Shown here: in pieces, positions 1 through 64,000 of the stretch
How positions within the stretch are numbered: the stretch's first letter is position 1
Layout: every line of letters starts with the position of its first letter
Source: Desulfobacterales bacterium
Lineage (GTDB): Bacteria; Desulfobacterota; Desulfobacteria; Desulfobacterales; UBA11574
Direction of reading: 5' to 3'
Length of the DNA stretch: 64,000 nucleotides
Assembly (NCBI GenBank): GCA_022340885.1
Contig: JAJDND010000159.1
Coordinates: forward strand, 3,395 to 67,394
The notes under the pieces: generated by a model
What the model saw: only the letters and a program-made list of their open reading frames with translations
What the model was told of the DNA's origin: nothing
Database searches by the model: none
Position numbers and translations under genes: made by a program

Positions 1-1
1 T

Positions 2-454
2 GCGGCAATAAGCGCTTTTCAAAAGCGTGAAGAAATCGACCAATATCTTTACCAGGTAAAAAGAATTTTACGGTCTATTGGAAAAAAACTCATCTCACTG
101 TTCGAAACAACGGCGGTCGATGTTCTTTCGCCGCATGGGGGATTTTATCTGTTTCCTGATTTCAAAGCATACGGTGAAAAGCTTCAATCACTCGGTATAA
201 CAACAAGTTATGCGTTTTGTGAGCATCTGTTGAAAGAAACCGGAATCGCCATTCTTCCGGGTATGGATTTTGGGAGAGCGCCCGAAGAACTCACAGCGCG
301 CCTGGCGTACGTGAACTTCGATGGCAAGGAAGCCCTTGAAGCGGCCGCTCAAGTTCCGGCATCATTTCCTTTGGATGATAATTTTCTTTATTCACATTGC
401 GCAGGACCTGTCGTTGCCGTCGAAAAACTCTGCAAGTGGTTAAAAAGCCTTTAA
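2..454 (+). CDS. PLP-dependent aminotransferase (class I/II), C-terminal part; 5' end lies outside the window
   Basis: Frame 2 is open from the window edge to TAA at 452-454. The translation (...VDVLSPHGGFYLFPDF...ETGIAILPGMDFGRAPEELTARLAYVNFDG...) looks like the C-terminal domain of fold-type I aminotransferases. The M at 230 in the ORF track is an internal TTG. Confidence 0.75.
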   Translation, partial: AAISAFQKREEIDQYLYQVKRILRSIGKKLISLFETTAVDVLSPHGGFYLFPDFKAYGEKLQSLGITTSYAFCEHLLKETGIAILPGMDFGRAPEELTARLAYVNFDGKEALEAAAQVPASFPLDDNFLYSHCAGPVVAVEKLCKWLKSL

Positions 455-614
455 CTGAAAATTTCGTTACGTTATAAAGGTTATACCGTCACCGGTCTTA
501 TGATTTGCAGTCCGGACTTTGATGTTTATTATTATAATAATATTCCAACCTTCGGATCTAAATATTCACAATTTTAATAGCGCATCCCGGCTAACAAATT
601 TCAGGAGGGTTAAA

Positions 615-896
615 ATGAAACCGTTTCGAATTATCGGCGTACTTGCATCTGCTGCTGTACTTTTCGCCTGTGCAGGATCGTTCCAAAGAATGAACCATCT
701 AAAACTCGGCATGACCAAACAAGAAGTCATCCAAACCGTCGGGGCACCGGACATTACCAGCGCCAGCGGGCATGTGGAATATCTAAAATACCGTAGCAAT
801 TCGGGTGTGTTTTACACCGATGAATATTACGTCAGACTGCTGGACGGCAAAGTGGACGCTTTTGGACAGCAAGGAGACTTTAATTTGCCCTACTAA
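615..896 (+). CDS. Small lipoprotein, BamE/SmpA-OmlA-like
   Basis: ATG at 615 is preceded by AGGAGG (603-608). Signal peptide with lipobox (VLFAC). The segment LKLGMTKQEVIQTVGAPD resembles the SmpA/OmlA (BamE) fold signature. The ORF-track start at 519 is an unsupported upstream extension. Confidence 0.6.
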   Translation: MKPFRIIGVLASAAVLFACAGSFQRMNHLKLGMTKQEVIQTVGAPDITSASGHVEYLKYRSNSGVFYTDEYYVRLLDGKVDAFGQQGDFNLPY

Positions 897-954
897 CCTT
901 TTCAAATACGACGGTAATGGATTCCGCCATTTCCGTCTGGAAGATACGGTTTTA

Positions 955-2076
955 TTATTGGGACCGGTGACGGAACATCCAGCCCGCCAGGGGCAGTGCA
1001 AAAGCGGCCATCAGCAATAGGGGCCAGAGCTGGGGCCAAACCATGCTGACACCGGCGCCCTCCAGGAATATATTGCGAAGGGCGGTGATGATGTGCCGCA
1101 GGGGATTGAGCAGGGTTCCGATCTGAAGCCAGTGGGGCATATTTTCGATGGGCGTGGCGAACCCGGAAAGTATAACCGACGGCATCATGAAGACAAAGGA
1201 GCCGAGAAGGGCCTGCTGCATGGTCATGGACAGAGACGATACCAGAAGGCCGACGCCCACGATGGTGAGGATAAAACACCCGAGGGCCAGAACAAGGGTC
1301 CCGACGCTGCCGCGGAACGGCACACCAAACCAGTAAACCGCACCTGCTGCAAACAACAGTGCGTCCATGATGCCAAAGAACATGCCGGGCAGGGATTTGC
1401 CAACAAGAATTTCTCCGGGGTTGAACGGCGCAACCAAGAGCTGATCGAAAGTGCCGAATTCGCGTTCCCTGGCCACGGAAAGACTGGTCAAAATCATGAC
1501 CACCACCATGCTGATGAGGCCGCCTAACGCCGACACAATGAACCACCTGCTTTGGAGGTTGGCATTGAACCATGCCCGATCCACCAGTACTACGCCGGGT
1601 CCGCCCATCCCGACCACGCCTTTTTTAGCCAGATCCCGGTTGTACTTTTCGACAATAGCTCCGATATACCCCAAGGCGATCAGGGCCACATTGGAATTGC
1701 GGCCGTCCACGATCGCCTGGAGTGTCGCCGGCCGGCCGCTGTGAAGATCGCGGCTGAACTCGGATCCGATGTGGATGACCAGCCGGACTTTCTCACGGTT
1801 GATCATAAAGGCGATCTCTTTTTCGTTTAAAAGATTCCGTGTCAGCTCAAAATTTTCAGATCCTTCGAATCGGGACAAAAGCTGCCGGGATTCGGGTGTC
1901 CGCGATTCGTCGAATACGGCATAGCTGACATTTTTAAGATCATAGGTCGCCGCATAGCCGAACACAAAAAACTGGATCAGGGGCGGGCCGATAACCACAA
2001 AGCGGCTTTTGGGGTCCTTTAAGATCATGATGAATTCTTTCATCGTCAATGCGATGATGCGCCGTAGAAAATCCAT
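955..2076 (-). CDS. ABC-2 type transporter permease (YbhR/YbhS-like)
   Basis: 373 aa. N-terminal cytoplasmic stretch (LTMKEFIMILKDPKS), a large loop, then multiple C-terminal TM helices, typical of ABC-2 permeases. Its start overlaps the upstream stop (TAATG), indicating an operon. Confidence 0.9.
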   Translation of the reverse strand: MDFLRRIIALTMKEFIMILKDPKSRFVVIGPPLIQFFVFGYAATYDLKNVSYAVFDESRTPESRQLLSRFEGSENFELTRNLLNEKEIAFMINREKVRLVIHIGSEFSRDLHSGRPATLQAIVDGRNSNVALIALGYIGAIVEKYNRDLAKKGVVGMGGPGVVLVDRAWFNANLQSRWFIVSALGGLISMVVVMILTSLSVAREREFGTFDQLLVAPFNPGEILVGKSLPGMFFGIMDALLFAAGAVYWFGVPFRGSVGTLVLALGCFILTIVGVGLLVSSLSMTMQQALLGSFVFMMPSVILSGFATPIENMPHWLQIGTLLNPLRHIITALRNIFLEGAGVSMVWPQLWPLLLMAAFALPLAGWMFRHRSQ

Positions 2077-3209
2077 TACGCCTCCAGACGCTTGGTGATT
2101 TTACGAAAAGCGAGGCTGATAAATATAACCGCCATGCCCAAAAGTGCCAGTGCATTGGGCAGCAGCACCGGCCAGACGTCACCGGCCATGAAAAGGGTAT
2201 GGCTGATATCCACGAAATATCGCGCCGGCACCACGTGGCTCACGATCCGAATGACAAGAGGCGTGCTCCCCAGGTCGAAAATAAGGCCCGAAAGAAAGAG
2301 AGCGGGCAAAAATCCCGCCACAATCGAAACTTGTGCGGCCACAAATTGTACGCGAATGGCCGAGGATATTAACAGTCCGAAACCGGACGAAGCCAGCATA
2401 AACAGCGCACTTAATACAAAGAGCGCCCAGATGGATCCGCGAAAGGGCACATGAAACAGCGTGACGCCGACCCAAACGGACAACCCCATGCCCATCATTC
2501 CCAAGATAAAATAGGGAAGCACCTTTCCCAGCAGAAGTTCGATCCGCCGAATGGGCGTGACCAGAATAGCTTCCATGGTCCCGCGCTCCCATTCCCGGGC
2601 GACCACCAATGCGGTCAGCAGAATGCCGATGAGGGTCATGATCAGGGTAATAAGACCCGGCACCAGAAAGTTCCGGCTCTCGGCGGACTCATTGAACCAG
2701 ATCCGCTGGGATATGTTCACGGCAGGGGCGACCACGGATTCGCCCCGGGCCCGGCGCACTTCCGTCCATTTTTCAAGCACCCCGCGGGCATATCCTTGAA
2801 TCAGCCGGGCCCGGTTGGCATCGATCCCGTTGACAATTACCTGAACCGGCGCGGGGTTCAGCTTATCCAGGCCGGCAGTAAAATCGCTTTGCACGTGAAC
2901 AATACCGTCAACGCGCCGTTGATTCAACAATGCCACGGCCTTCGCCATGGATGCCAGATGAAGGGTTTTGAAATAGGGTGACTGATCGAATCTGGCAGCC
3001 ACTTCCCGGGCTGCCGGACCATTGTCGCTGAGCACGACGGCCATGGGAACGTTGTCGGCATCCAGGGTGACCCCGTATCCAAAAATAAAAAGGAGCACCA
3101 GCGGCAGCACGATGGCCAGAGCGATACTGCTGGGATCCCGTAGAATCTGGAGCAGTTCCTTGCGGAGAATCCCCCGCATGCGCATAAAGAAAAGGGCCTT
3201 GGTCGTCAT
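2076..3209 (-). CDS. ABC-2 type transporter permease (YbhS/YbhR-like paralogue)
   Basis: 377 aa with the same architecture as its neighbour (ILRKELLQILRDPSS...). A 4-nt ATGA overlap with the upstream ATPase gene. Confidence 0.9.
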   Translation of the reverse strand: MTTKALFFMRMRGILRKELLQILRDPSSIALAIVLPLVLLFIFGYGVTLDADNVPMAVVLSDNGPAAREVAARFDQSPYFKTLHLASMAKAVALLNQRRVDGIVHVQSDFTAGLDKLNPAPVQVIVNGIDANRARLIQGYARGVLEKWTEVRRARGESVVAPAVNISQRIWFNESAESRNFLVPGLITLIMTLIGILLTALVVAREWERGTMEAILVTPIRRIELLLGKVLPYFILGMMGMGLSVWVGVTLFHVPFRGSIWALFVLSALFMLASSGFGLLISSAIRVQFVAAQVSIVAGFLPALFLSGLIFDLGSTPLVIRIVSHVVPARYFVDISHTLFMAGDVWPVLLPNALALLGMAVIFISLAFRKITKRLEA

Positions 3210-5020
3210 TTTCCACCTCTGCTGTTTTCCATTCGATTTCCTTCGTCGGAAGGTGCAACGGTGCCTTCGGCAAGGGCGATAAACGCATCTTCAATGGTGG
3301 GATCCGGATTTTCTTTGCTGCGGGCCAGCGCCCGGATTTCAGAAGGCGTGCCTTTGGCAAGGCTTTCGCCCAGGGACATGATCAACATCCGGTCGCAGTA
3401 TTCGGACTCTTCCATAAAATGCGTGGTCACGACCACGGTCACCCCCTGTTCGGCAAAACCGTTTATCCTAAGCCAGAACTCGCGGCGCGCCAAAGGATCC
3501 ACGCCGGATGTGGGTTCGTCTAAAAAGAGGATTTCCGGCTCGTGCAACAGCGAAGCGGCCATGGCCAGGCGCTGTTTGTAGCCTCCCGGCAGTCCGGCGG
3601 CCGCTTTTTCCCGCCACTTGCCGAGCCCGAATTCCTCAAACGCCCATTCCATTCGTTGCCGCAGCCGGTTCCCGCCGAGACCGTAGGCCCTTCCGAAAAA
3701 ATTCAGATTTTCTCGTACGCTGAGCTGACTGTACAGGGAGAACTGCTGGGCCATGTACCCTAAACGCGAACGGGCTCTGGACGGCGAGTGCCGCAAATCA
3801 TATCCGGCCACACTGATATCGCCGGCACTCACGCTCAGCAACCCGCAGAGCATCCGGAAGGTGGTGCTTTTCCCGGCGCCGTTGGGACCGAGCAGACCGA
3901 AAATCTCGCCGCGCCGGACATTAAAAGTGAGACCTTTGACCGCTTCGAAATCGCCGAAAGCTTTTTTCAAATCCCTGGTTTGGACCACCACTTCTTGTTG
4001 AATGCTACTCTCGAAGGCTTCTTCCATAGCATTGATTTGAAAACGGCGTTCTTTGTGGGGAATCAAGGTCATAAAGGCATCTTCAAAGGCCGGCGGGGTG
4101 CTCTTAACGGCTGCCGGCCAGTTGTCCGGCAGCGTGTCGGCCACGGCCCGGATGCCGTAAGCATCGGTTACTGCACGCACCCTCCCGGATCGTATGGTCG
4201 CATCAATAATATGCGGCTTTCCCACCAGATACGTGTGTATTTGGCGGGCCTTGATGCCCGGTGCCGGCTCAACGAGCGCAACATTTTGTCCCACCCTCTT
4301 TTTGAATTCTTCGGGTGTTCCTTCAGCAAGTTTCTCTCCTTCATGGAGCACCACCACGTGGTCGCATCGTTCGGCCTCGTCCAGATAGGCGGTCGAGAGC
4401 AGGACCCCGATGCCGTCTTTTTCCACCAGTTCGTAAACGATTTTCCAAAGCTCGCGGCGTGAGACCGGATCTACGCCCACGGTGGGCTCGTCCAGCAGCA
4501 GCATCTCCGGGGATTTGATCAGCGAACAGGCCAGCCCCAGTTTCTGTTTCATTCCGCCGGAAAGCGCACCGGCCATGCGCCGGGTAAACGGTTCCAGGCC
4601 GGTCATCTTAAGCAGCCGTTGATAGCGGTATTTTCGATCTGAAAACGGCACCCCTTGAAGATCGGCATAAAGATCCATATTTTCTTTTACGGTAAGATCC
4701 TGGTACAACCCGAATTTCTGGGGCATATAACCAACGCGGCTCTGAATCTCGATGGTATCGATTACGCTGTCGTAGCCCAGGACGGTGACGCTGCCTGCCG
4801 TGGGAACGATCAGTCCGGCGGCTGTACGGATCAGGGTGGTTTTGCCGGCCCCGTCCGCCCCCACAAGTCCGGTGACCCGGCCGCGAAGGGCATCGAGCGA
4901 TACATCCCTCAGGGCCTGAACCGCAGGCCCTTTTTTCGCGGTAAACGTCTTCTCCAGATTCCGGACCGCCAGCACTATATCCGTTGCAGCTGTGCGCTGC
5001 GTGAGAAACCGATCCGCCAT
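3206..5020 (-). CDS. ABC transporter ATP-binding protein with two fused ATPase domains (YbhF-like)
   Basis: 604 aa. Two Walker A sites (GADGAGKTT, GPNGAGKST), two ABC signatures (LSGGMKQKL, LPGGYKQRL) and two Walker B sites (LLLDEPTVGVD, LFLDEPTSGVD). Confidence 0.93.
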   Translation of the reverse strand: MADRFLTQRTAATDIVLAVRNLEKTFTAKKGPAVQALRDVSLDALRGRVTGLVGADGAGKTTLIRTAAGLIVPTAGSVTVLGYDSVIDTIEIQSRVGYMPQKFGLYQDLTVKENMDLYADLQGVPFSDRKYRYQRLLKMTGLEPFTRRMAGALSGGMKQKLGLACSLIKSPEMLLLDEPTVGVDPVSRRELWKIVYELVEKDGIGVLLSTAYLDEAERCDHVVVLHEGEKLAEGTPEEFKKRVGQNVALVEPAPGIKARQIHTYLVGKPHIIDATIRSGRVRAVTDAYGIRAVADTLPDNWPAAVKSTPPAFEDAFMTLIPHKERRFQINAMEEAFESSIQQEVVVQTRDLKKAFGDFEAVKGLTFNVRRGEIFGLLGPNGAGKSTTFRMLCGLLSVSAGDISVAGYDLRHSPSRARSRLGYMAQQFSLYSQLSVRENLNFFGRAYGLGGNRLRQRMEWAFEEFGLGKWREKAAAGLPGGYKQRLAMAASLLHEPEILFLDEPTSGVDPLARREFWLRINGFAEQGVTVVVTTHFMEESEYCDRMLIMSLGESLAKGTPSEIRALARSKENPDPTIEDAFIALAEGTVAPSDEGNRMENSRGGK

Positions 5021-5028
5021 ATCGCCGG

Positions 5029-6087
5029 CTATCCTTTAACCGGTTTGGCGGTTTTTTTCGGCAAAACCTTGCCGGTCCCGGGTACACCGGCCGAAGCCGC
5101 GAGATCTACGAGCACCGTAACCGGCATTCCGAGACGGAGCTGGTCTTTTACATCATGAACAAAAACCCTGACTTCATATACCAGTTTTGACCGCAAATCC
5201 TCGGTCTCTACAGTTTTCGGGGTAAATTCGGCCACCGGCGAAATAAAGCCGATCCAGCCTTTGAAACGTTTATTCGGAAACGAATCGCTCAAGATCGCGG
5301 TCTTCATGCCGAGACGGATACGGCCGAGATCCGGTTCGGGCACATAGGCCCGCACCCACTTGGGGTCGGTCAAAGCCAGCGTAAGAACCGGACGGTTTGG
5401 AGTGGCGATTTCTCCGGGCTCTAAGATACGGTTCTGAATAACGCCCGGCGCCGGTGATATCAGCGTCATTTCTCCAAGCCGTATCTTTAACAGCGAAAGG
5501 GATGCCTTGATCGCCTCCAGGGTGTTTTTTGCCGCTGCAATATCTTCCTTGCGCGGGCCTTCCAGAGCCAGATTCAGAGCCTTTTCTTTAACCTCGAGCT
5601 GGGCCTTGTCCACATCGAACTGGGCTCGTGCATTGTCCAGGGCTTCCTGGCTAGTCGCTCCGGCCCCGGATGTTTGGCTGATGCGATCGAAATTCAGCCT
5701 CGAATTGCGGACCTTGGCTTTTGCTGCGGCCAATTCAGCCCTCGCCTGGGCGATTTCCTGAGGACGGGTTCCCGCCTCCAATCGTTTCACCACTTCCTGC
5801 TGGGCGTCGATTTGCGCCTCTGCCTCTTTAATCTGAGCCTCCAACCGATGGGTCTGCAGCATCGCCAGCACCTGGCCTTTTGAAACCCGGTCGCCTTCCT
5901 CCACCAACACTCCGGCAATGCGCTCCTGTTCATTAAAGGCAAGATCAGCCTTTCGGATATCGATATTTCCGTAAATCTTTAGTTCGGTGCCGGACCCTTT
6001 CTCATTAGCATTTATAAACCATCGAACGCCCAAAACTGCGATCGAAACCAAAACCACTAAAAGAATAATCCTGAATAATCGTTTCAT
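5029..6087 (-). CDS. HlyD-family periplasmic adaptor (YbhG-like)
   Basis: 352 aa. N-terminal TM anchor, a long alanine/glutamine-rich coiled coil (EAQIKEAEAQIDAQQEVV...), and a C-terminal beta-barrel segment. First transporter gene after the TetR gene. Confidence 0.9.
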   Translation of the reverse strand: MKRLFRIILLVVLVSIAVLGVRWFINANEKGSGTELKIYGNIDIRKADLAFNEQERIAGVLVEEGDRVSKGQVLAMLQTHRLEAQIKEAEAQIDAQQEVVKRLEAGTRPQEIAQARAELAAAKAKVRNSRLNFDRISQTSGAGATSQEALDNARAQFDVDKAQLEVKEKALNLALEGPRKEDIAAAKNTLEAIKASLSLLKIRLGEMTLISPAPGVIQNRILEPGEIATPNRPVLTLALTDPKWVRAYVPEPDLGRIRLGMKTAILSDSFPNKRFKGWIGFISPVAEFTPKTVETEDLRSKLVYEVRVFVHDVKDQLRLGMPVTVLVDLAASAGVPGTGKVLPKKTAKPVKG

Positions 6088-6107
6088 TGCGCTGACGCTC
6101 TACCTTT

Positions 6108-6803
6108 CTATTGATTTCCATTCAGAGGAGACATTGCCTCAATGGTGGTTCGTGTTTGTTCCAAAATCACACCGCGAATTTCTGCAGTTTCTTCGGGACT
6201 GTATCCTTTAAGACCCAACGCCCGAACCATCGTTTCACGGGCCACGCGGAACACAATGACTTGCCCGATCAGGGTCAATGCGCGAAGGTTGGCGATACGC
6301 GAAAGTGACGTGCCTGTAGCGGTTGCGACCATTTTGGAAATCGCATTGATCATGGGTGCCATAATCCGGTTGAATATAATATCATACGCCGAAGACGGAT
6401 AAAGCTGCTCCCGCAGAACGATTCGCGCAAAGCGAGGCGCTTCGGCTGAGCCCACCATAAAGTTAATCATGTTTTCCAGAAGCTTTTCCAGCAGGGAAAG
6501 CGCTTCCTTACGATCCAAATTTCCTTCTGCAACTCGCCCCTCTATTTCATACAAGGTTGATTTTACCTGAGACTCGAGCTTGCCGGCAACATAGGCGACG
6601 ACGGCATGATACAAACCCTCTTTCCCTTTGAAATAATAAGGTATGGCGGCAATATTGACGCCGGCTTTTTTAGCGATCATCCGCGTGGTTGCCGCGTCAA
6701 ATCCGTGTTTTCCAAAAACATCCACACCAGCTTCGAGAAGACGACCGTGAGCATTGGAACTATAACTTCCTTTTGGTGATGTCGTTTTTCTGTCGACGAC
6801 CAT
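6108..6803 (-). CDS. TetR/AcrR-family transcriptional regulator (YbiH/CecR-like position)
   Basis: 231 aa. N-terminal TetR HTH (GFDAATTRMIAKKAGVNIAAIPYYFKGKEGLY). It leads the HlyD/ABC/ABC-2 operon. Confidence 0.9.
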   Translation of the reverse strand: MVVDRKTTSPKGSYSSNAHGRLLEAGVDVFGKHGFDAATTRMIAKKAGVNIAAIPYYFKGKEGLYHAVVAYVAGKLESQVKSTLYEIEGRVAEGNLDRKEALSLLEKLLENMINFMVGSAEAPRFARIVLREQLYPSSAYDIIFNRIMAPMINAISKMVATATGTSLSRIANLRALTLIGQVIVFRVARETMVRALGLKGYSPEETAEIRGVILEQTRTTIEAMSPLNGNQ

Positions 6804-6821
6804 GGTTATTTTTCCTTTCTA

Positions 6822-6859
6822 ACTTGACAATATTAATCAATCGATTGAATTAGTCAAGT
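6822..6859 (-). promoter_or_regulatory. Imperfect 38-bp palindrome (ACTTGAC...ATCGAT...GTCAAGT) overlapping a sigma70-like promoter; candidate TetR operator
   Basis: The minus strand reads TTGACT (6852-6857), a 16-nt spacer, then TAATAT (6830-6835), about 26 nt upstream of the TetR ATG. The outer arms ACTTGAC/GTCAAGT are perfect; the inner arms match with one indel around a central ATCGAT. Confidence 0.4.
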
Positions 6860-6925
6860 GATGGATTTTTTTAAATGGCGACAGAATTCTCGATTCGATT
6901 CATGATGCGGTCGCGTCCTTTTCGC

Positions 6926-6954
6926 TTGACTCAAAAACACGAATCTCATATGGT
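6926..6954 (+). promoter_or_regulatory. Candidate sigma70 promoter for the peptide ABC operon
   Basis: TTGACT (6926-6931), a 17-nt spacer, then TATGGT (6949-6954), about 50 nt upstream of the ATG at 7008. Confidence 0.3.
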
Positions 6955-7007
6955 TAGGGATAACTCGTGTTTATCTTTTAAAAACATTCACTTATGGCAA
7001 ACCTTCC

Positions 7008-9140
7008 ATGACCGTCAAACGCTTTTTCATTTTTGCGCCGATCCTGCTGATTATCGTTTTGCTGCAGTCTTATTTCTGGGAGCCGACATACGAAGAGCAG
7101 ACGAAAGGCAATCCTGCGCGCCTCACCGAATATATTACCGGGTCCATCGGTGACGCCAGCCTATTAAACCCCGTCATTGCGTCCGATTCTGCGAGCGGCG
7201 ACATTAACGGCCTGGTGTTCGAGGGTCTCATCGACTATAACAAAGATCTTCGATTCAGAGGTCGTGTGGCCAAATCATGGGAAATTTCTGAACAAGCGTT
7301 CTTTTACGTTAACCCGTCCGCCCGCATACCAGAATGGGGCATCGTCGATGCGGCTTCTCTGGCAACGCGCATTAAACACGCCCAAAAATCACCGATACCT
7401 TCAGACCCGAATCTTACAGCTTCTCTGAAGCGGATTACGAATATCTCCGTAATCCCGCCTCGAACATATACGGTTGAAAAATCAATCAAAAAGTCCGGCG
7501 GCGGCCAGCCAAAGACAATCCGGTTCCAGGTGACGGCACCGGCCAGGATCAAACTCGTTTTAAACCAGGTGGATCAGCATCTTTTTCAAAATCTCGCCCA
7601 TCTGTTGGGAAAAAATTATTTTGAATCCTTTCGCGGGAGAAACTACTTGACATGCGATGCCCGCCTTACCGCAAAACAATGGGCGGCGTTTGCAAAAGAA
7701 CTGATACCGGCCACCGAACACAATCCCATTTTGTTGTTTCATCTAAGGCCCGGCGTGAAGTTTCAAGACGGCTATCCGGTGAGTGCCGAAGATGTTAAGT
7801 TTACCTATGAAGCCATTATGAATCCGAAAAACCTGTCGCCGCTCCTCTCGGTTTACGAGCCGGTGAAAACCATTGAAGTGATAGATCCCTTAACCGTTAA
7901 AATCGTCTATAAGCGGCTCTACTCTCCGGCCCTTTCAACCTGGGGCATCGGAATTCTTCCGAAACATCTTCTCGATTCACAAGCTCTCAAAAAAGAAGCT
8001 GCAGCTCTCGGAAAAGATCAGAAAACCTTTTCCATTCGCCAAAGCGCATTTAACCGGCATCCCGTAGGATGCGGGCCATTTAAATTTCAAACATGGAAGT
8101 CGGATCAGTACATCATCCTGGATCGTTTTCACGATTACTGGGAGGGGCCGCCGAACTATCACCAATATGTCTATCGGATTATTCCCGATCCTTTGACCCA
8201 GGAAATGGAATTTTACGCCGGCACCCTCGATAGCTACAACGTCGAACCCCATCAGGTTATGCGCCTGGAAAAGGATCCGAGATTTCAGCACTTTTCCGGA
8301 ACATCCTTTGGATATACCTATATCGGTTACAACGAAAGACGCAAGCCCTTTGACGATCCTCGGGTGAGACGGGCCCTGGGAATGGCCATTGACATCAACA
8401 AAATCATCAAATATGTTCTTTACGGCCAAGGAGAACGGATCACCGGCCCGTTTGTCAAACAGACCGACTATTATGACCACAAGATCAAACCGCTTCCCTA
8501 CGATCCCCAAGGCGCGTTGAAGCTTTTGGCTGCGGCCGGATGGAAAAGAAACAAGTCCGGCCGCCTTGAAAAAAACGGCAGACCGCTTGAATTTACGCTG
8601 ATTACCAACAACGGCAACGAGCTTCGCAAGGCGGTACTGGCCATTGCGCAAGATGCATGGAAGCAAATCGGCATCGATATCCACACCGATATTCTGGAGT
8701 GGTCCGTGTTCATTCAGGAGCGCATAAATAAACTCGACTTTGACGCGGTGGTGTTGGGCTGGGGGATGGACATCCAGCCGGATCTTTTCCAGATATGGCA
8801 CTCGAGCCAGACCCATCCCTATCAGCTCAATTTTGTGGGGTTTAAAAACAAACGGGCCGATGAACTCATAATCAAAATCCGGCAGGAGTATAATCATGCC
8901 CGTCAGGTCGAACTCTGCCACAAACTTCACGCCCTTATCGCCGATCTGCAGCCGTATACCTTTCTTTATGTGAGCAAATGGACCGCTGTTTTGGACAAAC
9001 GCATCGTCATAAAGACCGTTGATGCCTCAGGCGCCGTACAATACAAAAAAATAACGCCCACCAAAACCGGTAATTACAGATATTATTTTAATCAATGGGT
9101 CAAGCTTCCACAAGCCCCCCAATTTATGGACAAAGGATAG
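7008..9140 (+). CDS. ABC transporter substrate-binding protein, peptide/nickel (family 5, OppA/DppA-like), unusually long
   Basis: 710 aa. N-terminal hydrophobic anchor, then family-5 SBP-like segments (GDASLLNPVIASDSASGDINGLVFEGLIDY, ...HLRPGVKFQDGYPVSAEDVKFTYE...). First gene of a five-gene importer. Confidence 0.9.
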   Translation: MTVKRFFIFAPILLIIVLLQSYFWEPTYEEQTKGNPARLTEYITGSIGDASLLNPVIASDSASGDINGLVFEGLIDYNKDLRFRGRVAKSWEISEQAFFYVNPSARIPEWGIVDAASLATRIKHAQKSPIPSDPNLTASLKRITNISVIPPRTYTVEKSIKKSGGGQPKTIRFQVTAPARIKLVLNQVDQHLFQNLAHLLGKNYFESFRGRNYLTCDARLTAKQWAAFAKELIPATEHNPILLFHLRPGVKFQDGYPVSAEDVKFTYEAIMNPKNLSPLLSVYEPVKTIEVIDPLTVKIVYKRLYSPALSTWGIGILPKHLLDSQALKKEAAALGKDQKTFSIRQSAFNRHPVGCGPFKFQTWKSDQYIILDRFHDYWEGPPNYHQYVYRIIPDPLTQEMEFYAGTLDSYNVEPHQVMRLEKDPRFQHFSGTSFGYTYIGYNERRKPFDDPRVRRALGMAIDINKIIKYVLYGQGERITGPFVKQTDYYDHKIKPLPYDPQGALKLLAAAGWKRNKSGRLEKNGRPLEFTLITNNGNELRKAVLAIAQDAWKQIGIDIHTDILEWSVFIQERINKLDFDAVVLGWGMDIQPDLFQIWHSSQTHPYQLNFVGFKNKRADELIIKIRQEYNHARQVELCHKLHALIADLQPYTFLYVSKWTAVLDKRIVIKTVDASGAVQYKKITPTKTGNYRYYFNQWVKLPQAPQFMDKG

Positions 9141-9143
9141 ATC

Positions 9144-10103
9144 ATGCTATCATTTATCGGGCGCAGTGTGATTCAAAAAACCATTACCCTTTTTTTTGTA
9201 TCCATCGTCTCCTTTTTGATCATTCACCTGGCCCCGGGGAAACCGAGCCAGGTGAATCCGATGAATCCCAAATTCACACCCGAAATTTTAGAGCGTTTTC
9301 AAAAAGAGTTTCACCTGGATAAACCTCTTTATGTCCAGTATCTTTATTTTTATCGCGGCCTTTTTACAGGTCAAACCGTTTCCTGGAAAGACAATCAATC
9401 GGTCTTTTCAAAGATATGGGGACGATTTTTAAACAGTTTGCCCCTGTTTATCGTGGGAACCCTCATTACCTGGACCCTTTCGTTTCCGGTAGGGATCCGG
9501 TCCGCGATCTACAGGGGCGGGATCTACGATCGGACAACCACATTTTTATCGTATCTATTGATTTCAATTCCCGGATTTTTCTTCGCTTACGTGTTGATCA
9601 TTTTTGTCGTCAATCACTTTCACGTCCCGGTGATCGGTATGGAAACCTTCGGTATCGCCAACTCATCAATCCCCCATATGATTATGGACCGCATCTGGCA
9701 CTTGCTTCTTCCTTCGGTGCTAGGCGCCACGGGCGGTATTGCCATTTTGTCGAGATATGTTCGAAGCCAGATGCTCGAAGTGGAAGGCCAGGATTATATC
9801 CGAACCGCCAAGGCCAAAGGGCTTCCCCCGGATCAGGTGCATTATAAACATGCTTTTAGAAATGCGCTGTTGCCCTTTGTCACCATGTTCGGCCTTATAT
9901 TGCCCGGGCTGATCGGCGGATCGGTAATCATCGAAACGATTTTTTCGTGGCCCGGAATGGGCCGAATGGCCTATGACGCCATCCTGGCCAGAGATTACCC
10001 GGTGATTCTGACGGTCAATTTTGTTTCAGCGGTTCTGGTGCTTGCCGGCACCTTTGTTTCAGACTTGCTCTATCTTGTTGTCGACCCGAGGATACGCCTG
10101 TAA
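9144..10103 (+). CDS. Peptide ABC transporter permease (OppB/DppB-like)
   Basis: 319 aa. Six predicted TM segments and an EAA loop (DYIRTAKAKGLPPDQVHYKHAFRNALLP). Confidence 0.92.
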   Translation: MLSFIGRSVIQKTITLFFVSIVSFLIIHLAPGKPSQVNPMNPKFTPEILERFQKEFHLDKPLYVQYLYFYRGLFTGQTVSWKDNQSVFSKIWGRFLNSLPLFIVGTLITWTLSFPVGIRSAIYRGGIYDRTTTFLSYLLISIPGFFFAYVLIIFVVNHFHVPVIGMETFGIANSSIPHMIMDRIWHLLLPSVLGATGGIAILSRYVRSQMLEVEGQDYIRTAKAKGLPPDQVHYKHAFRNALLPFVTMFGLILPGLIGGSVIIETIFSWPGMGRMAYDAILARDYPVILTVNFVSAVLVLAGTFVSDLLYLVVDPRIRL

Positions 10104-11275
10104 TGAATCCAGGAGAAAATCACATCGACGCACCCGATTATATCGAAGCCCCATTGGCGCCAAAGCACACCCGGATGCAGGAATTCGGTCGCATGCTGAA
10201 ACAAAACCGGCTGGCGGCTTTAGGCTTTTTCATTTTTGTGCTGTTTTTTCTTTGCGCCGTCACGGGTCTTATTTTGACCTCAGGCACAAAACCCCTATTC
10301 AACCCTGCCATGGTTCGTCTCGAGGAAAAGCTCCGCCCGCCGCTATCCAAACCGAACCTTCAAGCCCTGCGGCCGGACCAGGTTCCGGTTTTGAATGTCT
10401 ACCTGATGGGAACGGATGATTTGGGACGGGATGTTTTTGCGAGAATGCTTCAAGGGGCTTGGGTTTCATTGACCGTCGGTTTTGTGGCGGTGGGCATATC
10501 GGTTTTTATCGGTATTTTCATGGGCGGCATCGCCGGATATTTCGGACAACATCATATTAAAGCCATACATATTCTGTTTTTTTTATGTTTGATCGGCGGA
10601 ATCGGTCTTGTATTGATAAACGCCGTCTTTGCCGGAACCGCGCTTTTATTGCTATGTCTTTCAAGTATTGTTTTCTTGTTGTCTGCCCGGGACAAATTGC
10701 CGGAAAAAACGCTGCCGGCCTGGAAAGGGATCCTTTTGGGCAATGCGGTTTCCGTGGATACGCTGATCATGCGAATCGTGGATATCATGCTCTGTTTTCC
10801 GAGCTTTTTTCTGATCTTAACGGTGGTCGCCTTGCTTCCCGCCAGCATATACAACATTATGATCGTCATCGGGCTGACCAGCTGGATGGGCACCACCCGA
10901 TTTGTCCGCGCCGAATTTCTCTCTTTGAGAGAACAGGATTTCGTTGCAGCGGCAAAAGCCCTGGGCATCGGAAATTTCAGAATTATTTTCCGGCACATCA
11001 TGCCCAATGCCGTCGCCCCGGTTCTGGTTTCGGCGACCATCGGCATTGCGACGGCCATTTTAACCGAAGCCGGCTTGAGCTTCCTCGGATTCGGTGTGCC
11101 ACCGCCCCATGCCACCTGGGGCAATATCCTTTCAGACGGGAAAAATTTCATCTTTGATGCACCGTGGCTGACCTTCATACCGGGAATTGCCATATTGATT
11201 GTCGTGCTCTCTTTTAACCTTTTCGGGGAAGGATTAAGGGATATCCTGAACCCCAAACTCAGAGAAAGACACTAA
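10103..11275 (+). CDS. Peptide ABC transporter permease (OppC/DppC-like) with an internal insertion
   Basis: 390 aa. Motifs LMGTDDLGRDVFARM, GGIAGYFG and EAA loop DFVAAAKALGIGNFRIIFRHIMPNAVAP. Its start overlaps the stop of the upstream permease gene. Confidence 0.92.
   Translation: MNPGENHIDAPDYIEAPLAPKHTRMQEFGRMLKQNRLAALGFFIFVLFFLCAVTGLILTSGTKPLFNPAMVRLEEKLRPPLSKPNLQALRPDQVPVLNVYLMGTDDLGRDVFARMLQGAWVSLTVGFVAVGISVFIGIFMGGIAGYFGQHHIKAIHILFFLCLIGGIGLVLINAVFAGTALLLLCLSSIVFLLSARDKLPEKTLPAWKGILLGNAVSVDTLIMRIVDIMLCFPSFFLILTVVALLPASIYNIMIVIGLTSWMGTTRFVRAEFLSLREQDFVAAAKALGIGNFRIIFRHIMPNAVAPVLVSATIGIATAILTEAGLSFLGFGVPPPHATWGNILSDGKNFIFDAPWLTFIPGIAILIVVLSFNLFGEGLRDILNPKLRERH
10550..10753 (+). other. 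In-frame ~68-aa insertion (two extra hydrophobic helices) inside the OppC-like permease
   Basis: In E. coli DppC, GYFGG is followed directly by LVDNIIMRVVDIML. Here GYFGQ and VDTLIMRIVDIML are separated by HHIKAIHILFFLCLIGGIGLVLINAVFAGTALLLLCLSSIVFLLSARDKLPEKTLPAWKGILLGNAVS. Confidence 0.6.
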
Positions 11276-11283
11276 ACGATTTC

Positions 11284-12294
11284 ATGGACAAACGACCCAA
11301 ATCCCATGGCACCCCATTGCTTAGGGTGGAAAATTTAAAGGTTTATTTTCAAGGCGACGGCAAGCGCGCCCGCGCAGTGGACGGCATCAGTTACGAGGTG
11401 CATCAAAAACAAACCGTTTGTATCGTGGGAGAATCCGGATGCGGTAAAACCGTCTCCGCACTCAGTATTTTGGGTCTTATTCCCTCTCCTCCCGGAGAAA
11501 TTGTTAGCGGTAAAATTTTCTTTTCCGGACAAGATCTTTTAAAACTCGATGAAAAGACCATGCAAAATATTCGCGGGAATCAAATTGCCATGGTTTTTCA
11601 GGAGCCTCTCACCTCCTTGAATCCTGTTTTCACCATCGGCGATCAGCTCGGTGAAGCCGTCTCCACGCACAAATCCATGGGCGCGGAATCGTTAAAGCGC
11701 TATATGATTCAGCTCCTTTCCGATGTGGGCATCCCCTCTCCGGAACAGCGGCTCAACGATTATCCCCACCAGCTCAGCGGTGGTCAGAGACAGCGGGTCA
11801 TGATCGCCATGGCCCTTTCATGTGATCCGGATCTCATGATCGCCGATGAACCGACCACGGCACTCGATGTCACGGTTCAGGCCCAGATACTCGAGCTGTT
11901 GCGATCCATACAACAAAAACGGTCCATGGCGATTCTGTATATTTCTCATGATCTGGGGGTGGTTTCGGCCATTGCCCACTGGATTTATGTAATGTATGCG
12001 GGGATAATGGCGGAACAGGGGAATTCGGATCAAATATTTCGATCCCCCCGTCATCCTTATACGCAAGGGCTGCTGGCATCGCTTCCCAGCCTGTCAAAAC
12101 GCGGAAAGCGGCTCTACAGCATTCCCGGCAGCGTCCCGAACCCGGCGTATAAGCCCACAGGATGTCCGTTTCATCCCAGATGTCCCCATACGATTTCAAC
12201 CTGCCGGAAGGAATATCCGAATATGTGCGACTACGGCCACGGGCATATGGCCCGCTGCCCGGTGTTATACGAAAAGAGAGAACATACTGAGTAA
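11284..12294 (+). CDS. Peptide ABC transporter ATP-binding protein (OppD/DppD-like)
   Basis: 336 aa. Walker A GESGCGKTV, signature LSGGQRQRV, Walker B LMIADEPTTALD, and a Cys-rich C-terminal oligopeptide-transporter extension (GCPFHPRCPH...C...C). Confidence 0.93.
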   Translation: MDKRPKSHGTPLLRVENLKVYFQGDGKRARAVDGISYEVHQKQTVCIVGESGCGKTVSALSILGLIPSPPGEIVSGKIFFSGQDLLKLDEKTMQNIRGNQIAMVFQEPLTSLNPVFTIGDQLGEAVSTHKSMGAESLKRYMIQLLSDVGIPSPEQRLNDYPHQLSGGQRQRVMIAMALSCDPDLMIADEPTTALDVTVQAQILELLRSIQQKRSMAILYISHDLGVVSAIAHWIYVMYAGIMAEQGNSDQIFRSPRHPYTQGLLASLPSLSKRGKRLYSIPGSVPNPAYKPTGCPFHPRCPHTISTCRKEYPNMCDYGHGHMARCPVLYEKREHTE

Positions 12295-13296
12295 ATGGAA
12301 ACAACCCATAAACATAATGCCATCATTTTACGATTGGAAAAGGTGAAAAAATATTTTCCGATCCGCCGTGGTTTTTTTCAACATACCGTCGGATGGGTGA
12401 AGGCCGTTGACGGCGTGAGTTTTGACATCGAACAGGGCAAAACCATGGGCCTGGTGGGAGAAAGCGGTTGTGGAAAATCTACGGTCGCCCGTCTCATTCT
12501 GAAGCTGCTGGAGACGGATGACGGAAACATCATTTTTAAGGGCCGAAATATCGGCCGCTTTTCTGAAAAAGAGATGAAACCGTTTCGAAAAGAGGTTCAA
12601 ATCATCTTCCAGGATCCATTCGGATCTTTGAATCCCCGCATGACCGTCGGACAGTGCATCGAGGAAGGGATTCGAATTTTAGGCGTCAAACGCGCATCGG
12701 CCCGCAAAGAGCGCCTGGAGAACCTCCTGAATATGGTGGGCATGTCTTACGACAGCGCGGATCGATATCCCCATGAATTCAGCGGGGGTCAGCGCCAGCG
12801 TATCGGCATCGCCCGCGCCCTGAGCGTTGAGCCGTCCCTGATCGTCTGCGATGAACCGGTTTCCGCGCTGGATGTTTCCATACAGGCGCAGATCATCAAT
12901 CTCTTGAAAGACCTGCAGGATCAGCTCGGTTTAAGCTATCTTTTTATCTCCCATGATCTCAATATTGTAGGGTACCTTTGCGACACCATTTCCGTCATGT
13001 ACAACGGGTCGATCATGGAATCGGCATCATCGGAAGATATTTTTAATCATCCGTATCATCCTTATACCAAATCCTTGTTATCGGCCGTTCCCGATCCCAA
13101 TAAAAAGTGGGATGTAACATTATCCCTTGAACAACGGTATGAGTCGGATGCCGTTTACGACGGCTGCAAACACCAAAAAAAGTGTCCGTGGGTTGAAAAA
13201 CAATGCCGGAAGAATCCCATCGATTTTGTCCAAGTGGAAGCAAACCACTTTGTTCGATGCTGGAAAACCAAAAAAAGTGATCTAAAAGTGATCTAA
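12295..13296 (+). CDS. Peptide ABC transporter ATP-binding protein (OppF/DppF-like)
   Basis: 333 aa. Walker A GESGCGKST, signature FSGGQRQRI, Walker B LIVCDEPVSALD. It starts immediately after the oppD-like stop. Confidence 0.93.
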   Translation: METTHKHNAIILRLEKVKKYFPIRRGFFQHTVGWVKAVDGVSFDIEQGKTMGLVGESGCGKSTVARLILKLLETDDGNIIFKGRNIGRFSEKEMKPFRKEVQIIFQDPFGSLNPRMTVGQCIEEGIRILGVKRASARKERLENLLNMVGMSYDSADRYPHEFSGGQRQRIGIARALSVEPSLIVCDEPVSALDVSIQAQIINLLKDLQDQLGLSYLFISHDLNIVGYLCDTISVMYNGSIMESASSEDIFNHPYHPYTKSLLSAVPDPNKKWDVTLSLEQRYESDAVYDGCKHQKKCPWVEKQCRKNPIDFVQVEANHFVRCWKTKKSDLKVI

Positions 13297-13427
13297 AGTT
13301 GAAAAATGCGCTTTCAGCGCGATCATGTATAACGATAACTGATAGAATACCTTAATTTTAGGCACTTAACACTTCTTTATGAATTATTGTACTTATAATA
13401 TATCATCAGAGACTTGGAGGATACTTT

Positions 13428-14201
13428 ATGGAACCTGTATTGCTCGAGAAGGAAGGACCCGTAGCATGGCTGACATTGAATCGACCGGAAAGCCGAAACG
13501 CGCTCTCGGTTGACGTGATGAACGACATGCTCGATAAACTGAGCCAAATTGCGCGGGATCAAGAGATTCGTGTCGTCGTTATCAGGGGAAACGGCCCGGC
13601 ATTTTGCGCCGGCCACAACCTCAAAGACATGGTCGGACCGGACCTGGATATCCGGCACTTTTATACGATGTTTTCAATATGCGCCCGAATGATGCAGTCC
13701 CTTCATGCGCTTCCCCAACCCGTCATTGCCCAAGTCCACGGCATTGCAACCGCCGCCGGATGCCAACTTGTTGCCGCCTGCGATCTTGCCGTCGCAGAAG
13801 CCGGCGCCCAATTTGCCACTCCCGGCGTAAAGATCGGACTTTTCTGCACAACCCCTGCTGTTCCGCTGGTCCGCGTTGTCGGAAGAAGAAGGGCCTTGGA
13901 GATGCTGCTCACGGGTCGATTCTTTTCAGCTGAGCAGGCGGAAAAATTCGGACTGGTGAATGAGGTGGTGCCGTTGGAAGATCTTTCCCGGCGGACCAGG
14001 AACCTTGCCGTGGAAATGGCGCAATACAGCCGGCAAACGCTGGCATTCGGGAAGCAGACATTTTACCGCCAGGTCGACTTGAGTGAAACATCGGCTTACG
14101 ATTATGCGACCCATGCCATTGCCATGAACTGTCTTGATGACGATGCGCAGGAGGGCATCCGGGCCTTTCTTGAAAAAAGAGCGCCTGTTTGGAAAAATTG
14201 A
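13428..14201 (+). CDS. Enoyl-CoA hydratase/isomerase (crotonase) family protein
   Basis: 257 aa. Crotonase-fold segments (LNRPESRNALS, VVVIRGNGPAFCAGHNLKDM, GIATAAGCQLVAACDLAVA). GGAGG lies upstream of the ATG. Confidence 0.9.
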   Translation: MEPVLLEKEGPVAWLTLNRPESRNALSVDVMNDMLDKLSQIARDQEIRVVVIRGNGPAFCAGHNLKDMVGPDLDIRHFYTMFSICARMMQSLHALPQPVIAQVHGIATAAGCQLVAACDLAVAEAGAQFATPGVKIGLFCTTPAVPLVRVVGRRRALEMLLTGRFFSAEQAEKFGLVNEVVPLEDLSRRTRNLAVEMAQYSRQTLAFGKQTFYRQVDLSETSAYDYATHAIAMNCLDDDAQEGIRAFLEKRAPVWKN

Positions 14202-14223
14202 CGGAAATGTCGGGAAAAGAATG

Positions 14224-14619
14224 CTATCGTTTCGAGAATTGGAAACGGGCCCGCGCACCTTTTTGGCCGTATTTTTTTCTTTCCTTGGCCCTTGCGTCGC
14301 GGCGGACAAAGCCGGCCTTTTTCAAGGGTTTTCTCAAATCCGGACTCGCCAGTATCAGTGCCTTTGTAATGCCGTGCCGAATCGCACCGGCTTGAGCTGA
14401 AAAACCACCGCCCGAAACAGTGGTTTTTACATTAAATGCGTCGAGGGTATTGGTCAAAACAAGGGGCTGCTTCACAGCAGCTTGTGAGGACAAAACCGTA
14501 AAATATTTGTCGATGGGCTGATTGTTGACAATAATTTCACCGCTTCCCGGCACGAGCCATGTTCTGGCAACGGAAGTTTTACGTTTTCCGGTTGAATAAT
14601 ATATGTTTTCCTTCTCCAT
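14224..14619 (-). CDS. rpsI: 30S ribosomal protein S9
   Basis: 131 aa. [15 protein letters not shown]..., [19 protein letters not shown], and the C-terminal [17 protein letters not shown]. Confidence 0.97.
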
Positions 14620-14657
14620 ACAACTCCCCGATGATTATAAAAGATGTCGTGGTTTGA

Positions 14658-15092
14658 CTAAATTTGAAGACTCTCCGGCTGCTGCGCCTCATGGGGATGC
14701 CGGTCTCCCGCATACACCTTCAATTTTTTAAACAGTTTTCGGCCCAGCCTGTTTTTCGGCAGCATGCCTTTGACGGCAAACCGCACGAGGTCTTCGGGTC
14801 TTTTTTCCATCAGCTTTTTGGCTGTAATGGTTTTCAAGCCCCCGATATAACCGCTATACCGGTAGTAATTTTTCTGGTCCCACTTCTTTCCGGTGAGTAC
14901 AATCTTATCTGCGTTGACGACAACTACCCAATCACCGGTATCCGAATGGGGGGTAAAGAGCGGGTTGTGTTTTCCCCTCAGCCGGGATGCTACGGTGCTG
15001 GCCAGTCTTCCCAAAACCGCACCTTCGGCATCCACTAGATACCAACGTCCCGGATTGTCTGAATTTTTGGCGCTATATGTATACTTTTTCAC
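14658..15092 (-). CDS. rplM: 50S ribosomal protein L13
   Basis: L13 similarity begins at [35 protein letters not shown] at 15090-15092 is preceded by AGGAG (15101-15105). The ORF-track start at 15185 adds 31 unsupported residues. Confidence 0.93.
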
Positions 15093-15123
15093 CTGCTTTT
15101 CTCCTTTGCCCAAGAGAAAGATT

Positions 15124-15151
15124 AATATAATGGGAAATATAAACGTGTCAA
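15124..15151 (-). promoter_or_regulatory. Candidate sigma70 promoter of rplM-rpsI
   Basis: The minus strand reads TTGACA (15146-15151), a 16-nt spacer, then TATATT (15124-15129), about 30 nt upstream of the GTG start. Confidence 0.4.
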
Positions 15152-15178
15152 GGGAAAAATCTTGATCCGGACCAGTAT

Positions 15179-15207
15179 TTGACACTGAACACGATTTCTA
15201 ATATAAG
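15179..15207 (+). promoter_or_regulatory. Candidate sigma70 promoter of the CYTH/EEP gene pair
   Basis: TTGACA (15179-15184), a 17-nt spacer, then TATAAG (15202-15207), about 85 nt upstream of the ATG at 15294. It is divergent from the rplM promoter. Confidence 0.4.
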
Positions 15208-15293
15208 TGTTTCAACATTTACGTTCATGTTCCATCTACCGGTTTTAGCCTTTTGTCGAAAATGCCGTTTTCAACGTACATGATAAGCTCACT

Positions 15294-15914
15294 ATGAATT
15301 CTCTTGAAACCGAAGTCAAATTTTACTTATCGAACATCGACGCCGTCCGGTCCTGCATTATCGGCCTTGGCGCCGTTTTTAAAAATCGATCCTTTGAAAC
15401 CAACATCCGGTTTGAAGATGCCGAAAAAACGCTGATTCAAAAAAAATCGCTTCTAAGGCTCCGCAAGGATACAAAAGCGACGCTGACATTTAAAGCCCAG
15501 CCACCTGTTAAAGACAGCCAATTCAAAGTGCTCCAGGAACTCGAAGTCGAAGTCAGTGATTTTGACACCATGGAACATATATTGAAATCTTTGGGATTTA
15601 GAAATGAACAGGTGTACGAAAAATGGCGAGAAAGTTATATCGTTGAAGACACGCTGTTTTGTCTGGATACACTGCCTTACGGAGATTTCCTTGAAATCGA
15701 AGGCCGCAAAGAATCGATCCGGCAGTTGGCTTCCCAAATCGATCTTTCGTGGGAAAAACGGATTCTTTTAAACTATCTCGCCATCTTTGATATCCTAAAA
15801 CGGCAACTCAATCTTTCGTTTTACGATGTCACATTCGGAAACTTTAACAACATTCGGTTTGATATGGCACATTATCTCCCGCTGATCGAAGCGGATGCTC
15901 AGAACATCAGTTAG
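15294..15914 (+). CDS. CYTH-domain protein (CyaB-type class IV adenylate cyclase / triphosphate tunnel metalloenzyme)
   Basis: 206 aa. N-terminal ExExK signature (ETEVKF) and alternating charged beta-strand pattern typical of CYTH. Confidence 0.85.
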   Translation: MNSLETEVKFYLSNIDAVRSCIIGLGAVFKNRSFETNIRFEDAEKTLIQKKSLLRLRKDTKATLTFKAQPPVKDSQFKVLQELEVEVSDFDTMEHILKSLGFRNEQVYEKWRESYIVEDTLFCLDTLPYGDFLEIEGRKESIRQLASQIDLSWEKRILLNYLAIFDILKRQLNLSFYDVTFGNFNNIRFDMAHYLPLIEADAQNIS

Positions 15915-15960
15915 AATTCCACCACTAGAAACCCATCCTTAATCTCGCTACCGAGGTGCT

Positions 15961-16728
15961 ATGTTTTCTGTTTTGACACTCAATTTGCGTTTCGGGCTGG
16001 CTGATGACGGTCCCAACAACTGGCAACATCGGAAAAAAAGCTTCCCTGTGCTTTTTGATACTTATCAAACGGATTTTATCGGCTTTCAGGAAGCCAACGA
16101 TTTTCAAATCGATTTTCTCGATAATATACTGAAAGACTATCACTACATCGGGAAACGAAGCCCCTCACCTTCCTTTTGGCAAAACAACATAATCTTTTAT
16201 CGCAAAAACTGGACCTGCGTTTATCATGAACATTTTTTCTTGAGCCCGACCCCTTCGGTGCCGAGCCGTTATCTAAAAAGTCTCTGGCCGAGACAATGCA
16301 CCATGGGTATGTTTAAAAAAGACCACCGACAGGTGATCTGCATCAACACACATTTGGATTTCGACACTTCGGTTCAGGTAAAGAGCGCCCGTCTGATCCT
16401 GGATCGTCTGTCGCATCTTCCCGGCGATATTCCCGCAGTTCTCATGGGAGACTTTAATACCGTCCCCTTCAGCGCATGCTACAATGTGCTCACAGATAGT
16501 AACCGCCAACCGGCTGTCCAGGCACCTTGTTTCAAGGATGCGTTTTCGCAGCCGTTTGCAGGAACCCATCACGGGTTTACCGGACACACGGATGGGGATC
16601 ATATCGACTGGATTCTCTTTCGAGGCAACATCACGGTAAAACACAGCCGGGTTATTCAGGATACGTTTGATAATATTTACATATCGGACCACTTCCCTTT
16701 GTTTGCCGAATTTTCGTGGGAAGATTAG
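15961..16728 (+). CDS. Endonuclease/exonuclease/phosphatase (EEP) family protein
   Basis: 255 aa. LTLNLRFG..., FIGFQEAN, GDFN..., and the C-terminal SDHFPL motif typical of the EEP fold. Confidence 0.85.
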   Translation: MFSVLTLNLRFGLADDGPNNWQHRKKSFPVLFDTYQTDFIGFQEANDFQIDFLDNILKDYHYIGKRSPSPSFWQNNIIFYRKNWTCVYHEHFFLSPTPSVPSRYLKSLWPRQCTMGMFKKDHRQVICINTHLDFDTSVQVKSARLILDRLSHLPGDIPAVLMGDFNTVPFSACYNVLTDSNRQPAVQAPCFKDAFSQPFAGTHHGFTGHTDGDHIDWILFRGNITVKHSRVIQDTFDNIYISDHFPLFAEFSWED

Positions 16729-16844
16729 CCGATTAAAAAGCATGCTTTGCGTCTTGTAACTCTCCGGCAAACGCGCTATAGCATGTCTCTAAATATTTTC
16801 ACGACGTATCGATTCATTGAATACATTTTAAAAATTTGAACATT

Positions 16845-17459
16845 ATGGGTCTGCTGTCATCACGAAATTCCATCACACGTTATAAAGTTTCGGGCCAACT
16901 GGACGAACCGGTGCATGAGACCGTCTATCAAGGGCTCAAAAAACATACCATTCCGAAAATCGAAGACGATGGATTGGAATCCATTGTCGGCTGGACATCA
17001 ATAGAAACCCCTTATGCACCGAATTTTGAGGGGTATTCATTTGTTTTTGGTTCCTACATGCTGTTTGCCCTGCGAATCGACAAAAAATCCATTCCACCGA
17101 AACTGATTCAAAAATATTATACCCTGAACGTCGCCAAATACCTTGCCGACACCGGGCGGCAATACTTGTCCGGCAATGAGAAAAAGGCCATCAAAGAAGA
17201 TGTGATCAACGCCCTTAGTCGTCGTATACCGGCAGTTCCCAACGTATATGACCTAATCTGGGATTACCATAGCGCTTCATTGTGGTTTTTTACCAACTTA
17301 AAAGCAATGAATGAAGCCCTGGAGACGCTTTTTGTCAAATCTTTCAACCTCCAGTTGATCCGTCTTTTTCCTTACACTGCAGCGGTCCTGACATCGGAAC
17401 TGTCGGACAGCGAACATGATCTTTTGCGAAATTTGGGAAAAAATCGATCTGAGGAATAA
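16845..17459 (+). CDS. RdgC-like recombination-associated protein, N-terminal-half equivalent
   Basis: First ATG at 16845; the ORF track starts at TTG 16836. KKSIPPKLIQKYYTLNVAKYLADTGRQYLSGNEKKAIKEDVINALSRRIPAVPNVYDLIWDY parallels E. coli RdgC ...[59 protein letters not shown]. Ends at TAA 17457-17459. Confidence 0.65.
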   Translation: MGLLSSRNSITRYKVSGQLDEPVHETVYQGLKKHTIPKIEDDGLESIVGWTSIETPYAPNFEGYSFVFGSYMLFALRIDKKSIPPKLIQKYYTLNVAKYLADTGRQYLSGNEKKAIKEDVINALSRRIPAVPNVYDLIWDYHSASLWFFTNLKAMNEALETLFVKSFNLQLIRLFPYTAAVLTSELSDSEHDLLRNLGKNRSEE

Positions 17460-17462
17460 CCG

Positions 17463-17990
17463 GTGCTGGACATCGCCATCGCATATAACCGTTACAAGTT
17501 CTTGGGGAATGAATTCTTAACCTGGCTGTGGTTCATCATTGAAACCGGCACGGAGAACCTGCGCCGCGAGGACGCGGATTTTGTATCCATGGCCGTCGGC
17601 AACCGAATGGTCCTTGAAAATACCCGCAACAACACCAAAGAAACCGTCACCATCAAAGGTGACAATGCCGGTCTGGAAGAAGGGCGACTGGCTGTAAAAA
17701 AAGGGGCATTGGTCGCTGAACTTCACCTCTCCTATAAAACCGGCGCTCAACATTTCGAATTCAGCCTAAAGGGAGAAAGTCTCAACATTTCCAGCCTGAA
17801 ACTCCCGGAAACCGGTCCCATTGAAACTGCGGAAGATCTCGAGGGCGTTGTTCTCGAGAAGATTTACCTGATTGAAAAGGTGGTGGTGCTCGTAAACGGT
17901 CTTTTTTCCCGTTTCGTTCATCTGCGGCTATCGGATACGTGGGACAGTCAAACAAAAGCTCATATTCACAAATGGGCGGGGGCTATATAA
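17463..17990 (+). CDS. Hypothetical protein, apparently the RdgC C-terminal-half equivalent
   Basis: GTG at 17463 is preceded by GAGGA (17451-17455) and is in the same frame as the upstream ORF. FLTWLWF...VTIKGDNAGLEEGRLAVKKGALVAELHLSY...FEFSLKGESLNISSLKL loosely parallels RdgC LTLTEWV...[30 protein letters not shown]...FVMCDDGSLKRLKF. Confidence 0.55.
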   Translation: MLDIAIAYNRYKFLGNEFLTWLWFIIETGTENLRREDADFVSMAVGNRMVLENTRNNTKETVTIKGDNAGLEEGRLAVKKGALVAELHLSYKTGAQHFEFSLKGESLNISSLKLPETGPIETAEDLEGVVLEKIYLIEKVVVLVNGLFSRFVHLRLSDTWDSQTKAHIHKWAGAI

Positions 17991-18010
17991 AATAAAAACC
18001 CTTTGACCCG

Positions 18011-18733
18011 TCATTCCGCTACAAGCGATGAGAACTCGGGTTTGTTTTTACAATCTTCCGCCAGCCGGTGTGCTTTGCGTGTGGTCTCCGGCAGTCGATA
18101 TCCCCGACAGCATGACAACACAACATCAATCGAGAAGGCCAAATCCACCCGGTGCCCGATGGACACGAACACCGGTTTTACACTGGCACGCGTTCGCACA
18201 ACGGCACCGATGGTTTCGCCGTGATCCACAAGGGGCATATGGCTGCCGCGTTCCGCTTCCGGTTCCTGATATCGGCCGCATAACCGGGACTTTGCACATC
18301 CGATGGAAGGAATATCGGTCAGCAGCCCGATATGGCTGGCAATTCCCATTCGACATGGATGGGCAATTCCCTGGCCGTCGAAAATGAGAAGATCCGGTTT
18401 AGGCTCAATCCGGTCAAGGGCATCGAGAATTACCGCTCCTTCCCGAAAGGTCAACAGGCCGGGAATATATGGGAATTTAATGCGTCTTCCGGCCGTGGCC
18501 TGAGTGACAACTTCAAGACCGGGAAACGTCAGCAATACAACGGCGGCGCATGCCACACCGGACTTTATTCCCACATCGATGCCGGCCACGGTTTTGACTG
18601 CCGCAGCCCCGCATTTCCGGATGACAAGAGGTGCCAGTTTCTGCTGTAGTTTTCGCGCAGCCTGGGGCGACAAATCCCAATGATCAAAATTCAAAAATCC
18701 AAACAAAGGCTTGCCCTTAAAGGTTTTGGTCAT
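18011..18733 (-). CDS. nfi: Endonuclease V (deoxyinosine 3' endonuclease)
   Basis: 240 aa. VAGIDV..., PYIPGLLTFREGAVILDAL, LLIFDGQGIAHPCRMGIASHIGLLTDIPSIGCAKSRL are classic Nfi motifs. Confidence 0.92.
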   Translation of the reverse strand: MTKTFKGKPLFGFLNFDHWDLSPQAARKLQQKLAPLVIRKCGAAAVKTVAGIDVGIKSGVACAAVVLLTFPGLEVVTQATAGRRIKFPYIPGLLTFREGAVILDALDRIEPKPDLLIFDGQGIAHPCRMGIASHIGLLTDIPSIGCAKSRLCGRYQEPEAERGSHMPLVDHGETIGAVVRTRASVKPVFVSIGHRVDLAFSIDVVLSCCRGYRLPETTRKAHRLAEDCKNKPEFSSLVAE

Positions 18734-18825
18734 TGGATATTGGAATTTGAGATTTGTTTGCGATTTGGTGCTTGAAATTTGTGATTTTTAATACAAAACC
18801 CCTCGGCAGAGCCAAAGAACTCATA

Positions 18826-18842
18826 CTCCCGCAAAGCGGGAG
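18826..18842 (-). terminator. Candidate hairpin terminator after the YkgJ-like gene
   Basis: CTCCCGC-AAA-GCGGGAG: a perfect 7-bp stem with a 3-nt loop, 42 nt downstream of the stop at 18884. The trailing sequence on the minus strand is only moderately T-rich. Confidence 0.35.
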
Positions 18843-18883
18843 AAGCTTGGCCCAAAGGACCAGGTTTTTAAAAACTGAATAAA

Positions 18884-19681
18884 TCACCCTTTCGAAGGGC
18901 CCGGTCGGAAAGGACCTTTTCCGGTTAAAAAATATTTTATCCAGTCAAACCCGAAGGACATCAACTCGATATCGGATGCTTTCAACCGGTCGATTTTGTC
19001 CCGAGGGACATGGAATCGTGTTAAAAAGGTGCTTTCAAAAATGAATTTTTTGAATTCATCGATATTAAAGCAGGCCATGAATGCCATTTTTAGGGCGGGG
19101 CTGTCCATGCCTTGGTCTCCCCATGGATTTGTTCGAAACAACGTGTCGATATCGACCCACAAGTCGTTCATGTCGTTATATAACTCTAATGCCTGATCCT
19201 CGACCCACGTGGCTGTGGTCCAATGGCGACTCTCTTTGTGGCCCATGCAGTAAGGATCTTCGGCGATAAAAAATATGACGGTGCGCTTGTTTTCATCGCC
19301 GCTTCGTGACACGGCACGCTCCAAGGGATATGCCCGGCACGAAAACGGCCGGTCTTCATAGATCGTACACCCTTTCTCCGATAGGAAGGGACACCCTTTC
19401 TCCTTATTTTCCGACATTTTCAACATTACGCTCGGAAAATAAGAATTGTCTCTTAGGGCCTGATAGGTATACGAATCCAAAAACCGATTCGATGAAATAC
19501 CGAGTCTGTTTTTTATACGGATGACATCATACGGATAAAGATACATATCTGCATTTTTGCAGCATCGCGTAAAACAACTCACGCCGGCGTGACAGTCAAA
19601 TTGAAATGTGTCTATTATCAACCGTCGATGTCTATGAATCAGGGGCGTGTTCGGTCTCTTTTTCATGGTTCGACTCATCAC
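18884..19681 (-). CDS. YkgJ-family cysteine-cluster protein (CxxCxxCC putative Zn/Fe-chelating domain)
   Basis: 265 aa. FDCHAGVSCFTRCCKN at the N-terminus, and GCPFLSEKGCTIYEDRPFSCRAYP later. Confidence 0.8.
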   Translation of the reverse strand: MMSRTMKKRPNTPLIHRHRRLIIDTFQFDCHAGVSCFTRCCKNADMYLYPYDVIRIKNRLGISSNRFLDSYTYQALRDNSYFPSVMLKMSENKEKGCPFLSEKGCTIYEDRPFSCRAYPLERAVSRSGDENKRTVIFFIAEDPYCMGHKESRHWTTATWVEDQALELYNDMNDLWVDIDTLFRTNPWGDQGMDSPALKMAFMACFNIDEFKKFIFESTFLTRFHVPRDKIDRLKASDIELMSFGFDWIKYFLTGKGPFRPGPSKG

Positions 19682-19745
19682 CTTTCATTTTTAAATGACA
19701 TCTATTCAACATCAGCGCAAGCTCAATCAAACCCTTTCATAACAT

Positions 19746-20207
19746 ATGATGTTTTTTTCAAAAAAAGATGGACATTACTGTAAAATTTTATTAAAATTAG
19801 GGATATTATTCGCCTTACCAGTGATCACCATGAAAACGAATTCATATAATGACAGTCGGAAAGACAGGCGCCCCGAATCCAGGGTCTTGCTGAATCATTA
19901 CTATAGCGTGGAGTTTCGTCTGAAAGATACCGGAAACGTCTATCAGTTTAAATTAAGGGACATGTCATCAAAAGGGTTGGGCATTTTGGTGAATAAAGAT
20001 TCTGCGGTCTTGAAGCATTTGAATGTGGGAGATACCTTGGAAATGCATTATATCCCCCCGGAATCCGCAGGCAACTCCGAATCCCTCAAAACAAACATCG
20101 CACATATCACGGAAAAAGAGGACGAACCTTTTAAAGGGCATTTTATCATCGGCCTTTCCATCACGGAAAGAGAGCGCCTTAAAGATTCGTCGCCTTCAGC
20201 CACCTAG
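19746..20207 (+). CDS. PilZ-domain protein (c-di-GMP receptor type)
   Basis: RRPESR (RxxxR) followed by DMSSKG (D/NxSxxG). The true start may be the ATG at 19830 (MKTNSYNDSRKDRRPESR); no clear SD at either start. Confidence 0.78.
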   Translation: MMFFSKKDGHYCKILLKLGILFALPVITMKTNSYNDSRKDRRPESRVLLNHYYSVEFRLKDTGNVYQFKLRDMSSKGLGILVNKDSAVLKHLNVGDTLEMHYIPPESAGNSESLKTNIAHITEKEDEPFKGHFIIGLSITERERLKDSSPSAT

Positions 20208-20326
20208 CATCACATATCGAAAATCCCGGCCGCGAAGGATGGAAAATGCGCTCGTTGCTGCCGGTTCAGTAATGTATATCCCATCTGAAGCAACAATTTT
20301 CATGGATTTTATATGAGATCGCATGA

Positions 20327-21166
20327 TTATTGCGCTTTGTGTTCATATATATGCACATCGCGCTGGGGAAATGGAATATTGATGCCTTCGGCATCGAAAC
20401 TCTTTTTGATATTTTCGGTCAGTGAGGAATGAACTTCCCAATAGTCCGCGACCGTCACCCATGGACGTACCGCAAAATTTACACTGCTGTCCGCGAGTTC
20501 GATGAGCATGACCGCCGGCGCGGGATCTTTTAAAATACGCGTCTCTTTGTTCAGATTCTCCCATATAATTTTCTTGGCATGGTCGATATCATCTCCGTAA
20601 CCGATTCCGAAAACCAGATCAACCCGGCGTGTTCCTTTCGCTGAATAATTCGTGATGTTGCCTGCGGTCAAAGCGGCATTGGGTATAATCACGGTCTTGT
20701 TGTCGGGGGTCGACAACCGAGTCGTAAAAATATGAATGGCTTCAACAGTACCTGCAACGCCGGCGCCTTCGATAAAATCACCGACTTTAAAGGGCCTGAA
20801 AATGATCATTAAAAATCCGGCGGCAAAATTTGACAGCGATCCCTGTAAAGCCAGGCCAATGGCAAGACCGGCCGCACCGATCACCGCAATAAAGGATGTT
20901 GTTTGTATCCCAAGTTGAGCGAGAGCCGCCAGGACGACGAATACCAGCAAAGCGATGTAGACCAGATTGCCGGCAAATGAGACGATGGTAGGATCAACCT
21001 GTCTTTTGTTCATCACTTTTTCTGTGAAAGTGGTCAACAGTTTCGCGATCCATCGACCGATGATAAAAACGGCAACGGCGGCGACGACCTTAAGACCGTA
21101 TATGGACAACAATTCCCAGATTCTCGAAAGTATATCTTCCACGATTTCGCCTCCTTTTTTAGACAA
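20327..21166 (-). CDS. Small-conductance mechanosensitive channel (MscS family)
   Basis: 279 aa. Three TM helices, then RPFKVGDFIEGAGVAGTVEAIHIFTTRLSTPDNKTVIIPNAALTAGNITNYS, typical of the MscS beta-domain. Confidence 0.9.
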   Translation of the reverse strand: MSKKGGEIVEDILSRIWELLSIYGLKVVAAVAVFIIGRWIAKLLTTFTEKVMNKRQVDPTIVSFAGNLVYIALLVFVVLAALAQLGIQTTSFIAVIGAAGLAIGLALQGSLSNFAAGFLMIIFRPFKVGDFIEGAGVAGTVEAIHIFTTRLSTPDNKTVIIPNAALTAGNITNYSAKGTRRVDLVFGIGYGDDIDHAKKIIWENLNKETRILKDPAPAVMLIELADSSVNFAVRPWVTVADYWEVHSSLTENIKKSFDAEGINIPFPQRDVHIYEHKAQ

Positions 21167-21268
21167 ATGTAAAGATTGAAGGGGATGTTAAGACCTTGGG
21201 GGAATGATAGATAGCAACTTACAATACTCCAAATTAATTTGCAATAAATGTTACAACCATTCCGTAAT

Positions 21269-22810
21269 TTAGTCGCATTCTTTATGACTGCGTATTAATA
21301 CGGTGGGAATGAGCGCCAATAAAAAAGCGAGTCCTGCAATCAGGAAACAATCGTCAAAGGAGGCAACCCGGGCCTGCTTTTCCACCGCGAGCTGCAACAT
21401 GGCCAATGCTTTGTGATATGCCGCACTTTCCACAGACCCAAGCTTATGGAAAACACCCTGAAAATGGCTCAAATATTGTTTGGTGGCAAAAGCATTGAGA
21501 TTTTGAGCCTGAGCGTAATGCGAATAGTGAAAAATATCCCGTCGGTCTAGCAGCACCCCGATAACCGCTACACCGAACGCACCGCCGATCTGTCGGGAAA
21601 CATTCATCAACCCCGAACCCACGGCGGTTTTTTCCGGCGGCAGGCACTTCAGCGACAGATTCATCAGCGGCGCAAAAATGCATCCAAGCCCTATGCCTCG
21701 AGTGATCAGCATCAGATAGGCAGTTATCTCTGAGGTTCTCAGATCGACGAAAGATAACCAGTACAGAGAAAGAAACGAAAACACGACGCCGAAGGCAATG
21801 GGAATACGCCCGTCCATTCGGTCGGCCATGCGTCCTGCCGAGGGCAAGAGGATCGCCACCACAATGGCCATGGGCAACATGAGCAGACCGGTCTGAAGGG
21901 CCGTATAGTCCAGCATACTTTCAAAAAAAAGCGGAATGAGAAAGGTAGACCCGTACAGACCGAAACCCTGGATGATAAATACCAGTGTGGACATGGTGTG
22001 GGGAAAGGTCTTATATACGCTCAAATCGATAAACGGCTCTTTTGAGACACGTTCCGCCCACAAAAATGTCACAAAGCCGATAGCGGCAACGGAAAACATT
22101 GAAAGAATATAAAAAGAGGCCCACCCTTCTCTCTGTCCCTGACTGAGGGCGGCCAGCAGGGTTCCCAGGAAAACCGCCATGCTTAAAAATCCCAGGACGT
22201 CGAAATATATTTTCTTTTTGTGTTTGTCCGGCGGCAAAATAACTGCAGCCAGGACCGTACCGATAATTCCGACGGGAACATTGATATAGAAGATAAGGTG
22301 CCAGGAAAACTGGTCCGTCAGATAACCGCCGAGGGTCGGGCCGATGGCCGGACCGAATGTGGCGCCGATACCGTAAACGCCCATGGCCAGCCCCCTTTCT
22401 TCGGGGGGAAAGGCCTCGAATATGATGACCATCGCAATGGGCATTAGCACGCCGGCGCCTAAACCTTGAAAGATTCGGAAAATAATCAGCACATCCACAT
22501 TCCATGCCGCGCCGCTAAGGCATGATGCTCCTGTAAAAACAATAAGGCTCCAAATGAAAAGGGATTTGTTGCCGACTCTCGCACTGAGCCAACCCACGGA
22601 CGGCATCATGATCGCCATGGCGATCATATATGCGGTAATAATCCATTCGATTTTATCCACATTGACGCCGAATGCAGCCATAATCTTCGGCAGCGCCACA
22701 TTCACCACGGTGGTATCGAGCACGACCAGAAACGCCCCGCTCATTATCGAGATGACCACCAGCCATTTATAAAAAGGTCTTTGGCGAGCCTCTGCCATTG
22801 CAGGTGTCAT
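21269..22810 (-). CDS. MFS drug:H+ antiporter, DHA2 (EmrB/QacA) family, 14-TMS type
   Basis: 513 aa, hydrophobic throughout. MFS motifs (LDTTVVNVALP, GWLSARVGNKSLF, FRIFQGLGAG). A 4-nt overlap with the upstream adaptor gene. Confidence 0.92.
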   Translation of the reverse strand: MTPAMAEARQRPFYKWLVVISIMSGAFLVVLDTTVVNVALPKIMAAFGVNVDKIEWIITAYMIAMAIMMPSVGWLSARVGNKSLFIWSLIVFTGASCLSGAAWNVDVLIIFRIFQGLGAGVLMPIAMVIIFEAFPPEERGLAMGVYGIGATFGPAIGPTLGGYLTDQFSWHLIFYINVPVGIIGTVLAAVILPPDKHKKKIYFDVLGFLSMAVFLGTLLAALSQGQREGWASFYILSMFSVAAIGFVTFLWAERVSKEPFIDLSVYKTFPHTMSTLVFIIQGFGLYGSTFLIPLFFESMLDYTALQTGLLMLPMAIVVAILLPSAGRMADRMDGRIPIAFGVVFSFLSLYWLSFVDLRTSEITAYLMLITRGIGLGCIFAPLMNLSLKCLPPEKTAVGSGLMNVSRQIGGAFGVAVIGVLLDRRDIFHYSHYAQAQNLNAFATKQYLSHFQGVFHKLGSVESAAYHKALAMLQLAVEKQARVASFDDCFLIAGLAFLLALIPTVLIRSHKECD

Positions 22811-23976
22811 TTTTGGGTCTTCCTGATGTCGATGCCGACCTCTACCATCATGCCGGGTCGAAGGGGTTTATCCGGATCGTCAAGCTCGATTTTTATGGGG
22901 ATCCTTTGGGTGACTTTGGTAAAGTTGCCCGCCGAACGGTTATCCGGGATCAGCGCAAACTGAGAAGCCGCCGCAGCGCCGATGTTAATCACTTTTCCTG
23001 TAAATTTTGTGTCTGGATAGGCATCGACCTGAATATCAACCGATTGCCCCAAGCGAACGTGTTCCACCTGTGTCTCTTCCAGATTCGCTTCCACCCAAAT
23101 ATGGTTCAAATTGACGATAACGGCAATGGGTTGTCCGGCAGCGACGACTTCCCCGATATGTGAGATTTTTCTGGCGACGACCCCGTCTATGGGACTGGTT
23201 ACCGTTGTGTGATCGAGCTTGAGCCGCGCCGCTTCGAGCTCCGCTTCGGCTTCTTTCAGCTTTCCTTTCAATGATTCGACGCGCCGCTGCTTTAACCGGA
23301 CCTCGCCGGTGTTTGCCTGAGCAACATTGAGCTTGGCCCGGTTTTCATTAATTTCTTCATCTGCTGTTGCCGCCCTGGCTTTGGCCAGCTGATAAGCGGC
23401 CCGTATCTTATCCATTTCACTGGCTGAAACCGTTTTGCTTTTGAATAGTTTGCTGACCCGGTTAAAATCCAAGGTCGCCAGTTGCAAATTGGCCTGGGCT
23501 TCTTTAAGCCGGGCCTGGGAAGCATACAAGGCCGCTTCGGCGCGCTGCACGTCTTTTTCCGTTGTCTGCTTGACAAGCGCTTCATCGGCCATCGCCTCGT
23601 TGAGCGATGCCTTGATCGACTGAACCACACCGGACGCCACGTCCACTTTTGCCCGGTAGTCTTCTTCCCGAAGCTGGGCAATCAACTGCCCCTGTTTTAA
23701 TTTTTCTCCCTCTTGGATTGGAAGCAGTCGTATCTTGCCGGAAACCGTTGAGCTCACCGAAATCAGGTCGCCTTCGACCGTGGCATCATCGGTAATGGCA
23801 TGGGTAAAATAATAATGGAGCCATCGAATACCGTAAAAAGACCCGATAACGATTCCAATGGCAAGAATGCCAAAAAGCCACTTTTGCCTGCGTTTACGGC
23901 CGGTGTTGTTGTTCGAAGACACCGGGTCGATCGTCTCATCGTTTTCGATTGCCGTTTCTTTTTGTTCCTGTTCCAT
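22807..23976 (-). CDS. HlyD/EmrA-family membrane fusion protein
   Basis: 389 aa. Single N-terminal TM, lipoyl-like segment, long coiled coil (QARLKEAQANLQLATLDFNRV...), and a beta-barrel C-terminus. Confidence 0.9.
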   Translation of the reverse strand: MEQEQKETAIENDETIDPVSSNNNTGRKRRQKWLFGILAIGIVIGSFYGIRWLHYYFTHAITDDATVEGDLISVSSTVSGKIRLLPIQEGEKLKQGQLIAQLREEDYRAKVDVASGVVQSIKASLNEAMADEALVKQTTEKDVQRAEAALYASQARLKEAQANLQLATLDFNRVSKLFKSKTVSASEMDKIRAAYQLAKARAATADEEINENRAKLNVAQANTGEVRLKQRRVESLKGKLKEAEAELEAARLKLDHTTVTSPIDGVVARKISHIGEVVAAGQPIAVIVNLNHIWVEANLEETQVEHVRLGQSVDIQVDAYPDTKFTGKVINIGAAAASQFALIPDNRSAGNFTKVTQRIPIKIELDDPDKPLRPGMMVEVGIDIRKTQK

Positions 23977-23988
23977 AATTTTTTCTTT

Positions 23989-25260
23989 TTACCGTATCTT
24001 TTGAGATGTCTCCAGACTGAGCAGCTTCGGTCCTTGTTTTAGGATAAATTGGTCATCGACCGTCTCCCATATCCATCCGGAATAGGCATAACCCCCCACC
24101 GGTTTTGACACAAAAGCCAGTTTCCATGATTCCGACCGGCCCTGGTTCACGCCGACAGTGCCGAAGGTTCCAAAAACCATTTTATCCACCGGGTGACAAT
24201 AGGGCTCTCCCAAAAGATCATTGCCGAATTTGACGGCCGCTTCATCGCCGTAAACAGAGGCTCTTAATCCATACCGGTTGTCCCGGGCCAGTTGCAGCCC
24301 TTCGTCGTACTCTTTAAACGTACTGATAAAACTGACCGGACCGAAGGTCTCTTCGCGAACCCCCAGCATGTCCTGGGTGGCGCCCACCACCACGGTCGGA
24401 TACACCATGTGGTCGTCAATGCGGCCGCCAAGGGCAATCCGCGCGCCTTTATCCACGGCATCCTTTAGCTGGGCTTTGATATTTTCAATGGCGCGATCGC
24501 TGGCCACCGGCCCCATCATGGTGTCGGGATTTGCAGGATCCCCGGTTTTAATTTGACGGCTTAATTCAACAAATCGCCCCACAAAAGCATCATGAAGGGA
24601 TTCATGCACATAAATACGTTCCGGGGCCGTGCAGGTCTGGCCGGCATAAATGTATTTGGAATAGGCCAGCTCTTTTGCCGCAGCCTCAACATCGGCCCCC
24701 GCAAGAACGATAAAAGGGTCTTTTCCCGGGCCTTCGAAAACAAACTTCTTGCCGTATTTTTTAACCGAATCCTGGTAATAAAGCGCATGATCGTCGGAAC
24801 CGAATAGACATACGGCAGGTATGTTTGGATTGGACATGGCGTTTTCCAGAAAACTTTTCCCATCGGCGTATTCAAAACAAATGGCGTCGCCGAATATCGG
24901 TTTGTACAGGGATTCCGCAAAGCGGGAAATATCCGACCCCCGTGTTGCAAATTTCACCCTCACGCGATTGCCCACAAGAAATATGGAAATGATGGCCGTG
25001 TTCAGCCAGGCGCTGCCGTTGTATGGCAACACCAGGGCAACCGCCTGGTCTGCATTGCAAATGGGCTGTCGTTCGGAAAATACCGTGACCATCTCATCGA
25101 ACCCTTTCAGGTTGTCCAGATTCATATCCACTTCGATGCGACATTCCCGTACTGTAAATCCGGCATCTTTCACTGCAATTTCAATCAGTTGATCCCGATG
25201 CTCGGACATTTTTTTGATCAATTGATGAACCTGATCAATTCGTTTTTCAAGCATTTTCAT
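23989..25260 (-). CDS. Aldehyde dehydrogenase family protein (short form)
   Basis: 423 aa. A catalytic-Cys segment (YAGQTCTAPERIYV), a Glu segment (FEGPGKDPFIV), and EETFGPV near the C-terminus. It lies between the TetR and EmrA-like genes with 1-nt and 12-nt gaps. Confidence 0.85.
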   Translation of the reverse strand: MKMLEKRIDQVHQLIKKMSEHRDQLIEIAVKDAGFTVRECRIEVDMNLDNLKGFDEMVTVFSERQPICNADQAVALVLPYNGSAWLNTAIISIFLVGNRVRVKFATRGSDISRFAESLYKPIFGDAICFEYADGKSFLENAMSNPNIPAVCLFGSDDHALYYQDSVKKYGKKFVFEGPGKDPFIVLAGADVEAAAKELAYSKYIYAGQTCTAPERIYVHESLHDAFVGRFVELSRQIKTGDPANPDTMMGPVASDRAIENIKAQLKDAVDKGARIALGGRIDDHMVYPTVVVGATQDMLGVREETFGPVSFISTFKEYDEGLQLARDNRYGLRASVYGDEAAVKFGNDLLGEPYCHPVDKMVFGTFGTVGVNQGRSESWKLAFVSKPVGGYAYSGWIWETVDDQFILKQGPKLLSLETSQKIR

Positions 25261-25261
25261 T

Positions 25262-25879
25262 TTATCCCTCCTTTAGGATACCCCGACAGAATATGTTGAT
25301 CATGGTTTCAATGGTCTCGTTGAGTTCGATGGATTGGAGTGTTTCATCCCCATATATTTTTTTAAGCAGAATAAAATAATGAACCATGCCCACCAGACAC
25401 CGGGATGCAATCTCCGGATTGACCGTTTTAAACGCCCCTTCATCCATTCTTTCTCGTACATACTCGGCCAGAAATCCGAAAAACCTTCTGACGGGTCCGG
25501 ATACAAACATGCCGGCCAACTCGTGGCCTTCGAGAGCGCTGAACAACAGCAGCCTTAAAAACGTGGTGTCCTCGCTGTATCGCTGCATAAAATTGGATAC
25601 AACTGTTTCGAAAACCCGCTGATCATCTTTTTTCCTCATGGCATCTAGGGGATGGTACAAGGGTTCGCTTTCTTGCATTTTTTGATCGATAATCGCGGAA
25701 TAAAGGTCTTCCTTGTCTTTGAAATGGCTGTAGATCATGGCCTCGCTGATCCCGGCTTTCTGGGCGATCTTTCGTGTCGTGGCGCCGCTGAAGCCGCTTC
25801 TCGAAAAAACATCCATGGCAGCCTGAATGATCTTTCTGCGCCGTTCATCTCCGGTCATACGTTTTTTTTTGGGTTTCAT
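25262..25879 (-). CDS. TetR/AcrR-family transcriptional regulator
   Basis: 205 aa. HTH FSGATTRKIAQKAGISEAMIYSHFKDKEDLY. First gene of the ALDH/EmrAB-like operon. Confidence 0.9.
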   Translation of the reverse strand: MKPKKKRMTGDERRRKIIQAAMDVFSRSGFSGATTRKIAQKAGISEAMIYSHFKDKEDLYSAIIDQKMQESEPLYHPLDAMRKKDDQRVFETVVSNFMQRYSEDTTFLRLLLFSALEGHELAGMFVSGPVRRFFGFLAEYVRERMDEGAFKTVNPEIASRCLVGMVHYFILLKKIYGDETLQSIELNETIETMINIFCRGILKEG

Positions 25880-26283
25880 TACACCGCCTTGGTAAGTGTC
25901 CAGCTATAAGTACGGATGGATGCTGGTGAATAATCGCTCATAATTCATCTAATTATCTTGACATATTTAAGACTTATTATTAATAACACCTCGTTTTATT
26001 AAAAAGTGGTCAAACAAACCCTTTTAACATAACCTGCTTATTATCATTGCTATTGATGATTAATTCGGATCAGTTACAAAAAATATAAAGCGATATTTTG
26101 ATCATTTCGAGTTATAATGCCTGTTTTTTATAAGTAATTGTTTACTTATTAAACCAAAATCAATTCAAAAGCAAGCTCTTTTAGCCGGATCGCAGACATT
26201 TTTAAACAAAAACTTGATGCACGTGTAAAAAGTATTTATGAGATATCCCAGGAAGAAAATGATCAAGAAAAAGGAGAAGGTCG

Positions 26284-26679
26284 ATGGAAAGTATAAAAAA
26301 TTTTTTTAAAAACGATCGTTTTGCCGATCATGTCGGCGTCGAACTGATGGCGGTTTCAAAAGGACGGGCAACCGCGAGAATGGAAATTAAAGAACACCAC
26401 TTAAACGGCGTGAATATCGCCCATGGCGGTGCCATATTCTCTTTGGCGGACCTGGCGTTTGCCGTTGCGTCGAATTCTCACAGGACCGTTGCCCTCAGTA
26501 TTAACGTGAGTATCTCTTACTTGAAAGCATCGGTTGCCGGCGCCATCCTCACTGCCGAAGCCAACGAAGTGTCGCTCAATCCGAAACTGGCCACGTATGA
26601 AGTTCGGGTGACGGACGAAACCAAAGACCTTGTCGCTATCTTCCTTGGGACCGTTTATAGAAAAAAGGATAAGATTTGA
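26284..26679 (+). CDS. PaaI-family hotdog-fold thioesterase
   Basis: 131 aa. ...HLNGVNIAHGGAIFSLADLAFAVA... is the typical PaaI/4HBT segment. GGAGAAGG lies upstream of the ATG. Confidence 0.85.
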   Translation: MESIKNFFKNDRFADHVGVELMAVSKGRATARMEIKEHHLNGVNIAHGGAIFSLADLAFAVASNSHRTVALSINVSISYLKASVAGAILTAEANEVSLNPKLATYEVRVTDETKDLVAIFLGTVYRKKDKI

Positions 26680-26700
26680 AGGATGTTGGAATGTATCCCC

Positions 26701-28245
26701 CTAGTTGACCTGCTGTTTTTCCTTTGCTGTCTTCATCGGGTTTTCCCGGGCCGCTTCATAATATTGCCACCCCCCGCCGAGCGCTTTATAAAGACGCACC
26801 AGATTCGTGGTCACGGCACCGTCACTTTGAACCAGTTGGTCCTGGAACGACAACAGCGAAAGCTGGGCGCTCAGCACGTTGTTAAAATCCACCAGCCCAG
26901 CCTGGTATCGATCCTTTGCCAAAAGATCGGCCCGGCGGGCCGCCTCCGTTGCCCTGGCTAGGAATTCGCGCCGGCGTTGTTCTTTGGCAAACGCCACGAG
27001 TATGTTTTCCACCTCTTCCTGGGCATTGAGTACGACGGATTCATATTGAATCAAAGCCCGCTCCTGGCGGGCGGTCTGCACCTTGATGTTCTGACGGATG
27101 GCGCCCGCATCAAAAACATTCCAAGAAACGTTTGGACCGAAGCTCCAGGCTCGACTGGACCATTTTAAAAAATCTTCACTTGAAACAGATTCAAGCCCGA
27201 TGGTTCCGAACAATTGAAATTTAGGATAAAGATCCGCCGTAGCCACGCCGATCACCGCGGTTTGGGCCGCCAGGTTTCGTTCCGCCCGCAGGATATCGGG
27301 CCGGTTGCGCAGCGTTTCCGCTGGTACGCCCACCGCAACCGTCATTGGAGGTACGGGAATCGGCGTGATCGTTTCAAGCTCTTGATGTAGTACACCGGGA
27401 TTTTCACCCAACAGGACCGCGAGCCGGTTTTTAGCCGCTTCCAGTGCGACTTGAAGCGTGGGTATTGCGGAACGGCTGCGCTCCAGGCTGTACAGGGCCT
27501 GCTGTACCGCCAACTCGTCACTAATGCCTGCCTCGTATCGTGAACGATTCCATTCATAGGTTTCCTGTTGTGTTTTGATATTCGCATGGGCGGCTGAAAG
27601 GCGAGCCTGATAAGTTCGTACGTCGATATAGTTAAGCGCCACTTCCGCCAGTAAGCTTACCAGCACATTGCGCAGCTCCGCCCGGGTGGCTTCGAGATTT
27701 GCCTGGGCAGCTTCCACTGTACGCCGTATGCCGCCGAAAATATCCAGTTCCCAGCTGGCATCAAAACCGGCCGCATAGAGTGTGCCGTCCGTCCTCGCCA
27801 CTCCGTTTTCACTGCTGCGCGCCTTTGTTACCGAAGCACCGGCGTCTATAGTGGGAAAAAGACCTGCTTTGCTGATGCCCCTTAAAGCTCTGGCTTCACG
27901 AAGCCTGGATTGAGCATCTTTTAACGCCAGATTCCCTTTGACGGCGCGTTCGACCAAACTGGTCAGTTCCGGATCATTGAGCGTCATCCACCAATGGGAC
28001 AGTGTTTTGAAATTCAAAGGACCCGGTCTCAGTCCGCTTTTAAGTTCGGCATGCCATTTTTCCGGGGCATTAGGCGTTACGGGCGTATAATCCGGTCCAA
28101 CGGGTGCGCAGTCGGTCAGAGTTAGAACAATAAAAACCGTCATAGTTAGAATTATCTGCCAACAGTTCATTGTCCGGGAGCCGTCCATACGTTTCGCTGG
28201 TTTGCCTTTTTTTGCATGCATCATCTTTGCCTTATTCGGCATCAT
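26701..28245 (-). CDS. RND efflux outer-membrane factor lipoprotein (NodT/OprM family)
   Basis: 514 aa maximal ORF. Signal peptide ending ...LTLTDC followed by [10 protein letters not shown], typical of NodT lipoproteins. Duplicated TolC-like coiled-coil repeats. The true start is probably an internal Met (for example 28188 or 28170). Confidence 0.9.
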
Positions 28246-31200
28246 GTTTATCCCTTATTTTGACCTTCCAGGCATGGCCTTTTTCACGGCCTGTTTGAAA
28301 TGAATAGTAGAGGGCCGGAATCAAAAAAATACCCATCAGCGTCGCCGCCAGCATACCGGAAAAAACGGTGGTGCCGATGGCCCGTCGACTGCTGGCGCCC
28401 GCACCGCTCGCGATAACCAAGGGCGCCACACCGAGAATAAACGTAAAAGCGGTCATCAACACCGGACGAAAACGGATCTTCGCGCCTTCAATGGCGGCCT
28501 TTTCCACCGAATATCCCTGTTCTCTCCGGTCCTTGGCGAACTCTACGATCAAAATGGCGTTCTTCGCAGCCAGGCCCACCAACAAAACCAGGCCGATCTG
28601 CGCGTAAATGCTAAAGCTGAGTCCGGCGATCCACAAACCGGCCAGCGCTCCCAGACTGGCCACCGGAATCGACAGGATAATGGAAAGGGGGATATTCCAA
28701 CTCTCGTATTGTGCCACCAGGAAAAGATAACCAAAAAGCAGCGCCAGCGCGAACAAATATGAAACTTTCCCGCCAGCCTTGCGTTCTTGAAAGGACATCG
28801 ACGACCAGTCAAATGAATAGCCGGGCGGTAGCGTCTTGGTCCCCAGGCGCTCCATGGAAGCCATGGCCTCTCCCGAGGAAAAACCTGGCGACGCATTGCC
28901 GTTGATCTGTACACTGGTGAACTGGTTATAACGGTAGACGATTTGGGGCGCCAGCACCGTGGACAGGGTGATCAGGCTTTTCATGGGCACCATTTTATTG
29001 TCGTCGCTTCGGACATACAGCCGGTTGATATCGTCCATCGTGTCCCGGTATCGGGCCTCTGCCTGAACATTGACCTGATAGGTCCTGCCGTACAGGTTGA
29101 AATCGTTGACATAACCTGAACCGAGATTTTTATTGAGCGTGCCAAAAACCCGGCTGACCGGCACTTTGAGCGTTTCGGCCCGGGTGCGGTCCAGATTCAC
29201 AAAAATCTGAGGCGTGTTCGCCGTATACGTCGAAAAGACCCGCATCAATGTCGGGTCCTGATTGGCAGCGATAACCAGAGATCGGGTCACCGCGGCGATG
29301 TCCCGGGGAGGCTGACTTTCAAGTACCTGAAGCCGAAAGTCAAAACCGCCTGTCGTTCCCAGACCGAATATGGGCGGCGGCGCAAAGGCAAAGATATTGG
29401 CCGAGGAAATACCGGCAAGTCTGGCCTGTGCCTGGCCGAGAACGGCCTCTAATTTCTGATTCGGACGGGTCCGTTGGTCCCATGGTTTCAGGACGACAAT
29501 ACCGAATCCGACATTTTCGGCCGTGCCGCTGAGCAGGCTGAATCCACTGACACCCAGAAAATCATCAATGCCGTCTATGTCTCGTAAGGCCGTTGTCGCG
29601 CGTTCCATAACCCTGTTGGTCCTGTCCAAAGTGGCGCCTTCAGGAAGCTGTGTATTGATAAAAAAGACCCCCTGGTCTTCCTGGGGCAAAAAGCTGGTGG
29701 GGCTGTGGCTGAAAATAAACCAGGCGGCGCCGATAACGCCGGCAAAGAGCAAAAATGCGACCATCAGCTTGCGAATGAGCCAAGCGGCGCCGGCGACATA
29801 CATATTGCGTGAGGTTTCCAGCGCCCGGTTGAACCAAGCCAGCGGACCGTGTTTCGGAATTTTCGGCGCTTTGAGCAAAACAGCACAAAGGGCAGGGCTT
29901 AATGTTAAAGCATTGATCGCCGAGATGACCACGGCCGTGCAAATGGTCACGGCGAATTGTTTATAAAGCTGGCCGGTGATGCCGGGCATGAACCCCACCG
30001 GCACGAACACGGCCAAAAGCACCAGGGTCGTAGCGACGATGGGTCCGGTGACCTGCCCCATGGCGTGAATGGTTGCCGCCTTTGCGCCGAGCTTTCGTTT
30101 ATCCATGACCCTGTATACGTTTTCAACGACCACGATGGCATCGTCCACCACCAGGCCGATGGCCATGATAAGGGCGAACAGGGAAAGGGTGTTGGCGGTG
30201 TATCCCAGCGCCAGCAAAACGGCAAAAGTACCGATAAGCGAGACCGGAATGGTGACCGTGGGGACCAGCGTGGCCCGCCAGTCTTGCAGAAAAATGAAGT
30301 TCACGAACAAAACCAGAAGAAAGGTAATGACAAGGGTCAGCTCGATCTCGTGAATCGCCGCGGAAACGTATTTGGTGGTATCGTAAAAAACATCGTACTG
30401 AACATCGCTGGGCTGCCGCTGTGCAAGATGGTTGAGTTCGGCCCGTACGGCTTTCATGGTATTCAGAGCGTTGGCGTTGGAAGACCGGTAGATTCCGATC
30501 GCCAAGGACGCCTGGCCGTTAAAAATCGACCGGGTGAGGTAGGATTTAGCGCCCAGTTCAACACGGGCCACGTCGCGAATTCTCACCAACCCACCTTGAT
30601 CATTGCTGCGGACGACGATGTTTTCAAATTCTTCAGGTTTGTCAAGCCGTCCTCTGGCTCGCAGGGTGTACTGGAGTTGTTGGCCGCTTTCCGTCGGCGA
30701 TGTTCCGATGGACCCCACTGCGGCCTGGATATTTTGCTGTCTTATGGCGGTGATCACGTCATCGGCGGTCAATCCCCGGGCGGTAAGCCGCTTCGGGTCC
30801 ATCCAGATACGCATGCTGTATTCAAACTCTCCAAAAATAAAAACATCGCTGACACCATTGATCCGCACCAGGGCATCTTTTATATTTCGGCTGACATAGT
30901 TGCTTAAAAAAAGCTTGTCTCGTGTACCTTTGGGAGAAAAGAATTCTACTGCCCCCAATATGTCTGTGGATCGCCTGCGCACATCGATACCCTGATCAAC
31001 CACCGATTGGGGCAGTTTGGAAGTGGCCAGCTGCACCCGGTTCTGCAGATTAACCTGATCGATGTCCGGATCAGTGCCCACTTCAAATGTGACGGCCAGG
31101 GTATATCGACCGTCGTTGGAGCAGGAGGAGGCCATGTAGAGCATTTTTTCCACGCCGTTGACTTCTTTTTCAATGGGCGCGGCGACATTGTCGGCCACAA

Positions 31201-31369
31201 CCCGGGCATTAGCGCCCGGATAGACGGCGGTGACTCGGATCTCCGGCGGTGTAATGTTGGGATACTGGGAAACGGGAATGTTATACAGTGCAATGAGTCC
31301 CGCCAGGGTGATGACGATGGAAATCACCATGGCAAGGCGCGGACGTTCAATGAATATCTGTGAAAACAT
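28232..31369 (-). CDS. RND multidrug efflux permease (AcrB/MexB, HAE-1 type)
   Basis: 1045 aa. [15 protein letters not shown]... N-terminus and TM4 motif [14 protein letters not shown]. 12-TM, two-large-loop architecture. Confidence 0.95.
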
Positions 31370-31372
31370 GGA

Positions 31373-32614
31373 TCATCTCCCTTGGTGTTCATCGGCGGTA
31401 ATGGTTTTCACAGTCTGACCGGGCCGGACTTTCTGAACGCCCTCAACGATGACCCTTTCATTGACGGATAGACCGGATTCCACGGCCCAGTTGGCCCCGA
31501 CCACGGGGCCGGTTTTAATCCGTCGCACGCCAACGCGGCTTTGATTATCCACCAGAAGAACATATCGTCCTTCGTGATCTTCCAGAACCGCCGTCTGGGG
31601 CACCACGGGCATGGGTTTCGGTGTGCTTTTAGTAACCAGAATGGTGACATACTGTCCTGGAAGCAAAGTGCCGTCGAGATTCTTAAACAAGGCCCGAACC
31701 GCAATGGTGCCCGTGGAAACATCCACGGTATTGTCCACGAAATCCACATGGCCTTTCATTTTGAGAATTTGACCGTCTGCCAGCTTGATTCTCGGCATCA
31801 GCATGGGATTTCTTTTACCCTTATCAGCATCTTTAAGGGCGATATGAACGGCGGAGAGATCGTTTTCGCTGATGGAATATACCACTCGAATCGGATCCAG
31901 TTGAACGATTCGGGCCAGAGTACCGGAATTGGGCCCGACCAAATTCCCTATTGTAAAAGCGGTTCGTCCGATGCGACCGCTGATGGGCGCCTTGATGGAT
32001 GTGTAGTTCAGATTGATTCGGGCGATTTGAAGATTGGCTTTAGCCTGCTCGAGCTGGGCTTTGGCGCGGAGTTCTTCGGCCACAGCATTATCCAGATCCG
32101 TTGCGGATATTCCGCCGGAGCGGACGTTTTGCGCCCGCCGGAGGTATTGCTGCGCCTTGGTGAGTATCGCTTCAGCCTGGGCCAGCGAGGCTTTGTCCGC
32201 ATCAACTTTGGCCAGGTAGGGCGCCTGTTCGATTACGTAGAGAAGATCCCCGGCGTGAACATCGCTTCCCTCCTTGAATTCGACCCTTTCCAGAAAACCC
32301 TCCACCCGGGCTCTTAGATTAACGCTCTGGACAGCCTCCACATGACCCACATATTCCGACGGAGGGTTGACATCCTGTTCGATCACCTTGGCGACTGTGA
32401 CCTGAGGCTGCGGTCCGGTTGTCGGACCAGCGGGTGCGGCTATTGCTTTACAGTGTATCCCGAGTATCAGCAGTATACTCAAAAACAAAATAGACGGTCC
32501 GTTTAAAAGGTCCCTCGCGTCTTTTTTGTTATACCGGGCTTCAGAATATTTGCTGTTGCCGTCAATCGCAGCGGTTGCCGTTTGAACACAACCGGATTTA
32601 AGCTTCATTCTCAT
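31373..32614 (-). CDS. RND efflux periplasmic adaptor (AcrA/MexA family)
   Basis: 413 aa maximal ORF. Lipoyl/hairpin/beta-barrel order (VEAVQSVNLRARVEGFLERVEFKEGSDVHAGDLLYVIE, coiled coil, YTSIKAPISGRIG). The start is uncertain. Confidence 0.9.
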   Translation of the reverse strand: MRMKLKSGCVQTATAAIDGNSKYSEARYNKKDARDLLNGPSILFLSILLILGIHCKAIAAPAGPTTGPQPQVTVAKVIEQDVNPPSEYVGHVEAVQSVNLRARVEGFLERVEFKEGSDVHAGDLLYVIEQAPYLAKVDADKASLAQAEAILTKAQQYLRRAQNVRSGGISATDLDNAVAEELRAKAQLEQAKANLQIARINLNYTSIKAPISGRIGRTAFTIGNLVGPNSGTLARIVQLDPIRVVYSISENDLSAVHIALKDADKGKRNPMLMPRIKLADGQILKMKGHVDFVDNTVDVSTGTIAVRALFKNLDGTLLPGQYVTILVTKSTPKPMPVVPQTAVLEDHEGRYVLLVDNQSRVGVRRIKTGPVVGANWAVESGLSVNERVIVEGVQKVRPGQTVKTITADEHQGR

Positions 32615-32777
32615 TGGTTATGATCCTTATCGACAAAAAAAGAGAAATAAGATCGATTGAACTATCGCATAATTCAGGTTGACAAAAATAAGTGTCTGGA
32701 ATAAATTATTTTATGATGGAGCCATTCCCCTTGAGTACCCATTCTGATGTTACCTTCATATAAATAACGATAAGCTT

Positions 32778-33896
32778 ATGGTCAGCACAAAGCTTCACAA
32801 AAAGATTGAGCACCTTTTATCTTTGGCCGATGTTCGAATAAACGGCGACCGTCCATGGGATATCCAGGTTTATCATGAAAAGCTATACCCGCGCATCCTT
32901 GCCGAAGGTTCGCTCGGTCTCGGCGAAGCGTATATGGACGGATGGTGGGATTGTGATAAGGTCGACGCGTTCATTTGCAGGATCTTAAAAGCAAATATAG
33001 ATGATAAAGTCAATCCCCGAATGGAAGCCTTGTCTTACATTAAAGCCCGAATTTTCAATCTTCAAAAACCTGATTCATGTTTTTTGAACTGCCAGCATCA
33101 CTATGATATCGGCAATGATCTTTACCGATTTATGTTGGACAAGTTTCGGATATATAGCTGCGCTTACTGGAAAAACGCAACTTCTCTCGATGAAGCCCAG
33201 GAAAATAAATTGGATCTGATTTGCCGGAAGATGTTTTTAAAACCGGGAATGCGCGTTCTCGATATCGGATGCGGGTGGGGCGGAACCGCGAAGTATATGG
33301 CCGAAAATTATGATGTCGAGGTCGTGGGGGTCACGGTTTCAAAAAAACAAGCCAGTTTTGCCGAAAAATTTTGTGAAGGGCTTCCGGTGACCATTCGCCT
33401 CGAAGACTACCGAAGCATAGAAGGGGTTTTCGATCGCATTGTTTCCGTCGGTATGATCGAACATGTCGGATACAAAAACTATAAAACATTCATGAACGTG
33501 GCGCGTCAAAGCATTAAAGAAGACGGTCTTTTTGTTTTACAAACCATCGGCGGCAATAGCAGCGTAAAAAAAACCGACCCCTGGATCAGCCGGTATATTT
33601 TTCCAAATTCCCTTCTACCATCCGCAAAACAACTGACCGAAGCCATTGAAAAATTATTCGTTCTCGAAGACTGGCATAATTTTGGTCAGGATTACGACAA
33701 AACGCTGATGAACTGGTTTCAAAATTTCGATGACAACTGGCACCGTCTCAAAGATAAATATGGCGAGCGTTTCTATCGCATGTGGAAATTCTATCTTTTG
33801 TCCTGTGCCGGTACATTTCGCGCAAGGGACAACCAGCTATGGCAAATCGTTCTTTCGCCCCACGGTACACCGGGCGGGTATTTTGCTCCGCGTTAA
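32778..33896 (+). CDS. cfa: Cyclopropane-fatty-acyl-phospholipid synthase
   Basis: 372 aa. HYDIGNDLYRFMLD, SAM-binding VLDIGCGWGG, MIEHVG, and the C-terminal WKFYLLSCAGTFRA, all typical of Cfa. Confidence 0.9.
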   Translation: MVSTKLHKKIEHLLSLADVRINGDRPWDIQVYHEKLYPRILAEGSLGLGEAYMDGWWDCDKVDAFICRILKANIDDKVNPRMEALSYIKARIFNLQKPDSCFLNCQHHYDIGNDLYRFMLDKFRIYSCAYWKNATSLDEAQENKLDLICRKMFLKPGMRVLDIGCGWGGTAKYMAENYDVEVVGVTVSKKQASFAEKFCEGLPVTIRLEDYRSIEGVFDRIVSVGMIEHVGYKNYKTFMNVARQSIKEDGLFVLQTIGGNSSVKKTDPWISRYIFPNSLLPSAKQLTEAIEKLFVLEDWHNFGQDYDKTLMNWFQNFDDNWHRLKDKYGERFYRMWKFYLLSCAGTFRARDNQLWQIVLSPHGTPGGYFAPR

Positions 33897-33920
33897 TCTG
33901 ACTTTTTCATAATACAACCA

Positions 33921-36900
33921 TTAAAACAGCTTTAACTGCCGGTGGCCGGTTTCGGTTTTTTTTGACGGCGCCATCGTTTCATGGGTAACCAAATTTTCTT
34001 CGATTTCACGGACAAACGGCGACAGGGTCTGCTTCTTGATTTTCCCGAATCTTTTTCGTGTTTTTGAAAAGGTGATAAAAAGGCGATGTTTGGCGCGGGT
34101 CATGGCGACATAAAACAGGCGCCGTTCCTCTTCGAGGTTCGAGGGTTCGTTATATACGGATTGAAACGGCAGCAAACCGTTTTCACAGCCACAAATAAAA
34201 ACCACCGGAAATTCCAGCCCTTTTGAAGCGTGCATGGTCATCAATGAAACGCATTCACATTGATATTGGTACATATCGGTATCTGTCTGTAATGCGCAAG
34301 TTTTCAAAAAATCTTTGGCATCGGTATCGGAATGTGTATAAAGATCGATCACGTGCTTTAAAGCACGTTCTGTTTTTTGATCCCATTGCTCAGAATTTGA
34401 CAACCGAGTGTAATCTAAAATAAAAAGAAGCTTTTCCCCCATGGATAGGTTATGTATCCTATGTTTTATTTTAAAAATTTCGCCGGTTACATCAACAATC
34501 TTTGTTTGCAGTGTTCTTCCCATCTCTTTAATGGGAATCCTGCGGACATGTATCAGCGCAGTTTCCAGCGACATTCGTTTCCCGATGCACCAACTTTTGA
34601 AAATTTGCAGAGATTTTTTTGCCAGCGTCGGTTTGATTATTTTCGAGCTTCTTTCAAAGTCGGAAAAACTTCCGGTTCCCTCCACCACTTTTAATAATGA
34701 CACCAGATTGCCGATGCTTTCTGAATGGAGTATATTTTCTCTGCTCACGGTTTGATAAGGAATACCTGCGGCATCGAAAATTTGTGACAACACCTTGTTT
34801 TGTTCCGAAGTGCGATACAGAACGGCAAAATCAGAAAATCCCAAATTTTCCTGAAACGGTTGTTCTCGAACATGACCAAAATCAATGGAATGAAACCCTG
34901 TGCCCCCCATCAGTTGTTCTATGTTTTTTCCGATGGCTACCGCTTCTGATTTTTCAGAATTTGCCTCGATAACAGAAATCGTTTTTTTACCGCTTATTTC
35001 TGAATAGATGCGTTCTTTAAATGAAATTTCGCCCTGCGCTTGAATCACTTGATAGGAACCGTCGAGAATGGTCTGGGTCGATCGGTAGTTTTGCGTCAGT
35101 TTGATGATTTGCGCATCCGGATAATCGTTAACAAAGCGGTTGAAATATTCGGCGCTCGATCCTCTGAATCCATAAATGCACTGGTTAGGATCACCGACGA
35201 CACAAATTTTTCTATCGAGGCCGGGTGGAACAAGGGCTTTGATGATCCTGTACTGGCCGTGATTTAAGTCTTGATATTCGTCCACAAAAATATATTGAAA
35301 AAACTTCCGATATGAATCGGTGACGTGATTATTTTTCTCGAGCAGGCGAACGGTTTTGAATATCAGATCCTCATAATCGCAAAGACTTTGTATGGCCAAC
35401 AATTCTTGATAGGACTGATAGACTGCGTGAAAATATTTTTTCTTTGGATCGTCGGTATGCTTTAACCATTCATTGGGATCCAGAATGTTTTGCTTGGCGG
35501 AGATGATCTGTTCAAGCAACTTTTTGGGTTTGATATGTATTGAATCCAGCGATGTTTTGGCCTGTTTGATGGCATCGTTTAACAAAAGTTCACGATCTTT
35601 TTCGTCAATGACCGTATAGGCGTCGTTTTCCTGTTGCTTTAAAATATGAAAGCAAAGGCTGTGAAACGTTCCGACGAAAGCCTTTGTTTTCGTTTTTTTC
35701 AACAGTCGTTCGAGTCGGTGGCGCATTTCAAGGGCCGATTTATTGGTGAATGTTACCGCAAGGATATTTTCCGATGGAACATTTTTTTCCAGGGTAAGAA
35801 AGGCCATTTTATGGGTCAGCGTTCTGGTTTTGCCGGTTCCGGGACCCGCAATGATGATCATCGCCTTTTCGTTATTTTTCACGGCACGGCGCTGTTGGCG
35901 ATTCAGCGCTATGGTGTAGTCTTTTTCTGCTGCCGGCGTTTGAGACCCATCTTTTAAGAATTTATGAAATAATAAAGATGCAGTCGGTTTTTGATATTCC
36001 TTTTTTTGTATATTCTCGTTGGTCCGGGATGCTTTTACAAAAAACAAAGGTTTTTGCCTGTTTAGCTTTTGTCGTTCTTCTGAATCGAATATTTTTATTT
36101 TTCCGAATTCTCCATCATAACCGGGCAATAGAACGATGTCGTTCTGTCTTACTTTCGTGATGGCGTCGCTCAGCAGGGGAAGACCCGCGGAATCTATTTT
36201 ATCATTGTCCAGCGTCGTTAAAATGTCCAATTCAGACCCCAATTTTTCAAGCAAATCTTTATAGGTTTCCATTACTTTTTTTGAGGTCGGACCGACGTTC
36301 AACACTTCGGACAAGATTTCGACAAGTGGAATCGCATTGAAATACGGATGGTGGCTTTTAGGTTTGACCCCCGGCGGTCGATCCGCCAGTTCCTCAACCC
36401 GGTACAACACGCCCAAGGTCATCGGTTTATTACAGACCGGGCACATGCCGCCAGACTTCTTTGTTTTATCGGGCCAGGAGCGGACTTGACAATTCCGATG
36501 ACCGTCAAGATGATATTTTCCTTCCTCCGGATAAAACTCCAGCGTACCGATGAATCTTTTGGGATCCCCGCTTTGGAGTGCGGATCTTATGGCCGAAAAT
36601 GACAATTGGGTATCAAACAGGTTTGCTTCCCTTCCCAGTTTTAATGGTGAATGGGCATCGGAATTGGAAATCAGTGTCATCCCGTCCAGTGCCGAGACGC
36701 GCCAATTCATTTCAGGATCCGAAGAAAGACCTGTTTCAACGGCAAAGATATGAGACGTGAGATCCTCGAAACATTCATCTATAGAATCGAAACCTGATTT
36801 TGAACCCAACAGCGAAAACCACGGCGTCCAAATATGAGCGGGTACGAGAAACCCACTATCGTCGGTTTCGAGAAGCATTTCCAAAAGATCCCTGGCATCA

Positions 36901-37325
36901 AGACCCAGTATCGGCCGGCCGTCGGATTTGATATTTCCGATCTTATCGAGTTTTGAAGCAAAATTATCCGCCTGATTAACATCAGACAAAAAAACAAGAT
37001 TATGATTCTTTCGGGTCTTTTTATTTTTCTTGTAGATATTGCTGATTTCAGAAACCAGCATAAAGCGCACTTCTCTGCGGCACGACTCAGGTACCTGTCG
37101 ATCGCATTGTCTTGAAAATTCTTTTTTCAATTCAAACAGTCCGGATTCCGCAGGCACCAGTTTTTCTTTGATTTCCGCCAACCAGCCCGGATGCGTAAAA
37201 TCGCCAGTCCCGATAACGGTGATGCCTTTAAGCTGAGCCGCAATATATAAGCTTTCAAGATCCAAATTTTTTGACGTTGCTCTTGAAAAACGAGAATGAA
37301 CGTGAAAATCCGCTACAAATTTCAT
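33921..37325 (-). CDS. Fusion protein: N-terminal PHP-domain EndoQ-like nuclease + C-terminal UvrD/PcrA-type SF1 helicase
   Basis: 1134 aa. Residues 1-~415: FHVHSRFSRATS, VPAHIWTPW, NSDAHSP, and an H-x2-C-x15-C-x2-C cluster (GHRNC...CPVC). Residues ~470-1134: AGPGTGKT, VDEYQD, MTMHASKGLEFPVVF, YVAMTRAK. Confidence 0.9.
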   Translation of the reverse strand: MKFVADFHVHSRFSRATSKNLDLESLYIAAQLKGITVIGTGDFTHPGWLAEIKEKLVPAESGLFELKKEFSRQCDRQVPESCRREVRFMLVSEISNIYKKNKKTRKNHNLVFLSDVNQADNFASKLDKIGNIKSDGRPILGLDARDLLEMLLETDDSGFLVPAHIWTPWFSLLGSKSGFDSIDECFEDLTSHIFAVETGLSSDPEMNWRVSALDGMTLISNSDAHSPLKLGREANLFDTQLSFSAIRSALQSGDPKRFIGTLEFYPEEGKYHLDGHRNCQVRSWPDKTKKSGGMCPVCNKPMTLGVLYRVEELADRPPGVKPKSHHPYFNAIPLVEILSEVLNVGPTSKKVMETYKDLLEKLGSELDILTTLDNDKIDSAGLPLLSDAITKVRQNDIVLLPGYDGEFGKIKIFDSEERQKLNRQKPLFFVKASRTNENIQKKEYQKPTASLLFHKFLKDGSQTPAAEKDYTIALNRQQRRAVKNNEKAMIIIAGPGTGKTRTLTHKMAFLTLEKNVPSENILAVTFTNKSALEMRHRLERLLKKTKTKAFVGTFHSLCFHILKQQENDAYTVIDEKDRELLLNDAIKQAKTSLDSIHIKPKKLLEQIISAKQNILDPNEWLKHTDDPKKKYFHAVYQSYQELLAIQSLCDYEDLIFKTVRLLEKNNHVTDSYRKFFQYIFVDEYQDLNHGQYRIIKALVPPGLDRKICVVGDPNQCIYGFRGSSAEYFNRFVNDYPDAQIIKLTQNYRSTQTILDGSYQVIQAQGEISFKERIYSEISGKKTISVIEANSEKSEAVAIGKNIEQLMGGTGFHSIDFGHVREQPFQENLGFSDFAVLYRTSEQNKVLSQIFDAAGIPYQTVSRENILHSESIGNLVSLLKVVEGTGSFSDFERSSKIIKPTLAKKSLQIFKSWCIGKRMSLETALIHVRRIPIKEMGRTLQTKIVDVTGEIFKIKHRIHNLSMGEKLLFILDYTRLSNSEQWDQKTERALKHVIDLYTHSDTDAKDFLKTCALQTDTDMYQYQCECVSLMTMHASKGLEFPVVFICGCENGLLPFQSVYNEPSNLEEERRLFYVAMTRAKHRLFITFSKTRKRFGKIKKQTLSPFVREIEENLVTHETMAPSKKTETGHRQLKLF
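33924..33938 (-). other. C-terminal QLKLF: candidate beta-clamp-binding motif of the nuclease-helicase
   Basis: The minus strand reads cag tta aag ctg ttt taa, giving Q-L-K-L-F-stop. This fits the clamp-binding consensus QL[S/D]LF / QLxLF at the extreme C-terminus. Confidence 0.55.
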
Positions 37326-37707
37326 ATCTCCATCACAATTTAGGGTGTGAAACTTAAGTTGTTCGTTTTGTATTAAAAACTCTTGTCACAAGTCCTTAAA
37401 CAGTATATATATTTATATTAACTAAATTAAAATACCATATATGGTATATTTTGATTTTTTTTTAAGCTTTAATATAAGCGTCAGTGGTGCTGCCTTTTAT
37501 ATTGATATTTTTTCGATAAATCATTACTTATGAACAATAAATTTTATTCCTTTGATAATCTATTATTTATTTAAACGCTTCTTGGTTTTTATAAACAAAA
37601 TAAAAATGGTTATTTTTTAGTAAAATAAATAGGTTATGAAATTATTATATATATCGACATTCTTTTAATATAATATTATCTAAAGATATATAAATAAGGA
37701 ATAGAGA
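37326..37707. other. Extremely AT-rich divergent intergenic region (promoters of the nuclease-helicase and dnaN; possible DNA-unwinding or origin-associated element)
   Basis: Counted example: only 8 G/C in the 60 nt 37621-37680. Long A/T runs throughout. I found no canonical DnaA box (TTATCCACA). Confidence 0.3.
37432..37447. repeat. Perfect 16-bp palindrome ATACCATATATGGTAT
   Basis: Read directly from the sequence. It is self-complementary over all 16 positions and sits centrally in the AT-rich spacer. Confidence 0.6.
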
Positions 37708-41261
<3,554 letters not shown>

Positions 41262-41294
41262 CGGCCTTTCGTTTGGAGGAGAGAAGGAAAATCG

Positions 41295-42086
41295 ATGTAT
41301 ATACATAAGATTCAGGCAAGGGATTTACCGGATCTTTGGTTTCAGGCGGTTCATGATATTCTGGATCATGGCAGAAAGTTTACCATCGACCGCGGAAGTT
41401 ATGCTGGACAGACAAGACTCGAATATGATTTTTTTACGGGTCACATTAAATATCCGGGCACCCATCCACTGATACCCGACATACCCCCGGCATGCGGTAT
41501 CCCGAATCCTGTTGAAGAAGCTTATATTTACGGTGGTGACGGCTATGAAAGATCGTATATCGAATATGTCATGACCGGTCAAAAAGAACCCGGTGAATCC
41601 TATACCTATGGAGAAAGGCTCACACGAGCGCCGATTTCCGAGGAAAAGCTTCGGTGGTGGAAGGAAGGAAACGCGGAAATTATCGATAAAAGAGACGTGG
41701 ACGGACGAGCGGTTTTTGAAGAGGATGGACAGCTTTTTTTAAATCAAATCGAATGGATCATTCAAACCTATCAAAAATATGGAAGAAGAAACAATCAAAT
41801 GGTACTGCAAGTGGCGCATCCGTCGGATCTAACACTTCTGGATCCGCCGTGCCTGCGTTCCATCGATACCCGAATTCAAGATGACGCGCTTCATTTTATC
41901 GTGTATTTTCGTTCATGGGATTTGTGGGGAGGCATGCCGGCGAATCTGGCCGGAATACAAAATCTAAAAGAATACATGGCTGGCGAAATAGGGGTTAAAG
42001 ACGGTGAAATGATCGTCGAAAGCAAGGGGCTTCATCTTTACGGGTATGCGGAAGAGCTGGCGAAACTAAGGTGTATGAAGACTTAA
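41295..42086 (+). CDS. thyA: Thymidylate synthase, divergent (archaeal-like) ThyA-family enzyme
   Basis: 263 aa. DPPCLRSID (catalytic Cys), YFRSWDLWGGMPANLAG (compare YQRSCDVFLGLPFNIAS in E. coli ThyA; the Asn is retained, implying dUMP specificity), GLHLYGY (compare THLYSN), and GRRN (the RR pair). GGAGGAG RBS. Confidence 0.78.
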   Translation: MYIHKIQARDLPDLWFQAVHDILDHGRKFTIDRGSYAGQTRLEYDFFTGHIKYPGTHPLIPDIPPACGIPNPVEEAYIYGGDGYERSYIEYVMTGQKEPGESYTYGERLTRAPISEEKLRWWKEGNAEIIDKRDVDGRAVFEEDGQLFLNQIEWIIQTYQKYGRRNNQMVLQVAHPSDLTLLDPPCLRSIDTRIQDDALHFIVYFRSWDLWGGMPANLAGIQNLKEYMAGEIGVKDGEMIVESKGLHLYGYAEELAKLRCMKT

Positions 42087-42092
42087 AATAGA

Positions 42093-42159
42093 GTTCAGTG
42101 TTCAGATTTCAGAACCGTATCATTGCCCTTTCTGAACGCTGAACCCCTGAACACTGAAC
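42093..42159. terminator. Nested inverted-repeat element built from GTTCAG/CTGAAC hexamers between convergent thyA and asnS; probable bidirectional terminator
   Basis: The outer arms GTTCAGTGTTCAG (42093-42105) and CTGAACACTGAAC (42147-42159) are perfect complements. The inner arms are TTCAGAA (42108-42114) and TTCTGAA (42130-42136). CTGAAC occurs four times in a row at 42133-42159. Confidence 0.45.
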
Positions 42160-42173
42160 GCTTATTTTTAAAA

Positions 42174-43559
42174 CTAGAATTCTATGCTGTTCGGGGTTCT
42201 CGGAAAAGGGATGACATCCCGTATATTGGTAATACCGGTTACCAGCATGAGCAATCGTTCGAAACCCAGGCCGAAGCCGCTGTGTTCAACCGATCCGAAC
42301 CGCCTTGAATCCAGATACCACCAGTAATTTTGTTTGGGCATTTTCATCTCGTCCATCCTGTTTTCAAGCACATCCAGTCGCTCTTCACGCTGGCTGCCCC
42401 CGATAATTTCTCCAATTCGAGGGACCAGAACATCCATGGCCGCCACCGTTTTTTGATCATTGTTTAATCGCATGTAAAACGGTTTCAGGGTCTTGGGATA
42501 ATCAAATACGATGACCGGTTTTTTAAAATGCGCCTCGGTTAAATAGCGTTCATGCTCGGTCTGGAGGTCCTTTCCGAAGTCGATTTCAAATTCAAAGGTT
42601 TTTCCGGATTGCTTCAATATCTCAACGGCAGTCGTATAGGAAATACGCTTGAATTCGGCTTCGGCCACATGGTTTAGCGTTGTTATTAATTGCTTATCGA
42701 CATATTTTGCAAAAAGTTCGATATCCTCTATGCAGGCGTCAAGAATAAACCCTGTTAAAAACTTGATGATTTCTTCGCCCAGGTCCATGTTACCTTTCAG
42801 GTCGCAAAAAGCCATCTCGGGTTCGACCATCCAAAATTCGGCGACATGCCGGCTGGTATTGGAGTTTTCGGCGCGAAATGTCGGGCCGAAAGTGTAAACA
42901 TCTCCGAGGGCAAGGGCAAACATCTCCGCGGACAGTTGTCCGGAAACTGTCAAATTCGCCTCTTTACCGAAAAAATCTTTGGTATAGTCTGTTTTACCGT
43001 CTAAAAGCGGCGGGTGATCCATCGGGAGTGTGGTGACGCGGAAAAGTTCTCCGGCGCCTTCGCAGTCGGAGCCGGTGATAATGGGCGAGTGGATATATTT
43101 AAAACCCCGGTCCCTGAAAAATTTATGAATAGCGAATGACAGCTCGGAGCGGATGCGAAACGCTGCCCCGTATTTATTGGTTCGTGGTCTTAAATGGGCG
43201 ATGGTTCTTAGATATTCGTCTGTATGGCGCTTTTTTTGCAGCGGAAAGGTTTCGGGAGCAATACTTATGATTTCAAGCCGTTTTGCGACGATCTCCCACT
43301 TTTGACCGGATCCTTTTGATTCTATTAACTTTCCTGAAACCGCCACCGCCGAACCGGTGGAGAGCCGGGTAATATCGTCGTAATTGGTCAATGCATTATC
43401 GGCAACAATCTGGATGTTTTTCAGACAGGATCCGTCATTGATCTCTAAAAATGAAAAATTTTTCGAATCCCTTCGGGTGCGAACCCATCCTTTTATCAGA
43501 ACGTGATCGATGGGTTGGTCCGATTGTAACAAATTAAAAATTTTCCTTCGGTGTATCAT
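42174..43559 (-). CDS. asnS: Asparagine--tRNA ligase
   Basis: 461 aa. N-terminal OB anticodon-binding domain ([23 protein letters not shown]) and class II core ([59 protein letters not shown]). Confidence 0.95.
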
Positions 43560-43593
43560 GGCTCACCTGTCTCCGATGATTTAGATTCATCCA

Positions 43594-45006
43594 TTACAGC
43601 CTGACGCTGATATGATAAAGCTGATCTTTTCTCTGTAGCAAGATGACCAGCGACTTTCTTTTACGGAATTTTATCGTTGCTTTTTTAAAATCTTTCGTGT
43701 TCTTTATCGTGAATTCATCGATTTGGCGGATAACATCTCCGGGTTCGGCGCCGATGCGGGCGAGATACGACTGCGGATTCAGCTCTGAAATCAAGACGCC
43801 TTCTTGAGCGTAGATCTTATAGGTGTAACGCGTGTTCTTGGTAAGATTTTTTACCTTAATCCCGAGAATATCGTAAGCTAGCTCCATTGCCAGATCCTCG
43901 GGAAATGCCGTCGACCGGACAGTAAACATTTTTTTTTGGCCGTCTCTTAACACACCGATGTCAAGAATTTCTCCGGCAGAAATATTGCTCATCGCGGTAT
44001 TAAAATCGTTTTGTGACAAAATCTTTCGAGAACCGACAGACTGAATAATATCTCCCACATGTATTCCGGATCTAAAGGCAGGTCCGGATGATTCTGTTTT
44101 TTTTACCAATACGCCTTTAGCGCCCGCTGCCTTTAAATACTTAGCCAGGTCGGCATCCAGATTTTGAACGGTGATGCCGATCCATGCCGGGACCACTTCC
44201 CCATACTTTATAAGATCTGAAACGACTCTTTTTGCTTTATCGATCGGTATGGCAAACCCGATCCCCTGGGCTTTGGCATATATTGCGGTATTAATGCCGA
44301 TGAGTTCACCGTATATGTTCAAGAGCGGTCCGCCGCTGTTTCCCGGGTTAATGGAAGCATCCGTTTGAATGAAATCGCGATAGAATGTATTGTCGACGTT
44401 TACGCTTCGATTGACAGCGCTGATCACGCCGGTGGTAACCGTGTTTGAAAAACCAAAAGGGTTTCCGATGGCGATAACGGTTTCTCCGATCAAAAGATTG
44501 CCGGAATCGCCCATTTTTATATTCGGAAGCACACCTTTCGGAGAAATTCGCAACACCGCCAAATCAGAATCCGGATCTGCACCGATGATGTTTGCCTTAA
44601 ATTCACGCCCGTCTTTTAATGTAACGGTAATGGTCGAGCTTTTAATAATCACATGCTTATTGGTAAGAATAAACCCTCGTTTGCCGTCTATTATCACCCC
44701 AGATCCGAGGCTGGTCCGCTTATACTTTTGTTCGTAGCCTGGATCGAAAAAGTCTTTAAAAAAAGACTCAAAATTCGGATCCAACCCTAATCCGTAAAAG
44801 GGATTCACACGTTTATGGACTTCTGACTGCGAGCTGATGTTAACTACTGCCGGACTGACTTTTTTGACGGCTTTTACAACCGCACTTTCCCTCAGGTTTT
44901 CAGCGAAGCTGTTGGTCGGGACGATCAGGCAAAACATAATAAATAGATCAAAAAGCAACACCGCCGCGATGAAAAAGAAATTGTTTTGCGTTTTTATTTC
45001 TGGCAT
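43594..45006 (-). CDS. Do/HtrA-family periplasmic serine endopeptidase with two PDZ domains
   Basis: 470 aa. N-terminal membrane anchor, GSGVIIDGKRGFILTNKHV (His), DSDLAVL (Asp), TDASINPGNSGGPLLN (Ser), then two PDZ-like segments. Confidence 0.92.
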   Translation of the reverse strand: MPEIKTQNNFFFIAAVLLFDLFIMFCLIVPTNSFAENLRESAVVKAVKKVSPAVVNISSQSEVHKRVNPFYGLGLDPNFESFFKDFFDPGYEQKYKRTSLGSGVIIDGKRGFILTNKHVIIKSSTITVTLKDGREFKANIIGADPDSDLAVLRISPKGVLPNIKMGDSGNLLIGETVIAIGNPFGFSNTVTTGVISAVNRSVNVDNTFYRDFIQTDASINPGNSGGPLLNIYGELIGINTAIYAKAQGIGFAIPIDKAKRVVSDLIKYGEVVPAWIGITVQNLDADLAKYLKAAGAKGVLVKKTESSGPAFRSGIHVGDIIQSVGSRKILSQNDFNTAMSNISAGEILDIGVLRDGQKKMFTVRSTAFPEDLAMELAYDILGIKVKNLTKNTRYTYKIYAQEGVLISELNPQSYLARIGAEPGDVIRQIDEFTIKNTKDFKKATIKFRKRKSLVILLQRKDQLYHISVRL

Positions 45007-45061
45007 TTTGAGCTCCGGTATAATACATTATGCACTTAAATTTCTAAAAAGAATATATATC

Positions 45062-47563
45062 ATGAGCATAAACAGCATTCAAGACATCTTACAGCTGGTC
45101 GAACAGCCCAGTCGATATTTAGGTTCTGAAATCAATGCCGTAAAAAAAGATCACAACACGGTCGATTTGCTTTTTGGGTTGGTCTTTCCGGATCTTTATG
45201 AGATCGGAACTTCTCATTTCGGTCTTCAGATCCTCTATCACATCCTCAACACGCATCCGGATATCGCAGCGGAAAGGATCTTTGCACCGGCATCCGATAT
45301 GGCCGCTTATCTGAAATCATCCGGCATATCCCTTGCTTCTCTGGAATCCAAAAAGCCGCTTGCAGAATTTGATATTATCGGCTTCAGTCTTCTTTATGAA
45401 CTTAACTATACGAATATACTTAACATGTTGGATTTATCCGGTCTTCCCTTTCTTGCGCGGGAGCGGGATTTATCTTCTCCTTTTATCGTTGCCGGCGGTC
45501 CTTGCATGTGTAACCCGGAGCCTGTCGCCGATTTTTTTGACGCCATCGTCATCGGAGACGGTGAAAACGTCATCATGGACATGTGTCTGGACTGGTTTGA
45601 ATGGCGGAAAAACGATGCTCGCAATAAAGACGCGCTTTTGAAGCTGTGGTCTCGGATCAAAGGTGTCTATATACCGGCTTATTTTAAGCCAAAATTCGGT
45701 CTTTCGGGTTTTCAGAGGATCTTTCCCAGGTTTAATGATTACCAGCGAATTGATAGAGCGGTTGTCGGAGATCTCGACGAAGCGCCGTTTCCGGATATAC
45801 CCGTCATACCCTATGCCAAACCGATTCACGACCGGTTAAGACTGGAGGTCTCAAGAGGATGCACACGAGGGTGCCGCTTTTGTCAGGCCGGTATGATATA
45901 TCGACCGGTTCGTGAGCGGTCTTTGGGTAAACTACTTTCACTGTCTGAGGCTTCCGTTAATGCAACGGGTTATGAAGACATATCTCTTTTATCTCTAAGT
46001 ACTGGGGATTATAGTTGTATTCAGCCATTAATGGAGAGCATGATGACCTTGTACGGTCACCGGCGCATCGCCCTTTCCTTTCCGTCTTTAAGGGCGGGTA
46101 CGTTGACTCCAAAGTTAATGAAGCTCGTAAAAAAGGTCAGAAAGACCGGTTTTACAATCGCTTTGGAAGCGGGAAGCCAGCGGCTTCGAGATGTCATTAA
46201 TAAAAATATCCAGGAAAAAGACATCTTCGATACCATAAACGATGCCTTTGGCTTGGGGTGGCAGGTCGTAAAATTATATTTTATGGTCGGCCTTCCTACA
46301 GAGACGGATGAGGATGTGCAGGCGATTGTTGACCTTGTGAAAAGGATCAACGCTCACCGGCGGAAAAGCAGGCCTAACAGTCATATCAATGTCAGCGTTG
46401 CGACCTTTATCCCCAAACCGCATACCCCTTTTCAGTGGCTCCCTCAAATTTCTTTGGGCGAATCAAAAGAAAAAATTTCGCTGTTGAAACAAAAGCTTAA
46501 CATCTCAGGGGTTCGCTTCAAATGGCAAAATCCCGAGGTCAGTCTTGTGGAAGGACTTTGGGCGAGGGGTGATCGGCGACTCGGCCGATTACTGGTCACT
46601 GCCTGCAAGAAAGGGTGTCGATTTGACGGCTGGAGTGACCAGTTCAAATACCGGTTGTGGGAAGCCTCTTTTTTGGAAGAGGACGTCAATGTAGATTTTT
46701 ATACGACGCGTGCAAGAGATGCGGCGGAGCCGCTGCCGTGGGACCATATCGACACCATGGTTACAAAGGAATATCTTATTGGAGAATGGGAAAGGGCCGT
46801 AAAGGGAGAGCCGACGAAAGACTGCAGAAACGGCGATTGTAATCAATGCGGGGTATGTGATTTTCAAACCGTAAAGCCCTTCGTGAATGCTGACTGTAAA
46901 GGTCAATCCCCGAATAATCTTGTTACCACACACCAACCGGCCGGAGAATATGGAAAACTTAAGATATCCTTTTCAAAACAAGGGATGGCGAAGTATTTCG
47001 GGCATCTTGAAATGGTAAAAATTTTCTTGCGCGCCATTCGCCGGGCCGAAATTCCGGTCAAATATTCCAAAGGATTTCATCCAAAACCGAACATATCTTT
47101 TGAGGATCCCCTTCCAGTCGGCTTAGAAAGTTTGATGGAAACATTTTATTTGTCCACAGAAAAGAACATCGAACCGGCGCTCATCGTCGAAAGATTAAAC
47201 AAACACCTTCCTGAGGGATTGCATATTCTAAACTGCCGGCCGGCTTCCAAAAATCTTTCCCAAAAAACTTTCGAGCCCGTCAATTATTCGATAACCCTGA
47301 AGAACATGTGTTTCAATGAAGAACAAATAAACGATTTTCTTAACCGGAAAACCTTTATATTCTCACGGCTGAATCGAAAAGGAAAATCCAAAACAATCGA
47401 TTTAAAGGAGATGGTATCTAAGCTAACGCTGCCGGCACCCAATAGGCTGCTTGTAAGCCTGAGAACAGAACCCGGAAAGACGGTGAGACCGTTAGAGGTT
47501 CTAGAGAAAATTTTCGGATTGCCCGAGGAAGAGATCCGGCAGGCGCAGATGGTTAAACTATAA
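45062..47563 (+). CDS. Radical SAM protein (B12-binding-like N-domain + rSAM core, TIGR03960-like) fused to a DUF2344/TIGR03936-like C-terminal domain
   Basis: Start at ATG 45062 (MSINSIQDILQLVEQPSRYLGSEINAV). The ORF-track start at 44837 overlaps htrA antisense. The CX3CX2C motif CTRGCRFC is at 45860-45883. From about 46950 onward: ISFSKQGMAKYFGHLEMVKIFLRAIRRAEIPVKYSKGFHPKPNISF. Confidence 0.87.
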   Translation: MSINSIQDILQLVEQPSRYLGSEINAVKKDHNTVDLLFGLVFPDLYEIGTSHFGLQILYHILNTHPDIAAERIFAPASDMAAYLKSSGISLASLESKKPLAEFDIIGFSLLYELNYTNILNMLDLSGLPFLARERDLSSPFIVAGGPCMCNPEPVADFFDAIVIGDGENVIMDMCLDWFEWRKNDARNKDALLKLWSRIKGVYIPAYFKPKFGLSGFQRIFPRFNDYQRIDRAVVGDLDEAPFPDIPVIPYAKPIHDRLRLEVSRGCTRGCRFCQAGMIYRPVRERSLGKLLSLSEASVNATGYEDISLLSLSTGDYSCIQPLMESMMTLYGHRRIALSFPSLRAGTLTPKLMKLVKKVRKTGFTIALEAGSQRLRDVINKNIQEKDIFDTINDAFGLGWQVVKLYFMVGLPTETDEDVQAIVDLVKRINAHRRKSRPNSHINVSVATFIPKPHTPFQWLPQISLGESKEKISLLKQKLNISGVRFKWQNPEVSLVEGLWARGDRRLGRLLVTACKKGCRFDGWSDQFKYRLWEASFLEEDVNVDFYTTRARDAAEPLPWDHIDTMVTKEYLIGEWERAVKGEPTKDCRNGDCNQCGVCDFQTVKPFVNADCKGQSPNNLVTTHQPAGEYGKLKISFSKQGMAKYFGHLEMVKIFLRAIRRAEIPVKYSKGFHPKPNISFEDPLPVGLESLMETFYLSTEKNIEPALIVERLNKHLPEGLHILNCRPASKNLSQKTFEPVNYSITLKNMCFNEEQINDFLNRKTFIFSRLNRKGKSKTIDLKEMVSKLTLPAPNRLLVSLRTEPGKTVRPLEVLEKIFGLPEEEIRQAQMVKL

Positions 47564-47575
47564 CCCACAGGAAAT

Positions 47576-49108
47576 ATGATGTATAAAAAAATAGTTATCA
47601 ATGTCGCAGATCATGAAACCCGGGTGGCGCTTCTCGAAGACGGAAACATTGCCGAGCTTTTTATCGAGCGGGGAGATGCTTCAGATATTGCCGGGAATAT
47701 ATATAAGGGAAAGGTGCAGCGGGTTTTGCCGGGTATGCAGGCGGCTTTCGTAGATATTGGACTCAAGCAGGCGGCTTTTATATATGTGAGCGATGTCATC
47801 GGCGGAAATTACAGCCCGATTGATGATTTTCCGGAAGACGACGATAACGCTGAAACCAGCATGCCGGTCAATGGATATTTGTCATCGATTCGACGGGAAC
47901 GGCACATTGAGGAACTGATTACAGAAGGGCAGGAAATTATGGTTCAGGCCGCAAAAACACCCATTGGTTCAAAAGGCGCTCGACTGACAACTCATATTTC
48001 TCTGCCCGGACGATTTCTGGTACTCATGCCCACATCAGAGCATATCGGGATATCGAGAAGGATTGAAGATGAAGCCGAACGGGAGCGGCTAAAAACGAAT
48101 ATAGAATCAATTCGGGATGATAACTTCGGATATATCGTTCGGACGGCTGCTGAAGGCGTGCAGAAAGAGAAATTTGAATATGAAATGGGTTTTTTAAAAA
48201 ATTTATGGTCCAGTATTCAACATAAATACCAAACCGCCCCCTCGCCGTCGTTGCTTCACAAGGAAGTCGCCGTCAGTCTGCGCGCCGTTCGAGATCTTTT
48301 ATTACATGAAGCTGAAAAATTGATCATAGACTCCCGTGCAGGTTATGAATCCATTTTAAATTTTCTCGACACGTTTATGCCGAGCCTTAAGGATTCCGTA
48401 GATCTGTATGAGGGACTGGAACCGATATTCGATGCATTTAATCTGGAAGCAGATATTTCGCGAGCGCTAAAAAAGAAGGTATGGCTGAAATCCGGCGGAT
48501 ATATCGTCATCGAACATACGGAAGCGCTGGTGGCCATCGATGTCAACACCGGACGATATGTCGGAAAATATAATCTTGAAGAAACCATTTTAAAGACCAA
48601 TCTCGAGGCAGTGAAAGAAATCGCCTATCAAATACGCCTCCGGGATATCGGAGGCATTATTATTATCGATTTTATAGATATGGAAAAAAAATCCAACCAG
48701 GAAAAGGTATTTAATGCGCTGACGGAAGCGCTCAAAAAAGATAGGAGTAAAACCCATGTACTGCCCATATCGGAATTGGGATTAATACAGATGACTCGGA
48801 AACGCATACGAAAACCGCTGACCAGATTATTATGTGAACCGTGTTTTTACTGCGACGGAGAAGGCTATCTTATATCGAAACAAACCATATGTTATAATAT
48901 TTACAGAGAAATTCTACGTGAGTCCAAAGATATGATCGGGGTTAAAATCAGCTTGAGAGTAAACCCTGAAATTGCCGAGCTTCTTTATGGTGAAGAGAGC
49001 CAGATTATCGTTTCTGCTGAGCGAATCATCGGAAAACGGATCGTTATATACCCGGACGCCAATCTTCACATGGAAGAGTTCGATATTTTTGAAATCATCA
49101 AGGATTAG
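47576..49108 (+). CDS. rng: Ribonuclease G (Rne/Rng family)
   Basis: 510 aa. N-terminal S1 domain (GNIYKGKVQRVLPGMQAAFVDIG), then SGGYIVIEHTEALVAIDVNTG and IGGIIIIDFIDM, the catalytic DNase I-like region of RNase E/G. Confidence 0.9.
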   Translation: MMYKKIVINVADHETRVALLEDGNIAELFIERGDASDIAGNIYKGKVQRVLPGMQAAFVDIGLKQAAFIYVSDVIGGNYSPIDDFPEDDDNAETSMPVNGYLSSIRRERHIEELITEGQEIMVQAAKTPIGSKGARLTTHISLPGRFLVLMPTSEHIGISRRIEDEAERERLKTNIESIRDDNFGYIVRTAAEGVQKEKFEYEMGFLKNLWSSIQHKYQTAPSPSLLHKEVAVSLRAVRDLLLHEAEKLIIDSRAGYESILNFLDTFMPSLKDSVDLYEGLEPIFDAFNLEADISRALKKKVWLKSGGYIVIEHTEALVAIDVNTGRYVGKYNLEETILKTNLEAVKEIAYQIRLRDIGGIIIIDFIDMEKKSNQEKVFNALTEALKKDRSKTHVLPISELGLIQMTRKRIRKPLTRLLCEPCFYCDGEGYLISKQTICYNIYREILRESKDMIGVKISLRVNPEIAELLYGEESQIIVSAERIIGKRIVIYPDANLHMEEFDIFEIIKD

Positions 49109-49224
49109 GTTGAGACTTGACATACTGATCTATTTGTGATTTATAAACTCGATTTAAGTCATGGTTGATATTTTTATCAAGAATTGGAATGAATGCCTCG
49201 GCGATCAAATAAGGATTTTAGCTG

Positions 49225-49359
49225 ATGAAACGAACTTACCAGCCAAGCAAAATTAAGCGAGCAAGAACCCACGGGTTTTTAAAAAGGATGTCCACAAAAC
49301 AGGGCAGAAAGATTATAAACAGGCGCAGATCAAAAGGAAGAGCCCGTTTAACGGTATAA
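49225..49359 (+). CDS. rpmH: 50S ribosomal protein L34
   Basis: Not in the ORF track (44 aa). My hand translation is [44 protein letters not shown]-stop, which reads as canonical L34. Confidence 0.95.
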
Positions 49360-49418
49360 ACAGAGTTGCTCGAAAAAATACAATATAAATAACAGCGGGT
49401 TGAGCAAAGGAGTCATTA

Positions 49419-49772
49419 TTGCGCTTTTGGTTTACCAAGGCGGACAGATTAAGAAAACGTTCCGAATTTCTTAGGCTGGCCAACCAGGGGAAAAAAATTC
49501 AAGACTCAAATTTTATTGCCGTATACTCTCAGAACCGAATTCAAAGAACCCGCCTTGGTGTCACCGTAGCGAGAAAAGTTGGAAATGCCCCAACACGCAA
49601 CCGGATCAAAAGATTATCTCGCGAATATTTTCGGCTAAACAGGCAAACAATTACAGGGCATTGGGATATTAATATTATTGCCAAAAAAAAGGCTGCGAAC
49701 CTGTCGTCAGAACAGGTATTTTTATCCCTAAAAAACATTTTACATAATATATCCAGGAGCTTATATCATTAA
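49419..49772 (+). CDS. rnpA: Ribonuclease P protein component
   Basis: 117 aa. TTG start preceded by AAAGGAG (49406-49412). [14 protein letters not shown]..., [28 protein letters not shown] (the RNR motif). It follows rpmH as in most bacteria. Confidence 0.9.
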
Positions 49773-49794
49773 CAAAATCTTCATTATACCGGCC

Positions 49795-49989
49795 TTGATC
49801 CTGATCAGAGGCTATCAGTTGATCGTGTCTCCGGTCACAGCTCCTGCATGCCGTTTTTATCCAACCTGTTCAGAGTATGCCTATCAGTCTATTTTGCGCT
49901 ATGGATTTCTTAAGGGATGTTATCTTGCGTTAAGGCGACTTTTAAAGTGTCATCCCTTTCATCCGGGAGGAATCGATCCTGTTCCATAA
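49795..49989 (+). CDS. yidD: Membrane protein insertion efficiency factor YidD
   Basis: [62 protein letters not shown] is a textbook YidD sequence. The start (TTG 49795) is uncertain; the frame is open further upstream but has no ATG. Confidence 0.88.
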
Positions 49990-50173
49990 AGTCAGCTTGT
50001 TTGAAAAAGGACCAGGTTTGAATTAAAGCATTCCGATTCATAACAGAAATGTTTGGGCCCTCCGTCTTAAAATCCTGCACCGATGCCGGCTCCGCTTAAC
50101 CTCAATTACATACAGTTTAACTCATCTGAATAAAAGGAATATGTTTGCTTCAAATTGAATCTTGGAGAGGATA

Positions 50174-51841
50174 ATGGAACACGCACGACTACTTATTGCC
50201 ATCGTACTTTCTCTGCTTGTTTTTATTGTTTGGAATGCGTTTTTTCTGGATAAGGAGCAGAAAAAACTTCCCAAACAAAACATAAAAACCCAGGAGCAGG
50301 TCACAAAGGGCTCGGAAAAAACCGCAAAAGAAACAACCGAAACAAAAGCGGCCTTGCCCGAATCGACAACACCGGCAAAAACACCCGCTTTAGAATCGGT
50401 CGCGTCTTCACGAACCATTACGGTCAATCTGCCTTTGTACACGGTAAAAATATCTACAAAAGGCGCTGTGTTCAGAAGTTTCGTGCTCAAAAAGTATCGA
50501 AAAACCATTAAACCCGATTCACCTTTGCTGGACATGATCAATCCGGATTTGACCCAAGGAACAGTACGGGTCGGGTATGCTGAAAATAGCATTCAAGGAC
50601 TTGATAATGCAGTTTTTTCGGCTCATCTGAATAAAGATGCCGTCGATATTAAAGATAAACCCACACCAATCGTCTTTTCTTGGAAATCCCCCCGGGGCGT
50701 CGTGGTTGAAAAGAGATTTTTGTTTTCCCCCAAAACCTATACGATCGGTCTCGATGTTATCATTAAAAACAGCTCCGCACAGCCGATTAAAGACAGCCTG
50801 ACCCTGTCTTTGTTAAAAAAAGGACCGGAAAACGCAAGCAGATACGGTTTTGAAGGGCCGAGCGCGCTGATAAACAACAAGCTCGAGGAGATCAAGATCA
50901 AGAAGATTAAAAAACAAGACGTCTATCCGGGGAAATTGGAATGGATTGCCATCCAAGGCCGTTATTTTCTTTCCGCCGTTATGCCCAATGAAGCGATCGA
51001 CGCCCGTATGCACCTTAGCAATGGGGGCGACATCCTGACGAACACATATGTCCAGCCGGAACAAACGATTCTTCCCGATCAACAACATGTTTTTAAATAT
51101 AAAGTCTTTTTTGGGCCCAAAAGCATGGCCGTGCTAAAGTCCGTAGACTATGACCTCATCAAGGCCGTGAATTTTGGCATGTTTGACATCCTTGCCAAGC
51201 CTTGCGTTTATATCATGAATTATATCTACAAATTCATCCCCAACTATGGGGTGGCCATCATTATTTTGACATTACTCTCCAAAATTATTTTATGGCCCCT
51301 GGGTAATAAGAGCTATAAATCAATGGCTCAAATGAAAAAAATTCAACCGTTGATGGCGGAAATCAAAGAGAAATATAAAGATGACAAGAAAAAAATGAAT
51401 GAAGAGATGATGGGGTTATATAAAACATACAAGGTGAACCCCCTGGGCGGATGTCTTCCGATGGTTGTGCAAATTCCGGTGTTTTTTGCCCTTTACAGGA
51501 TGTTGTATGGCGCCATCGAACTCAGACATGCGCCGTTTATATGGTGGATTAACGACCTGTCGGCGCCCGATCGCCTCTTCAGATTCGATTTTCACATCCC
51601 CTTTATGCAGCCGCCGTACGGAATTCCGGTTTTAACGATAATTATGGGGGTGACCATGTTTATTCAACAAAAAATGTCGCCGCCGGCTGGCGATCCTACT
51701 CAGGCAAAAATGATGATGTTGATGCCGATTGTTTTTACCGTAATTTTTATCAATTTTTCTTCGGGACTTGTTCTGTACTGGCTGGTCAATAATGTCATTT
51801 CCATGATTCAACAGTATTACATTCAGAAGAAAAACGCTTAA
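50174..51841 (+). CDS. yidC: Membrane protein insertase YidC
   Basis: ATG at 50174 is preceded by GGAGAGG. N-terminal TM, large periplasmic domain, and a conserved core (KMKKIQPLMAEIKEKYKDDKKKMNEEMMGLYKTYKVNPLGGCLPMVVQIPVFFALY). Confidence 0.93.
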   Translation: MEHARLLIAIVLSLLVFIVWNAFFLDKEQKKLPKQNIKTQEQVTKGSEKTAKETTETKAALPESTTPAKTPALESVASSRTITVNLPLYTVKISTKGAVFRSFVLKKYRKTIKPDSPLLDMINPDLTQGTVRVGYAENSIQGLDNAVFSAHLNKDAVDIKDKPTPIVFSWKSPRGVVVEKRFLFSPKTYTIGLDVIIKNSSAQPIKDSLTLSLLKKGPENASRYGFEGPSALINNKLEEIKIKKIKKQDVYPGKLEWIAIQGRYFLSAVMPNEAIDARMHLSNGGDILTNTYVQPEQTILPDQQHVFKYKVFFGPKSMAVLKSVDYDLIKAVNFGMFDILAKPCVYIMNYIYKFIPNYGVAIIILTLLSKIILWPLGNKSYKSMAQMKKIQPLMAEIKEKYKDDKKKMNEEMMGLYKTYKVNPLGGCLPMVVQIPVFFALYRMLYGAIELRHAPFIWWINDLSAPDRLFRFDFHIPFMQPPYGIPVLTIIMGVTMFIQQKMSPPAGDPTQAKMMMLMPIVFTVIFINFSSGLVLYWLVNNVISMIQQYYIQKKNA

Positions 51842-51857
51842 TAACGGAGGTTCTATC

Positions 51858-52646
51858 ATGTCACCCAGCTTGGAGTTCGAAGATAAAAACGTTGAAATGG
51901 CTGTCAAAAAAGCCTGTGAAGAACTAAATATACCCAGGGAAAAACTCAAACACGATGTTATCTCGTATGGATCGACCGGGATTTTCGGATTGGTGGGCAC
52001 CAAGAAGGCGCGTATTCGTGTAACCATACCCAGATCTTCCCAAGCAGCGAAAACGGGGACCCCAGATAACAAAAAATCGAAAAAGGTTTTATCCAAACAC
52101 GTTGTCGAAGATACCGGCTCTAAAAGCGATGCCTCGATTATTGAAGACACAGCAGACTTTCATGCAGAGGACGATGCCAAAAACGTCGGCAAAGAAGCAT
52201 TGCAGCGTATCGTCGATTTTATCACCCAAGATGCCACCATCAGCATCCGGGAGGAATCGAACAGAATCTTTTTTAATGTCAACGGCGGGAACTCTGCCGT
52301 TCTTATCGGAAAGCGCGGACAAACCCTTGATGCGATACAATATCTCGTTGATAAGATTGTAAATAATAAAAGAAAAGAGCGTGTTGCCGTTCAGGTGGAT
52401 GTTGAAGGCTACATGGAGAAACGACGCGTCAATCTGGAAAAAGCAGCTGCAAGACTTGCAGAAAAAGTTAAGAGAACCGGAAAACCGGCAACGCTGGGAC
52501 AAATGAATTCACATGATCGAAGAATCGTTCATATTGCCTTGAAAAATGACGCTATGGTCAGAACCCAGAGCTTGGGGCAGGGAACCGTAAGGAAACTTGT
52601 GATATTCCCCAAAAAAAATTCGTCGCGGAAAAATAATGGAAGATGA
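51858..52646 (+). CDS. jag: RNA-binding protein Jag (Jag_N + KH + R3H)
   Basis: 262 aa. N-terminal FEDKNVEMAVKKACEELNI, KH-like LIGKRGQTLDAIQYL, and R3H region LGQMNSHDRRIVHIALK. The position between yidC and mnmE is canonical. Confidence 0.88.
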   Translation: MSPSLEFEDKNVEMAVKKACEELNIPREKLKHDVISYGSTGIFGLVGTKKARIRVTIPRSSQAAKTGTPDNKKSKKVLSKHVVEDTGSKSDASIIEDTADFHAEDDAKNVGKEALQRIVDFITQDATISIREESNRIFFNVNGGNSAVLIGKRGQTLDAIQYLVDKIVNNKRKERVAVQVDVEGYMEKRRVNLEKAAARLAEKVKRTGKPATLGQMNSHDRRIVHIALKNDAMVRTQSLGQGTVRKLVIFPKKNSSRKNNGR

Positions 52647-54051
52647 TACCATCGCCGCCGTTGCGACGCCTTTTGGGATCGGCGGAATCGGGATTATTAA
52701 AATCTCCGGCAAAGATGCTTTTTATATTGCAGAAGCTATCTTTCAAAGATCCAATAATCTGCCGCATATTGCCACAGATGAACCCCGCGAACACGGTTTT
52801 TCCTTAAAATCCCACCGCCTTTATCACGGACATATCGTCCATCCGAAAACCCAAAAGGTCCTGGATGAAGTTCTTCTGACAGCCATGAAGGCACCTCTGA
52901 CATACACAAGAGAGGATGTTATTGAAATAAACACGCATTCAGGATCCGTTGTGCTGGCTTCGATTCTGGACTTGGTCATAAAGACCGGCGCGAGGCTGGC
53001 GGATCCCGGCGAATTTACAAAAAGGGCTTATCTCAGCGGCCGCATCGATCTTACCCAAGCCGAAGCCGTGATCGATATCATTAATTCCAAAACCGAAATA
53101 TCCCTTGAAATGGCAATGGCGCAGATAAAAGGCGGGCTGAAGCGTCGCGTGGAGTCCATAAGAGGTTCGTTGATCAATATTTTAACCGAAATAGAAGCGG
53201 CCATAGATTTTCCCGAAGATATTGAAGATGATGTTGACGAAACATCCCTTGTTAATATTTTAGAACAAAATATTATTGTTGAATTATCCGAAATGGTTAA
53301 GCAGCATGAGTGCGCTCATTTTCTGAGAGACGGCTTTAAAATAATGGTCCTTGGCCATCCCAATGTCGGCAAATCGAGTCTTATGAACCGGCTGATTCAG
53401 AGAGATCGAGCGATAGTAACGCCAATTCCCGGAACAACGAGGGATATCATCGAAGAAACATTGAACATACGCGGCATACCGTTTATAATAGCTGACAGCG
53501 CCGGTCTTCATGAGACCCGGGATCCGGTTGAAATCATCGGCATGAAAAAAACTCGGGAATATCTCGAGGGATCGGATTTGGTCCTTTTTATGATCGATGC
53601 CGATGATCCATTCACCCGGGAGGATCAACAGATATATCAGTCCGTCAAGGACAAGCGGGTCATCTTGGTTATCAATAAAATCGATTTGATAAAGGACGGT
53701 CTTGAACGCGACATTCCTGAAACCTGGAATAAAATGCCCGTCAGCAGGATATCGGCACTGTATGGCGACGGGATGAATACGCTAAAAAATATGATTGTGC
53801 AGCATACAACGGGGAACGCACATCTGGAATTGAAAGATACCGTCATCCCCAATCTGAGGCATAAAAACGCGCTTTTAAAAAGTCTTGAACACGCGATAGC
53901 TGCAAAAGAAGAGATTCGAAACGGTACGCCGTTGGAATTGATCGCCATTGATATTCAGGAAGCAATGGACCGCCTGGGCGAGATTATCGGCGTCACCGCC
54001 AAAGAAGATGTCGTGGATCATATTTTCAGCCGATTCTGTATAGGCAAATAA
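52636..54051 (+). CDS. mnmE: tRNA uridine-5-carboxymethylaminomethyl modification GTPase MnmE
   Basis: 471 aa. DTIAAVATPFGIGGIGIIKISG, G1 GHPNVGKSSLMN, G3 DSAGL, NKIDL, and the C-terminal FCIGK. Confidence 0.95.
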   Translation: MEDDTIAAVATPFGIGGIGIIKISGKDAFYIAEAIFQRSNNLPHIATDEPREHGFSLKSHRLYHGHIVHPKTQKVLDEVLLTAMKAPLTYTREDVIEINTHSGSVVLASILDLVIKTGARLADPGEFTKRAYLSGRIDLTQAEAVIDIINSKTEISLEMAMAQIKGGLKRRVESIRGSLINILTEIEAAIDFPEDIEDDVDETSLVNILEQNIIVELSEMVKQHECAHFLRDGFKIMVLGHPNVGKSSLMNRLIQRDRAIVTPIPGTTRDIIEETLNIRGIPFIIADSAGLHETRDPVEIIGMKKTREYLEGSDLVLFMIDADDPFTREDQQIYQSVKDKRVILVINKIDLIKDGLERDIPETWNKMPVSRISALYGDGMNTLKNMIVQHTTGNAHLELKDTVIPNLRHKNALLKSLEHAIAAKEEIRNGTPLELIAIDIQEAMDRLGEIIGVTAKEDVVDHIFSRFCIGK

Positions 54052-54067
54052 TGTTTCACGTGAAACA
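54052..54067. promoter_or_regulatory. Perfect 16-bp palindrome TGTTTCACGTGAAACA directly after the mnmE stop
   Basis: Read directly from the sequence. It could fold as a 6-bp stem with a 4-nt loop but has no T-tract after it. It lies 96 nt upstream of the next gene, so a dimeric-regulator site is equally possible. Confidence 0.35.
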
Positions 54068-54162
54068 CGGTTAGGGGCGTTTAAATCATATCCGGGCGCA
54101 AAACAGGGACATATGCAGAGGTCTCGAACAGAAGCGACCCGCTGAATGCAAGGAGTAGACCG

Positions 54163-54900
54163 ATGGACATAGATTTCAAGCCATTTTTTGAAAAATACAA
54201 GGTGCTTTCGACCATAGCTGATGAGTTGTTTGCAAAAACACAAAAAGAATTCGCAGAATGCATTAAATGTGAAATCAAATGCGCAGATTGCTGTCACGCA
54301 TTGTTCGATTTGACCCTGATAGAAGCGATGTATATCAATCATCGGTTTAATAAGATGTTTGAAGGCGAAAAAAGAGAGGCGATTTTAGAAAAAGCGAATC
54401 GTGCGGATCGAAAAACCTACATGATCAAAAGAAAAGCATACAAGGACAAAGAAGCCGGGAAAAACGAGGTTGAAATTTTGATGGAAATTGCTGCCGAACG
54501 GGTCAGATGCCCGTTCCTTAACGAAAATGATATGTGCGAGCTTTACGACGATCGACCCATCACGTGCAGGCTGTACGGGATGCCGACGTCTACGGGCGGT
54601 ATTTCGCACACCTGCGGAAAATCAGGATTTTCTGAAGGGACGCCATATCCCACAGCCAATCTGGATGTGATTCAAAAAAAGCTTTACGAGATTTCTGCCG
54701 AATTCGTCACTCACATCAAAACCCGGCATATCAAGATGGCCGATATGCTCGTTCCGCTGTCCATGGCAATTCTCACCGAATACAATGAAAAATACCTGGG
54801 CATAGTGGATGAGACTAAGACCTTAAAGGATCAAGGAAAAGAACATGAGCGTCACATCACCGGAAGACGAGGAAAAACGAAAAAAAGCCATTTTCGATAG
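54163..54900 (+). CDS. YkgJ-family cysteine-cluster protein (second paralogue)
   Basis: 245 aa. CIKCEIKCADCCHALF (CxxCxxCC type) and RCPFLNENDMCELYDDRPITCRLYG. The basic tail (GRRGKTKKSHFR) may be read-through past the functional end. Confidence 0.8.
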   Translation: MDIDFKPFFEKYKVLSTIADELFAKTQKEFAECIKCEIKCADCCHALFDLTLIEAMYINHRFNKMFEGEKREAILEKANRADRKTYMIKRKAYKDKEAGKNEVEILMEIAAERVRCPFLNENDMCELYDDRPITCRLYGMPTSTGGISHTCGKSGFSEGTPYPTANLDVIQKKLYEISAEFVTHIKTRHIKMADMLVPLSMAILTEYNEKYLGIVDETKTLKDQGKEHERHITGRRGKTKKSHFR

Positions 54901-55207
54901 TATGTCGCCCAGAAGGCAGAAACATATCCTGAAAAAAGGGTATAAAAAATGGGACCCTTTTCAGGAACCCAAAGATCCCATCGATATCAGAAGGGACAAA
55001 ACCAAGCGAACGACGAAAATGCTGGTGCGGGAATTTTTACAAACAAAGCAGATGCAGGAATACAGCAACGCCTATGGTCAGGGTGTTTTCGAGATTTGCC
55101 TGGGCATTATCAACGATGATGAACGCTACAGGGCCATGTTCGAATTTTCAGTGTGGTACAACAGGCTGTTAAAACGAGAAGGGTATAAGTCGTCCGAAGA
55201 ATCCTAA
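54845..55207 (+). CDS. Hypothetical protein (120 aa, lysine/arginine-rich N-terminus)
   Basis: ATG at 54845 is preceded by AGGAAAAG and overlaps the upstream gene by 56 nt. The alternative ATG at 54902 (1 nt after the upstream stop) has no SD. I recognise no family. Confidence 0.55.
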   Translation: MSVTSPEDEEKRKKAIFDSMSPRRQKHILKKGYKKWDPFQEPKDPIDIRRDKTKRTTKMLVREFLQTKQMQEYSNAYGQGVFEICLGIINDDERYRAMFEFSVWYNRLLKREGYKSSEES

Positions 55208-55214
55208 AAAAACG

Positions 55215-55259
55215 GGTCCGGAATCCGGGCCTGAAACCCAATTCGCCGGATTCCGGACC
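55215..55259. terminator. Bidirectional hairpin between convergent genes
   Basis: GGTCCGGAATCCGG (55215-55228) and CCGGATTCCGGACC (55246-55259) are perfect 14-nt complements separated by 17 nt. They sit between the stops at 55207 (+) and 55266 (-). Confidence 0.5.
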
Positions 55260-55265
55260 GATCGG

Positions 55266-55577
55266 CTATTTTTTCATCTGTTTGTTGAAAATCATTTCTG
55301 CTTTATTGGCCATGTCTTCTGCTTTTTGAGCTGAAGCCTCTGCCGCGTCCGCGGCTTTTTCAGCGCGCATAGCAGCCGCGTTTGCCTTTTCAACCTGTTG
55401 AGCACAATCGCATTCTTTAGCCAATGCCTTGGCGTCCTTGGCATCTTGACTGGCTTGCTGAACCTGCTGCTCCAACGTCTTCATCTGCTGGCTGGTTGCG
55501 CAGCTCATCAGAGAAACAGCCAGTGCCAACGACAACACAAGCCCCAGTACCGCATACATTTTTCTTTTTCTACGCAT
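55266..55577 (-). CDS. Lpp-like alanine-rich coiled-coil lipoprotein with C-terminal Lys-Lys
   Basis: 103 aa. Signal peptide plus lipobox (SLMSC). The mature ~78 aa is Ala/Gln/Lys/Glu-rich and helical in character (AAMRAEKAADAAEASAQKAEDMANKAE). It ends ...KQMKK-stop, verified from cag atg aaa aaa tag. Confidence 0.7.
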   Translation of the reverse strand: MRRKRKMYAVLGLVLSLALAVSLMSCATSQQMKTLEQQVQQASQDAKDAKALAKECDCAQQVEKANAAAMRAEKAADAAEASAQKAEDMANKAEMIFNKQMKK

Positions 55578-55619
55578 ATAATTGCCTCCTCCTTTTTCGT
55601 GATTTTTAACAATCGATTT

Positions 55620-56561
55620 TCATTGAACAGCTGATGCCTTACCTGTGAATGCGACATCACCCCCCTTCTTTAAAAACCCCACTCGAATCGGAACGCCGCT
55701 TTGTTTTTCAAGAGCGTCATTGACCTTTGCAACGGAAACGCTGCGTAACCAACCCAACTCTTGCAATCGATGAATGGTTTGCGTTTGTATGTCTGGAATT
55801 CTTTTGTAAATATCCGGATGTACCTCTATAAAAATATTGTGGTCCCGGATTCCAATTTTTACGGGTTCATAAATGATTTCAACCGGTGTGTTAACGGATA
55901 TATTTTTAAAAAGTATCGCAATATCCTCCGGATATAGACGAATGCATCCATGACTGACAAGCCTTCCCACGCCCCAGGGAAAATTGGTTCCGTGGATACC
56001 GTAACCTTTTAAAGACAATCCAATCCAGTATTTTCCCAAAGGATTGTTCGGCCCGGGCGGTATCGAAGCCGTCCCATATTTGGCCCTCAGCGACTTGGGA
56101 ACCGTCCAGGTAGGATTAACCTGTCGGTCGATAACGTGAGCCACAGCGCCGGGGGTTTCCCAGCCGATAACACCGATGCCCACAGGATATGTGATCACCA
56201 TGCTGATTTTCGGAAAAAAGTGATACAGTCTCATTTCCGGCAGATTAATCACGATACCGTGTAATTTGGTGGACGGTAAAATCCATTGGGTCGGTATGAC
56301 AAGATTTTGTCCGGGGCCGGGGCTCCATGGGTCCATATCCGGGTAGAGTCCGGTAATTTCAAGATAACCCAGATCAAATTTTCGGGCAATATCCAGGAGT
56401 GTTTCTTTGGGCGCGACCACATGATGCCGTATGGCGCCCACAAGTGTTTTGTTTGCACTGTAACTGAAACCGCCGGAAATTGCTTGTTGGTTTAATATAA
56501 CTATAAAAATAATTATCGACAAAAAGCAAATTTTATTTGAATAAGAAGGTTGAAATCGCAT
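55620..56561 (-). CDS. L,D-transpeptidase (LysM + YkuD domains)
   Basis: 313 aa. LysM-like [24 protein letters not shown], and the YkuD catalytic segment [29 protein letters not shown]. Confidence 0.9.
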
Positions 56562-56693
56562 AAAAATTGAATATCACAACTGAAAAAAAATGACAAATAT
56601 TTGAGAACCCGGACACGTGGCCATTCTTGAAAGATTTTGATGACCGACCAAAGGGGTTTAAACAAATTTGGGGTAGCTTCTAGTGCAGTTGCG

Positions 56694-59600
56694 CTATGCC
56701 GGGGGTTCTTTCATCGATGGTACATCATGCCTGTGAGCATGTTCCCATCGCTTATCGAGAAAATAAAGGATCGGGACCGCCATTCTCGATATGAACAATG
56801 ATGCTACCTCGCCCGCCATCAAAGATATGGCAAGACCCTGAAAAATCGGATCGTAAAGAATTACGGAAACGCCCACCACCACCGCGGCCGCGGTGAGCAT
56901 CATGGGTCGAAACCGCACGGCGCCCGCATCGATGACCGCCAGATCAAGGGGCATGCCTTGTTCGAGGCGAAGTTCGATAAAATCGACCAGGATGATGGAG
57001 TTTCTGACAACAATTCCCGCACCGGCAATAAACCCGATCATGGATGTTGCCGTAAAAAAGGCACCCAGTGCCCAATGCGCAGGCAGGATTCCAATCAGCG
57101 AAAACGGAATAACGGCCATAATGACCAGTGGTGTGGTGAAGGACTGAAACCATCCCACAACCAGCACGAAAATCAGCAGCAATACCACGGCAAAAGAAAT
57201 CCCGAGATCCCGAAAGACTTCATAGGTAATCTGCCATTCTCCGTCCCATTTCATTTCAAACTTTCGGTCGCTGGAAGGAAGATGAGCATAGTTTTGAACG
57301 ACACGGTATCCTTCCGGCAATGGGATGGCGTTGATTTTATTCTTCATTTCCAGAATAGCATATACGGGACTTTCCTTAACTCCCGCAACATCCCCGAGGA
57401 CATACACCACAGGCATTAAATTTTTATGAAAAATATTCAAATCCGGCGGGGTCTTACGAACGTGGATCAGCGACGAAACCGGCACCATACGGCCGTCGGC
57501 CGATAAAAGCTTCAGTGATTTAAGCCGTTGAATTCCGGCGCGCGCAGACTGGGGAAGCCGCAGCAGTATGGGAACATCCTCTCTTTCCCTGGGTTGATGA
57601 AGCAATCCAGTCTGTTGTCCTTTAAGGGCCAGCTGAAGGGTGCGATTAATCCGGTCCACGCTGATTCCGTGAAGCGCGGCTTTTTCCCTGTCAATTTCGA
57701 TTTCGTAACGGGGCTGAGTGTTATTCATGTACCAGTTCACATCGACCACGCCGGGTGTCTTCTCAAAAATATTCATAATATCGGCAGCAATCTGTATTTG
57801 ACGTTTGTAGTTGGGACCGTAAATTTCGGCCACAAGCGGCGACAAAACCGGTGGGCCCGGCGGAACCTCGACCACCTGAACCCGTGCATGGTATTTGTCT
57901 GCAATGGTTTTAAGAACCGGACGCACGCGTTTGGCGATTTCATGGCTCTGTTCCTTTCGATCTGCTTTATTTACCAGGTTGACATGAATGCCTGCCTGAT
58001 AAACCTTTTTGCGCAGGTAATAATGGCGGACCATCCCGTTAAAACTAAGGGGTTCCGGAGTTCCCACATAAAGTTCATAGTCCGTGACTTCATTAACGGT
58101 TTTAATATAATCTCCCATTTCCGTTGCAGCTGCAGCGGTATCTTCCAATGTAGCGGCATGGGGCATGTTGATGATGACTTGAAATTCACTCTTATTGTCA
58201 AAAGGGAGCATTTTAACCTGAACCAATCCGATTCCAATCATGGCACATGACAGGATAAGAAGGACAACGATGCCGATAAGAAAAACCCATCGCCAGAATC
58301 GATTTTCTATCAGAGGGGTCATAATACGTCGATAAAGGCGTGTGCTCCAGTCTTCATCATCATCATGTACATCGGCGGCCGTTGGTTTGTCGTGTTTTAA
58401 CAGCCGGACTGAAGCCCAGGGGGTAACGATAAATGCAACAGCAAGTGAAAAGATCATCGCGGCTGACGCACCCACGGGAATGGGTCTCATGTAGGGCCCC
58501 ATCAGCCCGCCGACAAACGCCATGGGCAAAATGGCGCTGATGACGGTTAATGTGGCCAAAATGGTTGGATTGCCGACTTCGTCCACCGCTTCAATGGCAA
58601 TGGTGCTCTTTGGACGGTTTCGATTTTCCGGAAGATGAAAATGACGGACGATATTTTCAACCACCACAATGGCATCGTCCACGAGGATTGCGATGGAAAA
58701 TATCAGGGCAAACAGCGTAATCCGGTTCAACGTATAACCATATAGATAAAATATTGCCAGGGCCAGAGCCAGTGTCACCGGAATGGCAATGGCAACAACG
58801 CCGGCTTCGCGATGCCCCAGCACAAACCAGATGAGAGCGGTTACGGAGGCAAAGGCGATCATCAGATGAAACAGCAATTCATTGGATTTTTCTTCGGCGC
58901 TGTTGCCATAGTTTCGGGTCACGGTGATTTGGACGTTGTCGGGGATGACGCTGCCCCTTATTTTGCGGAGTCGTTCAAGGACTTTGTCGGCCACGATAAT
59001 GGCATTGGATCCTTTTCGTTTGGCCACGGTAAGCGTAACAGCCGGAAACCCTCCTACCGAGGAAGGAGGGGTGGGAATGTGTTTTAATTTGGCCGCCGGC
59101 CCGGTGTTAAAAAAAACGTATTGGGACGGTTCTCCGGGACCATCAAATATATTTGCAACATCTCGAAGATAAACAGGTTTTCCGTCATGAACACCAATCA
59201 CCACGCTTTGGACATCTTCAATTGTTTTTAAAAATCCGCCGGTATGAACAATAACCTCTCCTTTTACGGACGGGTATTCGCCGGTGTCGGATTCCTGGTT
59301 TGCAGCGGTCACCATAGCGGCTACCCGCTCAAGATCGAGACCGTATGCCGACAGTTTCTCCGGATTGAAATCCACCCGGACCTGGCGGGGATCGCCGCCG
59401 ATAAGGTTCGTCACGCCAACATTATCTACGCGTTTGACTGTATTTTCCGCCTCTGCAGCCACGCGGCGCAAGGTATAGTGATCGTAGCCTTTCCCCCAGA
59501 ATGTCAGCGCCAGAATCGGAACGTCATCAATATATCGCGGTTTTATGAGCGGCGGCGATACCGACCAGGGAATCAAGTCATAGTTGGCCCTGAGCTTTGA

Positions 59601-59948
59601 CTGAACCCGCACGATAGACTTTTCCTCGTCCTGGCCGACGTAAAACCGGACCACCACCATAGACATGCCGGGGCTGGATGTGGAATAAACATATTCCACC
59701 CCCGGAATTTCCCACAACAGCTTTTCCATGGGACCGGTGATGCGCTGTTCGACTTCTTTGGAACTGGCACCTGGCATTTTCACAAAAATGTCGATCATGG
59801 GTACGATAATCTGTGGTTCTTCTGCTCTGGGAAAAGCGATGAGCGCTGCGGCGCCCAGCAGAATTGACGCGATAATAAAGAGAAGGGTCAACTTGGAGTC
59901 GATAAAAAAACGGGCCACTTTGCCGGCTGTGCCGAATTTTTGCGCCAT
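56694..59948 (-). CDS. RND efflux transporter permease (AcrB/AcrD/AcrF superfamily, hydrophobe/amphiphile-type TM4)
   Basis: 1084 aa. 12-TM, two-loop architecture. The TM4 motif [13 protein letters not shown] is HAE-like rather than the heavy-metal type. Confidence 0.95.
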
Positions 59949-59951
59949 GTC

Positions 59952-61079
59952 TTATGCCTCCACCTTCATGCCGTTTGTGAGATTTGCAGGGGGTTTTACG
60001 ACGTAACGCTCTCCTTCAGTAAGGCCCGAAAGAACTTCTATGGATAAACCAAAAATTCTGCCGGTTCGTATGAGGCGAAATTTTGCGATCTGCGCGTTAT
60101 CCAAGAGATAAATGCCGGTCAACTGCCCTGAATGAATAACCGCTGTTTGCGGGATCAGCATCAATTCGGAACTGCCGATTTGAATGGCCCCCCGAGCGAA
60201 CATTCCGGATCGAAGTCCGCGGTCCATCGGCAATCGCACCTTGATCAAAAAAGAAAAGCTTTTTGTATCCACGGCCGGAAAAATATCCTGCACAGATCCA
60301 GGAAAACTTTTGTTGTTGAGGGCGGGAACCGTCACGGTTACTTTTTGGTTCAAGGTTACAAGATGGGCATACTGTTCGGGCACCACCAGGTCGGCGACAT
60401 AACGATTTTTGTCTTCAATTGAAAACATGGGTTTTTCCGGCGCGGCAAGGTCTCCCACATCGACCATTTTAGCCCGAATGATACCGTCATAAGGCGCCAG
60501 TATAACGGTATCTTTCGCCCTGACATGAGCCAATGCCAGGGCTGCTTCGGCCTCTTTGACACGCTCTTTTGCGGCGGCCAGGGCGGCTTGGGCCTGCTGG
60601 TAGCGGGATTTGATCTCATCAAACTCCTGCGCACTGGCGGATTCGTCTTTCATGAGGTTCCGGTAGCGATTGTAGGTGGTCGTCGCAAGTTCTGCGCCCG
60701 CCTTGGCCGAGGTTTCGGCACGCCGGGCTGCACCAAGCGCGGCTTTTGCCTGGTGAAGCATTGCTTTGGCCTGCCGGTTGTCGATGGTCGCCAGCCGATC
60801 CCCGGTTTTAACCGGGTCTCCTTCCCGAACAAAGACTTTTTCCACGGATCCCATAACCTTGCTGGAAATGGTGGAAACGGTTTTGGCGCTGACGGTTCCG
60901 ACGGATTCGTAAATCGCAGGATGACGGATAATCTTAGCGGTGGCGACGACGGTTCTTACGCTCCCTTTATTAGATGCTTTGGATTTGACGTTTCCAGGTT
61001 CAATTTTTTCGCCGCAACCCATGAAGAGAATGACCGCGATAGAAATTAAAAAATACAAAAATGGTTTGTTTTTCCGCAT
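59952..61079 (-). CDS. RND efflux periplasmic adaptor (lipoprotein)
   Basis: Start at the ATG at 61077-61079, preceded by AAGGAG (MRKNKPFLYFLISIAVILFMGCGEK, lipobox FMGC). The ORF-track start at 61106 adds 9 aa. Lipoyl/hairpin/barrel order. Confidence 0.88.
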   Translation of the reverse strand: MRKNKPFLYFLISIAVILFMGCGEKIEPGNVKSKASNKGSVRTVVATAKIIRHPAIYESVGTVSAKTVSTISSKVMGSVEKVFVREGDPVKTGDRLATIDNRQAKAMLHQAKAALGAARRAETSAKAGAELATTTYNRYRNLMKDESASAQEFDEIKSRYQQAQAALAAAKERVKEAEAALALAHVRAKDTVILAPYDGIIRAKMVDVGDLAAPEKPMFSIEDKNRYVADLVVPEQYAHLVTLNQKVTVTVPALNNKSFPGSVQDIFPAVDTKSFSFLIKVRLPMDRGLRSGMFARGAIQIGSSELMLIPQTAVIHSGQLTGIYLLDNAQIAKFRLIRTGRIFGLSIEVLSGLTEGERYVVKPPANLTNGMKVEA

Positions 61080-61229
61080 GACCGACTCCTTGAAAAATAC
61101 GAGCAATTGTGATACAATACATTGTATTTATTGTGTATATGGTTTGCGAATTTGAATTCCCCACCACTTGCATTACGCGATAAATTCAAATAGCGGCATA
61201 GCCGCGTTTCATAAAATCGTTGCACGATT

Positions 61230-62627
61230 TTATTGAAAATCACTGTTTATGGTCCCCGCTGCCAGTTCAAGCTCGATGCGGGCCACCTTGTAGTCGTGAA
61301 GCGCCCTGAAATAGCTCGTTCGGGCCTGCTGGCGGGCCAGCTCTGCATCGAGAAGGCCGACAATGGTTAACAACCCGTTGTTGTAGCGATTTTTCACAAT
61401 GCGTAATCCTTCTTCAGCCTGATCCACCGCGATTTTCGCTACCCGTATTCTTTCCCGGGCGCTTTGAGCTTTTAGAAAAGCCTGCCGGGTTTGGACTTGA
61501 ACACCCAGAGCCACGCTTTTTTGTATTTCCCTGACACGGGCCAGCATAGATTTTGCGGCTCTGGTTTCTTCGGTGATGCGGTTTCCGCTAAAAATGTTGA
61601 GTCGCATCACGGCGCCGAAGCTGTAATTGTTCGCCGAATCATTGAAATTTTCAGAATTGATTTCATAATTTCCGACCAGATCGATATCCGGGTAATGACC
61701 GGCGCGTGCTTTTTTCACCTCTTTTTCGGCGATTTTTTCCTCCAGACGCAGATTTTCCATTTCCGGGCGTTTGGACAAGGCGGTCGCAATCCACGAGTCG
61801 ATGGTCCCGGTGATATCGGCGCCAATAGTCAGGGGTGTGACCGGATTCAAGGAATCGGCTTTTCCCGAACCCATGGCAGCGTTCAGCATCGCCTCGCTTA
61901 TTTTATACCGGCTTTGGGTCAAAAGCTGCTGTTGCTTCAAATCGGCAATATGAACCTCGGCTCTTAAAAGATCGCTTTTGACCACAAAGCCTCGGTTATA
62001 GCGCGACCGGATCATATTCAGATTGGCCTTCGACGTGTCAAGGGCCTGTTGGGTCACCATGATATTTTTCTGGGATAAAACAAGACCGGCATATGCTGTA
62101 GCGGTTTTGGCGATCACGTTTTGCCGGGTTCGTTCAAGGGTCAAGGTTGCCGTCTGCAGGTTCAATTTGGACTGTTCCCAGCCGATTTTTGTTCGGCCGC
62201 CTTTAAAAACAGACCAGGAGACGGACACGTCGGATGCAAAGTTGTTGATGGGATCCGGATTATTCAGCAGTTGGGGATTGAAGTCCGCCAGGGTAATCAC
62301 CTCTTGATTCAGCTTGGTGCCGAACGCATACATGGGGTTGGTCGTTCGGTTGAATGTTTCCGAAAAATTGACCTGGGGGTAAAAACCCGCCAACGCCTTG
62401 GTTGAATTGGATTTGAAGGCTTCCACCTGAAAAATTGCCGCTGTTATTTCAGGATTTTGTTTCACGGCAATCCGAATCGCTTCCGTCATGGACAATGGCT
62501 CGGGAGACGGTTGCCCTGGATCGTCTGCTGCGCCGGCAAATGTCGGGCAAAGAATAGATATACAGACGACGATCGATACCAATAGATAAATATGAAAGGG
62601 TTTCATAAGACTTCTCCAAATTGTCAA
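61230..62627 (-). CDS. TolC-family outer-membrane efflux protein
   Basis: 465 aa. Signal peptide (…PTFAGAAD) and two TolC repeats with long coiled coils. First gene of the TolC-MFP-RND operon. Confidence 0.9.
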   Translation of the reverse strand: MTIWRSLMKPFHIYLLVSIVVCISILCPTFAGAADDPGQPSPEPLSMTEAIRIAVKQNPEITAAIFQVEAFKSNSTKALAGFYPQVNFSETFNRTTNPMYAFGTKLNQEVITLADFNPQLLNNPDPINNFASDVSVSWSVFKGGRTKIGWEQSKLNLQTATLTLERTRQNVIAKTATAYAGLVLSQKNIMVTQQALDTSKANLNMIRSRYNRGFVVKSDLLRAEVHIADLKQQQLLTQSRYKISEAMLNAAMGSGKADSLNPVTPLTIGADITGTIDSWIATALSKRPEMENLRLEEKIAEKEVKKARAGHYPDIDLVGNYEINSENFNDSANNYSFGAVMRLNIFSGNRITEETRAAKSMLARVREIQKSVALGVQVQTRQAFLKAQSARERIRVAKIAVDQAEEGLRIVKNRYNNGLLTIVGLLDAELARQQARTSYFRALHDYKVARIELELAAGTINSDFQ

Positions 62628-62779
62628 GATGGGTTCTAATGGTATAAGCTTCTGAAATAGTATTGTTTTACAACCGGGTGGGCACTTTATTTTTGAGACT
62701 GTAAAGTTAGTATATGCTCATTATCCACAGAAATCAAGATCTTGTAAAAATGATGTCAATTTCGGATTGATATTGGACA

Positions 62780-62925
62780 ATGGCATTAAATAAAATTACA
62801 AGAATTAATAGGCGACAGAAGTGATAAGCCGCCCTACCATCAATAGGGCCCTTAAAGAGTTCAAAGATCAAGGGAAAATTACATGCATCAAACCGGGAAG
62901 GGATGCGATATGGGAAAAAAGATGA
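62780..62925 (+). pseudogene. Possible remnant of a winged-helix/HTH regulator gene (frame-broken)
   Basis: A short frame MALNKITRINRRQK-stop (62780-62824) is followed in another frame by VISRPTINRALKEFKDQGKITCIKPGRDAIWEKR-stop (62821-62925). The SRPTINRALKE...G.I pattern resembles an HTH recognition helix plus wing. No intact gene remains. Confidence 0.25.
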
Positions 62926-62931
62926 TCATAT

Positions 62932-63249
62932 TCAATTAGGATCAACCTCGGATCTGTCAGACTTATCAAAGGTTCTCGAGGCGAATGATATTTTCATATT
63001 TTTGATAGTTATATGAATATTCGTCAGGGTAAAAGAGATTATCATTGGCACTGAATTAAATGGGAAATTAAATGGCAGTGCATCGTAAATTTTAAACCGG
63101 CTTGGATCGAAACAAGGGCGTACAATATATAGTGTATAGGAAAGGGTTAGATTTTCATTAAAAAATTGAAACTGAGTTATAGATAGGTTTTGAGTATCAC
63201 ATGCGCTTGGAATCATTAGATATCTGGCTTTATTGCAAGGTATCACCAA
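62932..63249 (-). CDS. Hypothetical protein (doubtful ORF in AT-rich DNA)
   Basis: 105 aa, rich in F/I/N/S as expected from AT-rich sequence. It overlaps the hydrolase stop by 20 nt. I recognise no motif. Confidence 0.2.
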   Translation of the reverse strand: MVIPCNKARYLMIPSACDTQNLSITQFQFFNENLTLSYTLYIVRPCFDPSRFKIYDALPFNFPFNSVPMIISFTLTNIHITIKNMKISFASRTFDKSDRSEVDPN

Positions 63250-64000
63250 CTATGGAATTATCCCACAAAACAACCAGATTTATTTTTCCCCAAGATTTAA
63301 CCACATGCTTTTCGACTATTCCTAAACACTTGACACCTTTTCTTTTTTTTAATTTCAGATTACGGATTTCCTTGATTCCCTTTGAAATTTTTGGGTTGGC
63401 AGTCATCAGTGCGGTTTTTAACCGCTCGATATAGTCATTTGGAAAGGTCCATATCGGGCGTTCTGATGTTGTTACCAACCCTTTTTCGTTTGGAGCCAGG
63501 TCGCACATCAATGACATGAGGATGTCGCTGCTGGCCCAAGGGCTGTTCCGAAAATAGGCATGCCCGTTTCCCTCGGCCGAACCTTCAGCATTCGAAACAT
63601 CGATGAGAATGAGCTGCGGTGTGTTGTTGAGGTATTGAACGACAATCGGGTTGAGGGCCAGCCCCTCGGTCTGGCCTAGTCGATCGCGACGAAACAACCA
63701 TCTGGAGATGTTAAGAGCCTTGTCCTTGTGCGACATATAGATGGTCATGGTTTCCGGCATCTTGAGCATGTCTTCTGCAAGAAGTGCGCCGAACAGTTGA
63801 CGGTCGTAGTCGCTTCCGACCAAGATGATCCGCCCGATGCGGCACCTGCGACGGATTTCGGCCTTATCGTCATTCTTATGGATAAACGAAAGCTGTGACA
63901 GTGTGTTTAGGGCAACCCGTGTCCCGGCACTGTATCCAAGGATGTGGATTCGCTCGGCGTTAGTGTCTTCGGCAAGAAATTCCAACAGTTTCCGAAGATT
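63230..64000 (-). CDS. Alpha/beta-hydrolase (DUF900-like), N-terminus outside the window
   Basis: The frame is open to the window edge. Nucleophile elbow HILGYSAGTRV (GxSxG), later VGSDYD and GNGHAYF (candidate Asp/His). The M at 63985 in the ORF track is probably internal. Confidence 0.72.
   Translation of the reverse strand, partial: NLRKLLEFLAEDTNAERIHILGYSAGTRVALNTLSQLSFIHKNDDKAEIRRRCRIGRIILVGSDYDRQLFGALLAEDMLKMPETMTIYMSHKDKALNISRWLFRRDRLGQTEGLALNPIVVQYLNNTPQLILIDVSNAEGSAEGNGHAYFRNSPWASSDILMSLMCDLAPNEKGLVTTSERPIWTFPNDYIERLKTALMTANPKISKGIKEIRNLKLKKRKGVKCLGIVEKHVVKSWGKINLVVLWDNSIVGDTLQ

Follow-up and report, generated by a model that had tools for sequence, protein, structure and literature searches.

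EndoQ enzymes were reportedly sorted in a 2017 paper into three families 'by domain organisation'. The best-described members are archaeal, and for the Pyrococcus furiosus enzyme (PfuEndoQ) the PHP metal ligands and the roles of these residues (PMC5961232) as well as the residues that form the lesion-recognition pocket (PMC8307549) have been assigned. The Thermococcus kodakarensis enzyme (TkoEndoQ) binds PCNA through a C-terminal PIP box with a KD of 55 nM, and the ring stimulates EndoQ (PMC4858679), in agreement with the preliminary description of the locus presented here. In bacteria, the Bacillus enzyme is cited as nicking 5' of dU, dI and AP sites (cited in PMC5961232 and PMC6202378). Bacterial EndoQ homologues have also been found to carry beta-clamp consensus motifs (Shiraishi et al., 2016, Sci Rep 6:25532; PMC4858679); Supplementary Fig. 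S1 of that paper places such motifs at about positions 945-1244 in homologues of many phyla, and, for the short bacterial enzymes, gives QKSLF and similar sequences, of the internal-motif type discussed below, as their C-terminal clamp motif. A model from 2015 already had a helicase acting once EndoQ has cut (PMC4357722, Fig. 10 legend).

The window, a 64,000-nucleotide stretch of DNA from a Desulfobacterales bacterium, contains a gene in which an EndoQ module is joined to a helicase. The features of this locus, with the evidence for each, are as follows.

33921..37325, minus strand: EndoQ-UvrD fusion gene, complete (single ORF; 120 full-length homologues of equal length and architecture)
36063..37325, minus strand: EndoQ module, residues 1-421, with PHP catalytic, Zn-binding and C-terminal helical domains (TIGR00375, PfuEndoQ, Foldseek)
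36651..37304, minus strand: span with the PHP metal ligands and lesion-pocket residues (PfuEndoQ alignment; invariance in homologues)
36432..36500, minus strand: predicted Zn-binding cluster H276-x2-C279 ... C295-x2-C298 (alignment to the PfuEndoQ C4 site)
36042..36056, minus strand: internal motif of the clamp-binding type, Q424-K-P-L-F428, at the end of the EndoQ module (conservation; short-form C-termini)
35910..36041, minus strand: variable, predicted-disordered linker, residues 429-472 (no column conservation; AF2)
33987..35909, minus strand: SF1A UvrD/PcrA/Rep-type helicase module, residues 473-1113 (Pfam, pcrA model, structures, Foldseek)
33939..33986, minus strand: Lys-rich variable C-terminal linker, residues 1114-1129 (variable yet consistently basic in homologues)
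33924..33938, minus strand: C-terminal clamp-binding-type pentapeptide Q1130-L-K-L-F1134 (conservation in homologues)
37326..37707, no strand: divergent 382-bp spacer between the fusion gene and dnaN, candidate oriC (GC content, DnaA-box-like 9-mers, GC skew)
37708..38826, plus strand: dnaN, for the beta sliding clamp to which the fusion protein is predicted to dock (matches to all three Pfam beta-clamp domains)

The gene is genuine and intact: translation gives a single uninterrupted, ATG-initiated ORF of 1134 aa, with its stop codon at 33921-33923, that joins the EndoQ module to a DNA-unwinding motor and a terminal clamp-type motif. Recomputing the ORF reproduced the single reading frame reported in the preliminary description, and all of the motifs and coordinates listed there were recovered in the translation, namely FHVHSRFSRATS, VPAHIWTPW, NSDAHSP and H276/C279/C295/C298 in the EndoQ half and VDEYQD, MTMHASKGLEFPVVF and YVAMTRAK in the helicase half. 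The AF2 model of the protein is mediocre (mean pLDDT 69.5, pTM 0.49), and the packing of the two modules against each other is not reliably readable from it.

The assignment of residues 1 to about 415 to an EndoQ-like enzyme holds at the level of both sequence and fold. In an HMM search, residues 5-410 cover TIGR00375 end to end (2-374 of 374, E 3.6e-49), residues 5-415 align with PfuEndoQ 5-385 (5zb8/7k30, E 6.6e-52), and Foldseek against the same structures returns a TMt of 0.84-0.86 with an rmsd of 3.4-3.7 Å. The TIGR00375 score of 168.1 bits falls below the NCBIfam curated cut-off of 326.6, a value set by the database for calling a 'hypothetical equivalog' rather than on biochemical grounds; judged by these profile scores, the module is a divergent subfamily relative to TIGR00375. 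The metal ligands of the N-terminal half are all intact, with H8, H10, E93, H108, H164, D223 and H225 aligning with PfuEndoQ H8, H10, E76, H84, H139, D193 and H195, and the pocket residues T167, W169, E197, G199, L200, S201 and N221 aligning with T142, W144, E167, G169, L170, S171 and N191. Ligands and pocket residues alike are invariant in an alignment of 54 fused homologues, and the position of PfuEndoQ L168 is occupied by Thr198. The predicted Zn ligands H276, C279, C295 and C298 align with PfuEndoQ C249, C252, C268 and C271, so that the first Cys is replaced by His; all four, including this His, are invariant in the bacterial relatives in both alignments. By analogy with the characterized archaeal and Bacillus EndoQs, the substrate range would comprise dU, dI, dX and AP sites.

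The second half had been described as a complete SF1 UvrD/PcrA helicase spanning residues ~470-1134, and its core is indeed complete, although the usual C-terminal domain is missing. Residues 474-736 match Pfam UvrD-helicase (E 3.6e-74), residues 995-1088 match UvrD_C (E 2.9e-45), and UvrD-DNA complexes are recovered by Foldseek at E 1e-34. The SF1A helicase motifs (Q, I, Ia, II, III, IV, V and VI) and the 1A/1B/2A/2B layout are all present; the translation contains AGPGTGKT (Walker A, residues 493-500, 35826-35849), TFTNK, DEYQD (35268-35282), GDPNQCIYGFRG, NYRST, HASKGLEF and VAMTRAK, all of them invariant among the 54 fused homologues. The pcrA model is matched only at 4-645 of 725, PcrA (1pjr) at 12-646 of 724 and UvrD (2is1) at 9-649 of 680, and the C-terminal domain of PcrA/UvrD is thus absent in both the model and the structure alignments. 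In PcrA and UvrD, this domain contacts RNA polymerase, UvrB or MutL. The pcrA, uvrD and rep equivalog scores (461, 386 and 390 bits) lie below cut-offs of 911-1168, and the alignments to these models stop at about position 645 of 715-725. On these scores and the missing partner-binding domain, orthology to PcrA, UvrD or Rep was rejected, and the module is assigned from its profile matches to a distinct UvrD-like subfamily. Since TIGR00375 likewise scores below its cut-off, the fusion protein is an equivalog of no characterized enzyme, and its specificity could differ.

How widespread the fusion is can be seen at several levels of divergence. Full-length homologues with the same architecture number 120 (53-100% identity, 1127-1175 aa), 126 of the best 150 matches at 50% clustering are fused, and 39 complete fused genes lie on metagenome contigs; most fused forms keep a terminal Qx(x)LF after a variable linker. 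The protein in the window is unexceptional within this very widespread 'long' bacterial EndoQ family. A new observation is that the helicase half has been lost in close relatives, in which it is deleted or decayed and the EndoQ half is intact. The Desulfobacterales short form arises secondarily in this manner, the helicase half having decayed at the same locus, which indicates that coupling to unwinding is dispensable in at least some lineages.

Taken together, these features lead us to propose, with moderate confidence, a bifunctional DNA-repair enzyme in which clamp-recruited nicking 5' of dU, dI or AP sites is coupled to strand displacement. The EndoQ module would flip a base that is deaminated (dU, dI, dX) or missing (AP site) into its pocket and cut directly 5' of the lesion, which would produce a 3'-OH and a lesion-carrying 5'-phosphate. 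The SF1A helicase, presumably a translocase of the 3'->5' type and tethered by the flexible linker of ~45 residues, would load at the nick on the undamaged strand and peel away the lesion-bearing 5' strand, after which the 3'-OH would be extended by a polymerase, the flap removed by a 5' nuclease and the nick sealed by ligase. The beta sliding clamp would recruit the protein, and probably stimulate it, through docking at the C-terminal QLKLF and possibly also at the internal QKPLF, by analogy with the PIP-box-PCNA interaction of archaeal EndoQ. The proposal draws on the homology and fold of both modules, the intact catalytic, pocket, Zn and helicase motifs, the conservation of both short motifs inside otherwise unconserved, predicted-disordered segments, and the wide distribution of the fusion.

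The same two modules could be coupled differently. UvrD/PcrA-type enzymes are familiar as protein-displacing translocases, and the helicase may instead be an ATP-driven motor that scans for lesions, or that strips product-bound EndoQ, RecA or a stalled polymerase from the nick, with Pol I removing the strand. Because EndoQ imposes a sharp bend on DNA and keeps hold of the flipped base (PMC8307549), release of the product might be the rate-limiting step. The long linker, as modelled, would let both modules act independently on the same site, and an accessory role in speeding up the reaction would agree with the loss of the helicase in relatives. Against this, all of the unwinding motifs and the 1B and 2B domains are kept, and sequence alone offers nothing to separate translocation from strand displacement. 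We regard this alternative as unlikely, and strand displacement remains our preferred function for the helicase.

The clamp-dependent part of the proposal relies on the two short motifs. The QLKLF-stop ending at 33924-33938 (residues 1130-1134), pointed out in the preliminary description, is strongly conserved: across the 54 fused homologues, Q1130, L1133 and F1134 do not vary and L1131 reaches 90% conservation or more, QLKLF itself occurs at the C-terminus in 89/120 homologues and Q[LMI]xLF in about 115/120, the strict motif lies within 2 residues of the end in 80/126 distinct 50%-identity clusters, and 37 of the 39 complete long forms at metagenome loci keep it. AF2 assigns pLDDT <50 and no secondary structure to residues 1112-1134, and the conservation of a terminal pentapeptide after an unconserved linker is the pattern expected of a functional short linear motif. 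The second clamp-type motif, QKPLF, is newly noted here and, on alignment, sits at the point where stand-alone bacterial EndoQs end: the short enzymes terminate exactly at this position. In the 54 homologues, Q424 and F428 do not vary, L427 shows at least 90% conservation, the next ~45 residues are unconserved, and residues 424-472 are again predicted at pLDDT <50 with no secondary structure. The pattern Q..[LMFI][FLWYM] occurs at the aligned internal position in 89/126 diverse fused representatives.

The head-to-head arrangement with dnaN across 382 bp, which had been offered as a further link to the clamp, is confirmed as a layout but fails as functional evidence. Fusion genes adjoin dnaN at 13/13 Desulfobacterales genome loci and at only 6/45 metagenome loci with at least 3 kb of upstream sequence (absent in 39/45); the arrangement is lineage-specific synteny within Desulfobacterales. 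The spacer at 37326-37707 is the sole stretch of the window below 25% GC (21%), contains three same-strand DnaA-box-like 9-mers and conserved blocks across 10 related loci, and coincides with a turn in the cumulative GC skew. It probably holds the promoters of both genes, and the adjacency here probably reflects an origin-proximal position, which would explain it without a functional link. The nfi gene noted in the same window (18011-18733, minus strand) is borne out as Endonuclease V (E 2.8e-71); it lies ~15 kb from the fusion gene and is unlinked. That the fusion protein acts at the fork, or as a system parallel to nfi, is speculation.

With the synteny set aside, one may ask whether QLKLF and QKPLF bind the beta clamp at all, or are instead intramolecular, autoinhibitory or other-partner elements of a free nuclease-helicase. 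Their clamp assignment is a prediction from sequence, dnaN adjacency lends it no support because it is lineage-specific, and the textbook clamp consensus QL[SD]LF has Ser or Asp at position 3, where this protein has Lys. However, position 3 is the variable one in relatives (K, T, E, S, R, D or G), placement at the very C-terminal end, behind a basic and disordered linker, in more than 100 divergent clusters is the typical layout of a clamp motif, the same motif type ends the short forms, and the equivalent site in the archaeal orthologue serves PCNA. Independence from the clamp is thus rather improbable, and we infer that the fusion protein binds it.

A role in defense, as an anti-phage or foreign-DNA restriction enzyme acting on uracil-containing or deaminated DNA in the manner of Gabija or RecBCD-type systems, is highly improbable. 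The helicase half matches PADLOC GajB models (best E 2.6e-98), and a review has suggested that bacterial EndoQs might also counter uracil-DNA phages (PMC8307549). These matches are only to the generic UvrD fold, a GajA-like (OLD/TOPRIM nuclease) partner was not found near the fusion gene, and the neighbors are the housekeeping genes dnaN, gyrB (which adjoins dnaN downstream), a cyclopropane-fatty-acid (CFA) synthase and RND efflux genes rather than a defense island; a Gabija-type GajB identity was therefore rejected. The gene is, moreover, syntenic and vertically conserved across an order, no partner gene conserved across the family was found among 98 loci, and clamp tethering would point to the host replisome. 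That two genes were joined artificially, by misassembly or a frameshift, has practically no probability left, as no point was found in its favor and the uninterrupted architecture recurs in 120 close homologues from independent assemblies, 126/150 representatives and 39 metagenome genes.

A more far-reaching version of the clamp-recruited repair enzyme can be put forward only tentatively, and we consider it doubtful: a self-contained, glycosylase-independent excision machine in which QKPLF was inherited from a stand-alone EndoQ and QLKLF gained with the helicase, so that both pockets of the beta dimer would be filled or the clamp handed from nuclease to motor. If true, incision and unwinding would be coupled on clamps left behind the fork, and a biochemically undescribed bacterial pathway for dU, dI and AP repair would exist across hundreds of divergent lineages.

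Ultimately, the fusion protein is best understood beside the systems that it resembles. Archaeal EndoQ (P. furiosus PF1551, T. kodakarensis TK0887; PDB 5ZB8, 7K30-33) has PHP, Zn-binding and helical domains collinear with those of the fusion (31% identity), identical metal ligands and lesion-pocket residues, and likewise a clamp-docking-type short motif after the helical domain and a short spacer. It differs in its first Zn ligand (Cys instead of His), in its docking motif, which is a PIP box (QRSITEFL / QRTLLQYI) where the fusion has the bacterial beta-clamp type (QKPLF / QLKLF), and in lacking the appended 660-residue UvrD-type helicase; the fusion, in turn, lies below the TIGR00375 cut-off. 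Short bacterial EndoQs (Bacillus pumilus / B. subtilis; ~405-465 aa in Thermodesulfatator, Geobacter sulfurreducens and others) share the EndoQ module and end in a Qx(x)LF equivalent to internal residues 424-428, but have no helicase.

The nearest match is the 'long' bacterial family of Shiraishi et al. (2016), to which the protein belongs: Desulfobacterium autotrophicum WP_015906045, Desulfobacter curvatus, Geobacter metallireducens and Chondromyces apiculatus have homologues of 945-1244 aa with a terminal QLxLF (QLKLF in Chondromyces), and the protein shares their phylogenetic surroundings (Desulfobacterales). The accessible parts of that paper's text and supplement tabulate the C-terminal motif only, with no mention of a helicase, an internal second motif or activity. 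The earlier statement that no enzyme of this architecture has been characterized therefore stands as regards biochemistry, none having been found for any fused EndoQ-UvrD member in the searchable literature, but the architecture had not gone unnoticed.

Among helicases, UvrD, PcrA and Rep (PDB 2IS1-6, 1PJR/3PJR, 1UAA) have the 1A/1B/2A/2B core and all motifs in common with the fusion at 26-30% identity, whereas the fusion carries an N-terminal nuclease, scores below all of their equivalog cut-offs, and has the Lys-rich linker and QLKLF in place of the C-terminal domain of ~75 residues found in UvrD/PcrA. AddA, RecB and AdnB are likewise single polypeptides with both an SF1A motor and a nuclease (Foldseek on the motor, E 1e-17 to 1e-19), and the fusion, unlike these enzymes, has no partner subunit nearby. 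Their nuclease domain, of the PD-(D/E)xK type, is C-terminal and attacks DNA ends, while that of the fusion is an N-terminal, PHP-type, lesion-specific nicking enzyme.

The fusion gene is a single uninterrupted ORF with an ATG start and 1134 codons, arranged head-to-head with dnaN across an intergenic spacer of 382 bp, as the preliminary description had read it. Its placements of the Walker A motif and of the C-terminal pentapeptide proved exact when recomputed from the translation.

33921-37325 (-): fusion gene; stop codon at 33921-33923
35826-35849 (-): Walker A motif AGPGTGKT, residues 493-500
33924-33938 (-): C-terminal QLKLF, residues 1130-1134
37708-38826 (+): dnaN, a 372-aa ORF; gyrB is the next gene
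18011-18733 (-): nfi, endonuclease V (E 2.8e-71)
41295-42086 (+): 263-aa ORF directly after gyrB

The clamp gene was assigned as dnaN because its ORF carries all three beta-clamp Pfam domains. The endonuclease V gene that had also been pointed out in the window was confirmed; it lies 15 kb from the EndoQ gene amid unrelated transporter and channel genes and is thus not linked to it. The ORF following gyrB shows only a weak, partial thymidylate-synthase match (E 2.9e-10, profile positions 94-212 of 266); it may encode a ThyA-like enzyme that has diverged, a notable neighbour for a dU-repair gene if so. GC content is uneven along the window, at 50-56% in the 1-6 kb and 26-32 kb stretches and 39-44% across 32-44 kb, where the fusion gene, dnaN, and gyrB are found.

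The N-terminal half had been likened to endonuclease Q, and both profile and fold comparisons agree. Residues 5-410 span the TIGR00375 model end to end in a profile search (E 3.6e-49), residues 5-415 match residues 5-385 of P. furiosus EndoQ (5ZB8, 7K30-33; E 6.6e-52), and a Foldseek comparison of the AlphaFold2 model with the same enzyme gave target-normalised TM scores of 0.84-0.86 with an rmsd of 3.4-3.7 Å. In the P. furiosus enzyme, H8, H10, E76, H84, H139, D193, and H195 bind the catalytic zinc ions and are needed for activity (Miyazono et al., 2018; PMC5961232); the expected metal ligands are present on alignment, with H8, H10, E93, H108, H164, D223, and H225 matching this set. The aligned lesion-pocket residues are T167, W169, E197, G199, L200, S201, and N221, and both groups of residues are invariant across the 54 fused homologues of alignment A1 (53-88% identity). 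While archaeal EndoQ has a C4 zinc site, the window protein has H276/C279/C295/C298, and this His-for-Cys swap is invariant in bacterial relatives. By analogy with the characterised enzymes, the N-terminal half is very probably an active EndoQ-type lesion endonuclease.

The C-terminal part was correctly described as a complete SF1 helicase: residues 473-1113 form an SF1A module in which every helicase motif is present and conserved, with Pfam matches to UvrD-helicase (E 3.6e-74) and UvrD_C (E 2.9e-45) and matches to the PcrA, UvrD1, UvrD, and Rep structures (E 4e-92 to 5e-70). The match to PcrA/UvrD models ends at about position 645 of about 720, indicating that the C-terminal domain of those helicases is absent; where they would have it, the window protein has a lysine-rich linker of 16 residues followed by QLKLF. 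The window protein's scores reach neither the NCBIfam equivalog cut-off for TIGR00375 nor those for pcrA, uvrD, and rep. Thus, both halves belong to divergent subfamilies and are not orthologues of a characterised enzyme.

This architecture is widespread. In a word-indexed search, 120 full-length homologues were recovered, 1127-1175 aa long and 53-100% identical, chiefly from MAGs of Desulfobacterales and other Thermodesulfobacteriota; the only names they carry are "UvrD-helicase domain-containing protein," "PcrA," and "TIGR00375 family." The precomputed Pfam accession PF27218 is carried by all of these fused homologues (P0001-P0120) and presumably covers the EndoQ-like region. Residues 1-440 were also run exhaustively with HMMER against a set holding one representative for each 50%-identity cluster; 3670 proteins passed E <= 1e-3, and 1066 passed E <= 1e-30. 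Of the best-scoring 150 of the 3670, 126 are fused, as judged by a length of at least 940 aa and a Walker A motif. Metagenome contigs contributed complete genes of both kinds, 39 long and 20 short (409-470 aa). The scan of genome contigs, made with one query protein, gave close relatives only, so the evidence for taxonomic breadth comes from the representative search, the loci on metagenome contigs, and the species listed in Suppl. Fig. S1 of PMC4858679; taxonomy for cluster members of 10 distant representatives was almost nil, amounting to one Bacillota MAG. An assembly or frameshift artefact can be dismissed, as the same architecture occurs in hundreds of independent sequences. The window protein is an unremarkable member of what is a very large family.

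The C-terminal pentapeptide, proposed earlier as a clamp-binding motif, is conserved in orthologues. QLKLF itself closes 89 of the 120 close homologues and Q[LMI]xLF about 115 of them, and the terminal motif is kept in 37 of the 39 complete long metagenomic forms; Q1130, L1133, and F1134 are invariant in A1. The 15-20 residues ahead of it vary freely among the 120 homologues apart from a consistently basic character. Among the 126 fused representatives, each from a different 50% cluster, 80 have the strict motif within 2 residues of the end, and in many of the remainder it lies a few residues further inward. Residues 1112-1134 have pLDDT below 50 and no secondary structure in the AlphaFold model. 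A conserved terminal motif behind a variable basic flank in a low-pLDDT segment has the hallmarks of a short linear motif that functions on a flexible tail.

A second motif of this type, Q424-K-P-L-F428, directly follows the last strand of the EndoQ module. In A1, Q424 and F428 never vary and L427 reaches at least 90% conservation; the roughly 45 residues beyond the motif are unconserved and predicted to be disordered. In the alignment, stand-alone EndoQs end exactly at this position (...QQLSLF, ...GQATLF, ...KQKTLF, ...GQKRLF), and Q..[LMFI][FLWYM] is found there in 89 of the 126 diverse fused representatives. The fusion thus reads as a short EndoQ with its own clamp motif, a linker, a helicase, and a new C-terminal clamp motif.

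The helicase half has also been lost from some relatives, by deletion or decay. In six related Desulfobacterales MAG loci (L006-L009, L011, and L013), the gene at the same position is only 423-466 aa long (in L011, whose contig stops inside the gene, at least 439 aa), and its EndoQ module is intact, 71-77% identical to that of the window, and next to dnaN. Remnants persist: L006 retains helicase residues 518-588 and 973-1039 out of frame (7355-7774), and in L013 the final 29 codons, those for QLKLF among them, survive in another frame (7377-7463). Because the more distant loci L002-L004 and L014 (54-57% identity) are fused, the fused state is probably ancestral in the clade, in which the helicase has probably been lost at least twice. 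These losses show that the EndoQ module can stand alone, and the helicase is dispensable in some lineages, though widely retained.

The proximity to dnaN, pointed out earlier, did not hold up as a sign of functional linkage: among the 14 genome loci and 80 metagenome loci compared, it is confined to the Desulfobacterales clade. Every one of the 13 Desulfobacterales genome loci that include sequence upstream has a divergent dnaN-gyrB pair, 340-680 bp away from the EndoQ gene. Where metagenome contigs reach 3 kb or more upstream, 6 of 45 loci have the pair, all six encoding DnaN proteins very similar to that of the window. Adjacency is missing in the other 39 (EndoQ-module identity 51-66%). A relaxed DnaN profile search (E <= 10) gave no further weak matches. 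When 1876 ORFs from 98 loci were clustered all against all, no family-wide conserved neighbour emerged beyond dnaN/gyrB of the close clade, the other large clusters being the EndoQ gene itself and ORFs overlapping it. The arrangement is therefore inherited synteny within one order, and a simpler account lies in where the locus sits, apparently close to the origin.

Several features of the spacer and its surroundings bear on that position.

37326-37707: spacer, GC 21%, the sole stretch of the window below 25% GC
37528: DnaA-box-like 9-mer TTATGAACA, 2 mismatches
37589: DnaA-box-like 9-mer TTATAAACA, same strand, 2 mismatches
37651: DnaA-box-like 9-mer aTATCGACA, same strand, 2 mismatches
37382-37392: 5-1-5 palindrome CTTGTCACAAG, near-invariant block
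37397-37409: near-invariant block TAAACAGTATATA
37433-37446: perfect 14-bp palindrome TACCATATATGGTA, near-invariant block
50162-51841 (+): yidC, 12 kb right of the spacer
51858-52646 (+): jag, directly beyond yidC

Cumulative GC skew has a broad minimum at 29-37.5 kb; the spacer lies at its right-hand edge, and from there the skew climbs steadily. The classical origin-proximal genes yidC and jag are consistent with a window spanning the replication-origin region; dnaA is not adjacent to the spacer. Since the spacer contains no canonical DnaA box (TTATCCACA, <= 1 mismatch), its reading as a candidate oriC is suggestive only. Footprinting of the fusion-gene upstream region in 10 related loci placed the near-invariant blocks 50-120 bp upstream of the ATG, and these may be promoter, operator, or origin elements.

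Judged by sequence, an EndoQ-type active site and pocket and a UvrD-type motor are both intact. A flexible tether is predicted to join them, with two conserved clamp-type motifs in predicted-disordered segments; at a pTM of 0.49, the full-length AF2 model is uninformative on inter-domain geometry. SF1A helicases have 3'->5' polarity, so the motor, loaded at a nick onto the intact strand, would displace the strand that carries the lesion. The nick would come from the N-terminal module: because the EndoQs characterised in Pyrococcus, Thermococcus, Methanosarcina, and Bacillus incise immediately 5' of dU, dI, dX, and AP sites (PMC8307549; PMC6202378), the module would do likewise, with a 3'-OH on one side of the cut and a 5'-phosphate end bearing the lesion on the other. 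The resulting 5' flap or gap would pass to a 5' nuclease, polymerase, and ligase, and a pathway sketch from 2015 already had a helicase step after EndoQ incision (PMC4357722). By analogy with PCNA, the beta clamp would recruit and stimulate the enzyme; T. kodakarensis EndoQ has a C-terminal PIP box through which it binds PCNA (KD 55 nM), and the PCNA ring stimulates the enzyme (Shiraishi et al., 2016; Sci Rep 6:25532, PMC4858679).

Clamp-recruited EndoQ nicking with strand displacement is, on balance, the favoured overall picture. Its parts differ in strength: at least the C-terminal motif probably binds the clamp, and a helicase acting specifically to displace the strand from the protein's own nick is a tentative proposal drawn from other SF1A enzymes. 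The intact motor could instead serve as an accessory translocase or in turnover, which seems unlikely. That the motifs do not bind the clamp is more doubtful still. A defence function is highly improbable and was rejected, as PADLOC yielded only generic GajB/UvrD matches.

The preliminary description thus read the sequence accurately and drew a reasonable functional idea from it, although the dnaN adjacency adds nothing. Its claim to novelty does not hold, as long bacterial EndoQs and the clamp motif at their C-terminus were put on record ten years ago in Suppl. Fig. S1 of PMC4858679. No mention of the helicase fusion, the internal motif, or the biochemistry of a fused member was found in the EndoQ papers searched. 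According to Miyazono et al. (2018; PMC5961232), EndoQs have been sorted into three families by domain organisation, two of them bacterial (Shiraishi et al., 2017; BBB 81:931). The table in Suppl. Fig. S1 lists short EndoQs from Thermodesulfatator (QKSLF, 421-425) and Geobacter sulfurreducens (QGGLF, 422-426) and long ones with clamp motifs at positions 941-1244, including those of Desulfobacterium autotrophicum, Desulfobacter curvatus, Geobacter metallireducens, Chondromyces apiculatus (QLKLF), Caldilinea, Rhodothermus, Zymomonas, Treponema, Clostridiales, actinomycetes, and others. Tractable hosts with a long form on that list include Geobacter metallireducens, Zymomonas mobilis, and Desulfovibrio vulgaris. 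Recent reviews place EndoQ in only "a few bacteria," which the search results here contradict.

What is new here is the scale of the family, together with the recurrent helicase loss, an apparent second, internal clamp-type motif, and a putative clamp tail in place of the UvrD/PcrA C-terminal domain. EndoQ-like proteins make up about 1,000 clusters at 50% identity (E <= 1e-30), the best-scoring of them mostly helicase-fused and clamp-tagged, and the current names "UvrD-helicase domain-containing protein" and "PcrA" conceal the nuclease half of these genes. For biochemists the family makes a good, if unsurprising, target, and the fusion would offer a natural system for nick hand-over from a nuclease to a UvrD-type motor on a sliding clamp. 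If the proposed picture is true, deaminated bases would be removed by one protein in many anaerobes and soil bacteria, alongside UDG/BER and EndoV.

Follow-up and report, generated by a model that had tools for sequence, protein, structure and literature searches.

The locus described here lies in a window of 64 kb, the whole stretch of DNA that was analysed, and all coordinates are positions within this window. From left to right it comprises a gene for an EndoQ-UvrD protein on the reverse strand, an AT-rich spacer, dnaN-gyrB-thyA on the forward strand, asnS and degP on the reverse strand, and then rSAM, rne and, further along, yidC and jag. dnaN (37708..38826, + strand) encodes the DNA polymerase III beta sliding clamp (372 aa; TIGR00663, 275 bits vs a cut-off of 137.65; three of three Pfam beta-clamp domains matched), which shares 51-81% identity with Desulfobacterales orthologues. 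A 4-bp overlap with gyrB suggests that the two genes form one operon. gyrB (38823..41261, + strand) encodes DNA gyrase subunit B of the long Gram-negative type (812 aa; NF011501, 1151 bits vs a cut-off of 796), whose closest relatives belong to Thermodesulfobacteriota/Desulfobacterales (73, 69, 68 and 63%), other phyla following at about 50-55%. The classic origin-neighbourhood set rpmH-rnpA-yidD-yidC-jag-mnmE (49225..54051, + strand) is found about 8 kb from dnaN-gyrB; YidC, Jag and MnmE were recognized by Pfam, and rpmH (44 aa), rnpA and yidD were assigned from their translations and their place just before yidC. dnaA and recF, reported missing by the first-pass annotation, are absent across all 64 kb.

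Downstream of gyrB, a divergent ThyA-family thymidylate synthase (41295..42086, + strand; 263 aa; PF00303, 40.2 bits vs a cut-off of 24.3) is nearest to the methanogen type. Its best family model is TIGR03283 (94.9 bits, under the cut-off of 174.55), and at family-model level the archaeal-like character proposed earlier is thus supported. The protein retains the catalytic PPC Cys, RSxD, the PAN Asn and H-x-Y, and is 79-92% identical across Desulfobacterales, a conservation greater than that of gyrB. Its stop (42086) faces that of asnS (42174), and the gap between them holds the CTGAAC inverted repeat noted before, a (GTTCAG)n/(CTGAAC)n heptad-like-repeat hairpin (42085..42167) with 21-nt arms that are 86% complementary and a folding energy of -28.6 kcal/mol (z -6.5). 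This hairpin occurs once in the window, is found in same-species contigs L001-L003, is half-decayed in L087 and is probably a bidirectional terminator. A second convergent pair lies to the left, where the stop of cfa (33896) faces that of EndoQ-UvrD (33921).

A side observation concerns the gene first called a helicase (33921..37325, - strand; 1134 aa), which is divergent from dnaN. Its product joins a PHP-type endonuclease Q (EndoQ) to an SF1A helicase resembling UvrD/PcrA and ends in a clamp motif, and the gene is conserved opposite dnaN; the earlier label of clamp-binding nuclease-helicase agrees with these sequence motifs. Residues 5-415 match P. furiosus EndoQ (PDB 5zb8, 7k30; E about 1e-50) and residues 473-1113 match PcrA (1pjr; E 2e-91); Pfam UvrD-helicase and UvrD_C are matched, as is NCBIfam TIGR00375 at the N-terminus. 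The helicase part scores below the equivalog cut-offs for PcrA (461/911), UvrD (362/1144) and Rep (390/951). Its match to the PcrA model (725 positions) ends at position 645, and a short tail ending in QLKLF stands in place of the unmatched C-terminal part. The EndoQ domain (about aa 1-420; 36066..37325, - strand, from alignment to PfuEndoQ) keeps D/H-x-H (DFHVHS), E76, H84, H139 (PAHIWTPW) and SNSDAHSP, with a zinc site of the form H-x2-C ... C-P-V-C. Directly after it comes an internal QKPLF (aa 424-428; 36042..36056, - strand), a candidate clamp-binding motif; GQ[KR]xLF is found at the corresponding place in L007, L090 and L091, and is also C-terminal in many EndoQ-domain-only protein entries (stand-alone or truncated). 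The C-terminal QLKLF-COOH (33924..33938, - strand) is a canonical beta-clamp-binding pentapeptide with a predicted role in binding, and a terminal motif of this kind is present in six of six orthologues, as QLKLF in the window, L007, L087 and L092, QLSLF in L091 and, reached after a frameshift, QLQLF in L088. The protein may nick 5' of dU, dI or AP sites and then unwind from the nick, and the terminal QLKLF would tether it to the beta clamp, the product of the neighbouring gene.

The block between the convergent pairs (33921-42159) has a GC content of 0.405, compared with 0.482 for the remainder of the window. Set against all 8.2-kb segments of the 64 kb (mean 0.468, sd 0.033, minimum 0.402 starting at 32951), it comes out as essentially the lowest in GC among 8-kb stretches, at about -1.9 sd. 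The first-pass annotation had drawn a low-GC block of ~8 kb from eight hand-counted lines of 60 nt, all of which are exact (20, 22, 19, 21, 21, 24, 34 and 33), and had delimited it by the two junctions. The low GC and both junctions are real, but the dip is narrower and the junctions enclose no discrete compositional unit. Relative to 45 genes (GC 0.479 +/- 0.045, GC3 0.531 +/- 0.063), dnaN (GC 0.366, GC3 0.391) lies at -2.5 and -2.2 sd and gyrB (0.402, 0.415) at -1.7 and -1.8 sd. EndoQ-UvrD (0.428, 0.450; -1.1 and -1.3 sd) and the thyA-like gene (0.453, 0.428; -0.6 and -1.6 sd) are compositionally ordinary for the genome. The actual low-GC core is the 37.0-41.0 kb segment formed by the spacer (0.209), dnaN and gyrB; in these two genes GC1 and GC2 are low as well as GC3. 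On the left, GC steps from 0.556 to 0.418 at ~32.5 kb, at the MFP/cfa junction, so that cfa (0.447) falls on the low-GC side; this edge appears sharp because the high-GC (0.54) RND efflux operon (OMF-RND-MFP; 26701..32614, - strand) adjoins. On the right no step exists, the thyA-like gene being equal in GC to asnS (0.462) and to the 42-56 kb flank of core genes (0.444), which EndoQ-UvrD matches as well, and the edge seemed sharp because the asnS line sampled by hand (34/60) is atypical of asnS. The 36-40 kb interval is the most deviant 4-kb segment in dinucleotide signature (delta* 71.9; mean 44.2, sd 15.2), with near-equal values in the RND operon (69.2) and at 56-60 kb (69.8), and the dnaN-gyrB segment has the lowest tetranucleotide correlation within the window.

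The comparison of synteny that had been suggested earlier revealed that the order of block and flank is conserved in Desulfobacterales. All or part of it recurs in seven relatives, the closed MAG CP070652.1 and contigs of Mb scale being among the sequences concerned. The order EndoQ(-UvrD), spacer, dnaN-gyrB-thyA-like is found in L007 and L087-L093 (in L093 EndoQ is encoded, unfused, just upstream of the helicase), and L008 and L010 carry dnaN-gyrB without EndoQ and without the ThyA-like gene. The right flank is partly shared (asnS in L087 and L089-L092; rSAM, rne and yidC, with jag after yidC, in L090 and L091), and the left-hand neighbours of EndoQ-UvrD vary among L088-L092. In the nearest relatives (L007, L008 and L010) dnaA is absent at dnaN. 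Block and flank proteins diverge in parallel, with identities of 90% for gyrB, 92% for thyA, 87% for asnS and 87% for cfa in L087, of 73.5% for gyrB and 74.7% for asnS in L092, and of 68.1% for gyrB, 69.1% for asnS and 70.4% for rne in L091. When GC content is aligned on the dnaN start, the trough falls at the same position in ten of ten loci, whose local GC spans 0.39 to 0.52; mean offsets amount to -0.163 over the 500 bp preceding that start and to -0.056 and -0.072 within dnaN. The fine pattern of gyrB is also shared, bin +2000 lying above the locus mean in 9/10 loci and bin +2500 below it in 10/10. The GC dip is thus a conserved property of the locus, and the first-pass suggestion of locus-specific composition is borne out by a trough centred on the dnaN-upstream spacer. 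Across 42 diverse loci, dnaN has a lower GC than its flanks in 76% of cases (mean -0.032), the gap reaching -0.07 to -0.14 in the nearest relatives.

The spacer that separates the divergent EndoQ-UvrD and dnaN genes (37326..37707; 382 bp) has the lowest GC of the window and is a candidate oriC or unwinding/control region; homologous spacers in nine relatives have GC contents of 0.17-0.29. Allowing up to one mismatch, no canonical DnaA box TTATCCACA is present in it. It contains an inverted pair of DnaA-box-like 9-mers (37511..37536), namely TTATCGAAA (37511-37519, - strand) and TTATGAACA (37528-37536, + strand), which aligns with TGTTCATAA-N8-TTATGAACA in L007 and L089. Similar inverted pairs occur in the spacers of L092 and L008, and L013, which has kept dnaA-dnaN, carries TTATCCACA (-) and TTATCAACA (+) at the equivalent place. 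Two further box-like 9-mers are TTATAAACA (37589..37597, + strand) and ATATCGACA (37651..37659, + strand; ~50 bp upstream of the dnaN ATG), the latter aligned with TTATGAACA in L007 and L089, TTATTAACA in L088 and ATATTAACA in L087. A palindrome, AAAATACCATA|TATGGTATATT (37429..37450; inverted repeat I15), is kept in L087 and L007, with a similar TATACCATATAT in L092. Across ten dnaN-upstream spacers, TTATNNACA 9-mers of a motif defined post hoc are enriched about tenfold (24 observed vs 2.5 expected) at aligned positions. In the window's own spacer such sites are few and weak (2 observed vs 0.3 expected, P about 0.04), and L090 has about six boxes inside 120 bp. Where relatives keep dnaA-dnaN, the corresponding spacer carries DnaA boxes, TTATCAACA among them.

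GC skew flips sign near the spacer, in the window and in eight relatives. The strand-controlled difference across the spacer amounts to +0.034 +/- 0.007 for the window and +0.034 +/- 0.006 for the eight relatives, and is still +0.028 and +0.022, respectively, with dnaN and gyrB removed; skew is lower to the left of dnaN than to its right in 8/8 relatives. Formally, cumulative skew reaches its minimum at 28.9 kb rather than at 37.5 kb, and the curve is flat from 29 to 38 kb thereafter, 64 kb being short for skew.

Taken together, these data make it highly probable that the block is not an island but a core locus native to an uncultured Desulfobacterales bacterium, situated near the origin and inherited vertically. 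The dip has three parts: a divergent control region of extreme AT-richness 5' of dnaN; dnaN itself, whose GC is under that of its flanks in most of the bacteria sampled and strongly so in this clade; and a smaller contribution from gyrB. We propose that the spacer is oriC or part of it, that dnaA was relocated away from dnaN in this lineage, and that DnaA may bind the two degenerate boxes (TTATSAACA type) of the conserved inverted pair, whereupon the AT-rich DNA beside the pair would unwind.

Foreign origin might be confined to EndoQ and the methanogen-type ThyA, as ancient archaeal transfers that came to flank a native dnaN-gyrB and were then inherited vertically, the low GC being unrelated; we consider this conceivable, though somewhat doubtful. 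EndoQ is mainly archaeal, and its transfer to a few bacterial groups, including Desulfovibrio, has been proposed (PMC4357722, PMC5961232); the best model for ThyA is of methanogen type, and L008 and L010 show dnaN-gyrB without either gene. Against this, EndoQ and ThyA each have thousands of bacterial homologues, and both genes have a GC content ordinary for the genome. Such transfers would in any case complement the native-locus explanation and leave the low GC unaccounted for.

A second possibility, which we regard as rather unlikely, keeps the locus native but makes the spacer a divergent promoter/operator only, the dip reflecting promoter AT-richness and DnaN/GyrB composition and oriC lying beside the relocated dnaA. 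The missing canonical box, the position of the cumulative-skew minimum and the low GC1 and GC2, which indicate a contribution of protein composition, are in its favour, as is the shared gyrB fine pattern, expected if protein sequence dictates it; moreover, DnaA boxes upstream of dnaN may serve regulation alone. However, both the window and all eight relatives show a skew effect with dnaN at its centre, this effect survives removal of dnaN and gyrB, the classic origin gene set is 8 kb away, and the box pair is conserved together with its neighbouring AT-rich tract. There is also precedent in Sorangium and cyanobacteria for a dnaN-adjacent oriC apart from dnaA, with species-specific boxes (PMC2650636).

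That the block is a recently acquired island or second replication/repair module from a low-GC donor, as the first-pass annotation had envisaged, is highly improbable: its low GC (above all in dnaN), top delta*, lowest tetranucleotide correlation, convergent junctions, one with a strong hairpin, and lack of dnaA and recF would fit, but the data do not support horizontal acquisition or a second copy, in view of the conserved synteny, the matching degrees of divergence in block and flank proteins, the ordering of gyrB relatives by taxonomy, the essential single-copy genes on all sides (asnS, rne, rpmH-rnpA-yidD-yidC-jag-mnmE), the equal lack of dnaA at dnaN in L007, L008 and L010, the distance of phage and plasmid homologues (DnaN identity at most 31%), the absence of tRNA, integrase and direct repeats flanking the block, and a trough common to relatives of such different GC, which speaks against transfer because amelioration would have erased it.

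The block resembles genomic islands in its low local GC and in having the window's most deviant dinucleotide and tetranucleotide signature, but it consists of essential genes conserved in place across the order and diverging in step with their flanks, and is devoid of integrase, tRNA or flanking direct repeat. Its SF1A helicase has the complete 1A/1B/2A/2B core of PcrA/UvrD/Rep and differs in the added N-terminal nuclease and in scores far under the equivalog cut-offs. As judged by alignment, the EndoQ part is similar over the full domain to PfuEndoQ, TkoEndoQ and Bacillus pumilus EndoQ, with the catalytic Glu/His and PHP motifs kept; unlike known EndoQ it is fused to a UvrD/PcrA-like helicase (or, in L093, encoded just upstream of one), and its first zinc ligand is His, not Cys. 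Archaeal EndoQ binds the sliding clamp PCNA via a C-terminal PIP motif (PMC5961232), whereas the protein described here carries the bacterial beta-clamp motif QLxLF. With the canonical dnaA-dnaN-recF-gyrB origin cluster the locus shares dnaN-gyrB near rpmH-rnpA-yidD-yidC-jag-mnmE, and more distant Desulfobacterota retain dnaA-dnaN-gyrB and have DnaA boxes in the spacer between dnaA and dnaN. It differs from that cluster by the lack of dnaA and recF in the 64 kb and in the nearest relatives' loci, by the ThyA-family gene after gyrB and by EndoQ-UvrD instead of dnaA upstream. Position 6 of the DnaA-box consensus is usually a conserved C, and the boxes found here (TTATGAACA, TTATCAACA, TTATCGACA) are off consensus at this position, which distinguishes them from those of the dnaN-adjacent oriC predicted by Ori-Finder/DoriC in Sorangium cellulosum and Cyanobacteria (Microcystis); in addition, boxes are few in the window and the spacer is shared with the divergent EndoQ-UvrD gene. 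Nevertheless, it is this type of oriC that the locus resembles in its AT-rich intergenic region directly 5' of dnaN, non-adjacent dnaA, nearby skew change, repeats and species-specific box variants (PMC2650636).

The low-GC block that the first-pass annotation had placed at 33921-42159 is a real feature of the window, with a GC content of 0.405 against 0.482 in the remaining sequence, and all eight of the hand counts of 60-nt lines on which it was based are exact. Across all windows of 8.2 kb the mean GC is 0.468 (sd 0.033) and the minimum, which starts at 32951, is 0.402; lying at about -1.9 sd and near this minimum, the block is thus the lowest-GC stretch of that size in the 64 kb. Within it, low GC is confined to the intergenic spacer at 37326-37707 (GC 0.209; GC3 not applicable), dnaN (0.366, GC3 0.391) and gyrB (0.402, GC3 0.415). 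The values for the helicase gene, EndoQ-UvrD, are 0.428 (GC3 0.450), for the thyA-like gene 0.453 (GC3 0.428), for asnS 0.462 (GC3 0.519) and for the right flank at 42-56 kb 0.444. The two convergent junctions said to delimit the block exist, but they are not compositional boundaries: the left GC step lies not at the cfa/helicase junction but at about 32.5 kb, where an RND efflux operon (0.54) gives way to cfa (0.447). The observation is therefore sound and its limits are not, the low-GC core being 37.0-41.3 kb. The dinucleotide signature also deviates most at 36-40 kb (delta* 71.9; mean 44.2, sd 15.2), with two efflux-operon segments close behind at 69-70 on this window-internal baseline. Three efflux or transport operons, at 955-6803, 26701-32614 and 56694-62627, make up the high-GC portion of the window (0.50-0.57); they encode an ABC-2/HlyD/TetR system and two RND systems, and in the RND operon at 26.7-32.6 kb GC skew runs contrary to that of the minus-strand genes around it. 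It is these operons, rather than the dnaN block, that may be accessory or acquired segments.

Low GC at this position belongs to the locus itself. GC profiles taken relative to the locus mean and lined up at the dnaN start have the same trough in 10 of 10 loci, whose local GC ranges from 0.39 to 0.52. Over the 500 bp upstream its mean depth in these loci is -0.163, within dnaN it is -0.056 and -0.072, and values stay negative across most of gyrB (the +2000 bin is positive in nine of the ten loci, the +2500 bin negative in all). On a wider scale, dnaN has a lower GC than its flanks in 76% of 42 diverse loci, by 0.032 on average (mean -0.032), a difference that widens to between -0.07 and -0.14 in the nearest relatives. 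A transfer that preceded the clade would have been ameliorated by now, and a trough that follows the GC of each genome speaks for a local cause still at work, which may be protein composition (low values extend to GC1 and GC2) or AT-rich control or origin DNA. Locus-specific composition, one of the two explanations originally offered, is thus the right one, and the feature is a real but ordinary compositional trait of a native, conserved, origin-proximal locus. By far the largest dip of the 42 loci occurs in L013, from a Trichloromonas sp. MAG that keeps dnaA-dnaN, where dnaN (7757-8875) has a GC of 0.288 against 0.539 in its flanks (-0.25) and the neighbouring dnaA, recF and gyrB are normal; this dnaN may be a foreign gene replacement or an assembly chimera.

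The other explanation, a horizontally acquired or second replication module, is contradicted by synteny, by parallel divergence and by missing marks of mobility, and indeed, composition aside, by every test run on the window and on the loci of relatives, which were compared through about 20 kb around each locus. Presence at the site is not patchy: the block arrangement is kept in L007 and L087-L093, from Desulfobacterales relatives, among them loci on Mb-scale contigs and on the closed MAG CP070652.1, and the contig arrangement of the window recurs in several metagenomes. The common order, derived from the neighbourhoods of EndoQ and ThyA homologues, is EndoQ(-UvrD) on the minus strand, an AT-rich spacer with or without two small ORFs, dnaN-gyrB-thyA-like on the plus strand, asnS and degP on the minus strand, and then rSAM, rne ... 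yidC and jag. Its right flank is common only in part, with asnS in L087 and L089-L092 and rSAM, rne and yidC in L090 and L091. An 802-aa ORF in L007 encodes a penicillin-binding protein. In the window, the radical-SAM/DUF2344 gene taken as its longest ORF (44837-47563) would overlap degP by 170 bp; the start at 45062 adopted in public gene calls (45062-47563, 833 aa) is more likely. A further plus-strand ORF of 245 aa directly after mnmE (54163-54900) matches nothing in Pfam at E ≤ 1e-6.

Incongruence between the block and its flanks or host is likewise not seen in pairwise comparisons, since proteins of the block and of its flanks have parallel identities and gyrB relatives rank by taxonomy. 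Identity to the window in L087 is 90.0% for gyrB, 91.6% for the thyA-like gene, 87.0% for asnS and 86.8% for cfa (rne is not in the locus); in L092 it is 73.5%, 83.7% and 74.7% for gyrB, thyA-like and asnS (cfa and rne are not in the locus); and in L091 it is 68.1%, 84.0% and 69.1% for the same three genes and 70.4% for rne (cfa is not in the locus). The top GyrB matches are from Thermodesulfobacteriota/Desulfobacterales, other phyla reaching about 50-55%, and the best relatives among species-representative genomes have identities of 73%, 69% (Desulfosudis oleivorans), 68% and 63% (Desulfobacula). Two gyrB relatives with 59-62% best-segment identity (L080 and L081) lie on contigs from bins assigned to ANME-2 and Woesearchaeota archaea; these could reflect bacterial contamination of the bins or a bacterial-type gyrase in archaea.

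Marks of mobility were sought at several levels. A tRNA scan of the 64 kb found none, repeats bounding the block amount to short chance-level matches, no integrase or transposase occurs among the block genes and their immediate neighbours (the domains are all housekeeping, transport or metabolic), and comparison of the entire window with Rfam returned nothing at gathering thresholds. The absence of dnaA and recF from the block, pointed out at first reading, extends to the whole 64-kb window in tblastn searches with Bdellovibrio DnaA and RecF, and the sensitivity of these searches was adequate, as the same queries found dnaA in more distant Desulfobacterota loci. Upstream of dnaN, dnaA is also missing in the nearest relatives (L007, L008 and L010), while more distant Desulfobacterota retain dnaA-dnaN-gyrB; its absence is therefore a clade trait and no sign of an extra copy. 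A phage or plasmid source of dnaN can be dismissed, the best phage or plasmid DnaN having an identity of 31% and many 'plasmid' matches being in fact chromosomes. The gap between thyA and asnS contains a strong hairpin (-28.6 kcal/mol, z -6.5) made of GTTCAG/CTGAAC repeats. It was rejected as the end of a mobile element, being unique in the window, half-decayed in L087 and otherwise confined to contigs of the same species, and it is probably a local terminator rather than a member of a repeat family. The spacing of the inverted repeat (GTTC...GAAC) does not fit known LexA boxes, so that a LexA-type operator is not favoured either.

Two genes of the block are readily assigned: dnaN (37708-38826) matches TIGR00663 over its full length with 275 bits against a cut-off of 137.65, and gyrB (38823-41261), which overlaps dnaN by 4 bp, matches NF011501 over its full length with 1151 bits against 796. 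The gene that follows (41295-42086) encodes a divergent ThyA-family protein of 263 aa that scores 40.2 bits with Pfam PF00303 (gathering threshold 24.3), is annotated as 'thymidylate synthase' in public records and has catalytic motifs, PPC (Cys), RSWD, PAN (Asn) and HLY, that align with solved ThyA structures. Its description as archaeal-like holds insofar as the methanogen-type model TIGR03283 is the best match; the score, 94.9, is nevertheless under the cut-off of 174.55, and bacterial models give 36 bits or less. Among Desulfobacterales the protein is better conserved (79-92%) than GyrB (68-90%), and it has more than 4,400 homologues (P0121-P0240 among them), yet it falls under every curated ThyA equivalog cut-off. 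Judged on sequence, it looks like an uncurated subfamily.

The minus-strand gene at 33921-37325 encodes a fusion of an EndoQ domain (residues 5-415) with a PcrA/UvrD-like helicase (residues 473-1113). Full-length domain similarity (E 6.5e-52 to PDB 5zb8, and about 1e-50 to 5zb8 and 7k30), together with catalytic and PHP motifs (E76, H84, H139, an HxH motif and SNSDAHSP are all kept), argues for membership of the EndoQ family, with TIGR00375 scoring 168 bits, under its cut-off of 326.6. The helicase part falls short of the PcrA, UvrD and Rep equivalogs (461 against 911, 362 against 1144 and 390 against 951, respectively) and represents a separate subfamily of SF1A helicases. The protein ends in QLKLF-COOH, a putative beta-clamp-binding pentapeptide of the usually terminal QL[SD]LF type. 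A C-terminal QL[KSQ]LF is found in six of six orthologues and in all helicase-bearing forms examined, and a second, internal QKPLF just after the EndoQ domain is conserved as GQ[KR]xLF. The fusion is present in the window, L007 and L091, a split pair of adjacent genes in L093 (8001-11438; EndoQ of 419 aa, helicase of 710 aa) and EndoQ without the helicase in L089 (8001-9278), and in the relatives examined the gene is always divergent from dnaN. Fused and split forms make a Rosetta-stone pattern that links the EndoQ and helicase activities. Archaeal EndoQ, which PCNA stimulates via a C-terminal PIP motif, nicks 5' of dU, dI and AP sites, and bacterial homologues occur in Bacillus and Desulfovibrio (PMC4357722, PMC5961232, PMC8307549). 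EndoQ-UvrD would be a nick-and-unwind enzyme tethered to the beta clamp. In public records proteins of this kind already go by 'endonuclease Q family' or 'UvrD-helicase domain-containing', and no paper on the fusion itself was found in the literature searched. Two small genes lie between EndoQ and dnaN in L088 (6484-7809), L090 (4618-5816), L091 (4714-5863), L093 (6277-7682) and L010 (7392-8545), one a 204-aa ORF (RdgC-like in L010, PF04381, E 3e-10) and the other a 174-186-aa ORF without a family; the window, L087, L007 and L089 have the AT-rich spacer only.

On balance, the spacer upstream of dnaN is somewhat more probably than not the chromosomal oriC. This 382-bp AT-rich intergenic region lies directly 5' of dnaN and is conserved in relatives, and at coarse resolution GC skew switches polarity around it. 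With gene strand controlled, the difference in skew between the two sides is +0.034 ± 0.007 in the window (+0.028 ± 0.007 without dnaN and gyrB) and +0.034 ± 0.006 in eight relatives (+0.022 ± 0.006), in all eight of which skew is lower to the left of dnaN than to the right. The formal minimum of cumulative skew is at 28.9 kb, on a plateau reaching 38 kb. About 8 kb downstream of dnaN-gyrB lie rpmH-rnpA-yidD-yidC-jag-mnmE (yidC, jag and mnmE identified by Pfam, the others by translations and position). No canonical DnaA box, TTATCCACA with one mismatch or fewer, occurs in the spacer; the whole window has 26 such sites against 14.3 ± 3.2 expected, a number reached in 0 of 100 shuffles, and they are unclustered. 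Perfect boxes are found at 62721, in a 600-bp intergenic region, and at 22653, inside a gene. The TTATNNACA 9-mers, a motif chosen after inspection, number 24 in ten dnaN-upstream spacers against 2.5 expected (about tenfold) and occupy aligned positions, as an inverted pair about 17 bp apart and a single site that precedes the ATG by about 50 bp. Candidate DnaA-box variants are TTATGAACA, TTATCAACA and TTATCGACA; such boxes are clear in L090 and L008 and weak in the window itself. The higher-GC L090 has about six within 120 bp, including TTATCAACA, TTGTTCACA and TTATCGACA, and relatives that keep dnaA-dnaN have TTATCCACA and TTATCAACA in the equivalent spacer. A palindrome in the spacer at 37429-37450 (AAAATACCATA/TATGGTATATT), kept in L087 and L007 and with a similar TATACCATATAT in L092, could be a regulator site or promoter element.

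It is tempting, though improbable on present evidence, to see here a replication-coupled 'uracil control' module in which a clamp-tethered EndoQ-UvrD and a methanogen-type ThyA serve a dnaA-less Desulfobacterales origin. EndoQ-UvrD, whether fused, split or reduced to EndoQ as among the relatives, would nick at dU or dI and the helicase would unwind from the enzyme's own nick. Together with ThyA it would bracket dnaN-gyrB and share an AT-rich control region with degenerate DnaA boxes, so that repair capacity and dTMP supply would be co-regulated with initiation, and the persistent AT trough could result from deamination-prone single-stranded DNA at the origin.

Recognizing island-like, low-GC replication genes as the chromosome's own origin neighbourhood removes a false lead. 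A strong, heritable shift towards AT is seen to be possible in dnaN and the adjoining upstream DNA, and island finders that rely on composition would misflag the locus. Additionally, the locus offers an EndoQ-UvrD enzyme of bacteria, uncharacterised as far as the literature was searched, whose clamp-binding tail is conserved. It also offers a testable origin candidate, with a box variant that is unusual, for an uncultured clade of Desulfobacterales whose dnaA lies away from dnaN. For this candidate there is a precedent in Sorangium and cyanobacteria, where oriC adjoins dnaN, remote from dnaA, and carries species-specific boxes (PMC2650636).

Follow-up and report, generated by a model that had tools for sequence, protein, structure and literature searches.

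Does a Desulfobacterales genome encode, side by side, a lipoprotein of the Lpp/OprI type and the enzyme that staples it to peptidoglycan? This question is raised by two adjacent genes on the minus strand of the window that we analyzed (a 64-kb stretch of DNA from a Desulfobacterales bacterium), the first encoding an L,D-transpeptidase (Ldt) and the second a small lipoprotein. In E. coli, Lpp is attached to peptidoglycan by LdtA, LdtB, and LdtC and is detached from it by DpaA/LdtF. The initial annotation of the window had read the gene pair as an analogous tether with its ligase, and its placement of the two minus-strand open reading frames, separated by 42 nt, is confirmed by the sequence (Table 1). 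Drawing on the gene structure, the family membership, the conservation of lipobox, heptads, and terminal Lys, and the Ldt adjacency established here, we consider it probable that the two genes constitute a small operon for Lpp/OprI-type covalent attachment of the outer membrane (OM) to peptidoglycan.

In the mechanism that we propose, the 103-aa precursor would be exported, lipidated at Cys26, and cleaved by signal peptidase II, and, since residue +2 is Ala, the mature lipoprotein would be directed into the inner leaflet of the OM. Its 78 residues would form an alanine-zipper coiled coil, probably trimeric, that spans the periplasm, and the ε-amino group of the C-terminal Lys103 would be joined to the L-centre of meso-diaminopimelate (mDAP) in a stem peptide. 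The putative ligase would be the periplasmic YkuD Ldt encoded immediately upstream, acting through the catalytic Cys of its SHGCIR motif, in a role modelled on those of LdtA/B/C for Lpp in E. coli and of LdtPae2 for OprI in P. aeruginosa. We infer the OM location, the trimer, and the covalent bond, as well as that the adjacent Ldt, not a paralogue encoded elsewhere, is the ligase and the lipoprotein its substrate. The literature that we covered, which is incomplete, yielded neither biochemistry on any Desulfobacterota member of the lipoprotein family nor any previous description of a comparable tether from Geobacter, Desulfovibrio, or Desulfobacterota.

The Ldt and lipoprotein genes are co-directional and therefore probably form a bicistronic unit, and our sequence scan found no convincing internal promoter or terminator between them. 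The promoter scan gave no match exceeding shuffled expectation, and hence no promoter is claimed. The terminator that follows the lipoprotein gene comprises a G+C-rich stem of 14-15 bp (55215-55259) and then a run of seven T/U (55206-55212), with a folding energy of -29.9 kcal/mol (z = -2.9 versus shuffles); a consensus scan missed it because its loop exceeds 8 nt. Within the 64-kb window, the lipoprotein gene is the sole small lipobox ORF fitting the pattern, bar one internal false start, and its partner is the only YkuD gene. A functional tie to the RND efflux operon upstream was rejected, the efflux neighbour being missing in five related loci (L008, L014, L018, L019, and L020).

Table 1. 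Coordinates of the features of the Ldt-lipoprotein locus. Nucleotide positions are those of the window; residue numbers refer to the encoded protein.
Feature	Position	Strand	Details
L,D-transpeptidase gene	55620..56561	(-)	313 aa; Pfam YkuD and SHGCIR
N-terminal signal/anchor sequence of Ldt	N-terminal in Ldt	(-)	architecture reading
Degenerate LysM-like module of Ldt	residues about 45-92	(-)	sub-threshold Pfam LysM
YkuD catalytic domain of Ldt	residues 103-229	(-)	PF03734, E 2.9e-20
Catalytic motif SHGCIR of Ldt	residues 203-208	(-)	fits (S/T)xGCh(R/N)
Ldt_C-like tail, weak	C-terminal in Ldt	(-)	15.9 bits versus cut-off 26.8
Intergenic spacer, 42 nt	55578..55619	(-)	holds Shine-Dalgarno sequence GGAGGAGG
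Shine-Dalgarno sequence GGAGGAGG	55585-55592	(-)	strong; 7 nt upstream of lipoprotein ATG
Alanine-zipper lipoprotein gene, Lpp/OprI family	55266..55577	(-)	103 aa; PF11839
Type II signal peptide	lipoprotein residues 1-25	(-)	lipobox LMSC
Lipidated Cys26 (predicted)	codon 55500-55502	(-)	lipobox Cys
Helical mature part, 78 aa	lipoprotein residues 26-103	(-)	27% Ala
C-terminal motif I-F-N-K-Q-M-K-K-stop, terminal Lys103	Lys103 codon 55269-55271	(-)	sequence
Intrinsic terminator, strong	55206..55259	(-)	3' of lipoprotein gene; recovered by sequence folding

The enzyme had been labelled LysM-YkuD, and the YkuD half of this label stands, together with the SHGCIR motif, whereas the LysM half is weakened by a Pfam LysM match that scores 15 bits (E 0.025; cut-off, 20.9) and extends over no more than the first 25 positions of the 43-position model. 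At the homologous position, E. coli LdtE has a significant LysM domain (E 1.4e-8), so that we regard the module of the window Ldt as degenerate LysM-like. Over nearly its full length, the Ldt resembles ErfK/YbiS/YcfS/YnhG-type enzymes. It matched the PDB entries 9tyw (E 1e-51, residues 40-293) and 4lzh (E 2e-40, residues 52-294), and it is 35-38% identical to the oprI-adjacent Ldt of Stutzerimonas, to E. coli LdtE, and to the YkuD+SPOR Ldts of Geobacterales and Syntrophales. Among NCBIfam models, LdtE scored highest (165 bits), followed by PRK10190 (156 bits) and PRK10260 (143 bits), all far under the equivalog cut-offs of 480-583 bits. Judging by these matches, the window Ldt is a member of the ErfK/YbiS/YcfS/YnhG lineage and the orthologue of no single E. 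coli enzyme. Assignment of its function by NCBIfam score was rejected, as the three scores fail to discriminate; moreover, the ErfK-type lineage mixes Lpp-attaching with 3-3 cross-linking enzymes, which sequence and phylogeny cannot separate by function (PMC10434034). Genomic context is the sole argument from which we infer that the window Ldt anchors the lipoprotein rather than making 3-3 cross-links.

This context is conserved. The tether reading of the initial annotation presupposed a gene pair that recurs in relatives, and in 14/14 Desulfobacterales genomes, with differing flanks, the Ldt gene lies directly upstream of the lipoprotein gene on the same strand. The pair is retained in the five loci with altered flanking genes (L008, L014, L018, L019, and L020) and, among the 14 loci, even where the lipoprotein is only 38% identical; the two genes lie about 40-50 nt apart in 13 related loci, and L020 has a wider gap of 111 nt. 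Taken with the uniqueness of both genes in the window, this recurrence puts the pairing far beyond chance. Among seven distant family members (Oryzomonas, Syntrophales, and other MAGs, with Geobacterales represented), five are encoded no more than about 1 kb from YkuD genes, and four of these five loci pair a TNGCxR ErfK-like Ldt with a TxGCIA paralogue of the DpaA/YafK type; two of the seven have no Ldt nearby. The locus of Oryzomonas japonica (L026), for instance, comprises a YkuD+SPOR gene, the lipoprotein gene, and a TKGCIA paralogue. Further, oprI adjoins an ErfK-lineage Ldt gene in Stutzerimonas and lpp adjoins ldtE in E. coli, both pairs being convergent.

Shared envelope regulation could also explain such adjacency, in which case the lipoprotein would be a genuine Lpp/OprI member, the neighbouring Ldt an LdtE/LdtD-like 3-3 cross-linker, and another Ldt, encoded elsewhere in the genome, the attaching enzyme. 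E. coli offers a precedent, in that the product of ldtE, the neighbour of lpp, is a peptidoglycan cross-linker that does not attach Lpp (10.1101/2021.02.21.432140); the LdtE model is, besides, the top NCBIfam match of the window Ldt, in a lineage where sequence assigns no function (PMC10434034). However, the LdtE score is barely above the next two and, like them, far under its cut-off, and the Desulfobacterales pair is co-directional, close, and kept in all 14 genomes despite changed flanks, whereas the E. coli and Stutzerimonas pairs are convergent. Moreover, the DpaA-type paralogue in the clusters of relatives fits a cycle of attachment and detachment, E. coli DpaA being the enzyme that detaches Lpp from peptidoglycan (10.1101/2021.02.21.432140), and the single ErfK-lineage Ldt of pseudomonads acts as the OprI ligase (PMC10434034), with an Ldt of the same lineage encoded beside oprI. 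On this balance, a cross-linking role for the window Ldt appears somewhat unlikely, and we favor it as the candidate ligase of the lipoprotein.

The N-terminus of the lipoprotein (MRRKRKMYAVLGLVLSLALAVSLMSC, followed by ATSQ...) consists of a basic n-region, MRRKRK, a hydrophobic core, and the lipobox L-M-S-C, after which comes Ala. This lipobox, the mature helix of ~78 aa, and the KQMKK end, all described in the initial annotation, are upheld by the sequence, and the AlphaFold2 monomer is confidently helical with a pLDDT of 94. Across most of the mature lipoprotein, the a and d positions of the heptads are occupied by Ala or hydrophobic residues at 0.8-0.9, which is comparable to OprI and Lpp. 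Because the heptad register shifts once near Cys56/Cys58 (residues 56-58) and the helix of the AlphaFold2 model is broken at residues 56-57, it is not certain that the lipoprotein would be a straight, uninterrupted rod. An internal Cys is conserved among close relatives. A Foldseek search of the PDB with the monomer gave no matches, such a search being uninformative for a single long helix.

Gene calls on 22 or more metagenome contigs include the exact lipoprotein, and its length, lipobox, and C-terminus are conserved across 28 close homologues as well as 157 clusters formed at 50% identity. The mature part has a median of 80 aa in the family (78 aa in the window lipoprotein), and the lipobox occurs in 140/150 representatives of the wider family. 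The terminal Lys, on whose conservation the proposed tether depends, is present in every intact close homologue and in 136/150 unbiased representatives of the wider family, and it is held at the same aligned end position down to about 30% identity, within the family motif hydrophobic-F-x-basic-x-M-basic-K, which is a counterpart of M-L-E-K-A-S-R-K at the end of OprI.

A lipoprotein of this kind might instead act as a non-covalent coiled coil of the periplasm or OM, serving as spacer or scaffold or regulating the Ldt, with the Lys kept for, e.g., non-ligating contacts with peptidoglycan or with that enzyme. For the window lipoprotein the covalent bond is a prediction, and a large share of E. 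coli Lpp itself is known to be in the free form; further, the conserved internal Cys hints at extra redox or disulfide chemistry, and the helix break at residues 56-57 leaves room for folds that are not straight rods. Yet an invariant C-terminal residue on a coiled coil of low complexity is what characterizes the known Ldt acceptors Lpp and OprI, and the genomic linkage is specific to YkuD enzymes, the DpaA type included. We consider a purely non-covalent role distinctly unlikely and retain covalent anchoring through Lys103 as the preferred reading.

Kinship with known tethers was sought in profile comparisons. The lipoprotein passes the gathering score of the Pfam family PF11839 (Alanine_zipper/OprI; 31.6 bits versus 23.1), its residues 31-103 aligning to model positions 2-69 of 69. 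Its top NCBIfam match is NF040598 (Lpp/OprI family alanine-zipper lipoprotein) at 40.5 bits, below the cut-off of 43, which the relatives L020, L028, L030, and L026 clear at 47-67 bits, with the caveat that alanine-rich coiled coils inflate such profile scores. In an hhalign comparison of the lipoprotein family profile with the OprI family profile, the two aligned end to end, from the signal peptide through the co-terminal Lys (96.3% probability, E 1.5e-9). The kinship with OprI is clear only in this comparison of a broad family profile (A3) with the OprI family profile; a close-family profile (A2) gave weak partial matches to single OprI or Lpp sequences and did not find Lpp in a search of the PDB. 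In the profile search of the PDB with the lipoprotein, Lpp chains appeared at E about 0.01-0.05, amid generic coiled coils, and Pfam LPP (PF04728) gave no match to the window lipoprotein at E <= 1. NCBI names relatives in Syntrophales and in 'Deltaproteobacteria' MAGs 'Lpp/OprI family alanine-zipper lipoprotein'. The likeness to known tethers noted in the initial annotation thus holds, whereas its description as merely analogous does not: the PF11839 match and the 96% hhalign probability indicate that the lipoprotein is homologous to tethers of the OprI/alanine-zipper family, and we predict it to be a divergent new member of the Lpp/OprI family outside Gammaproteobacteria, in Desulfobacterales. 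That the small ORF is not a gene, or that its OprI resemblance is an Ala-rich compositional artefact, as might be suggested by the weak matches of the profile to the single OprI and Lpp sequences and by PDB matches to Lpp at E about 0.01 amid generic coiled coils, is effectively refuted by the conservation data (the exact protein on those metagenome contigs, and length, lipobox, and C-terminus kept in the close homologues and clusters) and is further opposed by the strong ribosome-binding site and terminator at the gene and by the end-to-end profile-profile match.

In P. aeruginosa, the C-terminal Lys of OprI is anchored by LdtPae2, an ErfK-lineage Ldt (PMC10434034). OprI and the window lipoprotein share (i) small size, a type II signal peptide, alanine-zipper heptads, and a basic residue followed by an obligatory C-terminal Lys; (ii) the family PF11839, with family profiles that align end to end; (iii) a partner enzyme of the ErfK/YbiS/YcfS/YnhG lineage; and (iv) an adjoining Ldt gene (for oprI, in Stutzerimonas). 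They differ in the length of the mature part (64 aa in OprI versus 78 aa, or ~two extra heptads, in the window lipoprotein), in the C-terminus (ML-E-K-A-S-R-K versus IF-x-K-x-M-K-K in the window subfamily), in the internal Cys conserved in close relatives of the window lipoprotein, in gene order (co-directional with the Ldt first and a 42-nt gap, as opposed to convergent in Stutzerimonas), and in host (Gammaproteobacteria versus Desulfobacterota). Further, the anchoring of OprI has been demonstrated experimentally, whereas that of the window lipoprotein is predicted from sequence.

With E. coli Lpp, the window lipoprotein would share the mechanism, namely a trimeric OM lipoprotein that YkuD enzymes link to mDAP through its C-terminal Lys, and both proteins have alanine-zipper heptads and an Ldt gene beside their own (ldtE for lpp). 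The likeness extends to DpaA, in that the corresponding clusters of relatives of the window locus include a paralogue of the DpaA type (xxGCIA). In contrast, mature Lpp has 58 aa, rather than 78, and ends in YRK, rather than MKK, and E. coli ldtE converges on lpp and is not operonic with it, whereas the window pair is co-directional.

Two surveys, which searched only with Pfam LPP (PF04728), found Lpp-type tethers in about 3% of genomes, all of them a subset of Gammaproteobacteria, and judged Lpp to be 'a very recent evolutionary invention' (10.1101/2021.05.31.446380; 10.1101/2021.02.21.432140). The window locus and roughly 150 sequence clusters make up a sister group, in another phylum, of the experimentally anchored OprI, with the terminal Lys kept and with genome linkage to L,D-transpeptidases and DpaA-type paralogues. 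We give about even weight to the reading that Lpp/OprI-type stapling is widespread and probably of old standing in Desulfobacterota (Desulfobacterales, Geobacterales, and Syntrophales) rather than a recent gammaproteobacterial invention, and that it is represented there by a distinct long-rod subfamily (a mature part of about 80 residues and the C-terminus IF-x-K-x-M-K-K) with a dedicated cassette, in which attachment of the lipoprotein would fall to an ErfK-like Ldt and its detachment, in many lineages, to a YkuD paralogue of the DpaA type. If true, the DpaA-like enzymes that have been reported from delta-proteobacteria 'lacking Lpp' would gain the substrate that they are missing. Confirmation of the bond would revise the picture of how the OM is fastened in diderms outside Gammaproteobacteria and would provide 'orphan' DpaA-like enzymes with a candidate substrate.

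Other Ldt-attached proteins include Coxiella LimB, alphaproteobacterial β-barrel OMPs, and Dickeya OutB, and they resemble the proposed system in that YkuD enzymes couple envelope proteins covalently to mDAP beyond Enterobacterales (cited in 10.1101/2021.02.21.432140 and PMC12274547). However, those substrates, which are β-barrels or unrelated proteins rather than alanine-zipper lipoproteins with a C-terminal Lys, are coupled via an N-terminal Gly/Ala or via a Lys inside the chain.

The lipoprotein opens with a basic n-region that leads into a hydrophobic core and the lipobox L-M-S-C (Cys26); its mature part of 78 residues contains 27% Ala and terminates in IFNKQMKK. It covered the entire model of Pfam PF11839 ("Alanine-zipper, major outer membrane lipoprotein", the OprI family) at 31.6 bits (gathering threshold 23.1), and its best NCBIfam match, "Lpp/OprI family alanine-zipper lipoprotein", scored 40.5 bits, slightly below the cut-off of 43. 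It gave no match to Pfam LPP (PF04728); Lpp was absent among the PDB matches of a profile built from close homologues, and Lpp chains reached E ~0.01 at best, amid generic coiled coils, with the broad family profile A3 (103 clean members). In a profile-profile comparison, A3 matched 40 OprI-family proteins with 96.3% probability (E 1.5e-9, 81 columns), and this alignment spans the signal peptide to the common terminal Lys, with ~14 extra residues on the window-family side. The mature part is longer than that of OprI (64 residues) or Lpp (58). Its heptad a/d positions are filled as in both (80-90% Ala/hydrophobic), with one register shift near Cys56/Cys58. The AlphaFold2 model built from A3 is helical throughout (pLDDT 94.4) except at residues 56 and 57, where the helix breaks. 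Judged by sequence, the protein belongs to the OprI/alanine-zipper family, as a longer and divergent member, and not to Lpp sensu stricto.

When the close-family profile was run against the full set of 1.84 billion representative proteins, 157 clusters matched at E <= 1e-3. Among the best 150, the lipobox is present in 140 and the alignment mostly reaches the protein's own C-terminus; the terminal Lys, which the initial annotation had proposed as the anchoring residue, is retained in 136. The A3 members, whose median mature length is 80 residues versus 64 (OprI) and 58 (Lpp), share the C-terminal motif [I/V/M]-F-x-[K/Q/R]-x-[M/L/V]-[K/R/S]-K, and 86 of the 103 carry Ala at +2.

The exact lipoprotein was found on at least 22 metagenome contigs, each time 3' of the L,D-transpeptidase (Ldt) gene. 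Scanning one genome per species yielded 14 loci, 13 labelled as Desulfobacterales, Desulfobacteraceae or delta-proteobacterial MAGs and one as Nitrospinaceae. A YkuD gene lies directly upstream on the same strand in all 14, usually 40-50 nt away, so the pairing noted initially holds among relatives; the catalytic motif of the YkuD protein is SHGCIR in 13 and SRGCIR in the divergent locus L020, where the lipoprotein is 38% identical and still ends in IFNKRMNK. In L008, L014, L018, L019 and L020, the flanks (upstream RND efflux operon, downstream mnmE-jag-yidC) are swapped for other genes, so the pair is the conserved unit and the RND operon, retained in the closest relatives, lies outside it. 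In the window, the 42-nt spacer contains GGAGGAGG 7 nt 5' of the lipoprotein ATG, and a G+C-rich hairpin (14-15 bp; -29.9 kcal/mol, z = -2.9) followed by seven T/U bases lies 3' of the lipoprotein gene.

In the Ldt, Pfam detects the YkuD catalytic domain at E 2.9e-20, with SHGCIR at residues 203-208, and the protein matches ErfK/YbiS/YcfS/YnhG-type enzymes along almost its full length. Its NCBIfam scores (LdtE, 165 bits; PRK10190, 156; PRK10260, 143) are all far under the equivalog cut-offs, and its PDB matches include 9tyw (E 1e-51, residues 40-293) and 4lzh (E 2e-40). While both reading frames, YkuD, SHGCIR, the lipobox and the C-terminus of the initial annotation stood, its LysM label was weakened: this N-terminal region, a significant LysM domain in E. 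coli LdtE, scored 15 bits in Pfam (cut-off 20.9) and is, on sequence grounds, degenerate. No second YkuD gene was found in the 64-kb window.

We favor, as the probable reading, a bicistronic unit whose Ldt would join Lys103 of an outer-membrane-anchored, probably trimeric alanine zipper to peptidoglycan mDAP. In P. aeruginosa, the C-terminal Lys of OprI is joined to peptidoglycan by LdtPae2, the sole Ldt of the ErfK/YbiS/YcfS/YnhG lineage there, which also functions in E. coli (PMC10434034). In Stutzerimonas (L022, 4001-5328), oprI is immediately adjacent to a convergent gene for a 320-aa ErfK-lineage Ldt (73.5% identity to 9tyw), which we infer to be the LdtPae2 orthologue, and in E. coli K-12 (L021, 2922-4226) lpp is likewise adjacent to convergent ldtE; an Ldt beside a tether lipoprotein thus has precedent among Gammaproteobacteria. 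In a P. aeruginosa assembly (L025), no Ldt gene neighbors a second OprI paralogue. The lpp-ldtE pair is also a caveat to the adjacency argument, since LdtE is a 3-3 cross-linker, not an Lpp-attaching enzyme (10.1101/2021.02.21.432140). By this precedent, the lipoprotein would be a tether anchored by another Ldt and the window enzyme a cross-linker, which we regard as rather unlikely; a lipoprotein with no covalent bond, the terminal Lys conservation notwithstanding, seems less likely again, and an artefact is excluded by the conservation data.

Two surveys limited Lpp-like proteins to a subset of Gammaproteobacteria, both with PF04728 as the sole search model (10.1101/2021.05.31.446380; 10.1101/2021.02.21.432140). 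Even OprI, whose anchoring has been shown by experiment, escapes this model. One of them reported that delta-proteobacteria "lacking Lpp" carry DpaA-like enzymes, and posed the substrate of these enzymes as a question (10.1101/2021.02.21.432140). Our literature search, incomplete in coverage, found no paper on an Lpp/OprI-type tether in Desulfobacterota; the Lpp/OprI-family label on relatives from this phylum is already in annotation pipelines. The useful comparative gain is that a second phylum carries the conserved operon and a predicted attach/detach cassette, which can be tested directly.

This cassette concerns more distant members retrieved with A3: Syntrophales and "Deltaproteobacteria" MAG proteins named "Lpp/OprI family alanine-zipper lipoprotein" by NCBI, one Oryzomonas japonica (Geobacterales) protein annotated as hypothetical, and many that JGI names "murein lipoprotein". 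Among seven inspected, five have YkuD genes within ~1 kb and two have none nearby. The neighbors are of two types. One is an enzyme that combines YkuD with SPOR, has the motif TNGC[I/L/M]R, shares 35-38% identity with the window Ldt and equals it in ErfK-lineage similarity (~173 bits). The other, a second YkuD gene present in four of the five YkuD-bearing loci, encodes a TPR/YfiO-YkuD protein with TxGCIA; its top-scoring NCBIfam model is LdtF/DpaA/YafK, and that match (46-50 bits versus a cut-off of 365) holds at domain level only. An SxGChA motif has been proposed to mark amidases that cut Lpp or OprI from peptidoglycan (PMC10434034; 10.1101/2021.02.21.432140), and these distant loci therefore look like putative attach-substrate-detach cassettes. 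In Desulfobacterota loci, those of Geobacterales among them, the TxGCIA paralogues have an alanine-zipper lipoprotein gene and an ErfK-like Ldt gene as neighbors.

Features in the window and in other loci (L026, O. japonica; L030, L033 and L034, distant relatives; L020, divergent pair locus)
Feature	Sequence	Position	Strand	Basis
Ldt gene, 313 aa	window	55620-56561	-	ORF + YkuD match
Lipoprotein gene, 103 aa	window	55266-55577	-	ORF + lipobox
OEP	window	61230-62627	-	RND efflux operon
Membrane-fusion protein	window	59952-61106	-	RND efflux operon
ACR_tran pump, 1084 aa	window	56694-59948	-	RND efflux operon
dnaN	window	37708-38826	+	origin-type gene set
gyrB	window	38823-41261	+	origin-type gene set
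RNase E/G	window	47576-49108	+	origin-type gene set
rnpA	window	49419-49772	+	origin-type gene set
yidC	window	50162-51841	+	origin-type gene set
jag	window	51858-52646	+	origin-type gene set
mnmE/trmE	window	52636-54051	+	origin-type gene set
TxGCIA YkuD paralogue, TPR/YfiO-like N-terminal fusion	L026	3427-4440	+	motif
TxGCIA YkuD paralogue, TPR/YfiO-like N-terminal fusion	L030	398-1342	+	motif
TxGCIA YkuD paralogue, TPR/YfiO-like N-terminal fusion	L033	98-1012	+	motif
TxGCIA YkuD paralogue, TPR/YfiO-like N-terminal fusion	L034	221-1153	+	motif
Stand-alone 170-aa ORF, TTGCIA, 1.2 kb downstream	L020	5532-6044	-	motif

The locus labelled "uncultured Nitrospinaceae bacterium" (L011, CAXMTB010000117.1; lipoprotein identity 72%) has the same ACR_tran-Ldt-lipoprotein context as the Desulfobacterales loci, so this contig is probably mis-binned and not evidence for the family in Nitrospinota. 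In the window, the RND efflux operon (56694-62627, minus strand, as the Ldt) ends 132 nt before the Ldt gene. The plus-strand genes at 37708-54051 are a set typical of a replication-origin region; no dnaA was identified in the part examined. A 120-aa ORF (54845-55207, plus strand), with no Pfam or NCBIfam match, overlaps the 3' end of a CxxCxxCC (PF03692) gene (54163-54900) by 56 nt, is convergent with the lipoprotein terminator, and is called as a gene in 6/6 contigs bearing the exact lipoprotein.

Of 21 close relatives, 20 keep the Cys of mature position 31; among the 103 wider family members, 48 have an internal Cys. The window lipoprotein has a second Cys two residues on (Cys56-Asp57-Cys58, codons at 55404-55412), and this site coincides with the heptad register shift and the sole AlphaFold2 helix break. 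These cysteines may form inter-chain disulfides; Salmonella LppB, reported to be redox-active (10.1101/2025.11.13.688167), offers a comparison.
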